Source of the DNA: Marsupella aquatica
Taxonomy: Eukaryota > Plantae > Marchantiophyta
Direction of reading: 5' to 3'
Length of the DNA: 64,000 bases
Assembly: GCA_973895155.1 (NCBI GenBank)
Contig: OZ316894.1
Location: 24,860,709-24,924,708 of the forward strand
Under the pieces are notes generated by a model. The model worked only from the letters and a program-made list of their open reading frames with translations. It did not search any database and was not told the DNA's origin. The translations under genes and the position numbers were made by a program. This document shows, piece by piece, positions 1 through 64,000 of this stretch. Numbering within the stretch: the stretch's first letter is position 1; each line of letters starts with the position of its first letter.

Positions 1-167
1 AGGTATCTCTAATAATTTTGTTTTCTGCTGTATTGTAAAAGCAACGTCCTTCCGTTCGAAGGAACTTACCGGACTAGAATAATTGTTTGCGAATATTATT
101 GTCAGGAGTATGCCGTTAGTAGGTCAATTCAACATATATCAACCCTAAATTTCAATTCCACTTGCAG

Positions 168-229
168 GAAAACCAGTGGGCAGGGGCAGGGGAAGAGGCA
201 GAGGAAGAGGCCGTGGTCGTGGACGGTAG
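168..229 (+). CDS. SmD1: Last coding exon of small nuclear ribonucleoprotein Sm D1 (gene starts upstream of the window; intron 3-167)
   Basis: AG|GTATCT donor at 2/3 and TTGCAG| acceptor at 167. Spliced frame G|GA AAA CCA GTG... reads GKPV(GR)8-stop (TAG 227-229), the characteristic plant SmD1 C-terminal tail. Too short to appear in the ORF track. Confidence 0.85.
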
Positions 230-1278
230 TTGCACCCGGACTGTTATTTTGTCTCGTGGGGAAGTTGTGATTTCTTGCTTAGCATCTCTTGTAGGGAATC
301 TACTCATCGTTTTCCACATGGTAAGCTGGGTGAGTGCCACAGTGCAATTTACCGAGGCTCTTTTGTTTTCCAATCTTGAAGAACTTGAAACAGTAGTCTA
401 CCAGTGGAACTCATTTCTGAGTGTTGAATGTGCACTGTTAACTGAAGCGGTGGAACGGATGCACGTGAGCTAGGTAATGGCTGAAGCTTTCTCTTCTCGT
501 TTTTAGATCCAGCATGACCTCCCACTCAAATGTCTGAAAGTAGTGTGAAACTTTCGATTTTTATCAAGGAGAATGTGCCACCTGCGGAAGCACCGGCTGG
601 GGGGATGAGTAAAGCACTAGTTGGATATCATCTGAGGCGTGTTTACTCCAATTGGCTGGTGCAAATGAGTATTGCAGATTTTGAGGTCATGCAGTCACAT
701 GGTGAAGCCTGACAGCAGATTTGTGTCGGTTGCTTCGTAAGTAAGTTACAGGTGAAAATTTTGAAGTTTAGCTCAATCTGTTTAAGTGTTCAATGTAAAT
801 GGTTTATTTTTCTTAAGCTGAAGTTTGCAGAGATTTGCCGATATGTGACTGGGACCGTCTACCCTCAATGTTTGGTAGTTACTCCTCACGACAACGAGGA
901 ACTAAATATTTCAACGGTATGCTACTTCTCGGCCCCTCTGGCGGTGGATGGAAGAGAGTGCCTAAGTGTGTCAGACCTAGTTAACCATATTAGCGGCCGC
1001 TGGATGAGCGTTGACTGATGATAAAGGACCGTCTAAAGGATCCTTTGGAAGTGAAGTGAGAAACCGAAGTTTGACTTGAGCTCGAGAAGATCTATAGCAA
1101 TCGAGCAATCATATGCTTCATCCTACATCTGGAGTTACACTGAGTAAAGAAGTTTACGTAGTTGGCATTATTTCTGGCAGTAATGGCAGGGAACGTGTAG
1201 ATTCTGAATTCCTCTTTGTAAGGTAAGGGAAGTCAATATTTGAAACCCCCCAAACATAATCATACTAACAATACTTAC

Positions 1279-3140
1279 ACACCCGGTACAAGAATTTGAA
1301 ACTTTGTTGAAAGCGCACATGTAGTGTAAACATTAACATCGCCCGGATGGTAGAACCCTGTCCGATGGAAAACCTGAGAATATTTGGACTGAAAGACAGT
1401 TGGAAGCCTGAGTTTGGAAACCCTACGAAATCGATTTATGAACTCAATTGCGAGCACGGTTTAGAGTCTTGAAGCCTTGGAGCGTTTGTGGGTAACAACA
1501 TAGCCTGGGCTGATAGGATAACGAAGGACCTACAGTACTGGATAATCTAGGGAACTGTTGTTCCAGCCTGGTATTTTGACAGGATTAAAAATTGCAAGTT
1601 TGATAAGTCCATCTTCGTAACGCTCTACACAACTGGAGGTCGAGTTCACTTCGTATGAGCCAGTTTCTGCCTGTTGTGAATCAATTACTCGTTCTGGGCA
1701 ATGATGGGACCTGCGGATTGTAGATGTGAAGCACGTAGATGTGTGCTTGTAGGTGATGTTTGGATGGTCCCCAGAAGGTGGCGACCATCAACCCAGATCA
1801 TTGCTATTCCAGCGAATCGTTTGTTCTGGTATGCGTTACTGCTGGGGAAAATGCTTACTATGGTGGTTCACAAGCAACTGCAGTCACACTCATTGCTTTG
1901 CATTCAGGCTTGATTGTTTCCAGTAGCTGTGCCATCCAAACCTGTGAAATCTGGGATTGCAGTCTGCACCAGTAGGTTAGTGTTTTGGGTAGCAAGCCCA
2001 GATTAATCTTGAGTCGTTACCACGTAAATCTGTCACCACTGAAATCGATGACAAAGCAATCGGGAGTCTGCTGATGTGGGCTTTGCTCCAAATTGCCCCA
2101 TTACGGATAGCTTCTTAATTGCTCTGACGTCTTATAATTTTAACAACCGAGCATCCATTTCTCATGGAATTTACCTTGAACAAGAAAACATCCCGAAGAC
2201 ACCGGTACAGGGTAACAGGTCCCGGCACAGGGTTTTTGCAGAATTTTTGCAGAGGAATTGCTTACGGGGGATGGGTTGTTCAGGTCCGTTTTACTTGCTC
2301 TAATTATATTGTAAATTTGTAGGAGTGCACATTTCATAAAACATTTGTGATCCAGTCCAAACCTGCAGTGACATAGACTCTCGCTCAAGCCTGTCTGTTG
2401 AAGGCAGGGCTCAACCACCAACAATCCTGGGTTTGCCCTTTTACTATCAAATTAATAGAGCATGTCCCTAGACGGACCGATGCAGAATTTGGAGACCAGA
2501 TGCAAGTATTGCACGTAAGATTGCCTGTTGCATCCCATGGGCGGAAGAATACCTATGGTAGATTGCATGATTACGGGGTCTGTAGGCTACATGTCCCAAT
2601 TTGAAACATTCCATGGAACCTTACCAGGAGTAAAGGTAAAATGACAGAAGTTTAGGTCATGTGAAGGAAGTTTAGAAGAAACACGATCTACTGGCAAGGT
2701 TGCTTGTAGTGGTGGTCCATATATGAAAATATGAAGATACAATTTTATGTCACACAACATGGTGGAATGGGTTGGATAGGCCTACGCTTGAAACTGTGCT
2801 TGGATAGGCCTATGCTAGTCAACTATGAGAAGTTAAGTGGGCACAGAAATTGCCGAATGAGTGGACACAATAAAGAAGAACCCATAGTCAGATATCTTTC
2901 GGTGATCTTTTTGAGAAAGATGACCCAGTGCAACTCATTGAGTTGCTGACAAGATTTATTTTCCTGGGATTTTCTCACGACATTACTAATTCTGCAAAAA
3001 CTCCATGGAGGGGGGAAGGTGCAGAAATACTCCAGGATAACTGGCACAGGGACATCCTCCAGAAAATTGTCTTGGCCCAAGCAGAAAGATTGGAATGCCA
3101 AATGTCCACCAGACCTGTTGGTATTTCAGCTCAGGATGGC
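1279..3140 (-). pseudogene. Unidentified decayed coding sequence with splice-site-like boundaries (pseudogene or TE gene relic)
   Basis: A minus frame from ~1830 to 1279 reads ~180 codons with only ~3 stops (…HCPERVIDSQQAETGSYEV…VLAIEFINRFRRVSKLRLP…QILVPG) and ends at a GTAAGT donor. Further stop-interrupted frames lie at 2173-2620 and 2960-3140. No family recognised. Confidence 0.3.
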
Positions 3141-4259
3141 TAGTACCTCAAATCCGGTTCCATCTATCAAAATCTAATCCTTTTGCACGTAGTAGTTGAT
3201 AAACCCTGAGGTTATCAATTAATTAATAATTTTTTGGTGGGGACTTGCCTGTCCACTTAAAGCCAGCAGCTCAACCCAATCAACATAATTCACTTTCCAA
3301 GTGAGGAAGAAGGATGATAATTTATGTGCATTTTGAGGGGTATCAATAGGACTATTAGAGCTCGGGAGGCAAAATGCTTGCCTGAATCAGATTATAGTTT
3401 CATTTTAATTTGTGGACATGTGTCAATATCCTGTGTATCAGAATGTAAAACTTCCAGGTGATGAAGCGGTTAAGAGGTCACTGAAAGTTGGACTTGGAAA
3501 AGCCAGAATGAAAGAGAAGTGACCATCTCACAAATGTAGAGAAAGCTTTGGTGCTCCCTAAAAATTAAGTGGATAGTCAGGCTGTCAAGTTGAACTATCA
3601 GTTTTTGAGTCAATCATTGTTTTTCACCCAGTCAAAACCAACTGGATAGTCCACCAGGTTGAATAATCAATTTGCCCAGTTTTGTACAAAATAGTTCACG
3701 ATTTGTGGTTCCAATGACTTGAAAAACGTTCTGTTTGAGACAAGGTTTGAGGACTTTGAGTCAAAATCAATATCTCATTGAGGGGAGTTCTGGTTTACAA
3801 TGAAGGGATGTCAATAAATTGGAAAGTTGATTTTATAAGGTGTGTTCCTGATCAATTACGAGCTCGTATGGAAGTTCAGATTACTGCTGTTGTGAATACT
3901 TTCAAGATGTTGGTTTCAAAGCATCCTGTTTTCAATGTTAATGAGCCTGGTCCTCATCCATTGTTCCTGAAGTCTTGCATGAATTTCAAGGTAGGTAAGT
4001 ATGTCTGGTTTCCAAAGCAGCTATTTGGAAAGAACTCTCTCCCTTCTTATACTATATTGATGATTGCTAATGTTTTGGAGTTGGAAGGGAGAGGGTAACA
4101 AACTGTTTGCTAGTTATAATACTCCTATAACATAGCTAGAGGAAGGTGTCATGCAGCCTGAATTTGGAGTAAGGATTTTTGGGCTTATATGCACTTCAAG
4201 GTACAAGAAGTTTACCATTTTTTTATAAACGGAGGAGCACAAAAGCCTCTAGTCAATTG

Positions 4260-5075
4260 CTAGGGCATAATTGAATGTGGTGTTGCATGCAGAAAACAAG
4301 GACTGGTGCAAATCATTGATGAAAGTGAATAATAGGGAATCTTTCTTTGCAAGGCCTTTGGGGACATGAGGGGCAAATCATTGATGAATGTGAATATGAG
4401 GGAAGATGCATTTTGCAAGGCCTCTCGGGGCATAATTGAAAGTGGGGGTGCATGCAAAACGCAGGGAAGGGCAAGCAAGTCATTGATGCACATGAATAAC
4501 AGTGAATTTTTTCTGGCAAGGTCGGTCCGTTTTGTCCTCATCTATTTACATGCTCAAAGAACAGGCACTGGGATCGGTGGCAAGGAGTCATTGATGAACA
4601 TGAATAGTAGGGAATTGTTTCTTACAAGGTCGGTTGGTTTTGTCCTCATATATCTTTAGATGTATTCAAAGACCAGGCAGTGAGGCTAAAGGATTGGGGA
4701 GCAAGCAAGTCATTGTTGAAAGTGAATAGTAGAGAATTGTCTTTGCAAATAATAATGAAAGACAAAGAACCACATATTTTTCAAAAAGTACAACGAAGGG
4801 AAAGCAAAAGAGGTCAAAGTAGATGAACACTAAAGAAGAGGCAAATGCAACCCAAAAAACCAGGAAAACTGCTAGGAAATTGTTTTTTGCAAAGTCGTTC
4901 GTTTTTGTCCTCACCTCTATTAGTTCAAAGAAGAGTCAGTCACTCTAGTGTCTATGGAGAAAACAGGGATTGGGCAGCAAGTCAGTCATTGATGAACAGA
5001 CGACAGGGATTGGGCTGCAAGCAAGGCATTGATGAACACAAAACAGGGATATGGTGGGTGGCAAGCAAGTAATTT
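4260..5075. repeat. Degenerate tandem repeat array with core GCAAGCAAGTCATTGATGAA
   Basis: The motif (c/g)aa(g/a)tcattgatgaa recurs at ~4310, 4375, 4475, 4585, 4705, 4980 and 5020, with shared flanks (gtgaataatagggaa, ggtcggt..gttttgtcctc). Confidence 0.7.
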
Positions 5076-5201
5076 ATGAAGGGAATAAGAGCTATTTATT
5101 TTTGCAATGTGTATTTCTTTTCTATTTTCTCCTCATTTCTGATTATGTAAGTCCAAGGAGGGCAGTCAGGCTGGTGAACCACAGCTGTAAACTGTGTTTG
5201 C

Positions 5202-5322
5202 GTGTAGAAAGTATCCCTTGGCTGTCCTCCAGATCGAAAACTCTATGTGCAGTTAAAGAACCACAGGTGTAGAAAGTACCCCTTGGCTGTCCTCCAGACT
5301 GAAAAACTCTATGTACAGTTAG
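5202..5322. repeat. Two-copy direct repeat of ~55 bp
   Basis: gtgtagaaagta(t/c)cccttggctgtcctccaga..gaaaactctatgt(g/a)cagtta at ~5202 and ~5267. Confidence 0.8.
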
Positions 5323-5599
5323 CTCTCTCTAGGATGCTCTGGGGAAGACCGATCCAGCATGCACTAAACCAGGTGTTGCATTACTTGATAAGCGCACACC
5401 ACTAAAAGGTGCACTTATCAGAAAGTGTCTATGATTTACATTATGTTCGCACGTGCACTGGGCCCCCTCGGCCAGTGAGCAGCCTTATACCTCGGATCCC
5501 TACAATAAATTCTGTGCTCAAACTCCCTAAGTGCAATTTTAACCCTATTAAGAATGGGCTTACATTTATCAGTAAATGGAATTTCATGGGGTTGTGCGT

Positions 5600-6010
5600 T
5601 TACAGTGCATATAGACGTCTATCAAGGGTTAGTGCTTGCGGCGTTGTTGTTTTTAGAAATGATTTCAGGCCAGTGCGTGCTTAGAAATGACTCTTAAAAA
5701 GAGTTTGTAAAATAAAGGGGTACAGTGCATATAAAGGCTTATCAAGGGTTAGCGCTTGTGAACTTCTCTTTTAAAGAAATGATTCCAGGCCAGTGTGTGT
5801 TTAGAAAAGACAATTAAACAGTATACCTTGCAAATCTGGCAAAATAAAAGGGAAGAACAGTATACCTTGCAAATCTGGCAAAATAAAAGGGAATAACAGT
5901 ATGCCTTGCAAAATCTTGCAAAATCAAAGGGAAATACAGGATGCCTTGCAAAATGAAAGGGAAAAGAAAAGGGAAAAGAAAAGTGAAATAACAATATGCC
6001 TTGCAAATCT
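5600..6010. repeat. Direct repeat pair (~90 bp) followed by a ~39-bp minisatellite
   Basis: tacagtgcatat…tatcaagggttag…gaaatgatt.caggccagtg at ~5601 and ~5721. acagtat(a/g)ccttgcaaatct(g/t)gcaaaat.aaaggga is repeated 4-5 times at 5817-6010, with further decayed copies at 6370-6450. Confidence 0.8.
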
Positions 6011-6540
6011 TGAACTTAAAGCTGGGATAGACACAAACGTTTGAGAAAAAGCCCTGATGGACAAACACAACCTGGATGGACACAGAACAAACTTAAGATT
6101 GTGCTTGTATAACATGCTTTTCACTTGTGCTCCATTGGTGACCTCTAAGGAGCTGTCGGACCAGGAGCAGGAGGTTTTTGGTTGTTTCTTCCCATAGTCT
6201 ATCCAGTCAGGAGCAACGGAGGAGGACGTACTTAACTTAATGTCTAAATCTCGGTTAGCTTCCGTTCAACCCGGATGGACACAGCCTGTTGACACTGTAA
6301 CACCAATCCCTAATGACACCCAAAATGGATTACAGGTGTCCAAAGGTTTGTGTCTATCCCGGCTTTAAGTTCTGCAAATCTTACAAAATAAAAAGTAAAT
6401 TGATTTGCAAAATAAAAAGAAAATACAGGTTGCCATGCAAAATAAAAGGGTAGGACAGGAGTGTGCGCTTAGACAGAGCAGCTCAGACATGTCGACTGTA
6501 TATTGTTTGTCACACAAATCCCTTTTTTCGCCTCGACACC

Positions 6541-6680
6541 GAAAGACGATCATCTTTGCAGCCTGTCAGACGATCATCTTTGGATAATGTCACGCACATT
6601 CCTTCCGTTTTGCGTTGAAGCTGAAAGACGATCATCTTTGCGGCCTGTCAGACGATCATCTTTGGGTCATGTCACACAGA
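6541..6680. repeat. Nested direct repeats of AGACGATCATCTTTG (4 copies)
   Basis: gaaagacgatcatctttgc(a/g)gcctgtcagacgatcatctttgg at 6541 and 6623. Confidence 0.8.
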
Positions 6681-8232
6681 ATCTTCCTTTGTTGTAAAGC
6701 TGCATTCTCAAGGCAAAAAAGAATCGAGTTGTATCAACTAATAATGTTTACTAGTCTGTCGTCAAGGTTTGGTCGCCCCTCGTGGGCTATGATTTGTATG
6801 ATTTCTATCGATGCTGATTCTCCTTTCGTTATAAAGCTGAATTTTGGGAAGGGGCAAGAGAAGTCTCCGTCGCATGAATGATCAGTTTAGTAGTAGTACT
6901 GACTCCTGTAGGTAAGGAAATGGTGTTTCGCTGTGGGTGTGTGCCTGTGTAGGCAGCAATCCCTCTCTCCGACATTGCCGTTGGGTGTGCAAATGTTAAA
7001 CGCATTGTGCGAAAAAGTTGTAGAAAGGCATTGAATCTCTGCCGCAGACTGGGGCGAAAAGTAGCGGTGAGACTGAATTGCATGCACGGAAAAAAGACAA
7101 AAGAATTTCTTCTCTCTTCTCTCTCTCTTCTGGAGTCCGGCAGAGTCCTGAGTCCTGACGAGCATCCGCCTAAACAATTATTTCGTACTTCTCTGCAATT
7201 CATTCGCAAGAAACACCTCTGACCACTTTCTGCCATAAAACTAATAAAATAAAGACGCTAAAGTACTGTTCGTAGTTGTTAGTCACGCACTGGCCGTCGT
7301 CGCTGCGGTCATGCCAGCTCCTCTCCAATTGCAAGAATTTCAGCTTCTCCCTAACTGTTAGGGTTGTTACACAGTTTTGGTACTGCAACAGTCATTTGTC
7401 CGGGTACAGAGGACGTTACTGTTGCTTTCGGTCGCGCTGGTCCGTCAATCTCTCATCTTCTTTTCAGAGGATTTCTACAACATTCAGCGAGCCCACCCTC
7501 CCATTCGATCGCTGCAGCAATCTCTATCGGTTTGCCGTCTGCGCCCCCCTCGTACGGGACAGTGGGGCCGATATTTCAATTCCTTCATTCTACCCCGAGG
7601 CCCTAGAACGCTAGAGCTTCTGCCCGGCTCGATGAGCCCAATGATTATTAAGAACAGTTTACCCCTCTTCGAGTATTTTTGGAGCACAATCGTCAACAAC
7701 ATCCACAACAACAAGTCCTGTCCCTTCCATAGAAATCCATCCAAGCGTCACCACCGGCGTGGCGTCCATGTTCGGTCGAATTGGGAGCGGCCCTAGCTAC
7801 TGCGCTACAGTTCTGTGGTTCAGGGTTTAGTCATCTTGCGTCATCCGAAATCCTGCCCGCGCCCCAACTTCTATGCCCTTCCAGGCTTCCATGATTGAAT
7901 CTATCCTTCCTCACTTACTGTAGTTCCATAGCTCCATCCCGTCCCGCCTCTATCAAGTCTCAACTTCCCTGTCCCGGCCGACTACTGATTCTGATTGACA
8001 GTACAGTCCGGTCGAATGCTGAGTTGACAGTGGACTGCGTGATCCAAATTGCTCGTGGCTTAGCGTTACCCACAACCGCAAATTGCTTACAAGGAATGGA
8101 AAAGCGCTTCTGCCTTTCTCATCCCCACCTCTCGGCTTCGCTATCCTCAGCCAGCCAGCCAGCCAGCCGACCACCGATGCCGATTGACAGAACTTTGCTC
8201 CCGACGATTCAAATGATTACTTTCCTCAACCC

Positions 8233-8332
8233 CGTTCGGTAGAGTGCTCCTGTAGCTTCAATGGTCGAAAACGATCACAGCTTCACACCGTTCGGTGGAG
8301 TGCTCCTGTAGCTTCAATGGTCGAAAACGATC
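8233..8332. repeat. Two-copy direct repeat of ~45 bp
   Basis: cgttcggt(a/g)gagtgctcctgtagcttcaatggtcgaaaacgatc at ~8233 and ~8289. Confidence 0.8.
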
Positions 8333-10409
8333 TCAGCCAGATTCACAGCCCACTGCCGCTCCTGATTCCAATTGACAGTGCTAATCATTCGCTCGATCCA
8401 CATCTCTTCCAGTCTTCCAACACTGTCTTGATGGTCCATCTACACTGCGTGCATAATGATCGATCGACACTGCTTGCAGTTTGCCGACTGCGGCCTGACG
8501 GCGATTGAGCGATGGACGGATGGGATGGGATCCTCGTCCCCACTTGCGCGCCCAGTACTACTACAGTACTGTACCTGACGAAGAGGAGAGGACGACGGCG
8601 ACGACGACGAGGCCTCAGCCCTCAGCCCTCAGGTCTCAGGCCTAAAGGCCTAATGGCCTGACTGAGGGAGGGACTGAGCCCTGAGGGCCTTCAGCACTAG
8701 TGCAGCTTCCGTGACCTGATCAGTACTACTGTACTTTAACTGAATGACCCAGGGCAACCGACACAGGAGAACCGCCGCCTCTGTGCCGTCCGATCCCGCA
8801 ACTTGCACGGCCGTAGCTGCGTCCTGTCCCCCTGCATTGTGTTTAGTCAACTTAATGCCATTCGGCCACTCGGGTAATTGTTTTGCGTTTTGTGTATATG
8901 GTAAAGTCAGTTTACAGGACATTAAGTCTCTGGGAACGAAACCTAATTACAGCTAAATGCCTGAGAGATTTGTGTGTTTACTAGGGTGTCTTAAATATAA
9001 GAAAAGGCATTTAACGAGAAAATTGAACCTTGCAGATGGCTCGCAATGCACTTGGGTGCATAGCAACAGTGTATAAACAGGCTGTCATCTACTGGGGTAG
9101 ACAAATATGAGTGGGGTCATGGCACTTTATGTGATTGAGTTTCCTGCAAACATTGGGACCTCTTATGATTCTTGGGCATGACTGGTCAAGTGTGGAGTTT
9201 GAGAGTATTTGGATGGTGGTCAGTTAGGCTAAACTTCTGGTTGGTAAACTACAGATTCATGTAAAGTCACCACAAATTTTCAGACAATGGAAAGGCAATG
9301 TTGTTCCTCAGCGTGCGTGCATGAAGGGCTCCCCCACCCAAAAGTTTCAGCCAAGAATGGAAAGAAAATCAGGTTACACAGCTTGTGGAGTTCCCCTTCT
9401 GGCTTCTGGCTTTCCGCACACCAAGAACAAAACATTAAAAGAAATGGAATTTTTGAAATGTGTGCATACTTGGTTATTCTGAGTTTATTGCCATTGGAAT
9501 CGAATCTCCCTAGCTCAAACTCCCAGGCCAACCTTTCCCAGCTCCAAGGATTGCCGCACTGTAGTGCCATCCGGTGTGCTCAATAAATACCCTTCTGGCG
9601 AAACGAGAGTTATGACTCAACCTAAATAAAAAACGCTGGCATTATAGTAGTCAATATGAAAAATGGCAAGTAAGTTGGCATTGTCATCCTAAACTATAAT
9701 ACATGCGCCTTTTTTTCGGTAATCGTCATTCAAAAATGCAGTGCCAACAAAAAAGGTAATCAATAAACACAAGGGATAAAACCAAAAACTAATTAAATAT
9801 AGAGTGGACCAAAAGTACTGTAAATTTTTTTTTAACACAAAGGGAATCAAATGGTGGAGACAAAAGACAAAAATGAAACTAATTCAATTGTATACACGAG
9901 TATCAAGGAGAAACATGATTGTACCATCATAGATACACAACAAAACAATATTGAGTGCACTATAAGTCACTATAATACCATTTACTCTAGAAAGGGTACA
10001 TTTATAAACTCAAAAAAAAAATGGGAACAAATCTTAGCTCTTAGTTGAAAATTTGTTTTTTTTGCAACCTCTCCATATCCCTATTAATCTCAATTACCTC
10101 TGCCCAAGCTAACCAAGCTACCTCTAGCCTACCCCCAAAGTTGACAAAGCTAACAATTTTATTCAATATTAATTAAAAACTAATTATTAAAATTGAGTTT
10201 TAAAGAATTGGATATTAGCCTTAAAGTTTTGGTAAAACTTGAGTATAAATAAAATGTATACAATATTAATTTCTCTAAAAAATTTAAAAACTAATTTTTT
10301 TTGTATCATTGGGTTGTGCTTGGACTCTATGCTACAGTGACCGTTATCTCGTGTCTCCAATTTCTATGTGCAAATGCATGAGTTGTTGAACACCACCACA
10401 ACAACTCTA

Positions 10410-10680
10410 CCTTGCCTTTACATCTCTCATCTCGCCTCACATTTACATCTTTATCTCATCAAGACAATTTTTTTCTCACCCTCGACATCTTTTAGGTCCT
10501 TGATTTTGTTTCTTTCCTCCATATATTTTCTCATCTGACTCGACATCTTTTAGGTCCTTGATTTTTGTTTCTCTCCTCCATATATTTTATCATTCACCTC
10601 GACATCTTTTCCTCACCTCTTTTCTTTCCTCAACATTTTTTCCTCATCTTTTCTCACCTCGCCATGTCCACTCCTTCTCT
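10410..10680. repeat. Pyrimidine-rich CTCGACATCTTT repeat tract, related to the tract at 31760-32000
   Basis: Recurrent ctcgacatctttt and tctcacct units; the same units occur at 31760-32000, upstream of a Helitron-like 3' end. Confidence 0.55.
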
Positions 10681-13600
10681 AGTTGCCTTGTAGGTGCACA
10701 ACTAAAAATTGTGTTAGTAATCATACCCATCATGCTATGGGCAGCAAAGCCATGGACCACCAAAATGTACTGCAGTCCACTGGAGCACTTTGTCCAACGT
10801 GGTGATCGATCCTGATTCCTGAGTTCAGTTTCTGAAAGTTATACTGGTGTTTCAGTTTTGGACATTAACAATGGTCGCAATGTAATAAAAGATACTTCTA
10901 AAATATTCTAAGTAGCTTAATATAGACGCAGCCTTTTCAGTTTAGACATTTATCGGAAAATAAAACAAGACCTTGGGAATAACTATTGTTTTATTATTAG
11001 GGGGAGAAAAAGCTCTGTCTTATTAATAGGTAGCTATATGCTTCAAGCTGGAGTAAAGTAGCTGGGTGGTTTCCTCAGATATCGTGCTAAACTGAAGATT
11101 GGAAACGCTGTCAGCAGACTCAGCACTTTTCATCAAAGGAACTGTAGATCACTTCATGATGACCATAGTCTAGTACTGGAGATATCTTGTTGACCGGTTT
11201 CCCTATGAGCTTTCCCCGTCGTTTTGCGTCTCGGCGGGAAAGGCCGGGGGAAAGGTGTATTTGTCTGCGGAGCGCCCGAGGTGAACTGGCCTCGCCGCTG
11301 AATTTCAGCGACACAACTCAACTGAACTGACAACTTTATTGTCTTTTTCTAGATATAGGTGTAGAAGAAAGTGACTATGTCTGGAGGTCTGGAGGACGAA
11401 CAGCTCGAATGGCAGGCTTGAAATCTGCTTTCTCACAAGGAGCCGTGAATCTTGGAGACCGTTTTTTATTGCTTTACTTTCTACAGTACAATTTGGTGAA
11501 GGAGGAACTGCAGATTTCTAATATTCAGTTTGGGTGCCGTCCGTCTGGTGGATTGCGTCTGATCTACGAGATTCTTCTGATGAAGTCTTGGAAAGAAAAT
11601 CCCAGTTCCTGTACTCCCAATCACATGGTGCGAGGAAGAGAGCTCAACCTTGTGGTCCTCGGCTCTGGGCATTGTCTCCCCTTTGTTAGCAGCACCACCG
11701 TATGCTGCGTTTAGTGATTCTTAACTCAAAATTTCCACGGCGAAAGAAAAGGTCTGCATGTAACTGCCGTGGGACAGCCTCTGGAAAGCTTCGATACACA
11801 CAAACTAGAAGTGACGTTTGGTCGCTGCGCTGCAAAAAGGGTTCTGTCTCTGGTTAGCTAAAGCCACTAACGATAGATATAAGGGTTTCTGAATACGTAG
11901 ATCCAATGCTATGAACTTTATGGCTCTCAGGAGGGCTCTGTGTCCTGGATTCGAAATGCTAATGATGCAATACGGAAGCTGCAGCCACGATATAAAGTAG
12001 GGCACAAATGGTACGTACATAAGCTGTGGTGTGTCTCAGTGTCTGTATGATATTTACGAAAATTAAGATGAGTGGCAATGCATGGTGAAGAGTAGTGACT
12101 ACCGTAGGCACTACAGGGTTGAGTCCATGGAATAGTTTCCTTCATCTTCAAATGAAGTGCTCTTCTCGAAGTGACTTGGAAAGATCTCGCGAATCAGTCG
12201 AATAACTAGTTTTAAAGTAAAATTCAAAGAGTTATTAATGTCTAGAGACTACTCATCACTAACTGTTCACACCGTGGGTTTAAAAAGGTTTTGACCAGCT
12301 AATTTTGACCGTTCACACTACAGGTTTCAGAAACTTTTTGAGTACTTAATTTTGACATTCTGTATCTCCCCTGATATCTAATGGAATCTGATTTTTCTGG
12401 TTTATTAGAAACTACTTGGAAATATACATAAGCATGACAGTCATATTTATTTGAAAATTGAGACCCGCACAAATTTTCAGACTGAGATGCTATCTACTTT
12501 ACTTTGTCACAATTCACTCCTACATGTAATATGAACAAAAAGGGGCTTCACTGCAATTTATTCATCTTGGTTGCAAAAGTATATCCAAGCATTTTGGCAA
12601 ACCTGTAGATAATCCCAACTTCAATTCAATTTCAACACGATAGGTTGCCAACCTAAGGTCGCTACTGAAGTACGTACACTAAAGTACATAGAAGCTACTA
12701 TAGATTGCGCGAGTGACATCCAGGTCAGTGAATACTAAGCAGCGCCGCTAGGTAAGCTTTTTGTTAGATGCAATAGTTAGACTGGAGGGATTGGGTGGTC
12801 GAGCGGGTGGGAGGCAGCAGAAATCTGTGCCACCTGGATAAGCTAAGGCGAGGCGAGCTGCGAAGACCGCGTTGCTACGGGTGCAGCTCGTAGATATCGT
12901 TTTGACCGTGTTTAATGATGACGACGTTGATAGAATTCTGAGCTACGTATAGAAAAGCTCTATCTGTACCACCTAGCCTCCAACTGCTTCGTTTGGAGCG
13001 TTGAAAAATTGTATCCAGAATGTCAGGCGATGGAGGGCGGGGGCTCATTTCACTTGTCCACAATGTCATATTCAGGCTGAGGTTAAAATCAGTCAGCCTC
13101 ACACGTGCTTTGTTGTGTGGATCTACGGAAAGCCACTCAAGTACTTGCTCCAAATCCCTTGGATTCGTTTTACTTTTCTTAACCAAACGGTTTGCCACTT
13201 TATGTTCTTTCGGGTGTGATATATTTTGCTAACAAAACGGCTTAGGGTTCATTATCAAGGCATCCTGCTTCAGATTAGGTCGATGTAATGCTTCGGGATA
13301 GGATAAACGGTCTTAGGAGTATATTTGCATGACAAGTGGCATCGTTGATTATCTTGGTCACTTTCTTGTGAAGTGATAAGTGATCTGGTATTAAGTGGGC
13401 AGGGTTAAGTGCAGGGGTAAAGTTACAGCGAGGATCAGACAACTGACCTTTTTCGGGTCTGAGCATGGATATAAATACGGGGCCTCCGCACCGGAATACA
13501 CATCATATCATTCGCCGAATTGTTTCGGACTTCAGAGATTGTTGAAGTGGGTCCAGGAGAACCGTAGCACCCTCTGAATGCAATCATTTTGAAGTGCGTT

Positions 13601-16600
13601 GAGCTGCGCACGCGGCTCTTCACATGAGTCAGTGGCACACGAGTCCACCCGGTTTCACCATCAGTGTCCAATCATGCACTTGAGTTTTCTACACGTCGTA
13701 CATGTCGAAGGACTTGGATTTTAGGCGGTTAGTGCATTGCAACCTGAGCATCAATTCCACTGCTGTCCACTACTTGGCTCTATGGTATTTGCCGGCAGAT
13801 TAAAAGCCAACTGGTTTTGCGCTCTCTTTCAGCGTCAGTGTAGAAGCTCTTGCACTCTTCTTGTGTTCGGAGCTGAAGGAGCTGAATTGCGTTCAGCAAT
13901 TGGGAGTGGTATACGGAATGGAATTCGCCACAGAACTCCTCCATCTAATCCGGCAGGTAAGGTTTGTGCGGTCAGGAGAGAGCAATTTACTCCGTTCACG
14001 CATGGAGATTCACTGAGAGGTTGATGGATTGGAGGTGCTCGAAGGGAGATGTATATCCTCCTGGCCAACGGTGGTACATGGAGACCATAGGTTTGCACTT
14101 TGAGACCTTCGAGATCGGTCCGTCGTGAGCTGGGGAAAACCACTTTCAGAGGCTGCAAGGTCGATCCGTCCTATCTGATGCTGAAGGGAACAACTCACAG
14201 TCTCGAGTGCAAGAGAACCAAGTCTCGATTTACCTGCAAGGCTGTGTGTTCCCTTTAGTACCCAAGAGATAGATCTGTCCTTTGCAGCCCTCTATGGTTT
14301 CAGCTCCGGTTTGACTAGATTTTTTATAACTCTCCGTTGCAACGCTGTGTTCTTCATATACCACCATTGGTCAATAGGCAAATTGTGAATCATGAGAAGG
14401 GATCGTCGACGTACGTGACGAATCTTATTCCCTGTAAGAACAGTTCAGGGACTACCACAGCTTCTTTTTAAGCTCGCAGCAAAGCTGATGACCACGGCCC
14501 GGACCACGGTCGTTAGTGTGATATTGCATGAGTCGGAAGTCACTACATGTATGACTAATTCTGACACTCTTTGATAGTTTTTTGGTCTGTTGGAGTGTTC
14601 ATACTCTCTAAATCACGTTCCGCTATTCTCATACGATTTTCTGCCTTGGACGCGTGACTAACAAGTTCTTGCTCAATTTGAAAATTAAGTTGATGACAAA
14701 TATGAATGCTAGGATCGAGTTTCTTTTAACGCTTCCGCAGATGGATCAATGGATATGCGATATTATCAACAAGATTGGGTACGTACCAAAACGGGAATCG
14801 AAGCGAGCCTGGACCAACAGTTGCCTTATTAAAATATTTCCTTAGATATTTGTCCATCGTCTGCCACATAAGCATATGTTTGATTTGTTTGACCAGGTTC
14901 ATTTAGTAAGCGAACCCACTGTCGAGTAGCTCTTTGCTGGAATCTCTTGAGCGGGCTCTTGAGCTAGCTTTCGCAGACAAATGGAAAGCTTTCGGGGGAG
15001 CTAGAGACAATAAGACATGCCCGTTTCAAAGTTGAAGGTCGGGTACAAGTTCCTAGGTGATAAGAAATAATAGTCAGTATTATATCTTGAGAAAGGAGAG
15101 CTGGAAATCCTCTAGGCCCAAGACCGAAAATTTGTCAATGTTCTCTTAAGGTGACTTATACCGGGACTAATACCAATTGCTCCTGAATGATGCACTCATC
15201 AAATCGTCTATATGTCTGGATTTCACTCTAAGTGAATAGCATATATTGATTAGAAACAGTTAAATTTCAGTCCGGCAATCGATTGCAATAAATAATTTCT
15301 TAGAGTAAGGCTCGCTTGGGATTCAGTAGGTTGACCGGGACATAGACAGACGGTTAAATTCGCGGAATTATTATGCTCACACGTGACTGTTCGTTAAGAC
15401 TTCCTCTTGTACACTTTCGTTAAAATGTTTTGAACGCTGTTGTGCAGGTTAAATTCGCGGATTTGAGAGCAGCACTAGCGGAACTTGACGCTTTCCCCTG
15501 ATATCAGTCAAATCCTAGGTTAATAGTTTTTTTTTTGAATTTTCATAGTTTGCGATACATTTTTTCTCACTATATATATAGTGATAGGCCACGTACTTTC
15601 TACGTGCGGGCAGTTTGGTGAGAAAACTCCGATTGAAGGTTTCTTTCCGCTGCCAATCAGTGGTTCGTAAGAAAGTGGCTTCTTTAGACATTTTCGGTAT
15701 GAATACCTTACATGATTAAGTTATTCCCCTTCTTTCATCGTGTTCTGTATCTTGAAGATCACAGATCACTGATTATTTATCTTGAATAAAAACTCGTCCG
15801 GAATTGTCAAATAATCAGTGATCAATAATTCTGTCTCTGCGCGCTCTCTGTGCGCTATCACAATTTACAATTACAGTAAGCTGCAACGTATTACCTGCTC
15901 ACTGTCTCGACTGATGCATGGACGATGCATCTCGTACACAATTATGCACTCAACTTAATATGGCATTGGTGATGATCATCGCCATCGTTGGTGAATTTTC
16001 CGTTGGTTTCGCTTTGTTAGCCTGGACTTGGATGATGATCCCTTTGACATGTTCTTCTCGAACTCTCACTCTTACTTGGACATGTACTTCAGTCGATTTT
16101 AACCAGACATCGATGTCCATTTCTACTTACTTTATTTCGACTTAAGACGATCCTTCCTCCGACAATTTTCATTTTTCATCGATCAGATGGTTCACTATAG
16201 TAATAAAACATGATTCCAAAGGCATGTACACCAATGCCGATGCCAATGCCATAACCATGAATTCCCATTTCTACTCATTTGATTTCGACTTCACAAAATG
16301 TTTCCCGCCCGAATATTTCTTTCTTCATCAGATTGCCGAATATAATTGATGAAACATGATTCCAAGGGCATATATATACACCAATGCCAATGCCATAATT
16401 TTCATGGGTTACAGAAGCTTACTTGAGCTTACTCTTCGTAACTGCTGTAGAGACTGCCTGAAAAAATTGGTGACTTTGGAAATGAATAATCACTCAGGAT
16501 CGGAAGTCTTCCAGTCATAAAGATTATGCAAACATCGTAGTGTCATACCGTGCAGAAAGGAATTCAGATAATGACCGCCATTGAATGCCCAAAGTGCAGT

Positions 16601-18559
16601 TACTAGTATTTCAACTCTTGATGGCAATAGGCACATTTATCTAGTAATTTTGGTTCCAGATTAATCTTTCCAGAATCTGCCGTCCCAAGTTGGTTCATTG
16701 TTGCGGTACAAATGTTGTTCCACTTTCTCTGCTTCTACCTGATTGAACTCAAGATGAGGCTTGCAGCCAGACCATGTAGCCAGGGAATTTACACGTTGCA
16801 ATAGAGACGACACTGCATCAGCTTAGTGTGACTTTCACTCGTTCGCTGCATCCAACGACAAGAAAAGAGCGCAGGCCTCGAGTACCGATACAGTGTCGAA
16901 TACTTGGATTGGCGTTAAACTGGATAAGATAATATGCGTATTTAGTTCCAGAAAAAACGATCAAGAACCAATGATAAACTACGAACTTGAAGAGAATCAG
17001 CTGACGGTCGTTCGCAAGGACAGTAAAACACAATTGTACGTGGATTTCTTCTCCTGTGGCAATGAAAGTGATGTATCAATTCTATGTCTCAAGCTGATTC
17101 TGCACACACGTGAATAGACCATCGGCTCCTTCGTATTGGCAGCCAGATGTAAGATACAGCGCCGTTTCCTTCGCACAGTAGGTCTGATGAATACTGGATC
17201 AAGCTGAGATTTGTCTACGCGCCAACCACGTTTGGCAGTGAACTAGCCTCTAGATTTGGTTTCCGGAGGGAGCAATTCTGGACGAGACCCTTAATATAAC
17301 AGACCACTTCTTAGAGTACTATTTTCTTCCTTATTACAAACAAGTTCACCAGTCTTACGTCAAATGGTGAGATCATTTTAACTTTAACGTGGGACGGATC
17401 CCCAAAGTGCTCTTTAAACGATGAGTATTTTTACTTTATATCCATTGCATCATCCCAAAATGCGATTTACATGAAAAGGTTTTTTAATCCAAATCCGTGA
17501 CCTCCTACAGTAGTTAAAATGTTTGTCTATTACATTTTTGTAGACATACATTTTAGCTAGGATTTATGCTACTAGCCTTACTACCCGTCACAGATAGAGT
17601 TGAGGACAAAAATAACTTTGCGAAATAAAAGATTCTCTACTACTCACATTCATTTATGACTCACCCTCAATCCTTGTCTGCCTGCCCCCCACTTTCTTTG
17701 TCCCTAGAATCGCAGTCTATGGACTTCATTCTAGATAGTAGGGCATGAGAGTAACTTTAGATTGCAATTATAGTGGTATATAGATGTAGGTAGTGCGAGT
17801 AACTTTTGATTCCAAATATATAGGTAGGGATGTAAGCAGGAAGGGAAATGGTAGTGATGTCAATTTAGGAATCTTACTTGAATGAAATGTTGGGATGGAG
17901 ATTCCATCCTAGCTTATTGAGATGTGTCATGTGTTCATTCGTAACTGCTCATTTAAACTTAAATCCCATGACAATCTCTTCGTGTTTTTTTCGGTAGCAC
18001 TATTTGAACCATGATGTATGTGTTATATGTATCGATCATGGACTGTATTAGAGCATTATGAGATTTGTCCTCTGCTTGTAATAAGGCAAACTTCCGTTGC
18101 ATGAACTTAGAGTGTGTTTGTCGTCCAGTGTAAACCCGTAATTATCTAATTGTGCAATAATGAATTAAAAACGACTCTTTCAGGGCCTATGGTCGAGAGT
18201 AACTTAACGTCTCTATACCTTGATTCTACTGGAAGGACTGAAGTTAGGGAAGTGGAAACCCTGGATTGGGGGTAAGTCTTTGAAAATGGCTATGTAGTGG
18301 GCTTGAATGTATTCACTTCTAGTTACTTTCAAAAGAAAGAGCACTCAGGCTAGTGAAAATAAAACTAATGAAAAAGTCGAAGTGCATTAACACACTCAGT
18401 GACTATGGTAGGGGTGACTGGTAGCAGATGATCTCAACACTGATGGAAGGGTCCCTTCACTCCCTGCTCAATTTCAGCTCAACAACCAGAGTGTGCTGAC
18501 ATAATACATCCACCGTGCAGGGGCCTTGCTATTGCACGTGGTACTTTCACAGGGGGTAG

Positions 18560-21200
18560 CCATCGCGAAAACTGTATACTATACACTGTGTATGGACTTC
18601 TCCAAAGTCCCGATGAAACTTCCTGTCGGTCTGAATTTTGGACTGTCGACCAGTTTAGGGTTTTGCCGAATCTTACCCCGTGCTAAATGTGTATATACAA
18701 CTTCAAGTGATACCAGACACTGGCCAATAATGCCTCTAGAGATGTAGAGGACTCCTTCAATGCACGATTTGGAGCGGCACTTCCATAGCAGCTGCCAGCA
18801 GCACATTCCTCGATATTGTTGCAGTGGCAAACCAACGGGGTACCTAGAAGTGCTTGAGCAGCTGTAACCTCGAACCTTTTTATGATCAAACCATATCGAT
18901 CGATCGTACTCTGTACAAAATACTGTATGGAAAGTGCCCGCGTTCTGACTTCAGAATCCACGTTTGTCAGATGCGTCTTCGACATTCGATTTTGCACGGT
19001 GAACGCATGACTGTAATATCCATTTAGATACTGTGGTCCTCTTCAAAGATGAATTCCCACGCGATGATGCTGTCATAGTTATTCTACGTACACAATCCCT
19101 GTGCAGTTCGAGAAACCCCAAATGTTCCCCAATAGTTCAGAAGACTTTTCGTCGAATTCTGTTCAGTACGTGTTCACCTCCAGTTCAGAAGGTTTTTCAT
19201 CGAACACTGTTGAGAGAATGTGTAAGGAAGATGTACCCTTTGATAAACCCCAAATCCTTCGGTACTTTAGAATCAGTTTCATCGAATTCTGCTCGGAATG
19301 TGAGAAAGACTTCCACTTTACTAAAATCCTAATGTCGTTGTGCAATTCGGAAGTCTTACTCTTCGTGAATGTTCATTTAAGTCTGTTCAGAGAACTAAAA
19401 GACGGAAGATTTACATTTGGATACAACCCATATATTCTCGCGTAGTTCAGAACCGTTGCATCATTTGGTTTTCAGAGAATGTAAGTCAGAGGGGATGTCG
19501 TTTCTGGAACTCTGGGTCCCTGGCCTTTGGAATACCAAATTCTGGGTGCCTAGTCTCGTTCAGTGTGCATAATTATGTATTGACCTAGTCAGATCTGTCC
19601 TCGTTTCCAGCAAAAAAAGATGCAAGCGAAAAATTAATAGAATCTACGTGAAGCACGCATTCTGGTAGTCCAGTTGGAGAAACCGACCTTCCATATATTC
19701 GCGTACTGATCGAGATCGACATTCACTGTGGTCCTCAATCAATATCGTCAGACAGACACATATATCAATGAGCGAATCTCGACCGGGGTTCTTGGCCAAT
19801 CCGATTCCCAGCCCGGTCGTGTCTCCCGGATGGGCGCCTTTTGTTTTTTTGGCAGCGTGCTGTATACGTTACTACGTAACTTCTAACTTCTTCTTCAGAG
19901 TAAAGCTTGATGTATTATAAGACTGTCAGTGATCTAGAGTCGCTACTGTAGTATCCGTGTGTGCAACTCGTGACGACCCTCACAGAGGACCGAGTGACTT
20001 AGTTTCCGGAATGTTTATAGCAAATATGCTCTGCACAAATGGTCAAATGGTCAGACTGACGACGATCAATTAGGCTCTTCAATAGCAAATTATTGTCTGA
20101 GATTCATTCAACAGTGCTACCAAACCTCAGCAGTGTCCATGCATATATCTACGATTATATATTTATATATACTCATAGACACAGATTTCGAAAGAGGTAC
20201 TGCGCGCGGTGGACACAACCATGTCCAATTTATTAGGGGTTTTAGCCGTCCACATGGACAAACAGCCCAATGTGCAAATGTGTGTGCGGTGCGGTGAGGC
20301 GCGGAATGCACATGTACAGTATGCACATACAGTGATTCGGCGTAAACATTCAGCACACATTGCAAAGCTCGAAATATTCAACTCCTCCAATTATGCAACC
20401 TCGATCAATGCGTTGCTCAAATGCAGTTCAGCAGCCTGGCGCACCCTTTCACCATATATATAACCAACTGTCTTTGGACACTGATTCAACTCAAGTTGAT
20501 TTGTTGGAATTTTTGTCTGTTCTTCTGTTTGCTTCCGGGCTGTCCTTACATGGACTCCCTTTACTATGCTGTAGTTAGTCTCAAAGATTCCGAGGGCAAT
20601 CAAGACCCACTTGTATTAGACGCAAATCTATTGTATAGATTACAACAGACTTTTCGTCTTATATTGATCTATCACGGAAGCCTGCTCATGTACTTGGCCC
20701 TTCGTTGGGTCTTGTTCCTCAAGCATTAAGCAAATTTCAACATAATTTCGTCCCTGTCTAAATATGTTCATCATTGATTTGCCAAAACTACTTGCCACTA
20801 GCAGAGCTATTCTACCGATCCACCCATTCAATCTAATTACAAGCAATTGACCAGTTTCACATCAACAAGTACACTAGTTCTCACCATACATATACGGGCC
20901 CGATACGTGGGTCTTCGACATCCTTCTATTAACCCACAGATTTTCATTTGACATAGAACGTTCTTTCTTTGTTTGGACTTTATTTGATGAGTAGATATCA
21001 TCCTCACGACCACTTGTCTTTGATTTTGGTCGTGCCGAATTTTCTGCTTGACAGAAGTAACTGAGTCCATGTTCGAAACATATATCACAAGAATATTTTC
21101 TCTGGAGGTTGGCCAGGATGCTTGGCAATTGTGTCAAATCGGACCATTTGTAGCGTTTTCGGAAGCAGTATGCGCTCTGACGACTTCTTCCTACATTGTT
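18560..21200 (-). pseudogene. Possible highly degraded NB-ARC/LRR (NLR-like) gene relic
   Basis: Fragmented minus frames give LRR-like (LVCHCNNIEE, ALKESSTSLEAL, VNLPSFSSLNRLK) and NB-ARC-like (SVTSVKQKIRHD…QRKNVL) peptides. Many stops and frameshifts; no clean P-loop visible. Confidence 0.3.
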
Positions 21201-22732
21201 GTCAGATGAAGTGGCTTCATCTCAGGATAAGGTCGGGAATTTACATGTTTTGCTCATGTTACGAACTTGGCATCCAACTATTTCTGAGTAGGTTCTATGC
21301 TGTGTTGTGTCCTGTACTGTACTAACATTCTTCTACAAAACCTTTTCTTAAAATCTTCTAGACAACCTTTCTACAATCGGAAGAGAGCCAAGACTTTTCA
21401 TCTCCTGAGGGTACAATGGATGGGCACGGATTTAATTTCCCCCTAACCCATGATTATCAGAATTATGGCTAGTCCCCAGTCGACAACTTACCGAGAAAAG
21501 AAGCCACGTACACCGCTTCACAACCTGGCCGCAACGAATTAATTCATGCTAGCTATTCAGCTCTGAATGCCGACCGTTTCTAGAATTCTGCGCGAGCCAC
21601 ATCAGAGCATGCTGCACTCACTGAGACAAGGCCTACAAAATAATGGTTTCGTTCCACCAGATCGTCGAGTGAAATACTGGGGCCGTGATACCAAACTCGC
21701 TCGTCGTTTCATAAAGAACACCAAAGCAGGTACCCCTCGAGCAATCGATCGACCTAACTACACTGTTAAGTAATCACGTACCGTGGTCTTGTTAAACCAC
21801 ACCTGCTGCTAACTACATTACAATCTTGATGTAGTCATCCTACCTTGTACCTTGGTCATCAAAATTACTTTCAAAGGTTACAAGTAAAACCTCTAGACTG
21901 GAACTCTCAATAGAACTCTCCCTAAACTAGAAAGGGAAGGTGGACAATACTCAAAATGGATGAGAACAAAGATTACCAAAATTGACATTGACTCTAAATT
22001 AGGACAAAACTAAGAGTGACTCTCCATAAAGACAAATAGAAGTGAGGGTGAAAAAAGAGAGGGATGGAGACAATGATGAACAACAGCATTGTTTTGTAGT
22101 AATTTTTTTTTGTCTTCATCTCTATTTACGTGCAAAGAAAGGGTTATCAGGCAAGTGTTAATTAAAATAGGCTAGTGTTAATCAGGGTGTTAATTAAACC
22201 ACACCTGCCTATATAAAGGCCCAGCTTTTTAGGAACCTTTATCTGATACTGTTAACTTGCCCCACAAACAATTATTCATCAACCCACCCCCCAATTTATA
22301 CTCCCCTTAGTATTAACTCGTATATGGTTCCCATTGTAATGTGACGAGTGGCTACTGGCTAGCCTTAACCTGCTGCAACTCTTCCTTGCCCACCTCCTGT
22401 TCATTTTTGGTGGCAATGAAAAGCTCTTACATGTGCAGCTGTGATTTAAGTGGGCCAAATTGTTGTAAACAAAAAATGATGTTATAGTAAGTTACAGTTG
22501 CATAAACGTTTTTGGCTATGGATCAAGAAATGCCACACAACCCAATTTGTACCAATGGTGTCGCACCCATTTTCCGTGCCCATGGCTTCCACCAGAATGT
22601 AGCTAATTTCTCTACGTTCTATGTGAAACACCAGAATGCACCAAACCACAAAATGAACTAATTTTCTACTTTCTAGATAACAAACCCAAACCACAAAATG
22701 ACCAAATGTGTTGATATGATCGCACATGATGC

Positions 22733-24712
22733 GCCAAATGAATTCCATTCAAAAAGCCAGCATACAATAAGGGGGGGCCACAAAAAGGCATCACCCCAAG
22801 GGACCAAAGGTCTACGTGCAACAAAACCGGGAGGGCCGGCACCAGGAAGGAAGCTGGGCCTCAGAAAGAGGCAACTAAACAAGAAATTTAGAAACTGCAG
22901 TCGGAGCAGCACACTCCTAAAGACCGGCCAGTGATCAGGTTCCGGCGGGGTTCCATTCAGTGGGTCCGTGAGAGAGAAATGACTCAATCAGTCAGTCTGC
23001 AGTGCAGCTTCAAAACCTGAGCAGGGGCGGGGGGATCACGGTGGATGTGGAGGTACAGGCGGGACTTGAAGAATATCTTCATGAATCAGCCAAAGGCCTG
23101 TCCAGGTCCCATAATGCCTGGACATGTCGTGATGGGCATCCCTATAAGTAGTCGTGCCAACACGGATTCTGGCATTCTGGCGGGCCTAGTCCCGCCTTAG
23201 ATATATCCGAAGATGGTGCCAAGACTTTCTGATGACTCCCTGCGGATTAGGGCGGGTGTGTTCAATGAAGTGTGCACATCTATCTTTCCACACATTCTAG
23301 CAAATGATAGCCCGCAATGTGTGCCAGAGTTTCTCAGGGGTGTCCCATTCCTCACGCAATGGTTCACCCACCAAGATGTGTGCTGGCTGGAGAAGAACGG
23401 GATTGCCTCGGGTGAAGGCGCACATCTGCAGGACATATTGGACCCATCTCCATACGATCTGTGACTGAGCGCAGCTCCAGATGCAATGTACAATATCCTC
23501 CTGTTGGTCTGTTGCACATCTGGTGCACCACGTCCTGGGGTCCGTTGGTGGACGTCGCGGAAGTCTCCAATGTTGTGTTGCTGGAATCCTATAGATCAAT
23601 TGCCACAAATAGCAATTTTCACTTGCTGCACAAAATGTTAGCCAGGTATTGGCCCATAGTGAATGGGGATTGGGACTCCAATTAAGCCTGACGGCCCACT
23701 TGTGTACAGCCTTGTGTAATGTCTGTGGGAGAGGCCCCTGGATTTCCCGCAAATGTGCTGTGTTGGTATCCAGAAAAGGTAAGCCATCCTTCCATTCAAA
23801 GTGTAACAGGGGAGTAAGCAGACCTGTAGGCCTCCCAATTTGCTGCCTGAGGGCCACTGAGCTGCTGTGATGCCAAGTCAGTACACGGTGCAGCAGTGTT
23901 CCAGCCGGTGGGGTGATGTTATCTGACTTAGAAAGGAGGCCATTTACCACCCTGTATGTGTGCCTGGGTGTTGAGGTGTCATTAAACCTCTGCCACTGGG
24001 ATGTGATGTGATTTCTCTGTATCCTATATTCCCAAATGTGAAGATTCCCATTAGGCAGAGATGCCTCCATGAACATGGGAATCAACTGCATCGGTTGACT
24101 GTAGTTCCGGCACACATCGGAGGTTTGCCACCATTTTGTGGTAAGCCATGGCACAGCTTCTGGGCAGCAGCAAATTAAGGCCATCCTCCCACTCTAGAGG
24201 TTGACCACCTACATCCAAGATATCCTTCATACAGAGAAAGCCAGCTCTCATGATTTTCCTTTGCGGGTTGCTGCGGCACTTCGCTTGGTTTGCATTGATG
24301 TGGTTGAGATGCGGCATCCATAGGGGAAGATCACACCAGCCTTCCAAGTGCCCCGGGGGTGCTGGTCGCAGGTTTTTCTTAATGACATTCCATCCCGTAC
24401 AAATGTTGGTCCAAACTCTTGAACCATTCTTCGGTAATGTGTGACACTGTGTGAACACCCAAGAAAAATCCTCAGTTCCCCACTTCTGCTTCGACAGTTG
24501 CTTCAACTCGTATTGCAATATTCTACGCAGGGGGTGATCTCCTTCAGCCAGCGCCCAAACGATAAAATTCCCAGCCAATGCCCTGAACTGTGCTGCAAGT
24601 GAGATCAGCCCCAGTCCACCAAATATCTTAGGTCTAGTGATCGTGGCAAAGTCCACCCGGGAGCGGGCTTTCGAATTCTGGCCTGCCCAAATAAACGTAA
24701 TGATCTTCTTTT
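22733..24712 (-). mobile_element. 5'-truncated L1-like LINE: ORF2 C-terminal region with zinc finger (zf-RVT-like) and 3' UTR, frameshifted
   Basis: ORF 24051-24740 (FIWAGQ…RVDFATITRPKIFGGLGL) and ORF 23297-24184 (WQLIYRIPAT…WCTRC…EDIVHCIWSC) are typical of the plant LINE ORF2 C-terminus. Absent from unit B, where the flanks (gcacatgatgc / atgtgatctgtaaa) are separated by only ~25 bp. Confidence 0.9.
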
Positions 24713-26368
24713 TATGTGATCTGTAAAGAACAAAATGCAAACTTCAAAATGAACCAAACGTGAGACCCAACCCCAGTACTAATTTTTCTCCTCTTTGTGT
24801 AACACACTGCAAAAGAACAAGATGCACCAAACCACAAAATGAGCCAAACAGGAGACACTACCACAAGGTAAGAGACTTAACGGGGGAGAGAAAAGAATAA
24901 AAAGCATCAAACCCCCAGACAGAATCCCAATACAAAGTGGAAAAACAGGTCCATGACTGCAAGCGTTGACCTTAGGAGATTCAGTTCTCCTCAACTTTCA
25001 TTTCACTTCCATTTCTTCTCCGTAAGGACTCAGTTTTCCACATCATACCATGGGGGCTCTGCTGTTCATCTTGACATCGTCGAGATCAGTTTATTAAAAA
25101 GTGATTTATAGAGAAATAGAACTAAAGGGGCAAGAATTTGTAATTTGCTTTGTCAATCAGCCATCTCCTACCCACAAGAAAAGCCAAGACGGTGAGTAAA
25201 AAGGTGAGTCAATTCGTAGTTTCAAAATCATCTGTTCCTGTAACCATTCTTGCAATCCCACTGAGCGGGTGTTGCATGCTTGTTGTGATTTCTACTCAGG
25301 GCACAACTCAGGATTGTGATTAATGAAATTACGCATCCTCAGTGCCAGTAGCACCAGTTCATCCTCATTATTCATTTGGTAGAGTCTGAAAGGACCCAAA
25401 TGATTTTGGGTGAAGTTAATGTCGGGCTTATATCATAAGTACATGCCATTGCAAAAACTTCTCTGGCTTCCATTTACGCACCGGCACAAAACTACCAGTT
25501 TACAATCTGGATTTGAAGGGGTCTTCTAAGGAAGGAAACGAGTTCAGGTTAAATTAATCTCGTGCATGACCTACTGCACGACCTGGAACTTAATTCTCTC
25601 TACGAACCTTCGTTGGGTACCAGTTTCTGGCATCAGGAAGGATGCTGTTGTAGTGCAGACCCCTATCAGGTGCGTAAATACCGCAAAGCACAGATCCATC
25701 GATGGACATTGCAGACGATGAATGAGTCAAGCAATTCATTGTTCAGTCCAACCAACCCAACACTAGATAGGAAACTTGGGAGCAGCAGACTCCGTGAGTC
25801 CAAAAGTTACTGATTGCCCCGAAGTATCCAATCCATTCTATTGTGAATATTCTGGCGTTGTATAAATTTGAATTCAAGCCATTGTGATCGACGGTTTTGG
25901 CTTCACTATCAATACTCCAGTTCGATTTAATTGTCGTGCAATCCGAAAATAAGGCTCGTGCTAGGTTGTCATGTCACACCGCTTGATGTCACCACGTTTG
26001 TTTCAACTCTTCGATACAATTGGTCCTTTCGATTCCCGAGTTTGCATTTGATTCCTCATATCGAGAATCCTCCAATTACTGCCTACATTGGATCACATTA
26101 AAACTGAAGGAAAGCAAACAAAACTTGAGTTTTAAAGAGAAACCTCGATATCATCCCGGGTTTGCATTTCCTTCGTCGTACTTACCTTATGGATGATTAA
26201 ATTTTCTCCCTTTTGAAACTTCAATTTTACTGGGAAACCTCGATATGCTATACCACAGACGCTCTGTTTAGATGCATATTTCAGTACAAACGTCAACGGC
26301 AACGACATGAGGGAGAAGGGGTCAGGTTACATCAAACTTGCAAACAAGAAAGAGTAGTTCTAGGAAAT

Positions 26369-28171
26369 TTAGGAACTCCTTTGATTGTTGAAATCATACA
26401 AGAAGAGATTGATTCCATCCACCCTTGTTGTCCTGGACGGCTCTAGATTCTCAAAAGGCCAACAAAAGGAAACAACACGAGCACCAGCTGGTAGCTGTTG
26501 ACACAGTTTAGGATACAGCTTACTATTCCCCTTGACAGTCAAATACAAGGTCACAACAGAAGCGGTGGAAAGATCAACCAGGAACGCATCTTTCTGCTCG
26601 ATAGTGACCATGTGAGTTAACCCTTCCGCTTCCACTGCTTTGGCTCCCTCCTCGAATAGTTTTGGGTCCAGTTCTACTCCGTAACCATGCGCTCCGTGGT
26701 GCTTTGCAGCTGAAATAGAAAATATCTTATTCCTCAGTCATGTGAAACACGTGAAGACAATTGAAAAAACCAACCAGGAACACATCAGTTGCAATTGGGA
26801 TGTTTAGGGTTCAATGGGATTTCGGTTAAGTGTATCAAAGGCAAAGCTGGTTCACAGACGGTGGCAAGTAAAGAAGCAATGAATTGATCTCAATTTTGGA
26901 CAAGAAAACGAGGTAAAGAATTTCTCAAGCCTCAAACAAACATGGCAGACTAGGGTACAATGGAATCTTCTCTCCATCTTCATGTGAAAATTGCTCGACA
27001 AATTGCCCATCAGCCGATATCTACTTTTCTCACGATTGACAGTAGTAAGACGACAGAAAAGTGCATTCTAGCCACAATGCAGACTTTCGAGACTCTAACA
27101 ATAGACCACAGTCACGACTCCAATAATCATCTCCATCTTCTCCTCTTCCAAAAACTCAGCAGTGTCCGAGGTAATAAACGGACCCTCTTGATAATAAATT
27201 TCTCTCAACTTGGTACGTACTTCTCCTTCAAGTTAAAGCTAAACACGATCGTGTTCTCGTCGCTTCGTCTGGATTGCCTGAAGTCCTTGGCAAAAACGTG
27301 AAATCCCAGGGCAAACAGGAATTAGAGGCGTCCAGAGGACGCCCACAGAAGAACTGCAGGCTAGCTTCCCGGTGCATGACAAGTTGGACCAATGCTTTTA
27401 TCCCCTCTCTAAGACTGTAAGAAGAGGCTTCCGCGTTCCTAACGGGTGGTGCCCCTTTGTGCCCTACGTTGCAATGATGGATATCGAGAGGATGCAATGT
27501 AATCCCTTCCCTTAGCAAAATACAAAATCTGCTGCCCACAAATTGACTTGTTCAAATTAAAGCCGGGGGCGGGAGAGGATAAAAACCAAATGAGGGATGG
27601 TACCATAAGAGGCCCATCTATAGAAGCCATTCATTCCTCCATGCATATTTTCGAAGGACTGACGTGCCAAAGAACGAAGTGCAGGAGCAATGAACAGTAT
27701 CTCCTTGTTTTCGGACAAATCAAGAGCAGAGGAATGAAGAGCGGGAGCTATTGAATACTTTCCATTGATTCATTCCAAACACAAAAGAGCGAAAGAATGA
27801 CGTGCAGGGCTACCACAACCCTAAAACAGAGAAGCAGAAGAAATGGCGTCACCACGGCTGACCGAATTCTCTACGGCTGGAATCATCAAATTACGAGAAC
27901 AGCGGAATTCCGGGTGTAAAAAAGACTAGTTCAACTACTCCACAGCTTGAAAGTAACACGGTCTGTTAGATAGCTACTGACCCGCAATGAGAAGGCGAGC
28001 ATCGCCGCATCCAAGGTCCACGACGCGGTCGGTCGAATTGACACCGGCAAGCTGCAGCATGCGGAGGGCAACGTGATGCGGAGTCCCGTGGTACGGTGCC
28101 AATCGGAAGCCCGCCCAGTACCTGAACCAGAGACCGAGTCTCATGGCCTGAGAGGAGGAGCTGCCAGCCAT
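26369..28171 (-). CDS. Class I SAM-dependent methyltransferase, FAM173/archaeal-type protein-lysine MTase-like; exons 28171-27982 and 26709-26369, 176 aa
   Basis: ATG at 28171, GCGG|GTCAGT donor and TTTCAG|CT acceptor; 190+341 nt = 177 codons. Motifs LAPYHGTP, VVDLGCGDARLL (motif I), GVELD (post-I), VVTLYL and LPAGARVVS. Confidence 0.85.
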
Positions 28172-28344
28172 TTCGCCGTAGCCGCTCTCCACCACAACAT
28201 CGCAGGATTTGAGCTCGCAGGAGCTACCAATTAAGGCGATCGCTTGTTCTCGGATCAGAATCGCTTTCAACAACTGCTGGGTCAATGTGGTCAAGTAAGC
28301 TAATTTTTTTCGATGCAAAATTTCGCCACATTCGACCCCTCCAA

Positions 28345-29040
28345 AAAAGGTTTTTTTCCCTAGAAAAAACCAATTTAAATTCATTCAAAAAGTCAGCATA
28401 CAACAACAAGACAAGTTAGCATACAATAACAAGACAAGGGAGACAAGTCAGCATACAATAACAAGACAAGGGGGTAGGCACCAGGGTGGACCAAAGGTCA
28501 AAGGAACCCAAAAGAAGGGGTCAGCACCAGGGTGGACCAGAGGCCAAAGGAATTCAAAAGAAGGCCTGCACCAGTAGAGAAACTTGCCACAAAGAAACTG
28601 AAGCCAAATTAGAGGGAGTCTCAAAAGACTGGCCTGCCCGGTGAACAGGTGCCGGCGCTGGCGGGGCACCTAACAGTGGGTCCGTGATAGACCAAATCTA
28701 TAAGCCTAGCCTAGCCTGCAGTACTGGTTCTACCTCTGCAAAAGAGACACATGGAGGACCGGTGAACAGTTGCCGACGGGACACCTAACAGTGGGTCTGC
28801 GATAGACAAAAAAAACTATCAGCCTAGCCGGCAGTACTGGTTCTAGCCCTTCAAAAGAGACACATGGAGGACGTGGTATCAATCTAGCTTGCAGTACAGG
28901 TTCTACTCCTGCAAAAGAGACACATGGAGGACCCGGAGGGAAAGGTGGGATCTGCAATATGTCTTTGTGAATTTCTCAGAGTGCAATCCAGGATCCCCAA
29001 AACAATTTTGTCACTTTTGCTATCCCAATAGAAAGTTGGT
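28345..29040 (-). mobile_element. Short 3' fragment of a LINE related to the 22733-24712 element, with internal tandem repeats
   Basis: Shares the terminal attcaaaaag.cagcatacaa.aa (28382 vs 22747), tgggtccgtga and the ORF2-end region. Contains 3x cagcatacaa.aacaagacaag and 3x aaaagagacacatggaggac. Confidence 0.65.
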
Positions 29041-31057
29041 ATCCCAGTAGCCAGTTTCTCACCTAGTCTTAGACTCCAATTGCACTCAAGTACTTATGCT
29101 AAATGTTTTCGGGATGTGTCTTAATAATTGCAGATCAAGATGTGACAATATACATAAGACCCGACATAAGATGTACAAGGTCAGTGTACTATGTCAGTCA
29201 ATACCATGATAAACCCAATATTTTGTTTATCTCACCAAGTGTCATTCTAAGGGCTAGGTTCCATGGGCCAGGTGCAGGATGTACAATCACTCCCTCTGAC
29301 ACCGCCTGGGGCCCAAATTACGTGTATGCCAAACACAGTAAAGTTTTGAAGGTAGGAAATGCAATCTAGGTGAATTGTTTATAGCACTGCTTGTGATAAG
29401 GAAATAAGTTTTGGGGAGGGCATACACATGGAACTTGCTTTGAACTTTGTTCTGTAGCAGATAAAAGGACTATTATTTTATCATATGAAAAAATAAATCT
29501 TATTTACGGAGCCCCATTAGGGGTCCCTTGCAAATTCCCTGGCACGAGGATGCGCCACATCATCGAGGTCGTATGGTGACAAACAGGATAGAGCAGGTTT
29601 TCTGGAAAACAAAAAGGTCCTTGATATGTTTGTGTTCATATTCGTGTAAATTATGGGGCGTCATGCCATAAATATTAAGCGTGAAAAAAACCAGAATACA
29701 AAGGAAAAGATGTCATTTTTTCACTGTAATCGTATTAGTTACCTTTCGAGTGTTTTCAAATTATTTACTATGTAATTAGTTAGGTAACTGCCTCTAAAAT
29801 AACATAAGTAAGTAACTGCTCATACGTGATCCTCTCTCTTTTGATGTGAGAGATACCAATAAGAGATGACTGTGAACAGGGTACTGTCATTCTATCACAT
29901 TGTGTCGAAGAAACGGAGGAGCGATCTTCAACTGAGTTTTGAGTTGTGAGGTGAATGGTGGATATCGTATGATCGTATAACTTGCACACACTTAAAGAAC
30001 CGTCACCGACTCAAGAAATGCAACATCAAAAAATGCCCACCTCCCTTTCTTGATGAACTACCCTGACCAAGACAACGGGGAGACTCAAAACCATTGGTTA
30101 TTGCCTTGCTGAAATTGATTTCACTTCATCACAAACATTCTTTAGATGAACATGATGGGGGACCACGGATTAATTATAAAGTGTCAACTACAAGTTAGAG
30201 TTGGGGCCTAGGCTTCTGGAGTGAAGCCTCTAGATTGTAACTCCATGGTTCATCATGTGGATTGGAAAACTCATGACTATGATGTATGTTAAATGATAAC
30301 AATGCATGCTATTTGTCACGATTTCTATTTATACTAAAAAATGAGCTCTATGGCCCCACCATAACATATGTGCATAGAAGAGAGATATGCCTAGAAAAGA
30401 ATATGGTATGTTATGTATGATTATTAAAATGATCTCATACATGATGCTTTTTTTATCATCTTATTAACCTTCAAAAAATGTGAATAAGGAATATATTTTG
30501 GTGACAATTTGTTTGTCTTCCCCTCTATTCATGTTCTTTGCACAGGTAGTGGGGACTAGTTCTTTCTAATTACAGAACAATCGTTTATTTATTTACGGTA
30601 GATCATGTGTTAATATTATGTGGCAAAACTGTAAAAGAATTTACTCTGTGAATAGTGTATGTAATTAATCTCATTGTTACACTCATAGCAGCCCCCTAGA
30701 GTATCACAATGTTGTGCATGTTTATTGTGAAGGAAAACGGGTCGGGTTCAATTCTGGCACTGGGTTTGTGTGCTCAGCTGGTGCCAGTTTTAGACCTGGG
30801 AAATTATAAATGAACGAATGAGAAAGGGAAAAAGCCTAAAAAATAACATGAAGGGGTTTTTTAAAACACAAGATACCACAAATTAAACTTAAAATTAAAG
30901 GGGTTCAAATCCCTCTGTCGCGGTTTCCTTCCAATTTCACATGAATAAATTACAAAGGAAAGACTTTCATAGGACAAATCAAAACTGAATTATAAGATAA
31001 TAACTGGAAAATGTTCATTCTGAGAAAGTCAGATGGCTTCTCTAGCTATGATGGGTG

Positions 31058-31405
31058 TGTTAGGATTTACTCTTAGGTCTAGAGTTACGAATGTACCGTA
31101 GTTAGGGCTAACCTTAGTCGCAGACTTGGTTAGGTTAGTCATGTTGTGCATACTCTATAACCAAGCAGTGTTTGCTTGGAGAGGGGGAACTCAGGCTCAT
31201 TGTGACGGAGCTAGTTGAGAGATAGCGAGAGCTTGCATTGTGGATGCTTGGTATGGCCGGTCAGCCTAGAGTGCAGTAATAAAAGCTCGTGTGTGTTCCC
31301 GTGGACGTAGCCTCATGTGGAGTGAACCACGTATCTCTCGGTGTCGACTATTGTGTGTTGGATGGTTCATGGGCTTGCTGTTGCGATCGTCGTCTATGCT
31401 CAACA
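31058..31405 (+). mobile_element. Solo LTR (348 bp) of a family related to the adjacent copia element; TSD GGGTG
   Basis: TGTTAG…CTCAACA termini with GGGTG at 31053-31057 and 31406-31410. The 3' two-thirds closely resemble the LTRs at 32051 and 38821 (ggagctagttgagagatag…gtagcctcatgtgga…tctatgctcaaca). Confidence 0.9.
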
Positions 31406-31717
31406 GGGTGTGAGGAAGTCTGGTCATCGTCTCTTAATTCCTTCATGATGTTTCTCTTTTTAATTTGTTGGTGTTATAGCACTCTACTCTTACTCAGAAT
31501 CTGTTAGGCCTTTTAAAAGTATATGAAACCCTGTCAAGAGGGGGTTATGGGCAATGACAGCTCTTCAAGACTAGAGCTAAAGCCCAAATTTTCCCTGGTG
31601 TTATGGTAAGAATGCTCAGTTACTAGGAAGTTAGTGTATTCATACTTAAAAGAGGTCTAACAAGCTACACCAAGGACCCACCAAAGCAAGCCATTTTGCA
31701 TGCAACTTTTCTTCAAT

Positions 31718-32031
31718 TCTATAATTATACTCAATCCCACCTTAAAATACATACTCAATCTTTTCTATCTCGACATCTTTTTATCACCTTAAGTGGCATC
31801 TTTATCACACCACGGCATCTTTCCCTCACCCTGGACAATTTTTTCTCTCCTTGACATCTTTCCTTTTTACATCTTTTTCTCATCTCGCTGCCTTTTCTCT
31901 CGTTGATCTCTACTTTTCATTTCAACATCATTTTTCTTTTTTTCTCATCGACATATTTTTTCACCTTGACATCTTTCCGTGTCCCCTACTTGCCTCAACA
32001 TCTTTTGTGTAACGCACAGGCATCGAGCTAG
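31718..32031 (+). mobile_element. Putative short non-autonomous Helitron (3' end well supported, 5' end tentative)
   Basis: 3' end tgtgtaacgcacaggcatcgagCTAG|t: a decayed hairpin then CTAG-T, resembling plant Helitron 3' termini. Possible TCTATAAT 5' end at 31718. Confidence 0.45.
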
Positions 32032-32050
32032 TGGTTTCTTATGTATAATT

Positions 32051-32398
32051 TGTTAGATATTGCTCTAGTCTTGTGACTCATGAGCTAACCACAGTTAGTC
32101 TAACTCAGGTTAGGACTTAGCTAATGTTAGCGGTAGTGTTGTTGTGTATATAGCCAGGGCTGATGCCAGACTGTGGTGGAACTTAGGCTCATTGTTATGG
32201 AGCTAGTTGAGAGATAGGGAGAGCTTGTGCTGTGGATGCTTGGTATGGCCGGCCGGTTGGCCTAGAGTGCAGTAAAGCTCTTGTGTGTTCCCGTGGATGT
32301 AGCCTCATGTGGAGGTGAACCACGTATCTCTTAGTGTTGACTATTGTGCGTTGAATGGTTCATGGGCTTGCCGTTGTGAATGTTGTCTATGCTCAACA
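32051..32398 (+). repeat. 5' LTR of the copia element
   Basis: TGTTAGATATTG…GCTCAACA, followed by AG and the PBS. Confidence 0.95.
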
Positions 32399-32400
32399 AG

Positions 32401-32412
32401 TGGTATCAGAGC
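32401..32412 (+). other. Primer binding site complementary to the 3' end of initiator tRNA-Met
   Basis: TGGTATCAGAGC two bases after the 5' LTR. Confidence 0.92.
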
Positions 32413-34041
32413 ATGCCTGGGAGGTGACGAGGCTTTTTCGTGACAGGTTTTTCCAACGTTCATTGTCAATGGTACATTCGGAGTTTTGTCGCATGAAACT
32501 CGAATGTGTGTGGCTGTGAGGATAGGTTAGTGAGAGGGCTTTCTAACGGTGGTTAGAAATCACTGATCGGTATCCGTGGTGCGGAGGAATTGAAGTTTGC
32601 GTCGTTCACGTTTTATTCGTGTTCGACGGTATTTTCGGGGAGAGACCAGAGTTTGTGTTTTTCAACGGTGTGAACTGTGCGGTGCGGGAGGGATTGCACA
32701 TTATAGCTCAAGTTGAAGGTTGAAGCAAGCTGGTCATTTCGGTAGCTGATTTGCTGCCGAGTTGTGACCGAGTGCGACGTGACGAGTGAAGGAGACGTTC
32801 AGGTTTTTTCACAAGCTATGGAGCTTGTTCCCATCTGAACCGGGTTTCTCTTCATGACGTCTGACTCGGTGGACGAAACACGAAGTGCCATGGCTCAACG
32901 GTTTGATTGCGACGAGGCGGTCATTTTGAGCTCGGGATTGGTACTTGACGCGGAGTGAAGGCGATGCGACGGAAACAATTTACTCTGTTGGAGTTGCAGA
33001 CTGTGCCGGTGAAATTTGGCAACATTTTTTCCGTCGGCGATGTTCCCCTTTACTCATTGAAAACGATGGCGGTTGAGGTGAGTAATTGCCACTTTTTCTA
33101 GGGGGGGTCATTTTTGCTTTTAAACGGGTTTTACACACCCTTTTTTAGTGTGTACTGTGTGTATACACACACAGTATAGGCCGGCCCCGCGTACCCGGAT
33201 TTCCCCCCCGCACCCCATTTTTTCTGCCGTAGCGACGAGCTGCGCAGCGCCGGCCGGCGCTTCTCGCGCGCTCGTACGCCTTTTGGAAGCTGGCCCCAAC
33301 TCCCTTCGATGCGCCTTCAACGCGCCTTCGCACCCGACCATTTACGCCCGTGCCCTCGCGCTCGCGACCCCTGCTTGCGACCTGGCTCCCTGCCGGTCGC
33401 CTCGCCCTCGCCCTCCCCGGCCATTTTTTCAGGCATACGCGGCTGCGTATGCAATCGCCCGATACTGCCTTGTACACACCTTGTCGCCTGGTGTACCCGC
33501 GCATTTTTAAGGCGTATATTTTGTTAAGGGGATTTAGCACCCCCTTTAGGGGCTTTTAATAGTTTTTTTCTTCCCTCTTGTTTAACTTCGTGCCGGGACC
33601 TGCCGCCCTCCGTTTTAACCACTCCAACAGGGGGAACGGCCCCCTGTGAGACCTGCTGTACTGTGTGGGAATATTCCCAAAAAACAGAGAGCTGTTTTTT
33701 GGCCGTCCTACAAAGATTCTGTCTGTCGAACGGTAACTTTTTTGGTTCTTTTTTGGCAAGGACGTTGCCACTGGAGTTAGCAACGCGACACACCGATCAC
33801 ATTGCAATTCCGACGACCGGTTGTACTGGGTATTTTGGTTATTCTCCGAGGTGGTCAAAACGGAGGAGTTTCCCAAGGTTTTACCCACCCCGACCAAAAT
33901 TTGAATAACTTTTCCGTCGAATTTTGATTTTGATTTCGGCTTTCAGTATTGGACTCCTAGCTTTGTGGGCTACATGGCGGTGTTGAGTTTTGAGTTTTAT
34001 GAGAAGTTTCAAAAAAAGACATTTTTTCGTGATTGTTTCAT

Positions 34042-37000
34042 ATGAGTGACTCAGAGGATACTGGAAGAATTGGCGTCAGTGGAGCTTCAGGATCGCAACG
34101 GTCAGACAAAGAGTCTGAGGAAGAGCTGCTACCGTTTGAGGAGGAACTAGTGACACCGGTAAGATCACCAGTGCGGCGTGCAGTGGAGGAAGCTGTACTA
34201 CTACCAGAGCTGTCGGTAGTAGGGAAGAAGAGGGAGATGGCTAGATTCAGAGGAGTGAAGTTTGAGGTGGAGAAGTACGATGGTCATACTGATTACTTGC
34301 TGTGGGAGAAGCAAGTGAAGGGTGTTCTACGGGCCATGGGCTTAGCTCATCTGCTTTCATCGCAAGAGTAGTATGATGGAGAGGAGGAGATTTCAGTGAG
34401 GCAGTGGAGACAGGAGCAGGTGATTGCTGTCAATGCAGTGATGTTATATCTCAAGTCGCACATCATCAAGCAGCTGGATGATTATGCGGATTGCGCGTTA
34501 CTGTTCAAGGCTCTTAGAGAGAAGTACTACCGGGAAGATGCGTCAGACCGACTATACAAGAAGTCTCTCTTGATGAGCCTCAGGCTCAAAGAAGGGAGCA
34601 AGATGCAAGATCATCTAGATGAATTTGACAGTCTAGCGGTGGATCTGTCAAACCTGGGAAAAGGAGTTGAAGATGAGGATAAGGCCTTGCTTCTGCTAAG
34701 CTCCTTACCGCTGTCATATCAGGGCTTGAAACAGGTGTTGTTGTACAAAGATTTGAAGTCCATTTCGTATAATGAGGTGGTGAGCTCTTTACTGTCTGAT
34801 GATGCTCAGAAGAAGCTTGGTCAATCACAGATAGCATCTTCTTCTGGCACTGCGCTCAATGTGAACAGGGGAAGAGCAGCGCAACGCACGAATGGGCTGA
34901 ACAGGTTTAGATCTATATCACGGGGGAGATCTAAATCCAGAGGGAAATCGCAAGAGAGAAAGCCTCTTGCATGTTGGAATTGTGGCAAGCTTGGCCACAT
35001 GAAAAGGGATTATCGAGTAAAGGTCCCTACTGCCTCTGCTAACGCGGCATCGAGCTCGCATGAGGTAGATTTACTCGATGATGATGACATATTGTGATGT
35101 CAAGGTTATGCTCTTAACGTAGTGTCAAATCCAGGTAGTGATGACTGGATTCTAGATAGTGCATGTACTTTTCACATTTGCTCTAGGAGAGATTTTTTCA
35201 GTTCTTACACGGTTTCCAATGGATCAGTGTTGATGGGAAATGGAATCCCATATCAAGTTGTTGGACTTGGATTTGTAAGATTTCAGATGTTTGATGGTGC
35301 TGTGAGAACGTTGAGGAATGTGAAACATATTCCCACCATGATGAAAAATCTCATTTCACTTGGAGTTTTAGAAGCAAATGGCCATCAGTGGAGTTTTGCT
35401 AATGGTGTCCTTCAGGTTTCAACTGGTACTAAAGTTGTATTGAAGGGAAAGAGACATAGCAATCTATACGTTTTGGAGGGCAGTGTAGTCTGTGATCAAG
35501 CCAATGTAACCTTATCTCATGAGGAGACGGCCCGACTGTGGCACTTCTGTTTGGGCCACATGAGTGAAAAAGGTTTGGTTATTCTTCAACTCGGGGGTTT
35601 CACTTCCACAAAAATGACATATCACGTGCGACGAAGGATAGGGTCATTTTATTGGTTCTAAGGGAAGACTTAAGAATTTTTGTAGAAGAACAATAGGGTC
35701 TTTTAAATTCAATTTTGAGACTTATAAGAACACTAGGGTCTTTTCAATCCAATTTTTAGAATATTCTAACTTTATAGGGGTTAAAAAAAATTTAAAAAAA
35801 TTCTTACATTTTAGGGGGTCCGAGGCCTAAAAACGTCGCAGGCGATGGGGAGGTCCCCATATAGTGAGACCCCCGAGTTATTCAAAAGAAAGGATTACTT
35901 TCTAATTTGCAATATTGTAAGTTGGAATTTTGTGAGCACTGTGTGCTAGGGAAGCAGCACAGGAAACCCTTCGGAGTTGGAACTCACACCAGCAAGGAGG
36001 TACTTGAGTATGTACATAGTGATGTGTGGGGTCCAGCCCCTACTCCCTCACATTCTGGACGGTTATACTATGTCACGTTCATAGACGATTACTCAAGGTA
36101 TGTGTGGATATACTTTATACACAATAAGTCTGATGTTTTTGCCACTTTTAAGGAGTGGAAAGCCCAAGTAGAGAATCAGATTGGTAATAAGGTGAGATAT
36201 CTTCGATCGGATAACGACGGTGAATACAGTTCTAGGGAATTTGGAACGTATTGTAAGGAGCAGGGGATTACCCGCTATCTCACAACAAGTTATACTCCTC
36301 AGCAGAATGGTGTTTTTGAGAGACTCAACCGAACACTATTGGAACGCTCGAGGAGTATGTTGAATCAATCATGCTTACCACAGGAGTTTTGGGTTGAAGC
36401 TGTCAACACTGCAGCTTATTTGGTAAATTTTTCTCCATCCAGTTCTATTGGATTCAAGACGTCATTTGAAATGAGATACGGGCGTCCAACAGATTACTTA
36501 CATCTGAGGATTTTTGAATGTGATGCTTATGTGCTTACACCTTCCCAGCTTCCATCCAAGCTGGAGTCCAAGTCGAAGAAGTGCATTTTCCTTGGCTATC
36601 AGAAAGGTGTGAAGGGTTATAGGTTATGGGATCCAGTAACCTGTAAGCTAATTGTCAGTAGAGATGTATCCTTTAATGAGTCCAGATCATCAAAGGAGGG
36701 GGAGAGTTCTCAGGACTTCTATACTGACAAGGGGAAATCTCCCATCCCGGACCGGGTTGAGGGGGAGATTAGTCATGATGCAATTCATGACAGGAGAGAT
36801 GGAGAAGCTCCGGGTTTGGAGCTGGTTCCTGTGATCGAACAAGAGGAGCAGATTATTGCTGGGGTACCTCAAATTCGACCAGCAGCAGCAGATCAGCCTG
36901 AGTCATCTACTAGAAGAACTTCCAGTCGTTCTACTAGAGCTCCTACCAGGTATGGTCAATGGGCAGACTCATCTAAGCTAGATGATATTGACATTGCACC

Positions 37001-38613
37001 TGATGAAGATGACATGGCTTTGATCTTGGAAGAAGGAGAGCCTTCTTCGTACAATGAGACTTGTGCTTCAGAGCATAAGCATGAGTGGAATGCAACAATG
37101 CAGAGGGAGTTGCAATCTTTGAGTGACAACAAGACATGGAAGCTGGTGGAGCTTCCAAGAGGTCAGCAAGTGGTGGACAGCAAGTGGATTTACAAGTTGA
37201 AGGATAGTCCTTCAAAGGGTGGAGATAAGATCTACAAGGCAAGGCTTGTTGCCAAGGGGTTCACTCAGGAGAAAGGAGTGGACTACAATGAGGTCTTTTC
37301 ACCGGTGGCTAAGTATTCCACAATACGGATCTTGTGTCAGCTTGTTGTATTTTTTGGTCTGGTGATGGATCAGATGGATGTTGTTACTGCTTTTCTCTAG
37401 GGCAACTTGGAAGAGTTGATCTTCATGAGACAGCCACTAGGCTTTATGAAGAAGAGCCAAGAGAACTTAGTTTGCAGATTGCTCAAGTCCTTGTATGGAT
37501 TGAAGCAGTCTTCCAGACAGTGGAACAAGCAGTTTGATGATTTCATGTTTGCTCAAGGTTTTACAAGGATGGTGTATGATCCTTGTGTGTATACGAAATC
37601 AACCAAGAATGATGTGTTTGGTTTCATCATTCTAGTGATCTATGTGGATGACATGCTGATTGTGGCTAAAGATCAATCTGAAGTTGACAGTCTGAAGGCG
37701 AAATTAAGTGCTGAATTCAGGATGAAGGATCTTGGTAAGGCCAAGAGGATCTTAGGGATGAAGATTTTTAGGAACTCTGATACTGGACAGTTGTGCTTGA
37801 GTCAGGGCCAGTATGCGAGGAAAGTACTTGCACGATTCAACATGGAAAACTGTAAGCCAGTGAGTATTCCTTTAGCTTCACATTTCAAGTTATCATCAAC
37901 TTTCTCTCCTACGGATGCTGTGGAGAAAGGTCTGATGGCTAAGATTCCTTATGAGAAGACAGTAGGCAGTCTGATGTATTTGATGACTTGTACTAGGCCT
38001 GACTTGGCCCTAGCGATGGGCAAGGTTAGCAGATTCATGTCAAATCCAGGGAAGGTAGAGTCATTGGGAAGCTATGAAGTGGATTCTCAGGTATCTGAAG
38101 GGAACACAGGACTATGGATTACTATTTGATAATAGATCAAATAGAACGTTATTTGGCTATGTAGATTCTGACTATGGAGGCTGTCTGGATACAAGGAGGT
38201 CTACAACTGGGTTTGTATACACTCTTGGAGGAGGATGTATCAGTTGGAAATCTACCTTGCAGAAGTGCATTTCTCAGTCTACTACAGAAGCAGAGTATGT
38301 TGCAGCAGTAGAAGCAACAAAGGAGGCAATTTGGTTGGATAAGTTGATCGCGGAGATGGGTTTAGAGTATGGAAAAATGACTCTAAAGTGTGATAGTCAG
38401 AGTGCTCTTCACTTGGCTGCTAACCAGGTGATGGATAGCAGGGTGAAGCACATTGATATCAGGTACCATTTTATCAGGCAAACAATGTCTGATAAAACTT
38501 TTGAGCTAGTCAAGATTGATGGAAAGCTCAATCTCGCTGATGCCTTTACCAAAGTGATTCTTTTGGAGAGTTTCTCAAGACACCGTGCTACTTTGCAGGT
38601 TTTGCAGTTGTAG
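34042..38613 (+). pseudogene. Copia gag-pol polyprotein, disrupted
   Basis: ATG at 34042. Gag with zinc knuckle CWNCGKLGHMKRDY (last Cys changed to Tyr), protease WILDSACTFH, integrase (WHFCLGH…CEHC, HSDVWGP, LRSDNDGEY, ERLNRTL), RT (YKARLVAKG, IYVDDML) and RNase H (YVDSDYGG, TEAEY). In-frame stops at ~34371, ~35097 and ~37400, a MITE insertion, and a frameshift near 38060. Confidence 0.93.
35588..35879. mobile_element. MITE (~292 bp) nested in the copia integrase N-terminal region
   Basis: 17-bp TIRs AACTCGGGGGTTTCACT / AGTGAGACCCCCGAGTT (1 mismatch), AT-rich interior, TTC(A) on both flanks. Removing it restores GHMSEKGLVILQKKGLLSNLQYCKLEFCEHC. Confidence 0.88.
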
Positions 38614-38820
38614 TGCAAGTAGAGTTATTTAGCAATGTGTGACTATTTGTTTATGGGTTACTCATTCCTGTTTGACTACGACTTAGTTCTAGTTAACCCT
38701 TAGTTAACCCTTGTGATTTTTAGGGGGAGACCTGGTTTGGTGATTGTCTAGAACTTCCCGCTAAGGATTCCATATGGTAGCATTTAGTTCAGTCCCCAAG
38801 ACAAGAGTCAAGGGGAAGTT

Positions 38821-39163
38821 TGTTAGATATTGCTCTAGTCTTGTGACTCATGAGCTAACCACAGTTAGTCTAACTCGGGTTAGGACTTAGCTAATGTTAG
38901 CGGTAGTGTTGTTGTGTATATAGCCAGGGCTGATGCCAGACCCTGGTGGAACTTAGGTTCATTGTTACGGAGCTAGTTGAGAGATAGGGAGAGCTTGTGC
39001 TGTGGATGCTTGGTATGGCCGGTTGGCCTAGAGTGCAGTAAAACTCTTGTGTGTTCCCGTGGACGTAGCCTCATGTGGAGGTGAACCACGTATCTCTTTG
39101 TGTTGACTATTGTACGTTGGATGGTTCATGGCTTGCCGTTGTGAATGTTGTCTATGCTCAACA
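38821..39163 (+). repeat. 3' LTR of the copia element
   Basis: TGTTAGATATTG…GCTCAACA, preceded by the PPT and followed by TSD TAATT. Confidence 0.95.
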
Positions 39164-39644
39164 TAATTACACTAAAATCCTATTAGATGACATTTGGGGT
39201 TTTCAAAACAATTGTCTTTTGTGTATACAGTAAAATCTTGTTTAGACGGCTTTATGGGATATACTGCCCCAATGAAACTAAAACCAAAGCTTTTGCTCTA
39301 GTTTGGAGTGGCTATCATTGCCCATAATGCTGGAACAGGTCAAGCTTAGTAATCTTTTTTATTTTTTGTGACTTTAGTAAGATAAAGTAGAGTAGAATCT
39401 CCCTAAAGATAACCAGATTTTGAACTGGGCATTCCCATAAGGCCCTGACAAATAAAAATACATTAAGAAATAAAAGAGAGAACCAATAAAAATCTCGAAG
39501 GGCATCTAAAAATCAAAGAGATAAACGTTAAGAACTCAAAGAGACAAACGATTCTAGAACTCAAAGAGAGAAACGATTCTTTCTTATGAAGTCAACATTT
39601 AGAATCTGAGTTAAACGATTCTCTTACACAGTCAACAGCGCATT

Positions 39645-39900
39645 CTGAATACTCCTTCCCGTTTGGATTGACTGCCGGACTGAGCTGGGAGAATGCATTC
39701 CAAATCTGAGTCTCAAGACCACTCCTCCCGGTTTGGATTCACTCCTGGACTGATCGAGCTGGGAGAATGCGTGCTGAAGCTGAGTGTGCAGAACACACCT
39801 TCCAGTTTGGATTGATTCCTGGACTGAGCTGGGAGAATGCAGAAACTGGCTCAGTCCTAGACCACTACTTCCGGTTTAGATTTAGCTCAACTGAGCTCGG
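39645..39900. repeat. ~70-75-bp tandem repeats upstream of GDSL copy A (3 copies; 2 copies at ~53110-53235 in unit B)
   Basis: gtttggatt(g/c)a(c/t)t(g/c)c(c/t)ggactga…gctgggagaatgc at ~39660, ~39730 and ~39805. Confidence 0.75.
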
Positions 39901-40001
39901 TCAACAACAGAGTCTGAATTGAAAATGCAATAGCGTGAGATTGAAAAAGCTGGCTCGTGCCCAGACAACTACTTCCTGTTTAGATCTCATTTCAAGTCAC
40001 C

Positions 40002-40008
40002 TATATAA
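40002..40008 (+). promoter_or_regulatory. Candidate TATA box of GDSL copy A (equivalent at 53399-53405 in copy B)
   Basis: CTATATAA ~330 bp upstream of the ATG, conserved in both copies; no transcript evidence. Confidence 0.3.
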
Positions 40009-40330
40009 TAACTAGAGCTCAGACTTAGATCACTCTTTACGAATGTAAAACCGAATTATTAGTAAAAAGGTATAATGCTTGGAAGGTCGCAGATTACGAC
40101 ACTCCCGTTGTCGTTCATCACTGTTGATCCTTCAAACTAATGTAGTATCTCGACTCACAACACCACCAATCATTGACTATTTCAATTCACAAGACCACTT
40201 TTGACTCTTTGAAATATAGTTTAGGTTCACAAAGAATAGACTTGACTGGGTGATAGGGTTTGACAGAGTGAGGTCTCAATAAGGAGAGGTCGATCCTGAG
40301 TTTGCATTCATAGCAGCTCGAACACGAACA

Positions 40331-42834
40331 ATGCGGTCCCTTTCAGACCCTTCCCTCGGTGCCGGGGTGAAAACTGTCGTGGCTGTGGCAATGCTATGGA
40401 TGTACGCTAATAATGCTGCTCAGGCATTCACATGTCCGCCGGGCTTCATTAGTTTCGGAACTTCGCTCAGTGACACGGGCACTGTGGCGTTTGCGTTCCC
40501 GGGAAATTTTACTTCTGAGAAGCTACCATACGGAGAGACCTTCTTTGGCTCCAGCGCATATCGCTTCTCCGATGGACGCCTCGTGGTCGACTTCTTTGGT
40601 TAGCTCATCGGACCCCTCCCTTAATTTGACCGATGCAAGCCCAAGACATGACCCTGTTCTGTATCGTTCTTGTCCTGCAGTCAAGCTTTCAGTGGTGCTT
40701 TTACAAAGGGAGGACGCAAAAGTTGAATTAATAGCGACAGAGACTAATTTCCGTCAGTTTATTACCAACGATGCCATCAGACTACGATGAGCAGAATAAA
40801 TCACAGTAGTTCGATGTCTACGAGCCAGACATAGTTCAACACACAGCATTTTCAGGAAATACAGCATGAGAAAAGTAACCAGAGATATGGAGTCAGCAGA
40901 ACCGAATAGCTAGGGCGGCAGTAGGACCTATCTCATCGCACTTCCTGACGAGCCGGACGTAGCTCAAACAGTGAAATGCTCTTTGCTTCCTTCCCAATTG
41001 CGTTCTTACCGTCAGCTTGACATTGTAGCTTTTGTTTTTTTTCTGTGCTATCTTTGTACGATCAAGTCGGCCTTGTTTTATGGTGCAGATCTGGCTTTTG
41101 GGTATCCGTTGCTCAGCTCATCTCTGCAGAGTGTTGCACCGGACTTTCGGCGTGGGGTGAACTTTGCAACGTCAGGAGCAACTGGGATAGCTGAGGCACC
41201 TGAGGTCCCTTTCAATTTGGATGTACAAGTGAAGCAGTTCTCGAGGTTTAAACGGAGCACACAGGTCGCAAAACGGGCTGCTGGTGAGAACTTCACTCCG
41301 TCCCTCGCCCTTCAAACCACTGTAGCTTTCTGAGAATTAAAGGGAGTCAGTACCAAAAACAAGAGGATCGAACTTGCCCTTGCCCTTCAGTCATCCTACG
41401 TACCCCTCTTCTAATCTGGGCTACAGTGGTATCTCGATCACCGTCAATAACAGTATTTCCAGATTATCGAATTGAGTGGAATGCTTCTCCACCAGCTTAG
41501 AAGTGGAATTTGTTCAAAGTCAAAAGTACCCCATCATCATCTTAACATCATTCATTTCACGAGTGTAGGGGTGCCTAGTCAAGCAAAGTCATTGCTTCCG
41601 AAAAATTCCGTCTTCACCGATGGTCTGTATATCCTTTCATTCGGAAGAAACGACTTCACTTTTGGGTATCGATTGCAAGGATTCAACATAACGACAGCTA
41701 TTTCAAGCCTTGTGCCTCGACTTGTGTTGTCCATTGTTGATGGCATCGAAGTGAGTAACAGCTGAATTCCTTTGTCTTCTTCACTCTTTGTCTTTTCAAG
41801 AAGTGAAATCGTGCCCTGCTTATTTGAAACAGTGTGGCCTTTTCTGGAAACTCTTAAGAGGAAGAAATCTTGGTGAAATTCCTTTTAGGGTGTTGGAGAT
41901 TCACTACTGTGTACATTTTGCAGTATTTCATTTCAAGCCAGAATTATATGAACTCAAGTAGATTGACTTTCTTAAACTCTCTACTCAATTTCTCGAGAGT
42001 GCTCATGCTTTGGCTTGAGAGATTTTTTATGCAAAGTAGATGGCAACGTGGTACAGGTTGCTCAAACGAATCATATCTGACAAATGTTGCGGTAAAAAAT
42101 TGCAGACTTTGTACGCCGAGGGAGCAAGAAACTTCCTTGTTTTCAATGTCTCCCCGCAAGGATGCTCTCCTCAATATCTGACCGACTTCGGATCTTCAAA
42201 CCCGGCTGACTATGATGGGAATGGGTGTTTAATTGCATATAATCAAGTGATCCAACTTTTCAACGCTACATTAAAAGCAGCAGTCGATGGATTGCGAAGC
42301 AATCTGAGCGGGTCAACTATTTTGTATTTTGATTATTACCAAGCGACGATTGCTGTGATTGAAGATCCAGAATCATATGGTAAGACTGATTTCCACCTCA
42401 TACCTTAATTCTTGGCTGGCAATTGACAATTGTTTGAGTAACTACTGGTGTCTAAATTCCTTTCTGATTGACATTCTGACTAATGTGAGGCTACTGTAGG
42501 CTTTGCAGCGGCGACGATACTAGATGCCTGTTGTGGAGTTGGCGGAAAATATAATTACAATCCAGATGTGCAATGCGCAGCAACTGGCAGCATCAACAAT
42601 GTCACAGTATCAGTGGGGTCTTGTAGCAATCCAAACGAGTACATTAATTGGGATGGTATTCACTTCACTGACGCTTTCAATGGAGTAATTGCAGAACTTC
42701 TTCTATCTGGACAGTTTTTAGATCCCCCCATCAATATGCAAACAAGTTGCAATCTTGATTTCAGCAAATTCACAGGGGTCAATTTCACTCAAGCTTACCC
42801 TAACGGCTACATTATAGACCCTCCCAGTTCTTGA
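40331..42834 (+). CDS. GDSL/SGNH esterase-lipase copy A; exons 40331-40598, 41089-41283, 41569-41750, 42106-42379, 42500-42834; 417 aa, probably secreted
   Basis: Canonical 5-exon plant GDSL layout, all GT-AG, 1254 nt in frame. Blocks FGTSLSDTG, RFSDGRLVVDF, GVNFATSGA, FGRND, ACCG and WDGIHFT; hydrophobic N-terminus. Confidence 0.93.
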
Positions 42835-45823
42835 TAGCCTGATTGCATTGCATTGGACGGCTGACAAGGTGGTCCTCACCACACGTCCAGCATTAGCAAT
42901 ATTCACACCGCAGAAGCTTTGGGCATGACCGTTTTGCTCGGTGTAGCTACTTAAGATTGGTGCCGTTGATAGCTCCGCAATCTTGGAGCAGAAAACATTC
43001 TAGAAGACTGTAAGTAGATGTGCAGAAGTCATTACCAGATGTTCTTCATAACTTTCAACAATGAGTTTGGAAATGATCTAACAATTAATTGAGTTATAGG
43101 TTATTATGCATGCTTCAAAAACTTCATAAAAGTCCATACAAACTTCGTACTGTGCCGGACAGAGCGAAGATGGAACGCCCCAGTGTACAATGTATAAAAT
43201 TTCTATTTGGTACCCTTTTGCAAGATTCAATCCACTATCGGTTCAATCTGGTGGCCAGTAAAAGTAGCTGACAGTCAAACTCTTAACATTGTTTTGCCTA
43301 TACCACCCCCTTCAGGAAATCAGTTGAACCTCGACTTTAGCACTCTAGGAAGGCATCAAAACTAAAACCCAAATTGATACCCACACTTCGGTTACGGTAT
43401 CAATTCGCCAGTTGACCTACGGTAGCTTGGTGTCATCGCTAAGAACAACACCAACCGTTACATTGTTCTGCAGTAAAACAATACATTCCCGCTCAACAAA
43501 TGAACAGCTCAACAATATACGGGACAATATAAAGTGGGCGGCTTAGAGAAGGGACCACGCCAGGTTTTTTTCTTCGGCCGAATTTTGGCCTGGCTACGAT
43601 TAGGAAGGGAAACTATGAGATTTATCTGTCCGAGCAAATTCGCCACCTTCCTCACTCCTTTGGGGACTCTAGTCACCGGATCCGACAATACTCCTTAAAT
43701 CTCCAAAGATCTAACAATGCGCTCTTCGAAGAGATACCCTAACGCGGCCTGAGCTATGGTAGCTTGTAGAGTAGAGCAAACATTACTGAGACACTAGCTA
43801 GCTAGAGACTGCAAGACATTGCATTACTTCAACAAATAAACTACAGTAGATACGGGCCCAGCTTTGTAGTAACCTGTCCATCAAATTATCTGATAAAACT
43901 AACTTGCCCCACAAACAAATTATTTATCAACCCACCCCCCATTTCGTACTCCAGTTAGTATTAACTTGTATATGGGTTCCCGTTGTAATGTGACGAGTCA
44001 CTACTGGCTAGCCTTAACCTGCCGTGACCCTTCCTTGCTCATCTACTGTTCATTTTTGGTGGCAATGAATAGCTAACATGTGCAGGTGTGATTTAAAAGT
44101 ATGAGGCCAAAATTGTTGTAAACAAAAATTGATGTTATAGTAAGTTACAGTTGCATGCACTTTTTGGCTATGCATCAAGAAATGCTACACAATTTGTGCC
44201 AATGGAGTTGCACAACCCATTTGCCATGCCCATGGCTTCCACCTAGAATGTAGCTAATTTTTCTCCTTTCTATGTGACACACCGGAATGAGCCAAACAAC
44301 ATAATGAACTAATTTTCTCCTTTCTAGATAACAAACCCAAACCACAAAATGACCAAATGTGTTGATGTGATAGCACATGATGCCAGAGATTTTAGAAAAT
44401 AACTTTCCATGTGATCTGTAAACAACAAAATGCAAACTTCAAAATGAACCAAACCTGAGACACAACCCAGTGAACTATTTTTCTCCTTTTTGTGTAACAC
44501 ACTGCCAAAGAACAAGATGCACTAAACCACAAAATGAGCCAAACACTTAATGGAGACACTACCCCAAAGGTGAGACACTTAATGGGGAGACAAACGAATT
44601 AAAAGCATCAAACTCCCGGACAGAATCCCAATACAAAGGGGAAAAACAGGTCCATGACTGCCAGTGTTGACCTTAAGAGTTTCAGTTCTCCTCAACTTAC
44701 ATTTCACTGCCATTTCTTCTCCGTCAAGACTTTCAGTTTTCCACATCCTACTATGGGGGCTCTGCTGTTCATCTTGAGATCGTCGAGATCAGTTTGTTAA
44801 ACAGTGATTTATAGAGAAATAGAACTAAAGGAGCAAGAATTTGTAACTTGCTTTGTCAATCGGCCATCTCCTACCCACAAGGAAAACCAAGACGGTGAGA
44901 AAGGTGAGTCAATTCGTAGTTTCAAAATCATCTATTCCTGCAATCCCACTGAGCTGGTGTTGCATGCTTGTTGTGATTTCAACCCAGGGTACAACTCAGG
45001 ATTGTGATTAATGAAATTATGCATCCTCAGTGCCAGAGAACCAGTTCATCCTCATTATTCATTTGGTAGAGTCTGAAAGGACCCAAATGATTGGATGAAG
45101 TTAATGTCGGGCTTACATCATACGTAGGTGCCATTGCAAAAACTTCTCTGGCTTCCATCTACGCACCGGCACAAAACTACCAGTTTACAATCTGAAGTTG
45201 AAGGGGTCTTCTAACCAAACGAGTTCAGATTAAATTAATCTCGTGTATGACCTACTGCACGACCTGGAACTTAATTCTCTCTACGAACCTTCGTTGGGTA
45301 CCAGTTTCTGGCATCAGGAAGGATGCTGTTGTAGTGCAGACCCCTATCAGGTGCGTAAATACCGCAAAGCACAGATCCATCGATGGACATTGCAGACGAT
45401 GAATGAGTCAAGCAATTGATTGTTGGGTCCAACCAACCCAACACTAGATAGGAAACTTGGGAGCAGCAGAGTGTGAGTATAAAAGTTACTGATTGCCCCG
45501 AAATATCCAATCCATTCTAGTGTGAACATTCTCGCGTTGTGGAAATTTGAATTCGAGCCATTATGATCGACAGTTTTGGCTTCACTATCAATACTCCGTT
45601 TCGTTATCTTCCCGGGTATGCATTTCCTTCGTCGTACTTACCTTATGAATGATTAAATTTTCTCCCATTTGAAACTTCAATATTACTAGGAAACCTCGAT
45701 ATGCTATACCACAGACGCTCTGTTTAGATGCATATTTCAGTACAACCGTCAACGGCAACGACATGAGGGAGAAGGGGTCAGGTACATCAGACTTGCAAAC
45801 AAGAAAGAGTAGTTCTAGGAAAT

Positions 45824-47015
45824 TTAGGAACTCCTTTGATTGTTGAAATCATACAAGAAGAGATTGATTCCATCCACCCTTGTTGTCCTGGACGGCTCTA
45901 GATTCTCAAAAGGCCAACAAAAGGAAACAACACGAGCACCAGCTGGTAGCTGTTGACACAGTTTAGGATACAGCTTACTATTCCCCTTGACAGTCAAATA
46001 CAAGGACACAACAGAAGCGGTGGAAAGATCAACCAGGAACGCATCTTTCTGCTCGATAGTGACCAAGTGAGTTAACCCTTCCGCTTCCACTGCTTTGGCT
46101 CCCTCCTCGTATAGTTTTGGTCCAGTTCTACTCCGTAACCATGCGCTCCGTGGTGCCTTGCAGCTGAAATAGAAAATATCTTATTCCTCAGTCATGTGAA
46201 ACACGTGAAGACAATTGAAAAAACAACCAGGAACACATCAGTTGCAATTGGGATGTTTAGGGTTCAATGGGATTTCGGTTAAGTGTATCAAAGGCAAAGC
46301 TGGTTCACAGACGGTGGGAAGTAAAGAAGCTGGTTCACAGACGGTGGGAAGATCTCAATTTTGGACAAGAAAACGAGGTAAAGAATTTCTCAAGCCTCAA
46401 ACGCAGATGGCAGACTAGGGTACAATGGAATCTTCTCTCCATCTTCATGTGAAAATTGCCATTCATTCCTCCATGCATATTTTCGAAGGACCGACGAACC
46501 AAAGAATGAAGTGCAGGAGCGAGCAACAGTATTCGTTCCTTGCTTTCGGATAAATCAAAGAGCAGAGGAATGAAGAGGGGGAGCTACTGAATACTTTCCA
46601 TTCATTCATTCCAAATACAAACGAGCGAAAGAATGGCGTGCAGGGCTACCACAACCCTACAACAGAGAAGCAGAAGAAATGCTGAAATGGCGTGACCACG
46701 GCTGACCGAACTCTCTACAGCTGGAATCATCAAATAACGAGGACAGCGGAATTCCGGGTGCAAAAAAAAACTAGTTCAACTACTCCACAGCTTGAAAGTA
46801 ACACGGTCTGTTAGATAGCTACTGAGCCGCAATGAGAAGGCGAGCATCGCCGCATCCAAGGTCCACGACGCGGTCGGTCGAATTGACGCCGGCAAGCTGC
46901 AGCATGCGGAGGGCAACGTGATGCGGAGTCCCGTGGTACGGTGCCAAACGGAAGCCCGCCCATACCTGAACCAGAGACCGAGTCTCATGGCCTGAGAGGA
47001 GGAGCTGCCAGCCAT
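45824..47015 (-). pseudogene. Methyltransferase copy B, pseudogene
   Basis: Compared with copy A: 1-bp deletion in exon 1 (cgcccatacc vs cgcccagtacc), splice donor GT changed to CT (actgagccgc vs actgacccgc), 1-bp deletion in exon 2 (ttttggtcc vs ttttgggtcc), and loss of similarity ~25 bp upstream of the ATG. Confidence 0.85.
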
Positions 47016-47056
47016 TTCGCCGTAGCCGCTCTCCACCACTTTTAGTATACCAGTAG

Positions 47057-47285
47057 CCAGTTTCTCACCTCGTCGTAGACTACAAAAGCACTCAAGGACT
47101 TAGTTATGTTCAATGTCTTGGAGACGTGTCTTTTCTTCTTTTTCTTTATTCTTCTTTTTCTTGGAGACGCCAGTTTCTCACCTAGTCGTAGACTCCAATT
47201 GCACTCAAGGACTTAGTTATGTTCAATGTCTTGGAGACGGGTCGTTTCTTCTTTTTCTTTTTTCTTCTTTTTCTTGGAGACGTGT
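47057..47285. repeat. ~113-bp tandem duplication specific to unit B
   Basis: ccagtttctcacct.gtcgtagact…gcactcaaggacttagttatgttcaatgtcttggagacg…ttcttggagacg occurs twice; unit A has a single related copy at ~29050. Confidence 0.8.
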
Positions 47286-47543
47286 CTTAATAATTGCAGA
47301 TCAGAATGTGACAATAGAAGATGTATAAGGTATACTATGTCACTCAATACCATGATAAACCCAAATATTTTGTTTAACTCGCCAAGTGTTATTCTAAACA
47401 TGTATCTGGCTGTCCATTTTTTATGTTCAACCTACCAGGACACTTTAAGGCCTGCTGGAAGTCCTTCTCTCTTATTTATACAGTAAAATCCCATTATCAT
47501 GTGACAAGTTACTATTGGATAGCCTGAGCCCAGAGTGGTCATT

Positions 47544-47690
47544 TTGCTAACTTGTCCTCCAAATAAAATTGATTATCAATTTGTCCCCCATTTTGTATTT
47601 GGGTTAATATTAACTTGTATATGGTTCCGTAACCAAGTGAAACTGATGAAGGGGTTGATAATTAATTTTATTTGGGGGACAAGTTAGTAA
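47544..47690. mobile_element. Small foldback/MITE-like element with 36-bp inverted repeats
   Basis: TTGCTAACTTGTCCTCCAAATAAAATTGATTATCAA (47544-47579) vs the reverse complement of 47655-47690, 3 mismatches. Related one-armed copies at ~22253 and ~43900. Confidence 0.65.
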
Positions 47691-48039
47691 GATGCTCAAT
47701 GGAATATAGTGCCCCAAAGAAAAAGGAGAGCTTTTGCTCGAGTTTGGAGAGGCTATCATTGCCCATAATGCTCTCGGAATAGGAGCTTAGTACATTTTAA
47801 ATCTTTTTATATTGGGTGACTTTAGTAAGTTAAAGTAGAGGAGAATCTCCCTAAAGATATCCAGATCTTGAACTGGGCATTCCCATATAGCCAGCTCATC
47901 CTGGAACAAAAAATGTTAATTTGTCCTATGCAGGAGATTAAAAAGTTGGGGCAGAGTGAAAGGGAAAAAATAAATTCTTATGCCACGGGCAAGGGGATGG
48001 GTATCCAAGGGGAGGAGTATCCAATGCAGTGGGGGCAAC

Positions 48040-48710
48040 GGGAAGGGCTCGCTGGCGCAGGGCGCAGGGCAATTCAGTCTACGAGAAGGGGCTGGCGTGC
48101 CAGCGCGAAGGGCAAAAGGCAGGGCGCAGGGATGGGCTGGCGCAGGGATGGGCTGGCCCAGGGCGAAGGGCTGGCGAAGGGCGAAGGGCTGGGGAACACA
48201 GGGCAAGGCTCACATTGTGCAACGATCAACTCTCGATGTCTGATGGCGGCTGCGGCGGGTGTTGAGGCTGGACTCGAGCTGCTGTGGCATGGACTCGAGC
48301 TTTCTTGGCTGGTGGCTGCTGGACTCGAGCTGCTGTGGCTGGTTGGAGATGGACTTGAGCTGGGCTTGGGAGCTTGCTGGACTCGATCGATGACTTCATG
48401 CTGCTGCAGCCACTCTTGATGTTGCTCGTCTGATTCGCGATCGTTGCTGCTGATATCAATGTCACTGATCGATTGCTGCTGTCATTGAGCTACTGATGCT
48501 GCTGCTGCTGCTATTGATCGCTGTTGATGCTCTCATCGCTGCTGACATTGAGCTAATGATGCTGCTGATTGATTGCTGATGCTGCTGATCGATTGAGGCT
48601 GGACTCGATGTCTGATGTCTGCTCGCTCACTGCTGCTCGCTCTCTCTCTCTCTCACTGCTGCTCACTCTCTCTCACTCACTGCTGCTCGGTGTCTCTCGC
48701 TCACTGGAGT
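48040..48710. repeat. GC-rich minisatellites and microsatellites inside the HUH element
   Basis: (g)cagggc/gaagggctggc units at 48040-48190; ~21-bp ggactcgagctgctgtggc units at 48270-48380; tgc/gat and ctct tracts at 48440-48710. Confidence 0.8.
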
Positions 48711-49689
48711 CGTTTACTGCTGGAGTCATTTATCGCAGAGTAGTGTAGTGGTTCGCGCCATGCTAGAGCAATGAGCGAGCAAGCAGCAATGTTCTTCTCC
48801 TTCGATTCTCCCAAGCAGCAATAGCTGCGAGCTGAGAGCAGCTCTACAGTCTACGAACACAGTCCACAGTGGACAGTCCCCTCTCGCGATGCTGCCTTGC
48901 CTAACTAGCAAAAAGAAGTTTAGCTCAAGCTTGGACCTAGCAAGAGAAATGCCCCTTGCGGCTCTCTCGTCCATCGGCTTCGTGCAGCTCTAGGGAGCGC
49001 TTCATATGTGTTTACGGAGAGACAGACGCACGGTTCACAGGCAGAGGCATTTGAAAACGAAGAGAGACACGGGAAGGAGGTTAAGACAAGTTGAGCGAGC
49101 TTGTTCGGCTCACGTGAGCGAAGCTAGTGTAGAGCGAAGTCGCGTTATTGATGTTCCGCTTTTCATGACGAAGCCTGGTGATAGTGGAAGGAGGAGATGG
49201 CGACGGCCTAGTAGTCCCCTATGCTCCTCTTCTCTCTCGTCTAGCAAGAGGGATTTAGATTTGTTTTCATTTACTCTAGAGTCCTCCATCATCCGTTGTG
49301 AGTCTCTGTAAGGTGAAGGACCTTTCCATTTGGGGCCGAGGTTCCATAGTTGGTTAGTAGTTTGGCAGGAGTTGATAACTGAGCTGCGTTCATTTTTAAC
49401 CCCCTTGCAGCTCTCGTTTTGCTTGGTGGCTGAGACTGAGCAATCGCTGTCTAATGGTTCTTTGTGACGAGTCTTTCCATGTATCTTGGAGGCTTCCAAG
49501 TATTTTGGAGTTTGAAAAATGTATTTTGGAGTTTGAAAAATGAACGTTGTGTAATCTGTTTTCCAGACCAAATGTTTTGGGCCGGTGACCTTAGCATTTA
49601 GTTTGGGGGGAGACTACACTTGTTTCACTGCTACTTAAGCAGAGCCCTTGCCTTAGTTTATTCACTTCTTCAGTGAGTTTGCTCTTGCC

Positions 49690-50410
49690 TCTCAGTGCTC
49701 CGCTCTGTCACTGCTTCCCATTGTTCTCAACTCCTTCAGTGCATTTTTGTTCAGTGCTCCAAGGAGGTTTGGTTCAGTGTTGGTTTTCATTCAGTGCTCC
49801 AGTGGGGTTTCGTGCAGTGCTGTGCTCTAGTGGGGTTTTGTTCAGTGCTGTGCTCCGGTGAGGTTTCGTTCAGTGCTGTGCTCCGGAAGGGTGTCGTTCA
49901 GTGCTGTGCTCCAGAAGGGTGTCATTCAGTGTTGTGTTCTCAGTGCATTTGTTCAGTGTTGTGCTCTGGAAGGGTGTCGTTTAGTGCTGTGTTCTTGGTG
50001 CACTCGTTCAGTGCTGTGCTCCAGAAGGGTTTCATTCAGTGCTGTTCTCGGTGAGCTCGTTCAGTGTTGTGCTCCCGGTGCGCTTGTCAGTGTTGTGCTC
50101 CCGTTCAGTGTTGTGTTCTTGGTGCGATCGTTCAATGTTGTGCTCTAGGTGGGCTTGTTCAGTTCTGTGCTCTAGGGGCTCGTTCAGTGCTGTACTCTTG
50201 TGGGCTATCCTAGTGCTTGGCCCTCAACTCTTAGTGAGTGTTTGCTTATCATTCTAACAAGTGCTATGCTAACAAGTGTTTTGTTTTGCTGTGATCTTGT
50301 GCTAACCTGTGTTGTGCTAACCAGTGCTTGTGCTAACCAGTGCTCTGTTTTGTTGTGATCTTGTGCTTACCAGTGTGTTGCTAACCAGTGTTTTGTTCAT
50401 TGTGACCAAG
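49690..50410. repeat. Satellite arrays inside the HUH element, upstream of its ORFs
   Basis: About 15-18 copies of a ~25-30-bp unit with core TTCAGTG(C/T)TGTG(C/T)TC at 49690-50200, then TGCTAACCAGTG units at 50250-50410. Confidence 0.85.
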
Positions 50411-50432
50411 TTTGGCATAGTTTACAGCTCTA

Positions 50433-50792
50433 ATGTCCTCTGTCGAGTCACAGCTCCTAGAGGACGACTCTAATATTTCGCCCTACACAACATTGGATGT
50501 TGGTAATTTTATTTTAGAGAACATTGAGGCAACAACCTCTCATTGTGTTAGGGACGTCCAATTCTGCTGGGTAGTTTGTCGCCAAGGAGAAGAGAAACTT
50601 CTGGCAGGTCCATTTAAGATACTAGAACGTACAGAGCAGACAGGGAAGGACGAAGTTATTGTTGAGTCCAAGGGGAAAGTGTATTTTATTGTGAAAGCTG
50701 ACGATATTTATCCTGTGTTTTTGTTTGAGTATCGTGACTGTATTTGTGCATCTTCTCGTGAACTGTGTGCCCATCTTACATGGCTTCTTTGA
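50433..50792 (+). CDS. 119-aa ORF in the HUH element with a C-terminal CxC-x6-CxH (SWIM-like zinc finger) motif
   Basis: ATG-initiated, globular-looking composition, ends in DCICASSRELCAHLTWLL; overlaps the HUH ORF start by 13 nt. Confidence 0.55.
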   Translation: MSSVESQLLEDDSNISPYTTLDVGNFILENIEATTSHCVRDVQFCWVVCRQGEEKLLAGPFKILERTEQTGKDEVIVESKGKVYFIVKADDIYPVFLFEYRDCICASSRELCAHLTWLL

Positions 50793-51652
50793 AGCGTAAA
50801 GCTCGTGTTGTGCAAGAGAAGGATGTCTCTTTGATGGACAGTGTCATGGAACTGAGCATTACAGTAGGGTACCTTGGTGCAGATGTTCATGTTGAAGAAC
50901 TGAACCTTATGAATGGATTGATAAGAGACCATTGCATATCTGGTCTTGTAGCATTAGAGAGAGGAGAACTAGAAAGTCATTTGCATATGCAAATGGTTGT
51001 GAGGGCCAAAACAAAGTCTGCTAGATCATTTGGTGTGCTTGTACGAAAATATATGGGCTGGCAGGGGATGAAGAATATGAATCTTGTAGGAAAAGTGATG
51101 TGTAAAAATCTTACCAATAGACAGTTACACACTTTTAAAGGAATGATTGGTTACTGTTTGAAAGATATGGGCATGGCTCATTTTCAGCATGCAATGTTTA
51201 ATATCTCTGATGAAGATGTGATTGCAGGGAAACAGCTTCATTCAATCTATGGACGTGCAGATTTAAAATCTAGAGTGACATTGACTAACAAGAATGTTGC
51301 AGAGAGAATGTATGTCTGGTACAAATATAAAATTGAGAGACCTTTGCATGCTACTTTGGTTTCTACATTGACTGAAATGATAAAATCTGGTATTTTTATA
51401 CCTGCTTCTAGTTGGATAATACCATTGAATGGACAGGGCATGGAAAAATCACGAATGACATGTCTCTGGAAATGTATTGTTGATCCTTGTAATGTAACTA
51501 AATGTGAGATTGAAGAAGTTTTTGTCAGGAAACCTAGGACTGGCAGTTGGGGAAGATATCATAGTGATTCTGAACTTGGAGAGGATCCAGAATTGACCCC
51601 TAGGAGTACAGAGACAGAGCTCTCTCCCCAAAGGAGCTCTTTGAAAAGTTGA
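50780..51652 (+). CDS. Rep-class HUH endonuclease/transposase with a single catalytic Tyr (Replitron type), 290 aa
   Basis: Motif I-like ELSITVG, motif II ERGELESHLHMQ (HUH at 50978-50992), motif III GMIGYCLKD (Y at 51152), then a helical C-terminal region (…SGIFIPASSWII…LWKCIVDP). No Walker A motif or helicase. Confidence 0.88.
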   Translation: MASLKRKARVVQEKDVSLMDSVMELSITVGYLGADVHVEELNLMNGLIRDHCISGLVALERGELESHLHMQMVVRAKTKSARSFGVLVRKYMGWQGMKNMNLVGKVMCKNLTNRQLHTFKGMIGYCLKDMGMAHFQHAMFNISDEDVIAGKQLHSIYGRADLKSRVTLTNKNVAERMYVWYKYKIERPLHATLVSTLTEMIKSGIFIPASSWIIPLNGQGMEKSRMTCLWKCIVDPCNVTKCEIEEVFVRKPRTGSWGRYHSDSELGEDPELTPRSTETELSPQRSSLKS

Positions 51653-52086
51653 AAGTGAAGACAGAATGTGATAGAAGGGTTCGTTTTGATGACATTTTCA
51701 CAAAGTCTATCATTCCTGACAGGGGAGTTACATATGGTGATCCCCTTGGTGAGTATGTGCCTTTGAAAGATAGACAAAGGATTCCAAAGCATGATTATCT
51801 TGAAACTATTAATTTGTTGGAGGAGAAGAATGTTGCAGGAATGAGAAAGGGGAAAGAGAAGATGGAAGATGTGGAGATGGAAGATGTGACAGAGGTATCC
51901 TCTGATGATGAGGAAGTAATTCCTGCCCCTGTTTTTGAGGACAGGGGCCAGTCCAGTGAGAGGAAAAAAGGAAAAATTACCTTATTAAGAAAATCACTTT
52001 TCAGAGTGAAGACTGAGCCCAGATCTCCTAGGACACATTGCAAGGGAGATGGGTTTGCTATGGAGCCCTTTCAAAATAATTGGTAA
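51649..52086 (+). CDS. Acidic/basic low-complexity ORF overlapping the HUH stop codon (possible frameshifted C-terminal extension or third ORF)
   Basis: 145 open codons beginning at the TTGA overlap, containing KGKEKMED…SSDDEE; no ATG at its start; possible GTAAGC donor at its end. Confidence 0.35.
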   Translation: MKVKTECDRRVRFDDIFTKSIIPDRGVTYGDPLGEYVPLKDRQRIPKHDYLETINLLEEKNVAGMRKGKEKMEDVEMEDVTEVSSDDEEVIPAPVFEDRGQSSERKKGKITLLRKSLFRVKTEPRSPRTHCKGDGFAMEPFQNNW

Positions 52087-52271
52087 GCTTTTTCAATTCT
52101 CATTCAAGTTTCATTTGTGTGCTTGGAGTGGATGTGAGCATTGGGATGGGGGATTGGGTGTAGTGATAGTGGGTAGGTTAGGGGGGGTTCTCTGCTTGGA
52201 AGGATGCACCTGCAATTTGGGGTTCAATTCCCCATCAGAGATTTGTTCATTACACTAAAATAGTAGAATAT

Positions 52272-52492
52272 CATATTGGTGGATTATTGATATAGGGTCC
52301 ATTTTTTATCACGTTGGAGAAGACACTAGCTATTTCCCAATGTTTGAGAATACACTCGGCTACTTTCATTTCCATATTGGTGATTATTGATATAGGGTCC
52401 ATTTTTTACCACGTTGGAGAAGACACTCCTTGAGAAGACACTTGCTATTTTCATTTCCCAATATTTGAGAATACACTCTGCTACTTTCATTT
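52272..52492. repeat. Subterminal ~100-bp direct repeat of the HUH element
   Basis: catattggtg.attattgatatagggtccatttttta.cacgttggagaagacact…tttgagaatacactc.gctactttcatttcc occurs twice. Confidence 0.8.
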
Positions 52493-53655
52493 CCCAAGGA
52501 AACAGGGTGATATCCAAAATGATTTTAAGGGGGTGCCATGGAACACTCATTTTCCTTAAAGGGGTAGTTTTAAAATTGGCAGCCTTGGTTTTATTAAAAA
52601 TTATAAGGGCCTAAAATAATTCAAAGAACACTTCCATTTGATACTGTTAAGTACATTAACAATTACATTAATGCAAAAAAATAAATTACAATCAAAAACA
52701 TGAAACGACGCTTCACCATATAGTAGCATCAAAAAATTTCAGATCTTGAACTGGGCATTCCCATAATGCTTTGAAAAATACAAAGGAAAAAATCACGAAG
52801 TGCATTAAGAAATAAAAGAGAGAAGCATTAAAAATCTCGAAAGGCATTTGAAAATTAAAAAGAGAAACGTTAAAGAGAGAAGCTCAAAGTCTTCATTCGA
52901 TTCTCTCTTATGAAGAGAGAAAGTCAAAGAGAGATGAAGTCAAAATGAAGTCAAAATGTTGACTTCATAAGACAGAATCGATTGAAGAAAGGCATTTAAA
53001 AATCAAAAAGAGAACGAAGCCGAAAAGAGAGAATGATATGAAGTCAACATTTTGAATCTGAGAGAAAAGTTTCTCTTGTACAGTCAACAGCGCATTCTGA
53101 ATCTGAGTGTGGAGACCACTCCTTCCCGTTGGATTGACTGCCGGACTGAGCTGGGAGAATGCATTCCAAATCTGAGTGTGAAGACCACTCCTTGCGGTTT
53201 GGATTGATTCCTGGACTGAGCTGTGAGAATGCAGAAGCTGGCTCAGACCCAGACCACTACTGTAGTTCCGGTTTAGATTTAGCTTAACTGAGCTAGGTCA
53301 ACAACCGAGTCTGAATTGAAAATGCAATAACGTGAGATTGAAAAAGCTGGCTCAGGCCCAGACCGCTACTTCCCGTTTAGATCTCATTTCAAGTCACCTA
53401 TATAATTACGAGAGCTCAGAGTTAAAATGCACTCCCGTTGTCGTTCATCACTCTTGATCCTTTCAAACTATTGTAGTATCTCGATTCACAACACCACTAT
53501 CGACTATTTCAATTCACAAGACCAATTTTGACTCATTGAAACGTATGTTAGATTCACAAGAATAGACAAGACTGGGTGATAAGTTTGACAGAGTGAGATC
53601 TCAATAAGGAGAGGTCGATCCTGAGTTTGCATTCATAGCAGCTCGAACACGAACA

Positions 53656-56280
53656 ATGCGGTCCCTTTCAGACCCTTCCCTCGGTGCCGGGGTGAAGACT
53701 GTCGTGGCTGTGACAATGCTATGGATGTACGCTAATAATGCTGCTCAGGCATTCACATGTCCGCCGGGCTTCATTAGTTTCGGAACTTCGCTCAGTGACA
53801 CGGGCAATGCGGCGTTTGCGTTCCCGGGAAATTTTACTTCTGAGAAGCTACCATACGGAGAGACATTCTTTGGCTCCGGCGCATATCGCTTCTCCGATGG
53901 ACGCCTCGTGGTCGACTTCTTCGGTTAGCTCATTCGACCCCTCCCTTAATTTGATCGATGCAAGCCCACTCACTGCATGACCCTGTTCTGCATCGTTCTT
54001 GTCCTGCAGGCAAGCTTTCACTGGTGCTATTACAACGGGAGGACGCAAAAGTTGAATTGATAGCGTCAGAGACTAATTCCCGTCAGTTTTTTTACCAACG
54101 ATGCTATCAGACTACGCTCTCTCCCATGACCATGAGCAGAATAAATCACAGTAGTTCGATGTCTACGAGCCAGACATTGTTCGATACACAGCAGTTCCAG
54201 TAGGAAATGGTCATGAGAAAAGTAACCAGAGACATGGAGTCAGCAGAACCGAATAGCTAGGGAGGCAGTAGGACCTCCATCGCACTTCCTGACGAGCCGG
54301 ACGTAGCTCAAACAGTGAAATGCTCTTTGATTCCTTCCCAATTGCGTTCTTACCGTAAGCTTGACATTGTAGCTTTTGCTTTTTTTCTGTGCTATCTTTG
54401 TACGATCATGTCGGCCTTGTTTTATGGTGCAGATCTGGCTTTTGGGTATCCGTTGCTCAGCTCGTATCTGCAGAGTGTTGCACCGGACTTTCGGCGTGGG
54501 GTGAACTTTGCAACGTCAGGAGCAACTGGGATAGCTGAGGCACCTGAGGTACCCTTCAATTTGGATGTACAAGTGAAGCAGTTCTCGAGGTTTAAACGCA
54601 GCACGCAGGTCGCAGAACGGGCTGCTGGTGAGAACTCATTCATTCCGTCCCTCTCCCTTCACACCACTGTAGCTTTCTGCGAATTTAATTTGTTCAGACC
54701 GGTGGTCACAACGAAAAAGAATCAAAGGGAGTCAGTACCAAAAACGAGAGGATCGAACTTGCCCTTGCCCTTCAGTCATCCTATGTACCCCTCTTCTAAT
54801 CTGAGCTACAGTGGTATCTCGATCACCGTCAATAACAGTATTTCCAGATTATCGAACTGAGTGGAATGCTCCTCCACCAGCTTAGAAGTGGAATTTGTTG
54901 AAAGTCAAAAGTACCCCATCATCATCTTAACATCATTCATTTCACGAGTGTAGGGGTGGCTGGTCAAGCAAAGTCATCGCTTCTGCACAATTCTGTCTTC
55001 ACCGATGGTCTGTATATCCTTTCATTCGGAAGAAACGACTTCACTTTTGGGTATGGATTGCAGGGATTCAACATAACGACAGCTATTTCAAGCCTCGTGC
55101 CTCGACTTGTGTTGTCCATTGTTGATGGCATCGAAGTGAGTAAAGGCTGAATTCCTTGTCTTCTTCACTCGTTTTTTTTCCAAGAAGTGAAATCGTGCCC
55201 TGCTTATTTGAAAGTGTGGCCTTCTGTGGAAATTCTGTTCACTGCAAAAATCCGTGCATGTGAGTTTTGAATTCAATCGGCTCTTAAGAGGAAGAAATCT
55301 TGGTGAAACTCCTTTGAGGGTGTTGGAGATTCATTACTGTGCACATTTCACAATATTTCATTTCAAGTCAGAATTATGTGAACTCAAATAGAATGACTTT
55401 CTTAAACTCTCTACTAAATTTCTCGAGAGTGCTCATGCTTTGGCTTGAGATATTTTTTATGCAAAACGAATCATATCTGAAATATGTTGTGGTCGAAAAT
55501 TGCAGACTTTGTACGCAGAGGGAGCAAGAAACTTCCTTGTTTTCAATGTTTCCCCGCAAGGATGCTCTCCTCAATATCTGACCGACTTCGGATCTTCAAA
55601 CCCGGCTGACTATGATGGGAATGGGTGTTTAATTGCATATAATCAAGTGATCCAACTTTTCAACGCTACATTAAAAGCAGCAGTCGATGGATTGCGAAGC
55701 AATCTGAGCGGGTCAATTATTTTGTATTTTGATTATTACCAAGCGACGATTGCTGTAATTGAAGATCCAGAATCATATGGTACGACTGATTTCCACCTCA
55801 CAGTTCCAGAAATACTTAACTCGGAAAGTTTTGACAGGTTAACAAGTACCTGTATTCTTGGCTGGCAATTGACACTTGTTTGAGTAACTACTGGTGTCTA
55901 AATTCCTTTCTGATTGACATTCTGACTAATGTGAGGCTACTGTAGGCTTTGCAGCGGCGACGATACTAGATGCCTGTTGTGGAGTTGGCGGAAAATATAA
56001 TTACAATCCAGATGTGCAATGCGCAGAAACTGGCAGCATCAACAATGTCACAGTATCAGTGGGGTCTTGTAGCAATCCAAACGAGTACATTAATTGGGAT
56101 GGTATTCACTTCACTGACGCTTTCAATGGAGTAATTGCAAAACTTCTTCTATCTGGACAGTTTTTAGATCCCCCCATCAATATGCAAACAAGTTGCAATC
56201 TTGATTTCAGCAAATTCACAGGGGTCAATTTCACTCAAGCTTACCCTAACGGCTACATTATAGACCCTCCCAGTTCTTGA
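53656..56280 (+). CDS. GDSL/SGNH esterase-lipase copy B; exons 53656-53923, 54433-54627, 54954-55135, 55506-55779, 55946-56280; 417 aa
   Basis: Exon lengths identical to copy A (268/195/182/274/335), GT-AG introns, intact FGTSLSDTGN, GRND and WDGIH motifs. Confidence 0.93.
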
Positions 56281-57559
56281 TAGCCTGATTGCATTGCATT
56301 GGACGGCTGACAAGGTGGTCCTCACCACACGTCCAGCATTAGCAATATTCACACCCCAGAAGCTTTGGGCATGATCGTTTTACTCGGTGTAGCTACTTAA
56401 GATTGGTGCCGTTGATAGCTCAGCAATCTTGCAGCAGAAAACATTCTAGAAGACTGTAAGTAGATGTGCAGAAGTCATTACCAGATGTTCTTCACAACTC
56501 TCAACAATGAGTTTGGAAATCATCGAACAAATTAATTGAGTTGAAAAGTCATTATGCATGCTTCAAAAGCTTCATTAAGTCCATACAAACTTCATACTGT
56601 GCCGGACAGAAGCGAAGATGGAACGCCCCAGTGTACAATGTAAAAATTTCTATTTGGTACCCTTTTGCAAGATTCAATCCACTATCGGTTCAATCTGGTG
56701 GCCAGTAAAAGTAGCTGACAGTGAACTCTTAACATTATTTTGCCTGAATCACCCCCTTCAGGAAATCAGTTGAACCTCGACTTAGGCACTCTACGAAGCC
56801 ACCAAAACTAAAACCCACACTTATGTTACGGTATCAATGCGCCAGTTGAACTACGGTAGCTTGGTGTCATCGCTAAGAACAACATCATCCTTTACATTGT
56901 TCTGCAGTAAAACAATACATTCCCGATCAATAAATGAACAGCTCAACAGTATGAAGTGGGCTGCTGAGAGAAGGGACCAGACCAGGGATTTTTCTTCGGC
57001 CAAATTTTCGCCAAATTCCCAAGATCTGGGCTGGCTACGATTAGGAAGGGAAACTATGAGATTTATCTGTCGGAGCAAATTCGCCACCTTCCTTACTCCT
57101 TTGAGACTCTAGTCACCGGATCCGACAATACTCCTTAAATCTCCAAAGATCGAACAATGCACTCTTTGAAGATATACACTAACGCGGCCTGAGCTATGGT
57201 AGCTTGTAGAGTAGAGCAAACATTACTGAGACCCTAGCTAGCTAGAGACCGCAACACATTGCATTACTTCAACAAATAAACTACAGTAGTGGGAGAGAAT
57301 ATGGGGTTTCCTTGAATTGAGGAACAGGTAGATAGGTCAACTTCAACTAATTCAATTTGTTGGGATTCGCAAGTTGAGATGGAAGATTCGAGAATAGAAT
57401 TGGGGCGACGAGACTCAGAAGCTACCCACCTAGGAATTCTACTAGCACTACGGAATGAAGACAGTCTATCAGGCATAGTATGAAGCTGTAGCTGAGAATT
57501 GTTATGAGCAAATCCCTGCGTGGTCAGAATTGGATGCTGCGCTGTACAACTGTTCTGCT

Positions 57560-59050
57560 ATCGGAAGATGGTCGACGTGTTGCAAAATTTATCGTAAGAT
57601 TGTCGCAATGTCCCTCAAAAACGGCATTTCTCTTAAAATTAACGGAATTTCTCTTGATATTCATCATTCTCATTGCATACTTTCCGAGCAAAGACCTTTC
57701 CAAATTTTAGCTCCTGGAAAGAGCTTTTCCCTTGATCAACTTGCAAAAAATTGACCAAGTCTCAAGATCTCCTTCACAACGTTTTAAAAAGTTGATTCTA
57801 AGTTATCAGCCTTGACTGTTTTTGTGCAACTATTTTTCCTCCTTGTTGGTTGCCTACAACCATTCATTTCGAAAAACTCCCCCAGCTATCCTAGAATTGT
57901 GAAGAATTGTTGTTATGCTGGAGACTTATCCAATAAATTCAAAAAAGCTCTATCCACACTGATGTCAATTTATTTCATCCACCTAAGATCCAGGCGACCC
58001 TTCTCACGTTTAAAGCTCACATTTAAAGTCTGTACTTCCTGTCATGAGATCTGACTTTGTTTCAGGAATTTTTCCCATGATGAACCTGAAGTTGCCATTT
58101 CAGAATTGGCATGAAAGTGGAACTTTAACGAGCACGGCCATAGCTCCCAGCCGTTACTGGAAGACGCAGCTCTCTCTCTTCCTCTTTTCGTCTTCTAGGA
58201 CCATACCTATGGGAGCACAATGGGTTCACAAGACGATGGGCTCTTGTTCTGACCTGAGAAAGTGGTACTCCATCACTTACCACAAGCTTGCTCGCCTCGT
58301 TGGTAGACCCATATTTGAAACTTGACACAGACCGATGTGCCCCACACATGGGCGTGGCCGATCCCCTGCCGCAAACACTAGTGCACATTCCTCGTTGGGC
58401 GAGGCATACCTTTCCGCACCAGGAAGGCACGCACCTGGTCAACCCTCTATTCTCCCAGCGCATCGATAGACGCCCTTTCCGTCCATCTAGAGCCTCGCTT
58501 TACTCCGCAATCTTGATGGTACCTTCAATTCAGCTGAGTCTGCTGTCCTCTCCGGGAAAATTTCTCACGTACCACTTTCCGAAACACCCAACAAATATAC
58601 TGTCGGGACCGCCTCGAACGAAATCCTTTTCATTGGACTCAATCCAGCACAATCCTTGCAGCACTGACTTACCAAGGAATGGACACTTATAAACATGTAG
58701 CCATAATCCCTCCGTCGTTGCTTTTTGGGAGGAATGGCTGGCTACTGGGCTCCTTGTCTCCGCACTTCTCCGCGAGAAGATCTTTCCCAAACTATCTGGT
58801 AGACTCTTCAATTCGCTGCAGTCGTCAAGTATTACTGCTCTCAGAGACGAAATGCACCCTATTCTGTCCGGAAGGGTCTTTAAACGTTCACAGTTTCGAA
58901 TCCGAAGGATTTCTAGAGAGGAGAAGTCACCAAGCTCTTCTGGTAAACTGCTCAGCATTTCCGCCCGAACATCGAGTTTCTTCAGCGCTGGAAGCTGCCC
59001 TACGCAAGCCGGCAACCTTTGCAACTTATTGGCCTTGATAGACAGTTTCC
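57560..59050 (-). pseudogene. Plant NLR-type leucine-rich-repeat fragment or pseudogene
   Basis: 58780-59050 encodes LPACVGQLPALKKLDVRAEMLSSLPEELGDFSSLEILRIRNCERLKTLPDRIGCISSLRAVILDDCSELKSLPDSLG. Weaker stop-riddled LRR-like frames lie at 57560-58050. No start codon or NB-ARC domain seen. Confidence 0.7.
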
Positions 59051-59100
59051 AGTGAAGATCACCCCAAGTGGCTAGGGTGGTGCTTGGGGCTGATTCTCAC

Positions 59101-59330
59101 TCAAAACATTCTGGCTTGTATACTCGCTCTCCGGTGACTGGAAATGAATTAGTGAAGGGGACGTTCTGGCTTGCTCCAGGTGATCCTAATTCAGATCATC
59201 CCGAGTGACTTGGGTGGTTTTTGGGGCTGATTGTAAGTCAAAACATTCTGGCTTGTATACGTGCTCTCGGGTGAGTGGAATGACTTAGTTAAGGGGACGT
59301 CCGGGCTTGCTCCAGGTGATTCTAATTCAA
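59101..59330. repeat. ~93-bp direct repeat pair
   Basis: tcaaaacattctggcttgtatac…aaggggacgt…ggcttgctccaggtgat.ctaattca at 59101 and ~59238. Confidence 0.8.
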
Positions 59331-59854
59331 AACACCCGATGTACCGCCTGTAACAACTAGGTTTGACATGCTCTGGGAATAGGGACACGCTAACCCTTCC
59401 TCCAGCTCCCAACCCTGCCCTGCTGCATCAGCACGCCTTCGTAGTACCTCAACCCAACCTTTTGTGCAGGCCTGGACCAGCCTGACCTACCTTTTCCACC
59501 ATAGGAAGCCCTTCATTGGATCGAAGTGTGCAAGGCGGGAGCAAAATCCTCTCGTGTCAAGTGTGTGTGGTAGTTTGCCGCATAACAAGTACTTGCATTC
59601 ACTTTCACAAGGGTGAAATTTACAAACGGCATCACGAGTTAGGAATCTTACTCGGCCTTCACCCCAAGGTTCAGTATACAATGTAGCTAACACCCTGAGG
59701 TATCCAAGGTGCAATACATCATTCTACTACATCCTGACTACCTTCCATAACTCGTGAAGATATTCTCCAATCCATCAAAGTATTTCTGAAGAGGAGAAAG
59801 TACCTTGCTGCGCTTCTATCCGACACCATCCATTGGCTAAACCTTACACCCTAT

Positions 59855-61389
59855 TCAAATGCTAGTATTCATTCTCTTTTCTTTGAACATTGTTACAAGG
59901 GATGCATTGACCCATTCCATTGCAGTTGTTGAACAAAAAGCAATCTGCAACAAATCAGGTTCTCTTTCTGTAACTGTCCCCCGCAACCTACTAGGGAAGC
60001 ACATGGGACCAATAACAATATCCCAAGAATGTTCTTCATCGAACATGTTTCCTTCATAGAACTTTTTCCAATCATTGTGTTCATCCTGGAAGACTCGTAC
60101 CTTAAACCTGTGTCCAGAGGGCGTACAGGAATTTCCATGAAGTACTCCAAGATCTAACATGAAGTGGAAAAGTACAACTGGATCCTCCCTAGGTCTTGTC
60201 AGATGATTGAAGAGAGGAAACTCGTAAGCTGCCTGCACATTGTTAGTCATATAAAATGCTGGATTCACCAAAAATTCCGTATGGTATTTTCTAGGTTCAA
60301 TCCCTCGTCGACAGAAGCTGCTGATAAAGCTATCACGTGTGCCATGATAAAAAGAACTTGTCTGCTGTCCTTCAATGGGTGCCAAACTGTAACTGATATG
60401 GTGAGCACAAAGCTTTGAATCTGCAGAAAACAATGCTGATCGTTCTTTAATTAACATCTTTCGATTTCTGTCATTCCTTGGAGGGGTTATAAACGCTGGC
60501 ATCTCAATCAAAATGCTCACAACCGTTTGAAAATAATCCTTCGTTGCCCTTGTTCTATAGTTGAATTGGTCTTCATCACTCCCACCTCCACCACTGGTCT
60601 TGTTCGAGCCCTCACCTCCACCACTGCTGCTGTTTTGGCCATCACCTTCACCTGGTCGACCTCCAATCAATAACTGGTCTTGCTGTTCTGAACCACCACC
60701 TCCACATGTTCGAATTCCACTCTTTGCTTGGGCTCGTGGTTCCTCCTGATTTCCACCAATTTGCACTTGCCCATTGGATTCCCTGGATTTGATCTGCTCC
60801 TCCTTCAAGTATGCACCAAATCTGAGGTCGTATAGAATAGTTTCGAAAATTGCTTTTTTCGACTGGACAAATAGAGTTTCAATCCCAAGTTCTGAATTCT
60901 TCAAGTCTTCTATATTTGCACAAATTTGACTCATCACTATGTCAGATAGAATGGGTAGAAATGAATCCAGAAGATCCTCTACTGAAGTTGCAGGTCCTCT
61001 CACATCTTCATCGTTCAGTTCTTGTAAGGCTTCTAAAGCATGATCCCAAATAGTGAATGAAAACAACCAATCATCACAAAGATCCAAAAACGACCTCCTA
61101 AATACTTCTTCCACAGGAATTCTATTCCTCAACCTAGGGGTCCGTGGCACAATCTCCTCCCATCCCTTAGCCCATGGAACCTGCAAAGAAGAATCCGAGC
61201 CAACTATCCGTGGCAGACACGAAGAAGGTTGTATTGCGAAACCATCTCTATCCGCAAAGAACTGCACACACAATGAGATACAATGAGATTGATATTCAAA
61301 CCGATCCTTAAAAAAACCTAGAACATTTTGCAGCACTCAACAAGAAGAAGAAGAGGTCTTAAGATGAAGGGCAGGAGGATTCTCACCAT
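59855..61389 (-). CDS. Putative ADP-ribosyltransferase-fold (DUF3990-like) protein, ~469 aa; model: ATG micro-exon 61389-61387, intron, exon 61261-59855
   Basis: Uninterrupted 1.4-kb frame; ACAATG|GTGAGA donor and TGTGCAG|TTC acceptor give an in-frame M-FFADRDG start. The C-terminal domain has FYHGT, AFYMTNNVQAAYEF, DWKKF, WDIVIGPM and QIAFCSTTAMEW, joined by a Gly/Ser linker to a helical N-terminal domain. Confidence 0.7.
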
Positions 61390-62899
61390 TGTGCTGGCAG
61401 AAGTGTCACAAATGAGCTCGAGGAAATTGTGATCTTCTCCATAATGCCATACAGAACCAGTAACCCGAATAGGGATCGCAATCAGACAAAACTTTCACAA
61501 TCGAAGCCTAAATCGAAGAATTGATGCAGGACACAAATTTACTCACTTCAAGTACTGTTGGATACAGGAAGAAACCAAACACGACTACCTTGTCCAAGCC
61601 GACAGGCCCGAGGGAGGTTTTCACAATGTTGGCCAGCGCTTGACAGGGCATAACTGCACATTTCTCCAAAACACACAGATGAGCTTCAATTTGTAATTAA
61701 ATTCCGAAACGAGAAATTAAGCATCGATTCCAGCAGAGAGCTCTGGCATCAAGCAATTACACATCCCGCCCAAGCAGTGGAGAGAACGCGACGAAAATGA
61801 ATCCACACTAAGCGTACAGCAGCGCCAACCCAATTCGGTATGTTTCACAACCGATTAGAGTAACACAGTTGTGACAAAACCTCAAATATGTTCCGTAATG
61901 CAGAGGTCTAGAAATGTAACAGACATCTCACGTCACCGGCAGTCAGATAGATCTGCATCTTGAAATGTAACAGACGTCTCACATGACCAGCAGCCAGATA
62001 GATAGACAGGGCCCGGCATACCATTTTGAATCCGCACACCCTGCCCTGTCGATCTCCAAACAAGTCCACGTCTGCCAGTAGAACCACAACCGAACCACCG
62101 ATACCACCTGAACATCCTCAATCCCGCTGAAACATCGCAACATATGAAATGGATCCTTTGATCTCCTCCTTCTTCCCATTCAGGTACGAAATGCTCCGTT
62201 TTCAGTCCGCAGCCTCGTTATCGACCTCACTGACGGCCCCTCCATCCGCAATCGCACCGCCGAGCCTTTTCCATTACAAACCTAAAATGGCAAACGAGAC
62301 CGCATATCCCGCTTGTTTACCCCCCCTGCCCGAGTGGTCGTCCCTTGCTGCTGATTCGTCGGAACAGAAGAAGCTTCGTCACCTTCGTCTCACACCGAGA
62401 CAGGAACATAACAGCTAGAGAAAGGCTCATCCACGAACATAATCATGAATAGATCCAATCCTAGAAGCACATCTCGAATGCCACAGAAACCATCAATCGA
62501 AAAACGCATCATCGCTAGCTTCTCCTCCCCTCCCCACCCTGTCCCTTTTCCTTCGCTTCGCTCTGGCGAGAATGAACATCAGTGCAAGGTAAAACCCTCA
62601 CTGGCTCAGAAGCCCGTGCATTCAAATCATGGAGTTCTCCAGGGCTGCCATAGCAATCCCACCGAGGTTGCAACTGAGATCCCCTAGAATGTGAAGCTAG
62701 CTTTTTCTTTTCCTCGAAAAAACGCTTTGAATGAAATGCCATTTGCTTTAGATTTCATCAGGGCGCTTTGTTTCGAGTCATAGGACAGGTTTGGTTTCAC
62801 ATGGATATTGAGGTGTCATTTGTACCACAGAAAATCTCAATAAATGGAGAGTAGAAGGTATATGTTAGAGTGCCAAAGGGCAAAAATGCCTAGCTGGGC

Positions 62900-64000
62900 A
62901 CCGATCGCTTCTTTAAATCCTTTCGGAGCTTAGCTATCAACAACACGATTCATCAACTGTTCAACGATGAGGACCAGCTAGTCCACGAATGGGATGACAT
63001 GGCTGTAACTGCGACCACTTTTTTTGGGAAAATCCTTGGGCACTCAGCTGGCTTACATCCTGAACAACTGGCGAGGGTACTGGCGTTGCAAACTGAGTCC
63101 ATCTCAGAGGAGGATAGGGCACATTTGAATGCACCGCTCACATTGGAGGAGCTCAGGCTGGCGGCTTCTGCTCTAGCGAAGAACAAATGCCCTGGTCCCG
63201 ATGGTGTCCCAGCAGAATTCTTTGTGGCAAACTGGAATACAGTTGGAACTTCACTGCACAGGACCCTGCTCTTGGGTATGTCATCCGAAGGTTTCTTACC
63301 GGAATTTACCAGAGGCCTTATTGTTCTATTGAGCAAGAAGGACGATCAACGTCGTCTTACTAACAAGCGGCCCATCACTCTACTGAACGTGATCTATAAA
63401 ATCGGGGCCACGTGATCTATAAAATCGGGGCCACGTGATCTATAAAATCGGGGCCAAAGCCTTTCAGATGCGCCTTACACCAATTCTCCAACATTTTATT
63501 ACGCCCCAGCAATTCCCCTTTCTCCCGGGCAGAAATATACACCATTCACTTATGTTACTCAATGAGTCAATACATCAAGCGTCATCTATTGGCCTCGATT
63601 ACATCTTCATGAAACTGGATGTTACTAAGGCTTTCGATAAGCTGGAGTGGAGCTTTCTCTTATCTCTCCTGGAGAGGGTGGGCTTTGGTGGGCAGCTCAC
63701 ACAGTTTTTGTAGGCAACTCATGCCTCGGCTACATCGTCAATACTCCTCAATGGTAAGATGGCTACCCCATTCGGACTTGCACGTTCCATCAGACAGGGC
63801 ACACAGTTTTTGCAGGCAACTCACGCCTCGGCTACATCGTCAATACTCCTCAATGGTAAGATGGCTACCCCATTCGGACTTGCACATTCCATCAGACAGG
63901 GCTGCCCACTATCGCCACTGCTGTTCTTGATAGCCATCGATGCCCTCAGTCGCATGATTCTTTGGGAAGCTGAAAGGGGATCCATTTAGGGGGTGTTTTT
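62900..64000 (+). mobile_element. L1-like LINE ORF2 reverse transcriptase fragment (5' truncated, disrupted, runs off the window)
   Basis: KCPGPDG, RPITLLNVIYKI, KLDVTKAFDKLEW and SIRQGCPLSPLLF motifs; disrupted by internal tandem duplications and stops. Confidence 0.92.

Follow-up and report, generated by a model that had tools for sequence, protein, structure and literature searches.

The locus studied here raises the question of how a HUH transposon that encodes no helicase integrates into a plant genome. The window (the whole stretch analysed, 64,000 nucleotides of Marsupella aquatica contig OZ316894.1, positions 24,860,709 to 24,924,708) contains a tandem duplication, and unit B carries an insert that is missing from unit A at 39414-39439. 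It gives both a filled and an empty Replitron site in a land plant. It also offers ATA^TAG as a candidate site of nicking, an unusually long duplication of host DNA, what may be a head-to-tail junction and a further conserved gene, and each of these allows a concrete test of integration by a helicase-less eukaryotic HUH transposon. The Replitron mechanism is called open in the founding paper (Craig 2023, PMC10288648; here and below, the part of it available to us), where target-site duplications (TSDs) and fuzzy ends are regarded as probably non-canonical and, in that part, no termini or targets are fixed outside Chlamydomonas, there being no de novo insertions. We favour, with moderate confidence, a Replitron bounded by ATATAG, flanked by a 23-26 bp duplication of host DNA and inserted by a rolling-circle-type process after the tandem duplication.

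Identity of the element and its Rep protein

The element, which starts at about 47885 and ends between 52723 and 52739, is almost certainly a Replitron, a DNA transposon with a single-Tyr HUH Rep. Two reading frames are relevant here:

50780..51652, + strand: Replitron Y1 HUQ Rep transposase, 290 aa (Pfam, AF2 model, structural match)
51604..52086, + strand: open frame of 160 codons, likely the Rep C-terminal tail in sister copies, out of frame in the window copy (one-base difference after 51645)

The Rep ORF matches Pfam Replitron_HUH (PF21859) with 60.7 bits against a cut-off of 28.5, and its second domain matches Replitron_C (PF21860) with 29 bits against a cut-off of 27. The earlier note had proposed a Replitron from HLHMQ and YCLKD motifs and the lack of a helicase, and all three observations hold. 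HLHMQ is at residue 67 and there is a single Tyr motif, the full set being SITV (motif I) at 26, Glu 60, HMQ at 69-71 and GYCLK at 124-128; among 101 aligned sequences the E, H, Q, G and Y are nearly invariant and the K is invariant. Pfam profile searches of the Rep ORF, ORF1 and the tail frame gave no match to a helicase. An AF2 model built from the 101-sequence alignment has a pLDDT of 94.3, with a helical, high-pLDDT domain 2, a putative oligomerisation domain, at approximately 174-248, and has the HUH Rep fold that the earlier note expected of this protein: the best structural match is the duck circovirus Rep 7kii (Z 9.7, rmsd 3.3, 99 aligned residues), and the seven best matches are all CRESS-virus Reps. 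Foldseek returned only weak matches (none at E <= 0.001, best E 0.004), and PDB sequence searches returned none below E 0.1.

Two other transposon classes were rejected. A Helitron would have a Y2 Rep-PIF1 fusion, whereas here there is a single Tyr motif and no PIF1 helicase. For the TIR transposons (CACTA, MULE, hAT), none of the 11 inverted-repeat pairs found joins the ends and Pfam shows no DDE transposase family; the reported lack of TIRs and LTRs is correct.

The 290-aa protein had also been described as intact, which applies to the catalytic core but not to the C-terminus. In read contigs from four runs (X1 to X4), sister copies have one additional base after 51645 relative to the window copy, with depths (with the base/total) of 131.5/450.6 in X1, 86.4/86.4 in X2, 472.5/563.2 in X3 and 185.6/333.7 in X4. 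A second frame is open at 51604-52086, so by arithmetic the Rep of the sister copies is likely about 435 aa, and that of the window copy is likely shortened by about 145 C-terminal residues.

Ends of the element

The sequences at and around the ends are as follows:

39414..39439, + strand: empty paralogous site in unit A, with one copy of the duplicated sequence (sequence comparison)
47862..47884, + strand: left TSD copy, 23 bp, or 26 bp (ending at 47887) if the host supplied ATA (exact repeat of 52740-52762)
47885..47890, + strand: left terminal direct repeat ATATAG, the family's common left boundary, with ATA also in the empty target (contig starts, depth jump)
47891..47950, + strand: conserved left subterminal sequence, common to many, probably non-autonomous, copies (contig depth)
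52272..52494, + strand: subterminal degenerate direct repeats of 100-120 bp, two with an internal ATATAG at 52290 and 52390 (repeat search)
52718..52723, + strand: right terminal direct repeat ATATAG, in the context CACC-ATATAG (sequence, contig start)
52724..52739, + strand: 16-bp tail between right repeat and TSD, likely a copy-specific 'fuzzy end' (contig-boundary inference)
52740..52765, + strand: right TSD copy, 23 bp plus ATA (exact repeat)

Assigning all 26 bp of the repeat to the host leaves an insert of 4852 bp (47888-52739), as the earlier note had it, with the vacant site in unit A where it was placed. Its outer coordinates, 47862..52765, bracket the insert but also take in a 26-bp host sequence twice, in identical copies, and its near base-exact boundaries are exact to no better than 3 bp on the left (the ownership of ATA) and 16 bp on the right (the tail).

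At the left, 16 contig records from the four runs begin aligning at 47885 with unrelated flanks (7 in X1, 2 in X2, 2 in X3 and 5 in X4; agreement 0.46-0.63), and depth jumps there. The comparison of ends across copies that had been suggested thus places a common left terminus at 47885, with no shared sequence beyond it. Contigs of the inner element are several-fold deeper than flank contigs, and the family is multi-copy and dispersed. Over 47891-47950 the summed contig depth, which is not a copy number, reaches 26,400 in X1 and 8,100 in X4 compared with about 30-60 at single loci; the window copy differs from its sisters at 47891-47893. Left-end depth is about tenfold higher in organism A than in organism B, again as summed depth and not copy number.

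At the right, the single-copy junction contig of X2 starts at 52694, which is 30 bases short of 52724; a 31-mer assembly would place its start there if sister copies stop matching immediately after the hexamer. With up to 3 mismatches allowed, the 16-bp tail has no second occurrence in the window. From these sequences we lean slightly towards the tail being a fuzzy end. It is possible, with a lower probability, that the TSD is real and the tail a fixed part of the element, whose right end would then be 52739. Replitron-1_mVir and -1_aNel alignments extend 5 and 11 bp past the repeat (Craig 2023, PMC10288648), the tail has a weak likeness to the left end (shuffle p 0.048), and contigs would break in this way at a private first base of the tail, 52724, just as the window copy departs from its sisters at 47891-47893. 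The start of the X2 contig 30 bases earlier argues against a fixed tail, as does one read contig in which right-end-like sequence runs straight into the left end at the hexamer, with no tail between them. This contig is one of nine upstream-flank sequences listed, and it matches the right end of the element in register (15/30 by eye, binomial p 0.024 uncorrected), with the 6 bases adjoining the hexamer exact. It looks like a head-to-tail junction, but could equally be an insertion into the end of another copy. An exact 30-nt right-end pattern had no match in metagenome contigs, and none of five terminal stretches folded as DNA beats its shuffles as a terminal hairpin (z -0.5 to 0.9).

The duplicated target and the age of the insertion

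The 26-bp sequences at 47862-47887 and 52740-52765 are an exact repeat, of which the empty site is a single copy (25/26 identical). The window contains 141 exact repeats of at least 20 nt, three of which are left when those of the segmental duplication, the LTR pair and tandem arrays are removed by spacing, and the 26-bp repeat is the one that brackets the insert exactly. Depth over the left TSD is fully accounted for by three host-paralog contigs per run (X1, X2, X4), and the 23 bp upstream of 47885 show no extra contig depth. We consider it highly probable that the 23-26 bp repeat was created at insertion. The ATA of the terminal repeat is present at the empty target too (chance frequency 0.014-0.025), which suggests that insertion occurred at a host mimic of the nick site. 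No TSD in the Fig. S3 list of Craig 2023 (PMC10288648) exceeds about a third of the length of this one.

Both ends are resolved for one insertion only (n=1), so the TSD may be a one-off repair product. A family that makes no TSD could have had this copy patched into a chance double-strand break, with the duplication and the tail both products of repair. Twenty-six bp is far more than the 2-8 bp TSDs of Fig. S3, no TSD or fuzzy end outside C. reinhardtii appears in the available part of Craig 2023 (PMC10288648), and the nine bases preceding the two repeat copies are 5/9 alike, which fits microhomology repair. We regard this as doubtful, however, as the left junction lies exactly at the family boundary and at the matching ATA, and the order of repeat, tail and TSD is that of Replitron-1 insertions. 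In 18 related metagenome loci (26-43% identity, many broken, with element ends undefined) no flanking exact repeat longer than 15 bp was seen in the 16 tested, and literature searches outside subscription journals brought up no title on TSDs or accessory ORFs of plant Replitrons.

The element likely inserted after the tandem duplication and, judged from sequence, is likely young, as the earlier note had concluded: in the contigs listed, sister copies are near-identical, with 0-3 differences over 175-340 bp, compared with 4.7% substitution divergence between the duplicated units. An older element that unit A later lost when the repeats recombined would likewise leave one copy, and a perfect 26-bp repeat at 4.7% divergence has a probability of 0.29. 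This is nonetheless very unlikely, since a third, more diverged paralog-like contig also runs across the insertion point without the insert in three of the four runs, sisters (listed contigs) differ by less than about 1%, and a TSD would still be required at the original insertion. X2 alone shows both junctions of the window copy, and the window itself may derive from X2; by depth arithmetic, a flank contig in both X1 and X4 lacks one base at 47859 and breaks off at 47878, 7 bases short of the element, and the X3 contigs were covered to 57% only.

Even less credible is a Crypton-like arrangement, in which the 26-bp repeat is a long terminal direct repeat of the element, recombined site-specifically into a matching host sequence. 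The perfect repeat and near-identical target are as this would have them, but the flanks of other copies upstream of 47885 are unrelated, host paralogs alone explain the repeat depth, and the enzyme is an HUH Rep and not a tyrosine recombinase.

ORF1, related systems and a proposed mechanism

Three further features lie upstream of or overlap the Rep ORF:

48000..49200, + strand: GC- and CpG-rich 5' region with short degenerate repeats, likely a promoter or 5' leader, its function inferred (base composition)
49745..50210, + strand: array of approximately 27-28-bp tandem repeats upstream of the genes (repeat search)
50433..50792, + strand: ORF1, 119 aa, Cys/His-rich with CxC-x6-CxH near its end, overlapping the Rep start by 13 nt (ORF list, homologues)

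Among 172 proteins compared, two show homology to ORF1: P0005, with 63% identity over 98%, and P0157, a distant relative in which the homologue is joined in frame to Rep, although decay of that copy may have produced this fusion through a frameshift that arose by chance. By eye, candidate splice acceptors lie at about 50427 and 50729. ORF1 and P0005 have the CxC-x(n)-CxH pattern with spacers of 6 and 13 residues. This pattern is similar to that of SWIM zinc fingers, and to our eye the middle of ORF1 may resemble an SH3-like barrel. No Pfam (E <= 10) or NCBIfam family matched, and PHROGs and NCBIfam gave weak matches only. From the reading frame and its homologues ORF1 is very probably a real gene, and likely a zinc-binding accessory factor of Rep within a sub-clade. 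It was found near Rep in none of 18 metagenome loci by tblastn, and its motif in none of 16 scanned, so it is not family-wide. A predicted Rep and ORF1 complex scored 0.00, with alignments not used and the partner fold uncertain, and counts neither for nor against an interaction.

Replitron-1 and -N1 of Chlamydomonas reinhardtii (Craig 2023, PMC10288648; Lopez-Cortegano 2023, PMC9977147) share with the Marsupella element a Y1 HUQ Rep with domain 2 and no helicase, a 6-bp terminal direct repeat, a precise left end beside a short target motif, that motif also preceding the right repeat (RG before TAAAGG; Dataset S4, Fig. S3), and extra bases after the right repeat followed by the TSD. The two differ in the repeat (ATATAG versus TAAAGG), the target (ATA, inferred, versus RG), the TSD (23-26 bp versus 2-8 bp in the Fig. 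S3 list) and length (4.84-4.86 kb versus 3.6 kb), and the Marsupella element has the overlapping ORF1 and a land-plant host. A right-end subterminal hairpin is given for Replitron-1 alone, and none is significant here. The land-plant Replitrons described (moss, Isoetes, Selaginella and fern consensus families, and liverwort transcripts) have in common the M-x-SLKRKAR-type Rep start, the GYCxKD motif and a long C-terminal tail (Dataset S5), and several algal and plant consensus right ends have CCAT(AT)/CACTAT-like motifs similar by eye to CACCATATAG. In the available part of Craig 2023 (PMC10288648), however, TSDs and fuzzy right ends are given for Chlamydomonas only, and land-plant Replitrons are described without them, with termini unfixed, no de novo insertions and no mention of a second ORF; the longest consensus in Dataset S1 (4507 bp) is shorter than the Marsupella element.

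IS91 with orf121 (PMC13181058, in the part available) is also a helicase-less HUH transposon with a small ORF overlapping the transposase start, and is exact at one end and leaky at the other, with one-ended transposition that takes adjacent DNA along, but its Rep is a bacterial Y2 enzyme of independent origin and the likeness of ORF1 to Orf121 is analogy only. The Rep nuclease fold is shared with CRESS-DNA virus Reps (circovirus, nanovirus) and pMV158 RepB (Z 9.7-7.2), and the HUQ motif with circoviruses. An endogenous CRESS-DNA virus or domesticated host gene, for which the circovirus-like fold speaks, is scarcely credible given that the integrated, multi-copy Marsupella element has no match to a helicase (SF3 in these viruses) and no identified capsid-like ORF, has the Replitron-specific domain 2, and shares one terminus among many dispersed copies.

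For the Replitron reading we propose a mechanism that, as a whole, has about an even chance of being right. Rep would nick single-stranded donor DNA within ATATAG, most simply at ATA^TAG, and Tyr125 would keep the 5' end, which would then be joined to a host 3'-OH after a matching ATA. Because the element has no helicase, the strand would be displaced and copied by host enzymes. Circles or head-to-tail junctions would result when the process stops cleanly at the right ATATAG, and the 16-bp tail when it overshoots. The duplication would come from host repair of a break in the second strand, 23-26 bp upstream of the nick. Strand transfer is likely exact at the left end and imprecise at the right.

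The TSD, the terminal hexamer repeat, the tail and the upstream ORF are new anatomy beyond the earlier reading of this sequence. By analogy with IS91, we tentatively suggest that a land-plant sub-clade could be a two-gene system, in which Rep cuts each end at ATA^TAG and inserts the element where the host has a mimic of this site, and a zinc-binding partner governs termination as Orf121 does, with long TSDs, fuzzy right ends and head-to-tail junctions as routine products. If so, Replitrons in general would make TSDs and fuzzy ends, which would no longer be a peculiarity of Chlamydomonas that depends on Fanzor, and the site of the nick could be tested directly.

Rfam has no match in 47400-53200. 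In the likely promoter or leader region at 48000-49200, GC content is 0.49-0.68, with 8-14 CpG per 200 bp compared with 0-1 in the Rep ORF.

Rep and the overlapping ORF1

This eukaryotic window carries GDSL-lipase-like genes and a copia LTR element. It also contains a tandem duplication; between its two units, 347 of 7451 aligned positions mismatch (4.7%), counted over the five blocks of at least 500 bp. The features needed here are as follows.

about 22.2-43.85 kb, tandem duplication unit A
about 43.85-57.3 kb, tandem duplication unit B
50433-50792, ORF1, 119 aa, overlapping the Rep start by 13 nt
50780-51652, Rep, with motifs SITV (26), Glu (60), HLHMQ (67-71) and GYCLK (124-128)

Rep passes the cut-offs of two Pfam families, Replitron_HUH at 60.7 bits (cut-off 28.5, E 2e-16) and Replitron_C at 29 bits (cut-off 27, E 1e-6). 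The Pfam search gave no helicase, and 688 representatives match Rep at E <= 0.001. An AF2 model built from a 101-sequence alignment (pLDDT 94.3, pTM 0.84) has duck circovirus Rep as its top VIA-align match (Z 9.7, rmsd 3.3, 99 aligned), and CRESS-virus Reps fill the top seven rows; with Foldseek alone, no row reached E <= 0.001. The Pfam and structural matches thus argue for a HUH fold, upholding the earlier note's identification of a helicase-free HUH Rep, and membership of the Replitrons, a known but little-studied group, is secure. By eye, among the Dataset S5 passages compared, the closest protein is '...navicularis_1' (PMC10288648), which points to a non-seed land plant as host, probably a liverwort.

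The description of Rep as an intact 290-aa protein holds for the motifs and both Pfam domains, but probably not for the C-terminal end. Contigs of sister copies (other family members) carry one additional base after 51645 in all four sequencing runs mapped to the window (X1-X4; run contigs omit rare variants), and a second reading frame stays open over 51604-52086. As read from these contigs, sister copies would encode about 435 aa, and the one-base difference may be a private frameshift of the window copy or an assembly error.

One of two candidates proved to be an ORF1 homologue (P0005, 63% identity over 98%), and both proteins share a C-terminal CAHLxWLL. The sole other match among 172 proteins searched, P0157, has an ORF1 region (32% identical) that continues in frame into a Rep 50% identical to that of the window, and five cysteines are conserved across all three. 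Family-profile searches assign ORF1 no name. None of 18 distant metagenome loci showed it beside Rep, so ORF1 marks a sub-clade. These loci are degenerate Replitron copies in long plant-like contigs of metagenome assemblies, and several occupy shared orthologous loci. The main text of Craig 2023, as searched, does not mention a second gene (PMC10288648). IS91 Orf121 overlaps tnpA and sharpens termination (PMC13181058); as a small ORF overlapping a transposase gene, ORF1 is comparable by analogy only.

The insertion site

Two stretches of unit A, 39254-39439 and 39414-39531, align with unit B, the first ending at 47887 and the second starting at 52740. Where these alignments overlap lies an exact 26-bp repeat (47862-47887 and 52740-52765) that is single copy, and 25/26 identical, in unit A. 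It is one of three among 141 exact repeats (at least 20 nt, whole window) left once spacing had been used to remove repeats due to the duplication, the LTR pair and tandem arrays. A more diverged contig, seen in three of four runs, bridges 47857 to 52759 by way of 31 different letters (as read in X1), and reads as a third empty paralog. The unit A alignment bears out the claimed absence of the insert there, and no inverted repeat connects the element ends, in agreement with the described lack of TIRs.

Depth on the 23 bases upstream of 47885 is exactly reproduced by three host-paralog contigs per run (X1, X2, X4), which places the long repeat in host DNA, outside the element. The empty site carries ATA where the element starts (chance 0.014-0.025), and the target-site duplication (TSD) is therefore 23 bp if ATA is element-owned, or 26 bp if it is target. 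The resolved order is TSD, ATATAG, element interior, ATATAG, a 16-bp tail (52724-52739) and TSD, in the one fully resolved insertion; both its junctions are seen only in X2, which may be the source of the window.

The motif CATT-x-CCATAATGCT at 47750-47774, about 110 bp upstream, resembles the insertion site, and further paralogs of the target-site flank are visible in reads, so that the flank is a small repeat family in its own right. Directly upstream of the Replitron, at about 47545-47690 in unit B, is a MITE-like short inverted-repeat element whose contig depth is very high and which shows many loose ends.

Family termini and copies

From the four runs, 52, 17, 7 and 38 contigs were placed on the left end (47830-47990). 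Among the matches listed (24 of 61 loose-end rows; 31 of 114 pieces), at least 16 records begin at 47885 with unrelated flanks (X1 7, X2 2, X3 2, X4 5; the same locus may recur between runs), at least seven more begin at 47894-47895, where the consensus of the flanks ends in an ATATAG-like hexamer followed by CAT(A), and at least three reach back to 47883. The left boundary of the family is ATATAG, with the identical hexamer at 52718-52723. The left boundary common to other copies lies at 47885, and the span 47862..52765 given in the earlier note includes both host repeat copies.

A single-copy right-junction contig in X2 (52694-53158, no mismatch) begins 30 bases before 52724, and the same 30-base overlap logic fits the left end (47894 versus 47923); sister copies therefore likely diverge immediately past the right ATATAG, as judged from contig boundaries. 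One of nine upstream-flank rows listed (X2, one contig, depth 30) matches the element's own right end in register, at 15/30 bases by eye (p 0.024, uncorrected) with the six hexamer-adjoining bases exact. This contig either joins two elements head to tail or records an insertion at the end of another copy; a shared-nick model accommodates both.

Inner contigs, several times deeper than the flanks, show 0-3 differences from the element per 175-340 bp, which supports insertion well after the 4.7%-diverged duplication and agrees with the proposal of a young element. A second subfamily is about 10% diverged. Left-end contig depth in the thousands points to many short non-autonomous copies, depth not being equivalent to copy number. 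At 47896-47950, organism A (X1/X4) has about ten times the left-end depth of organism B (X2/X3) when each is scaled to single loci; a lineage-specific burst of such copies is possible, with summed depth again not a copy number.

Mechanism and surroundings

In Craig 2023 (PMC10288648), Replitron-1 and -N1 of Chlamydomonas insert after RG, have TAAAGG repeats and fuzzy right ends derived from the parent's flank, and make TSDs of variable length, which by eye span 2-8 bp among those listed in Fig. S3; Replitron right ends also coincide with translocation breakpoints, according to PMC9977147. The layout here is the same, in a plant, whereas the TSD is much longer. RG precedes the right TAAAGG in Replitron-1, -N1 and -1_cInc, as ATA precedes the right TAG here; this suggests one nick site at both ends, with the target mimicking its upstream half.

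Beyond the anatomy we infer the steps, and most likely Rep nicks inside ATATAG. Rep would then transfer the left end to host ATA and host enzymes would copy the strand; the 16-bp tail would come from overshoot at the right repeat, and a second-strand break 23-26 bp upstream, once repaired, would yield the TSD. The main rivals are a fixed 16-bp right extension, which we consider unlikely and which is compatible with a genuine TSD, and a one-off repair scar at this single resolved locus, somewhat less likely still. Neither the long TSD at a site whose empty counterpart is known nor the conserved accessory ORF turned up in the literature searched.

The segmental duplication (about 22200-57300) carries the GDSL-lipase-like genes and other exons, and unit A has several additional insertions, all without long flanking repeats. 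LINE-like reverse-transcriptase-region fragments at 23297-24184 (-) and 62999-63930 were judged by eye, with no Pfam match at E <= 0.1. The copia-type LTR retrotransposon in unit A (32049-39163) has 95.7% identical LTRs and a gag-pol split into several ORFs, and a solo-LTR-like piece lies at 31183-31405. A 359-aa ORF (59855-60934, -) has DUF3990 as its one, weak match (E 0.015). The ORF adjoins an LRR fragment (58530-58958) and is possibly a plant immune-type gene.
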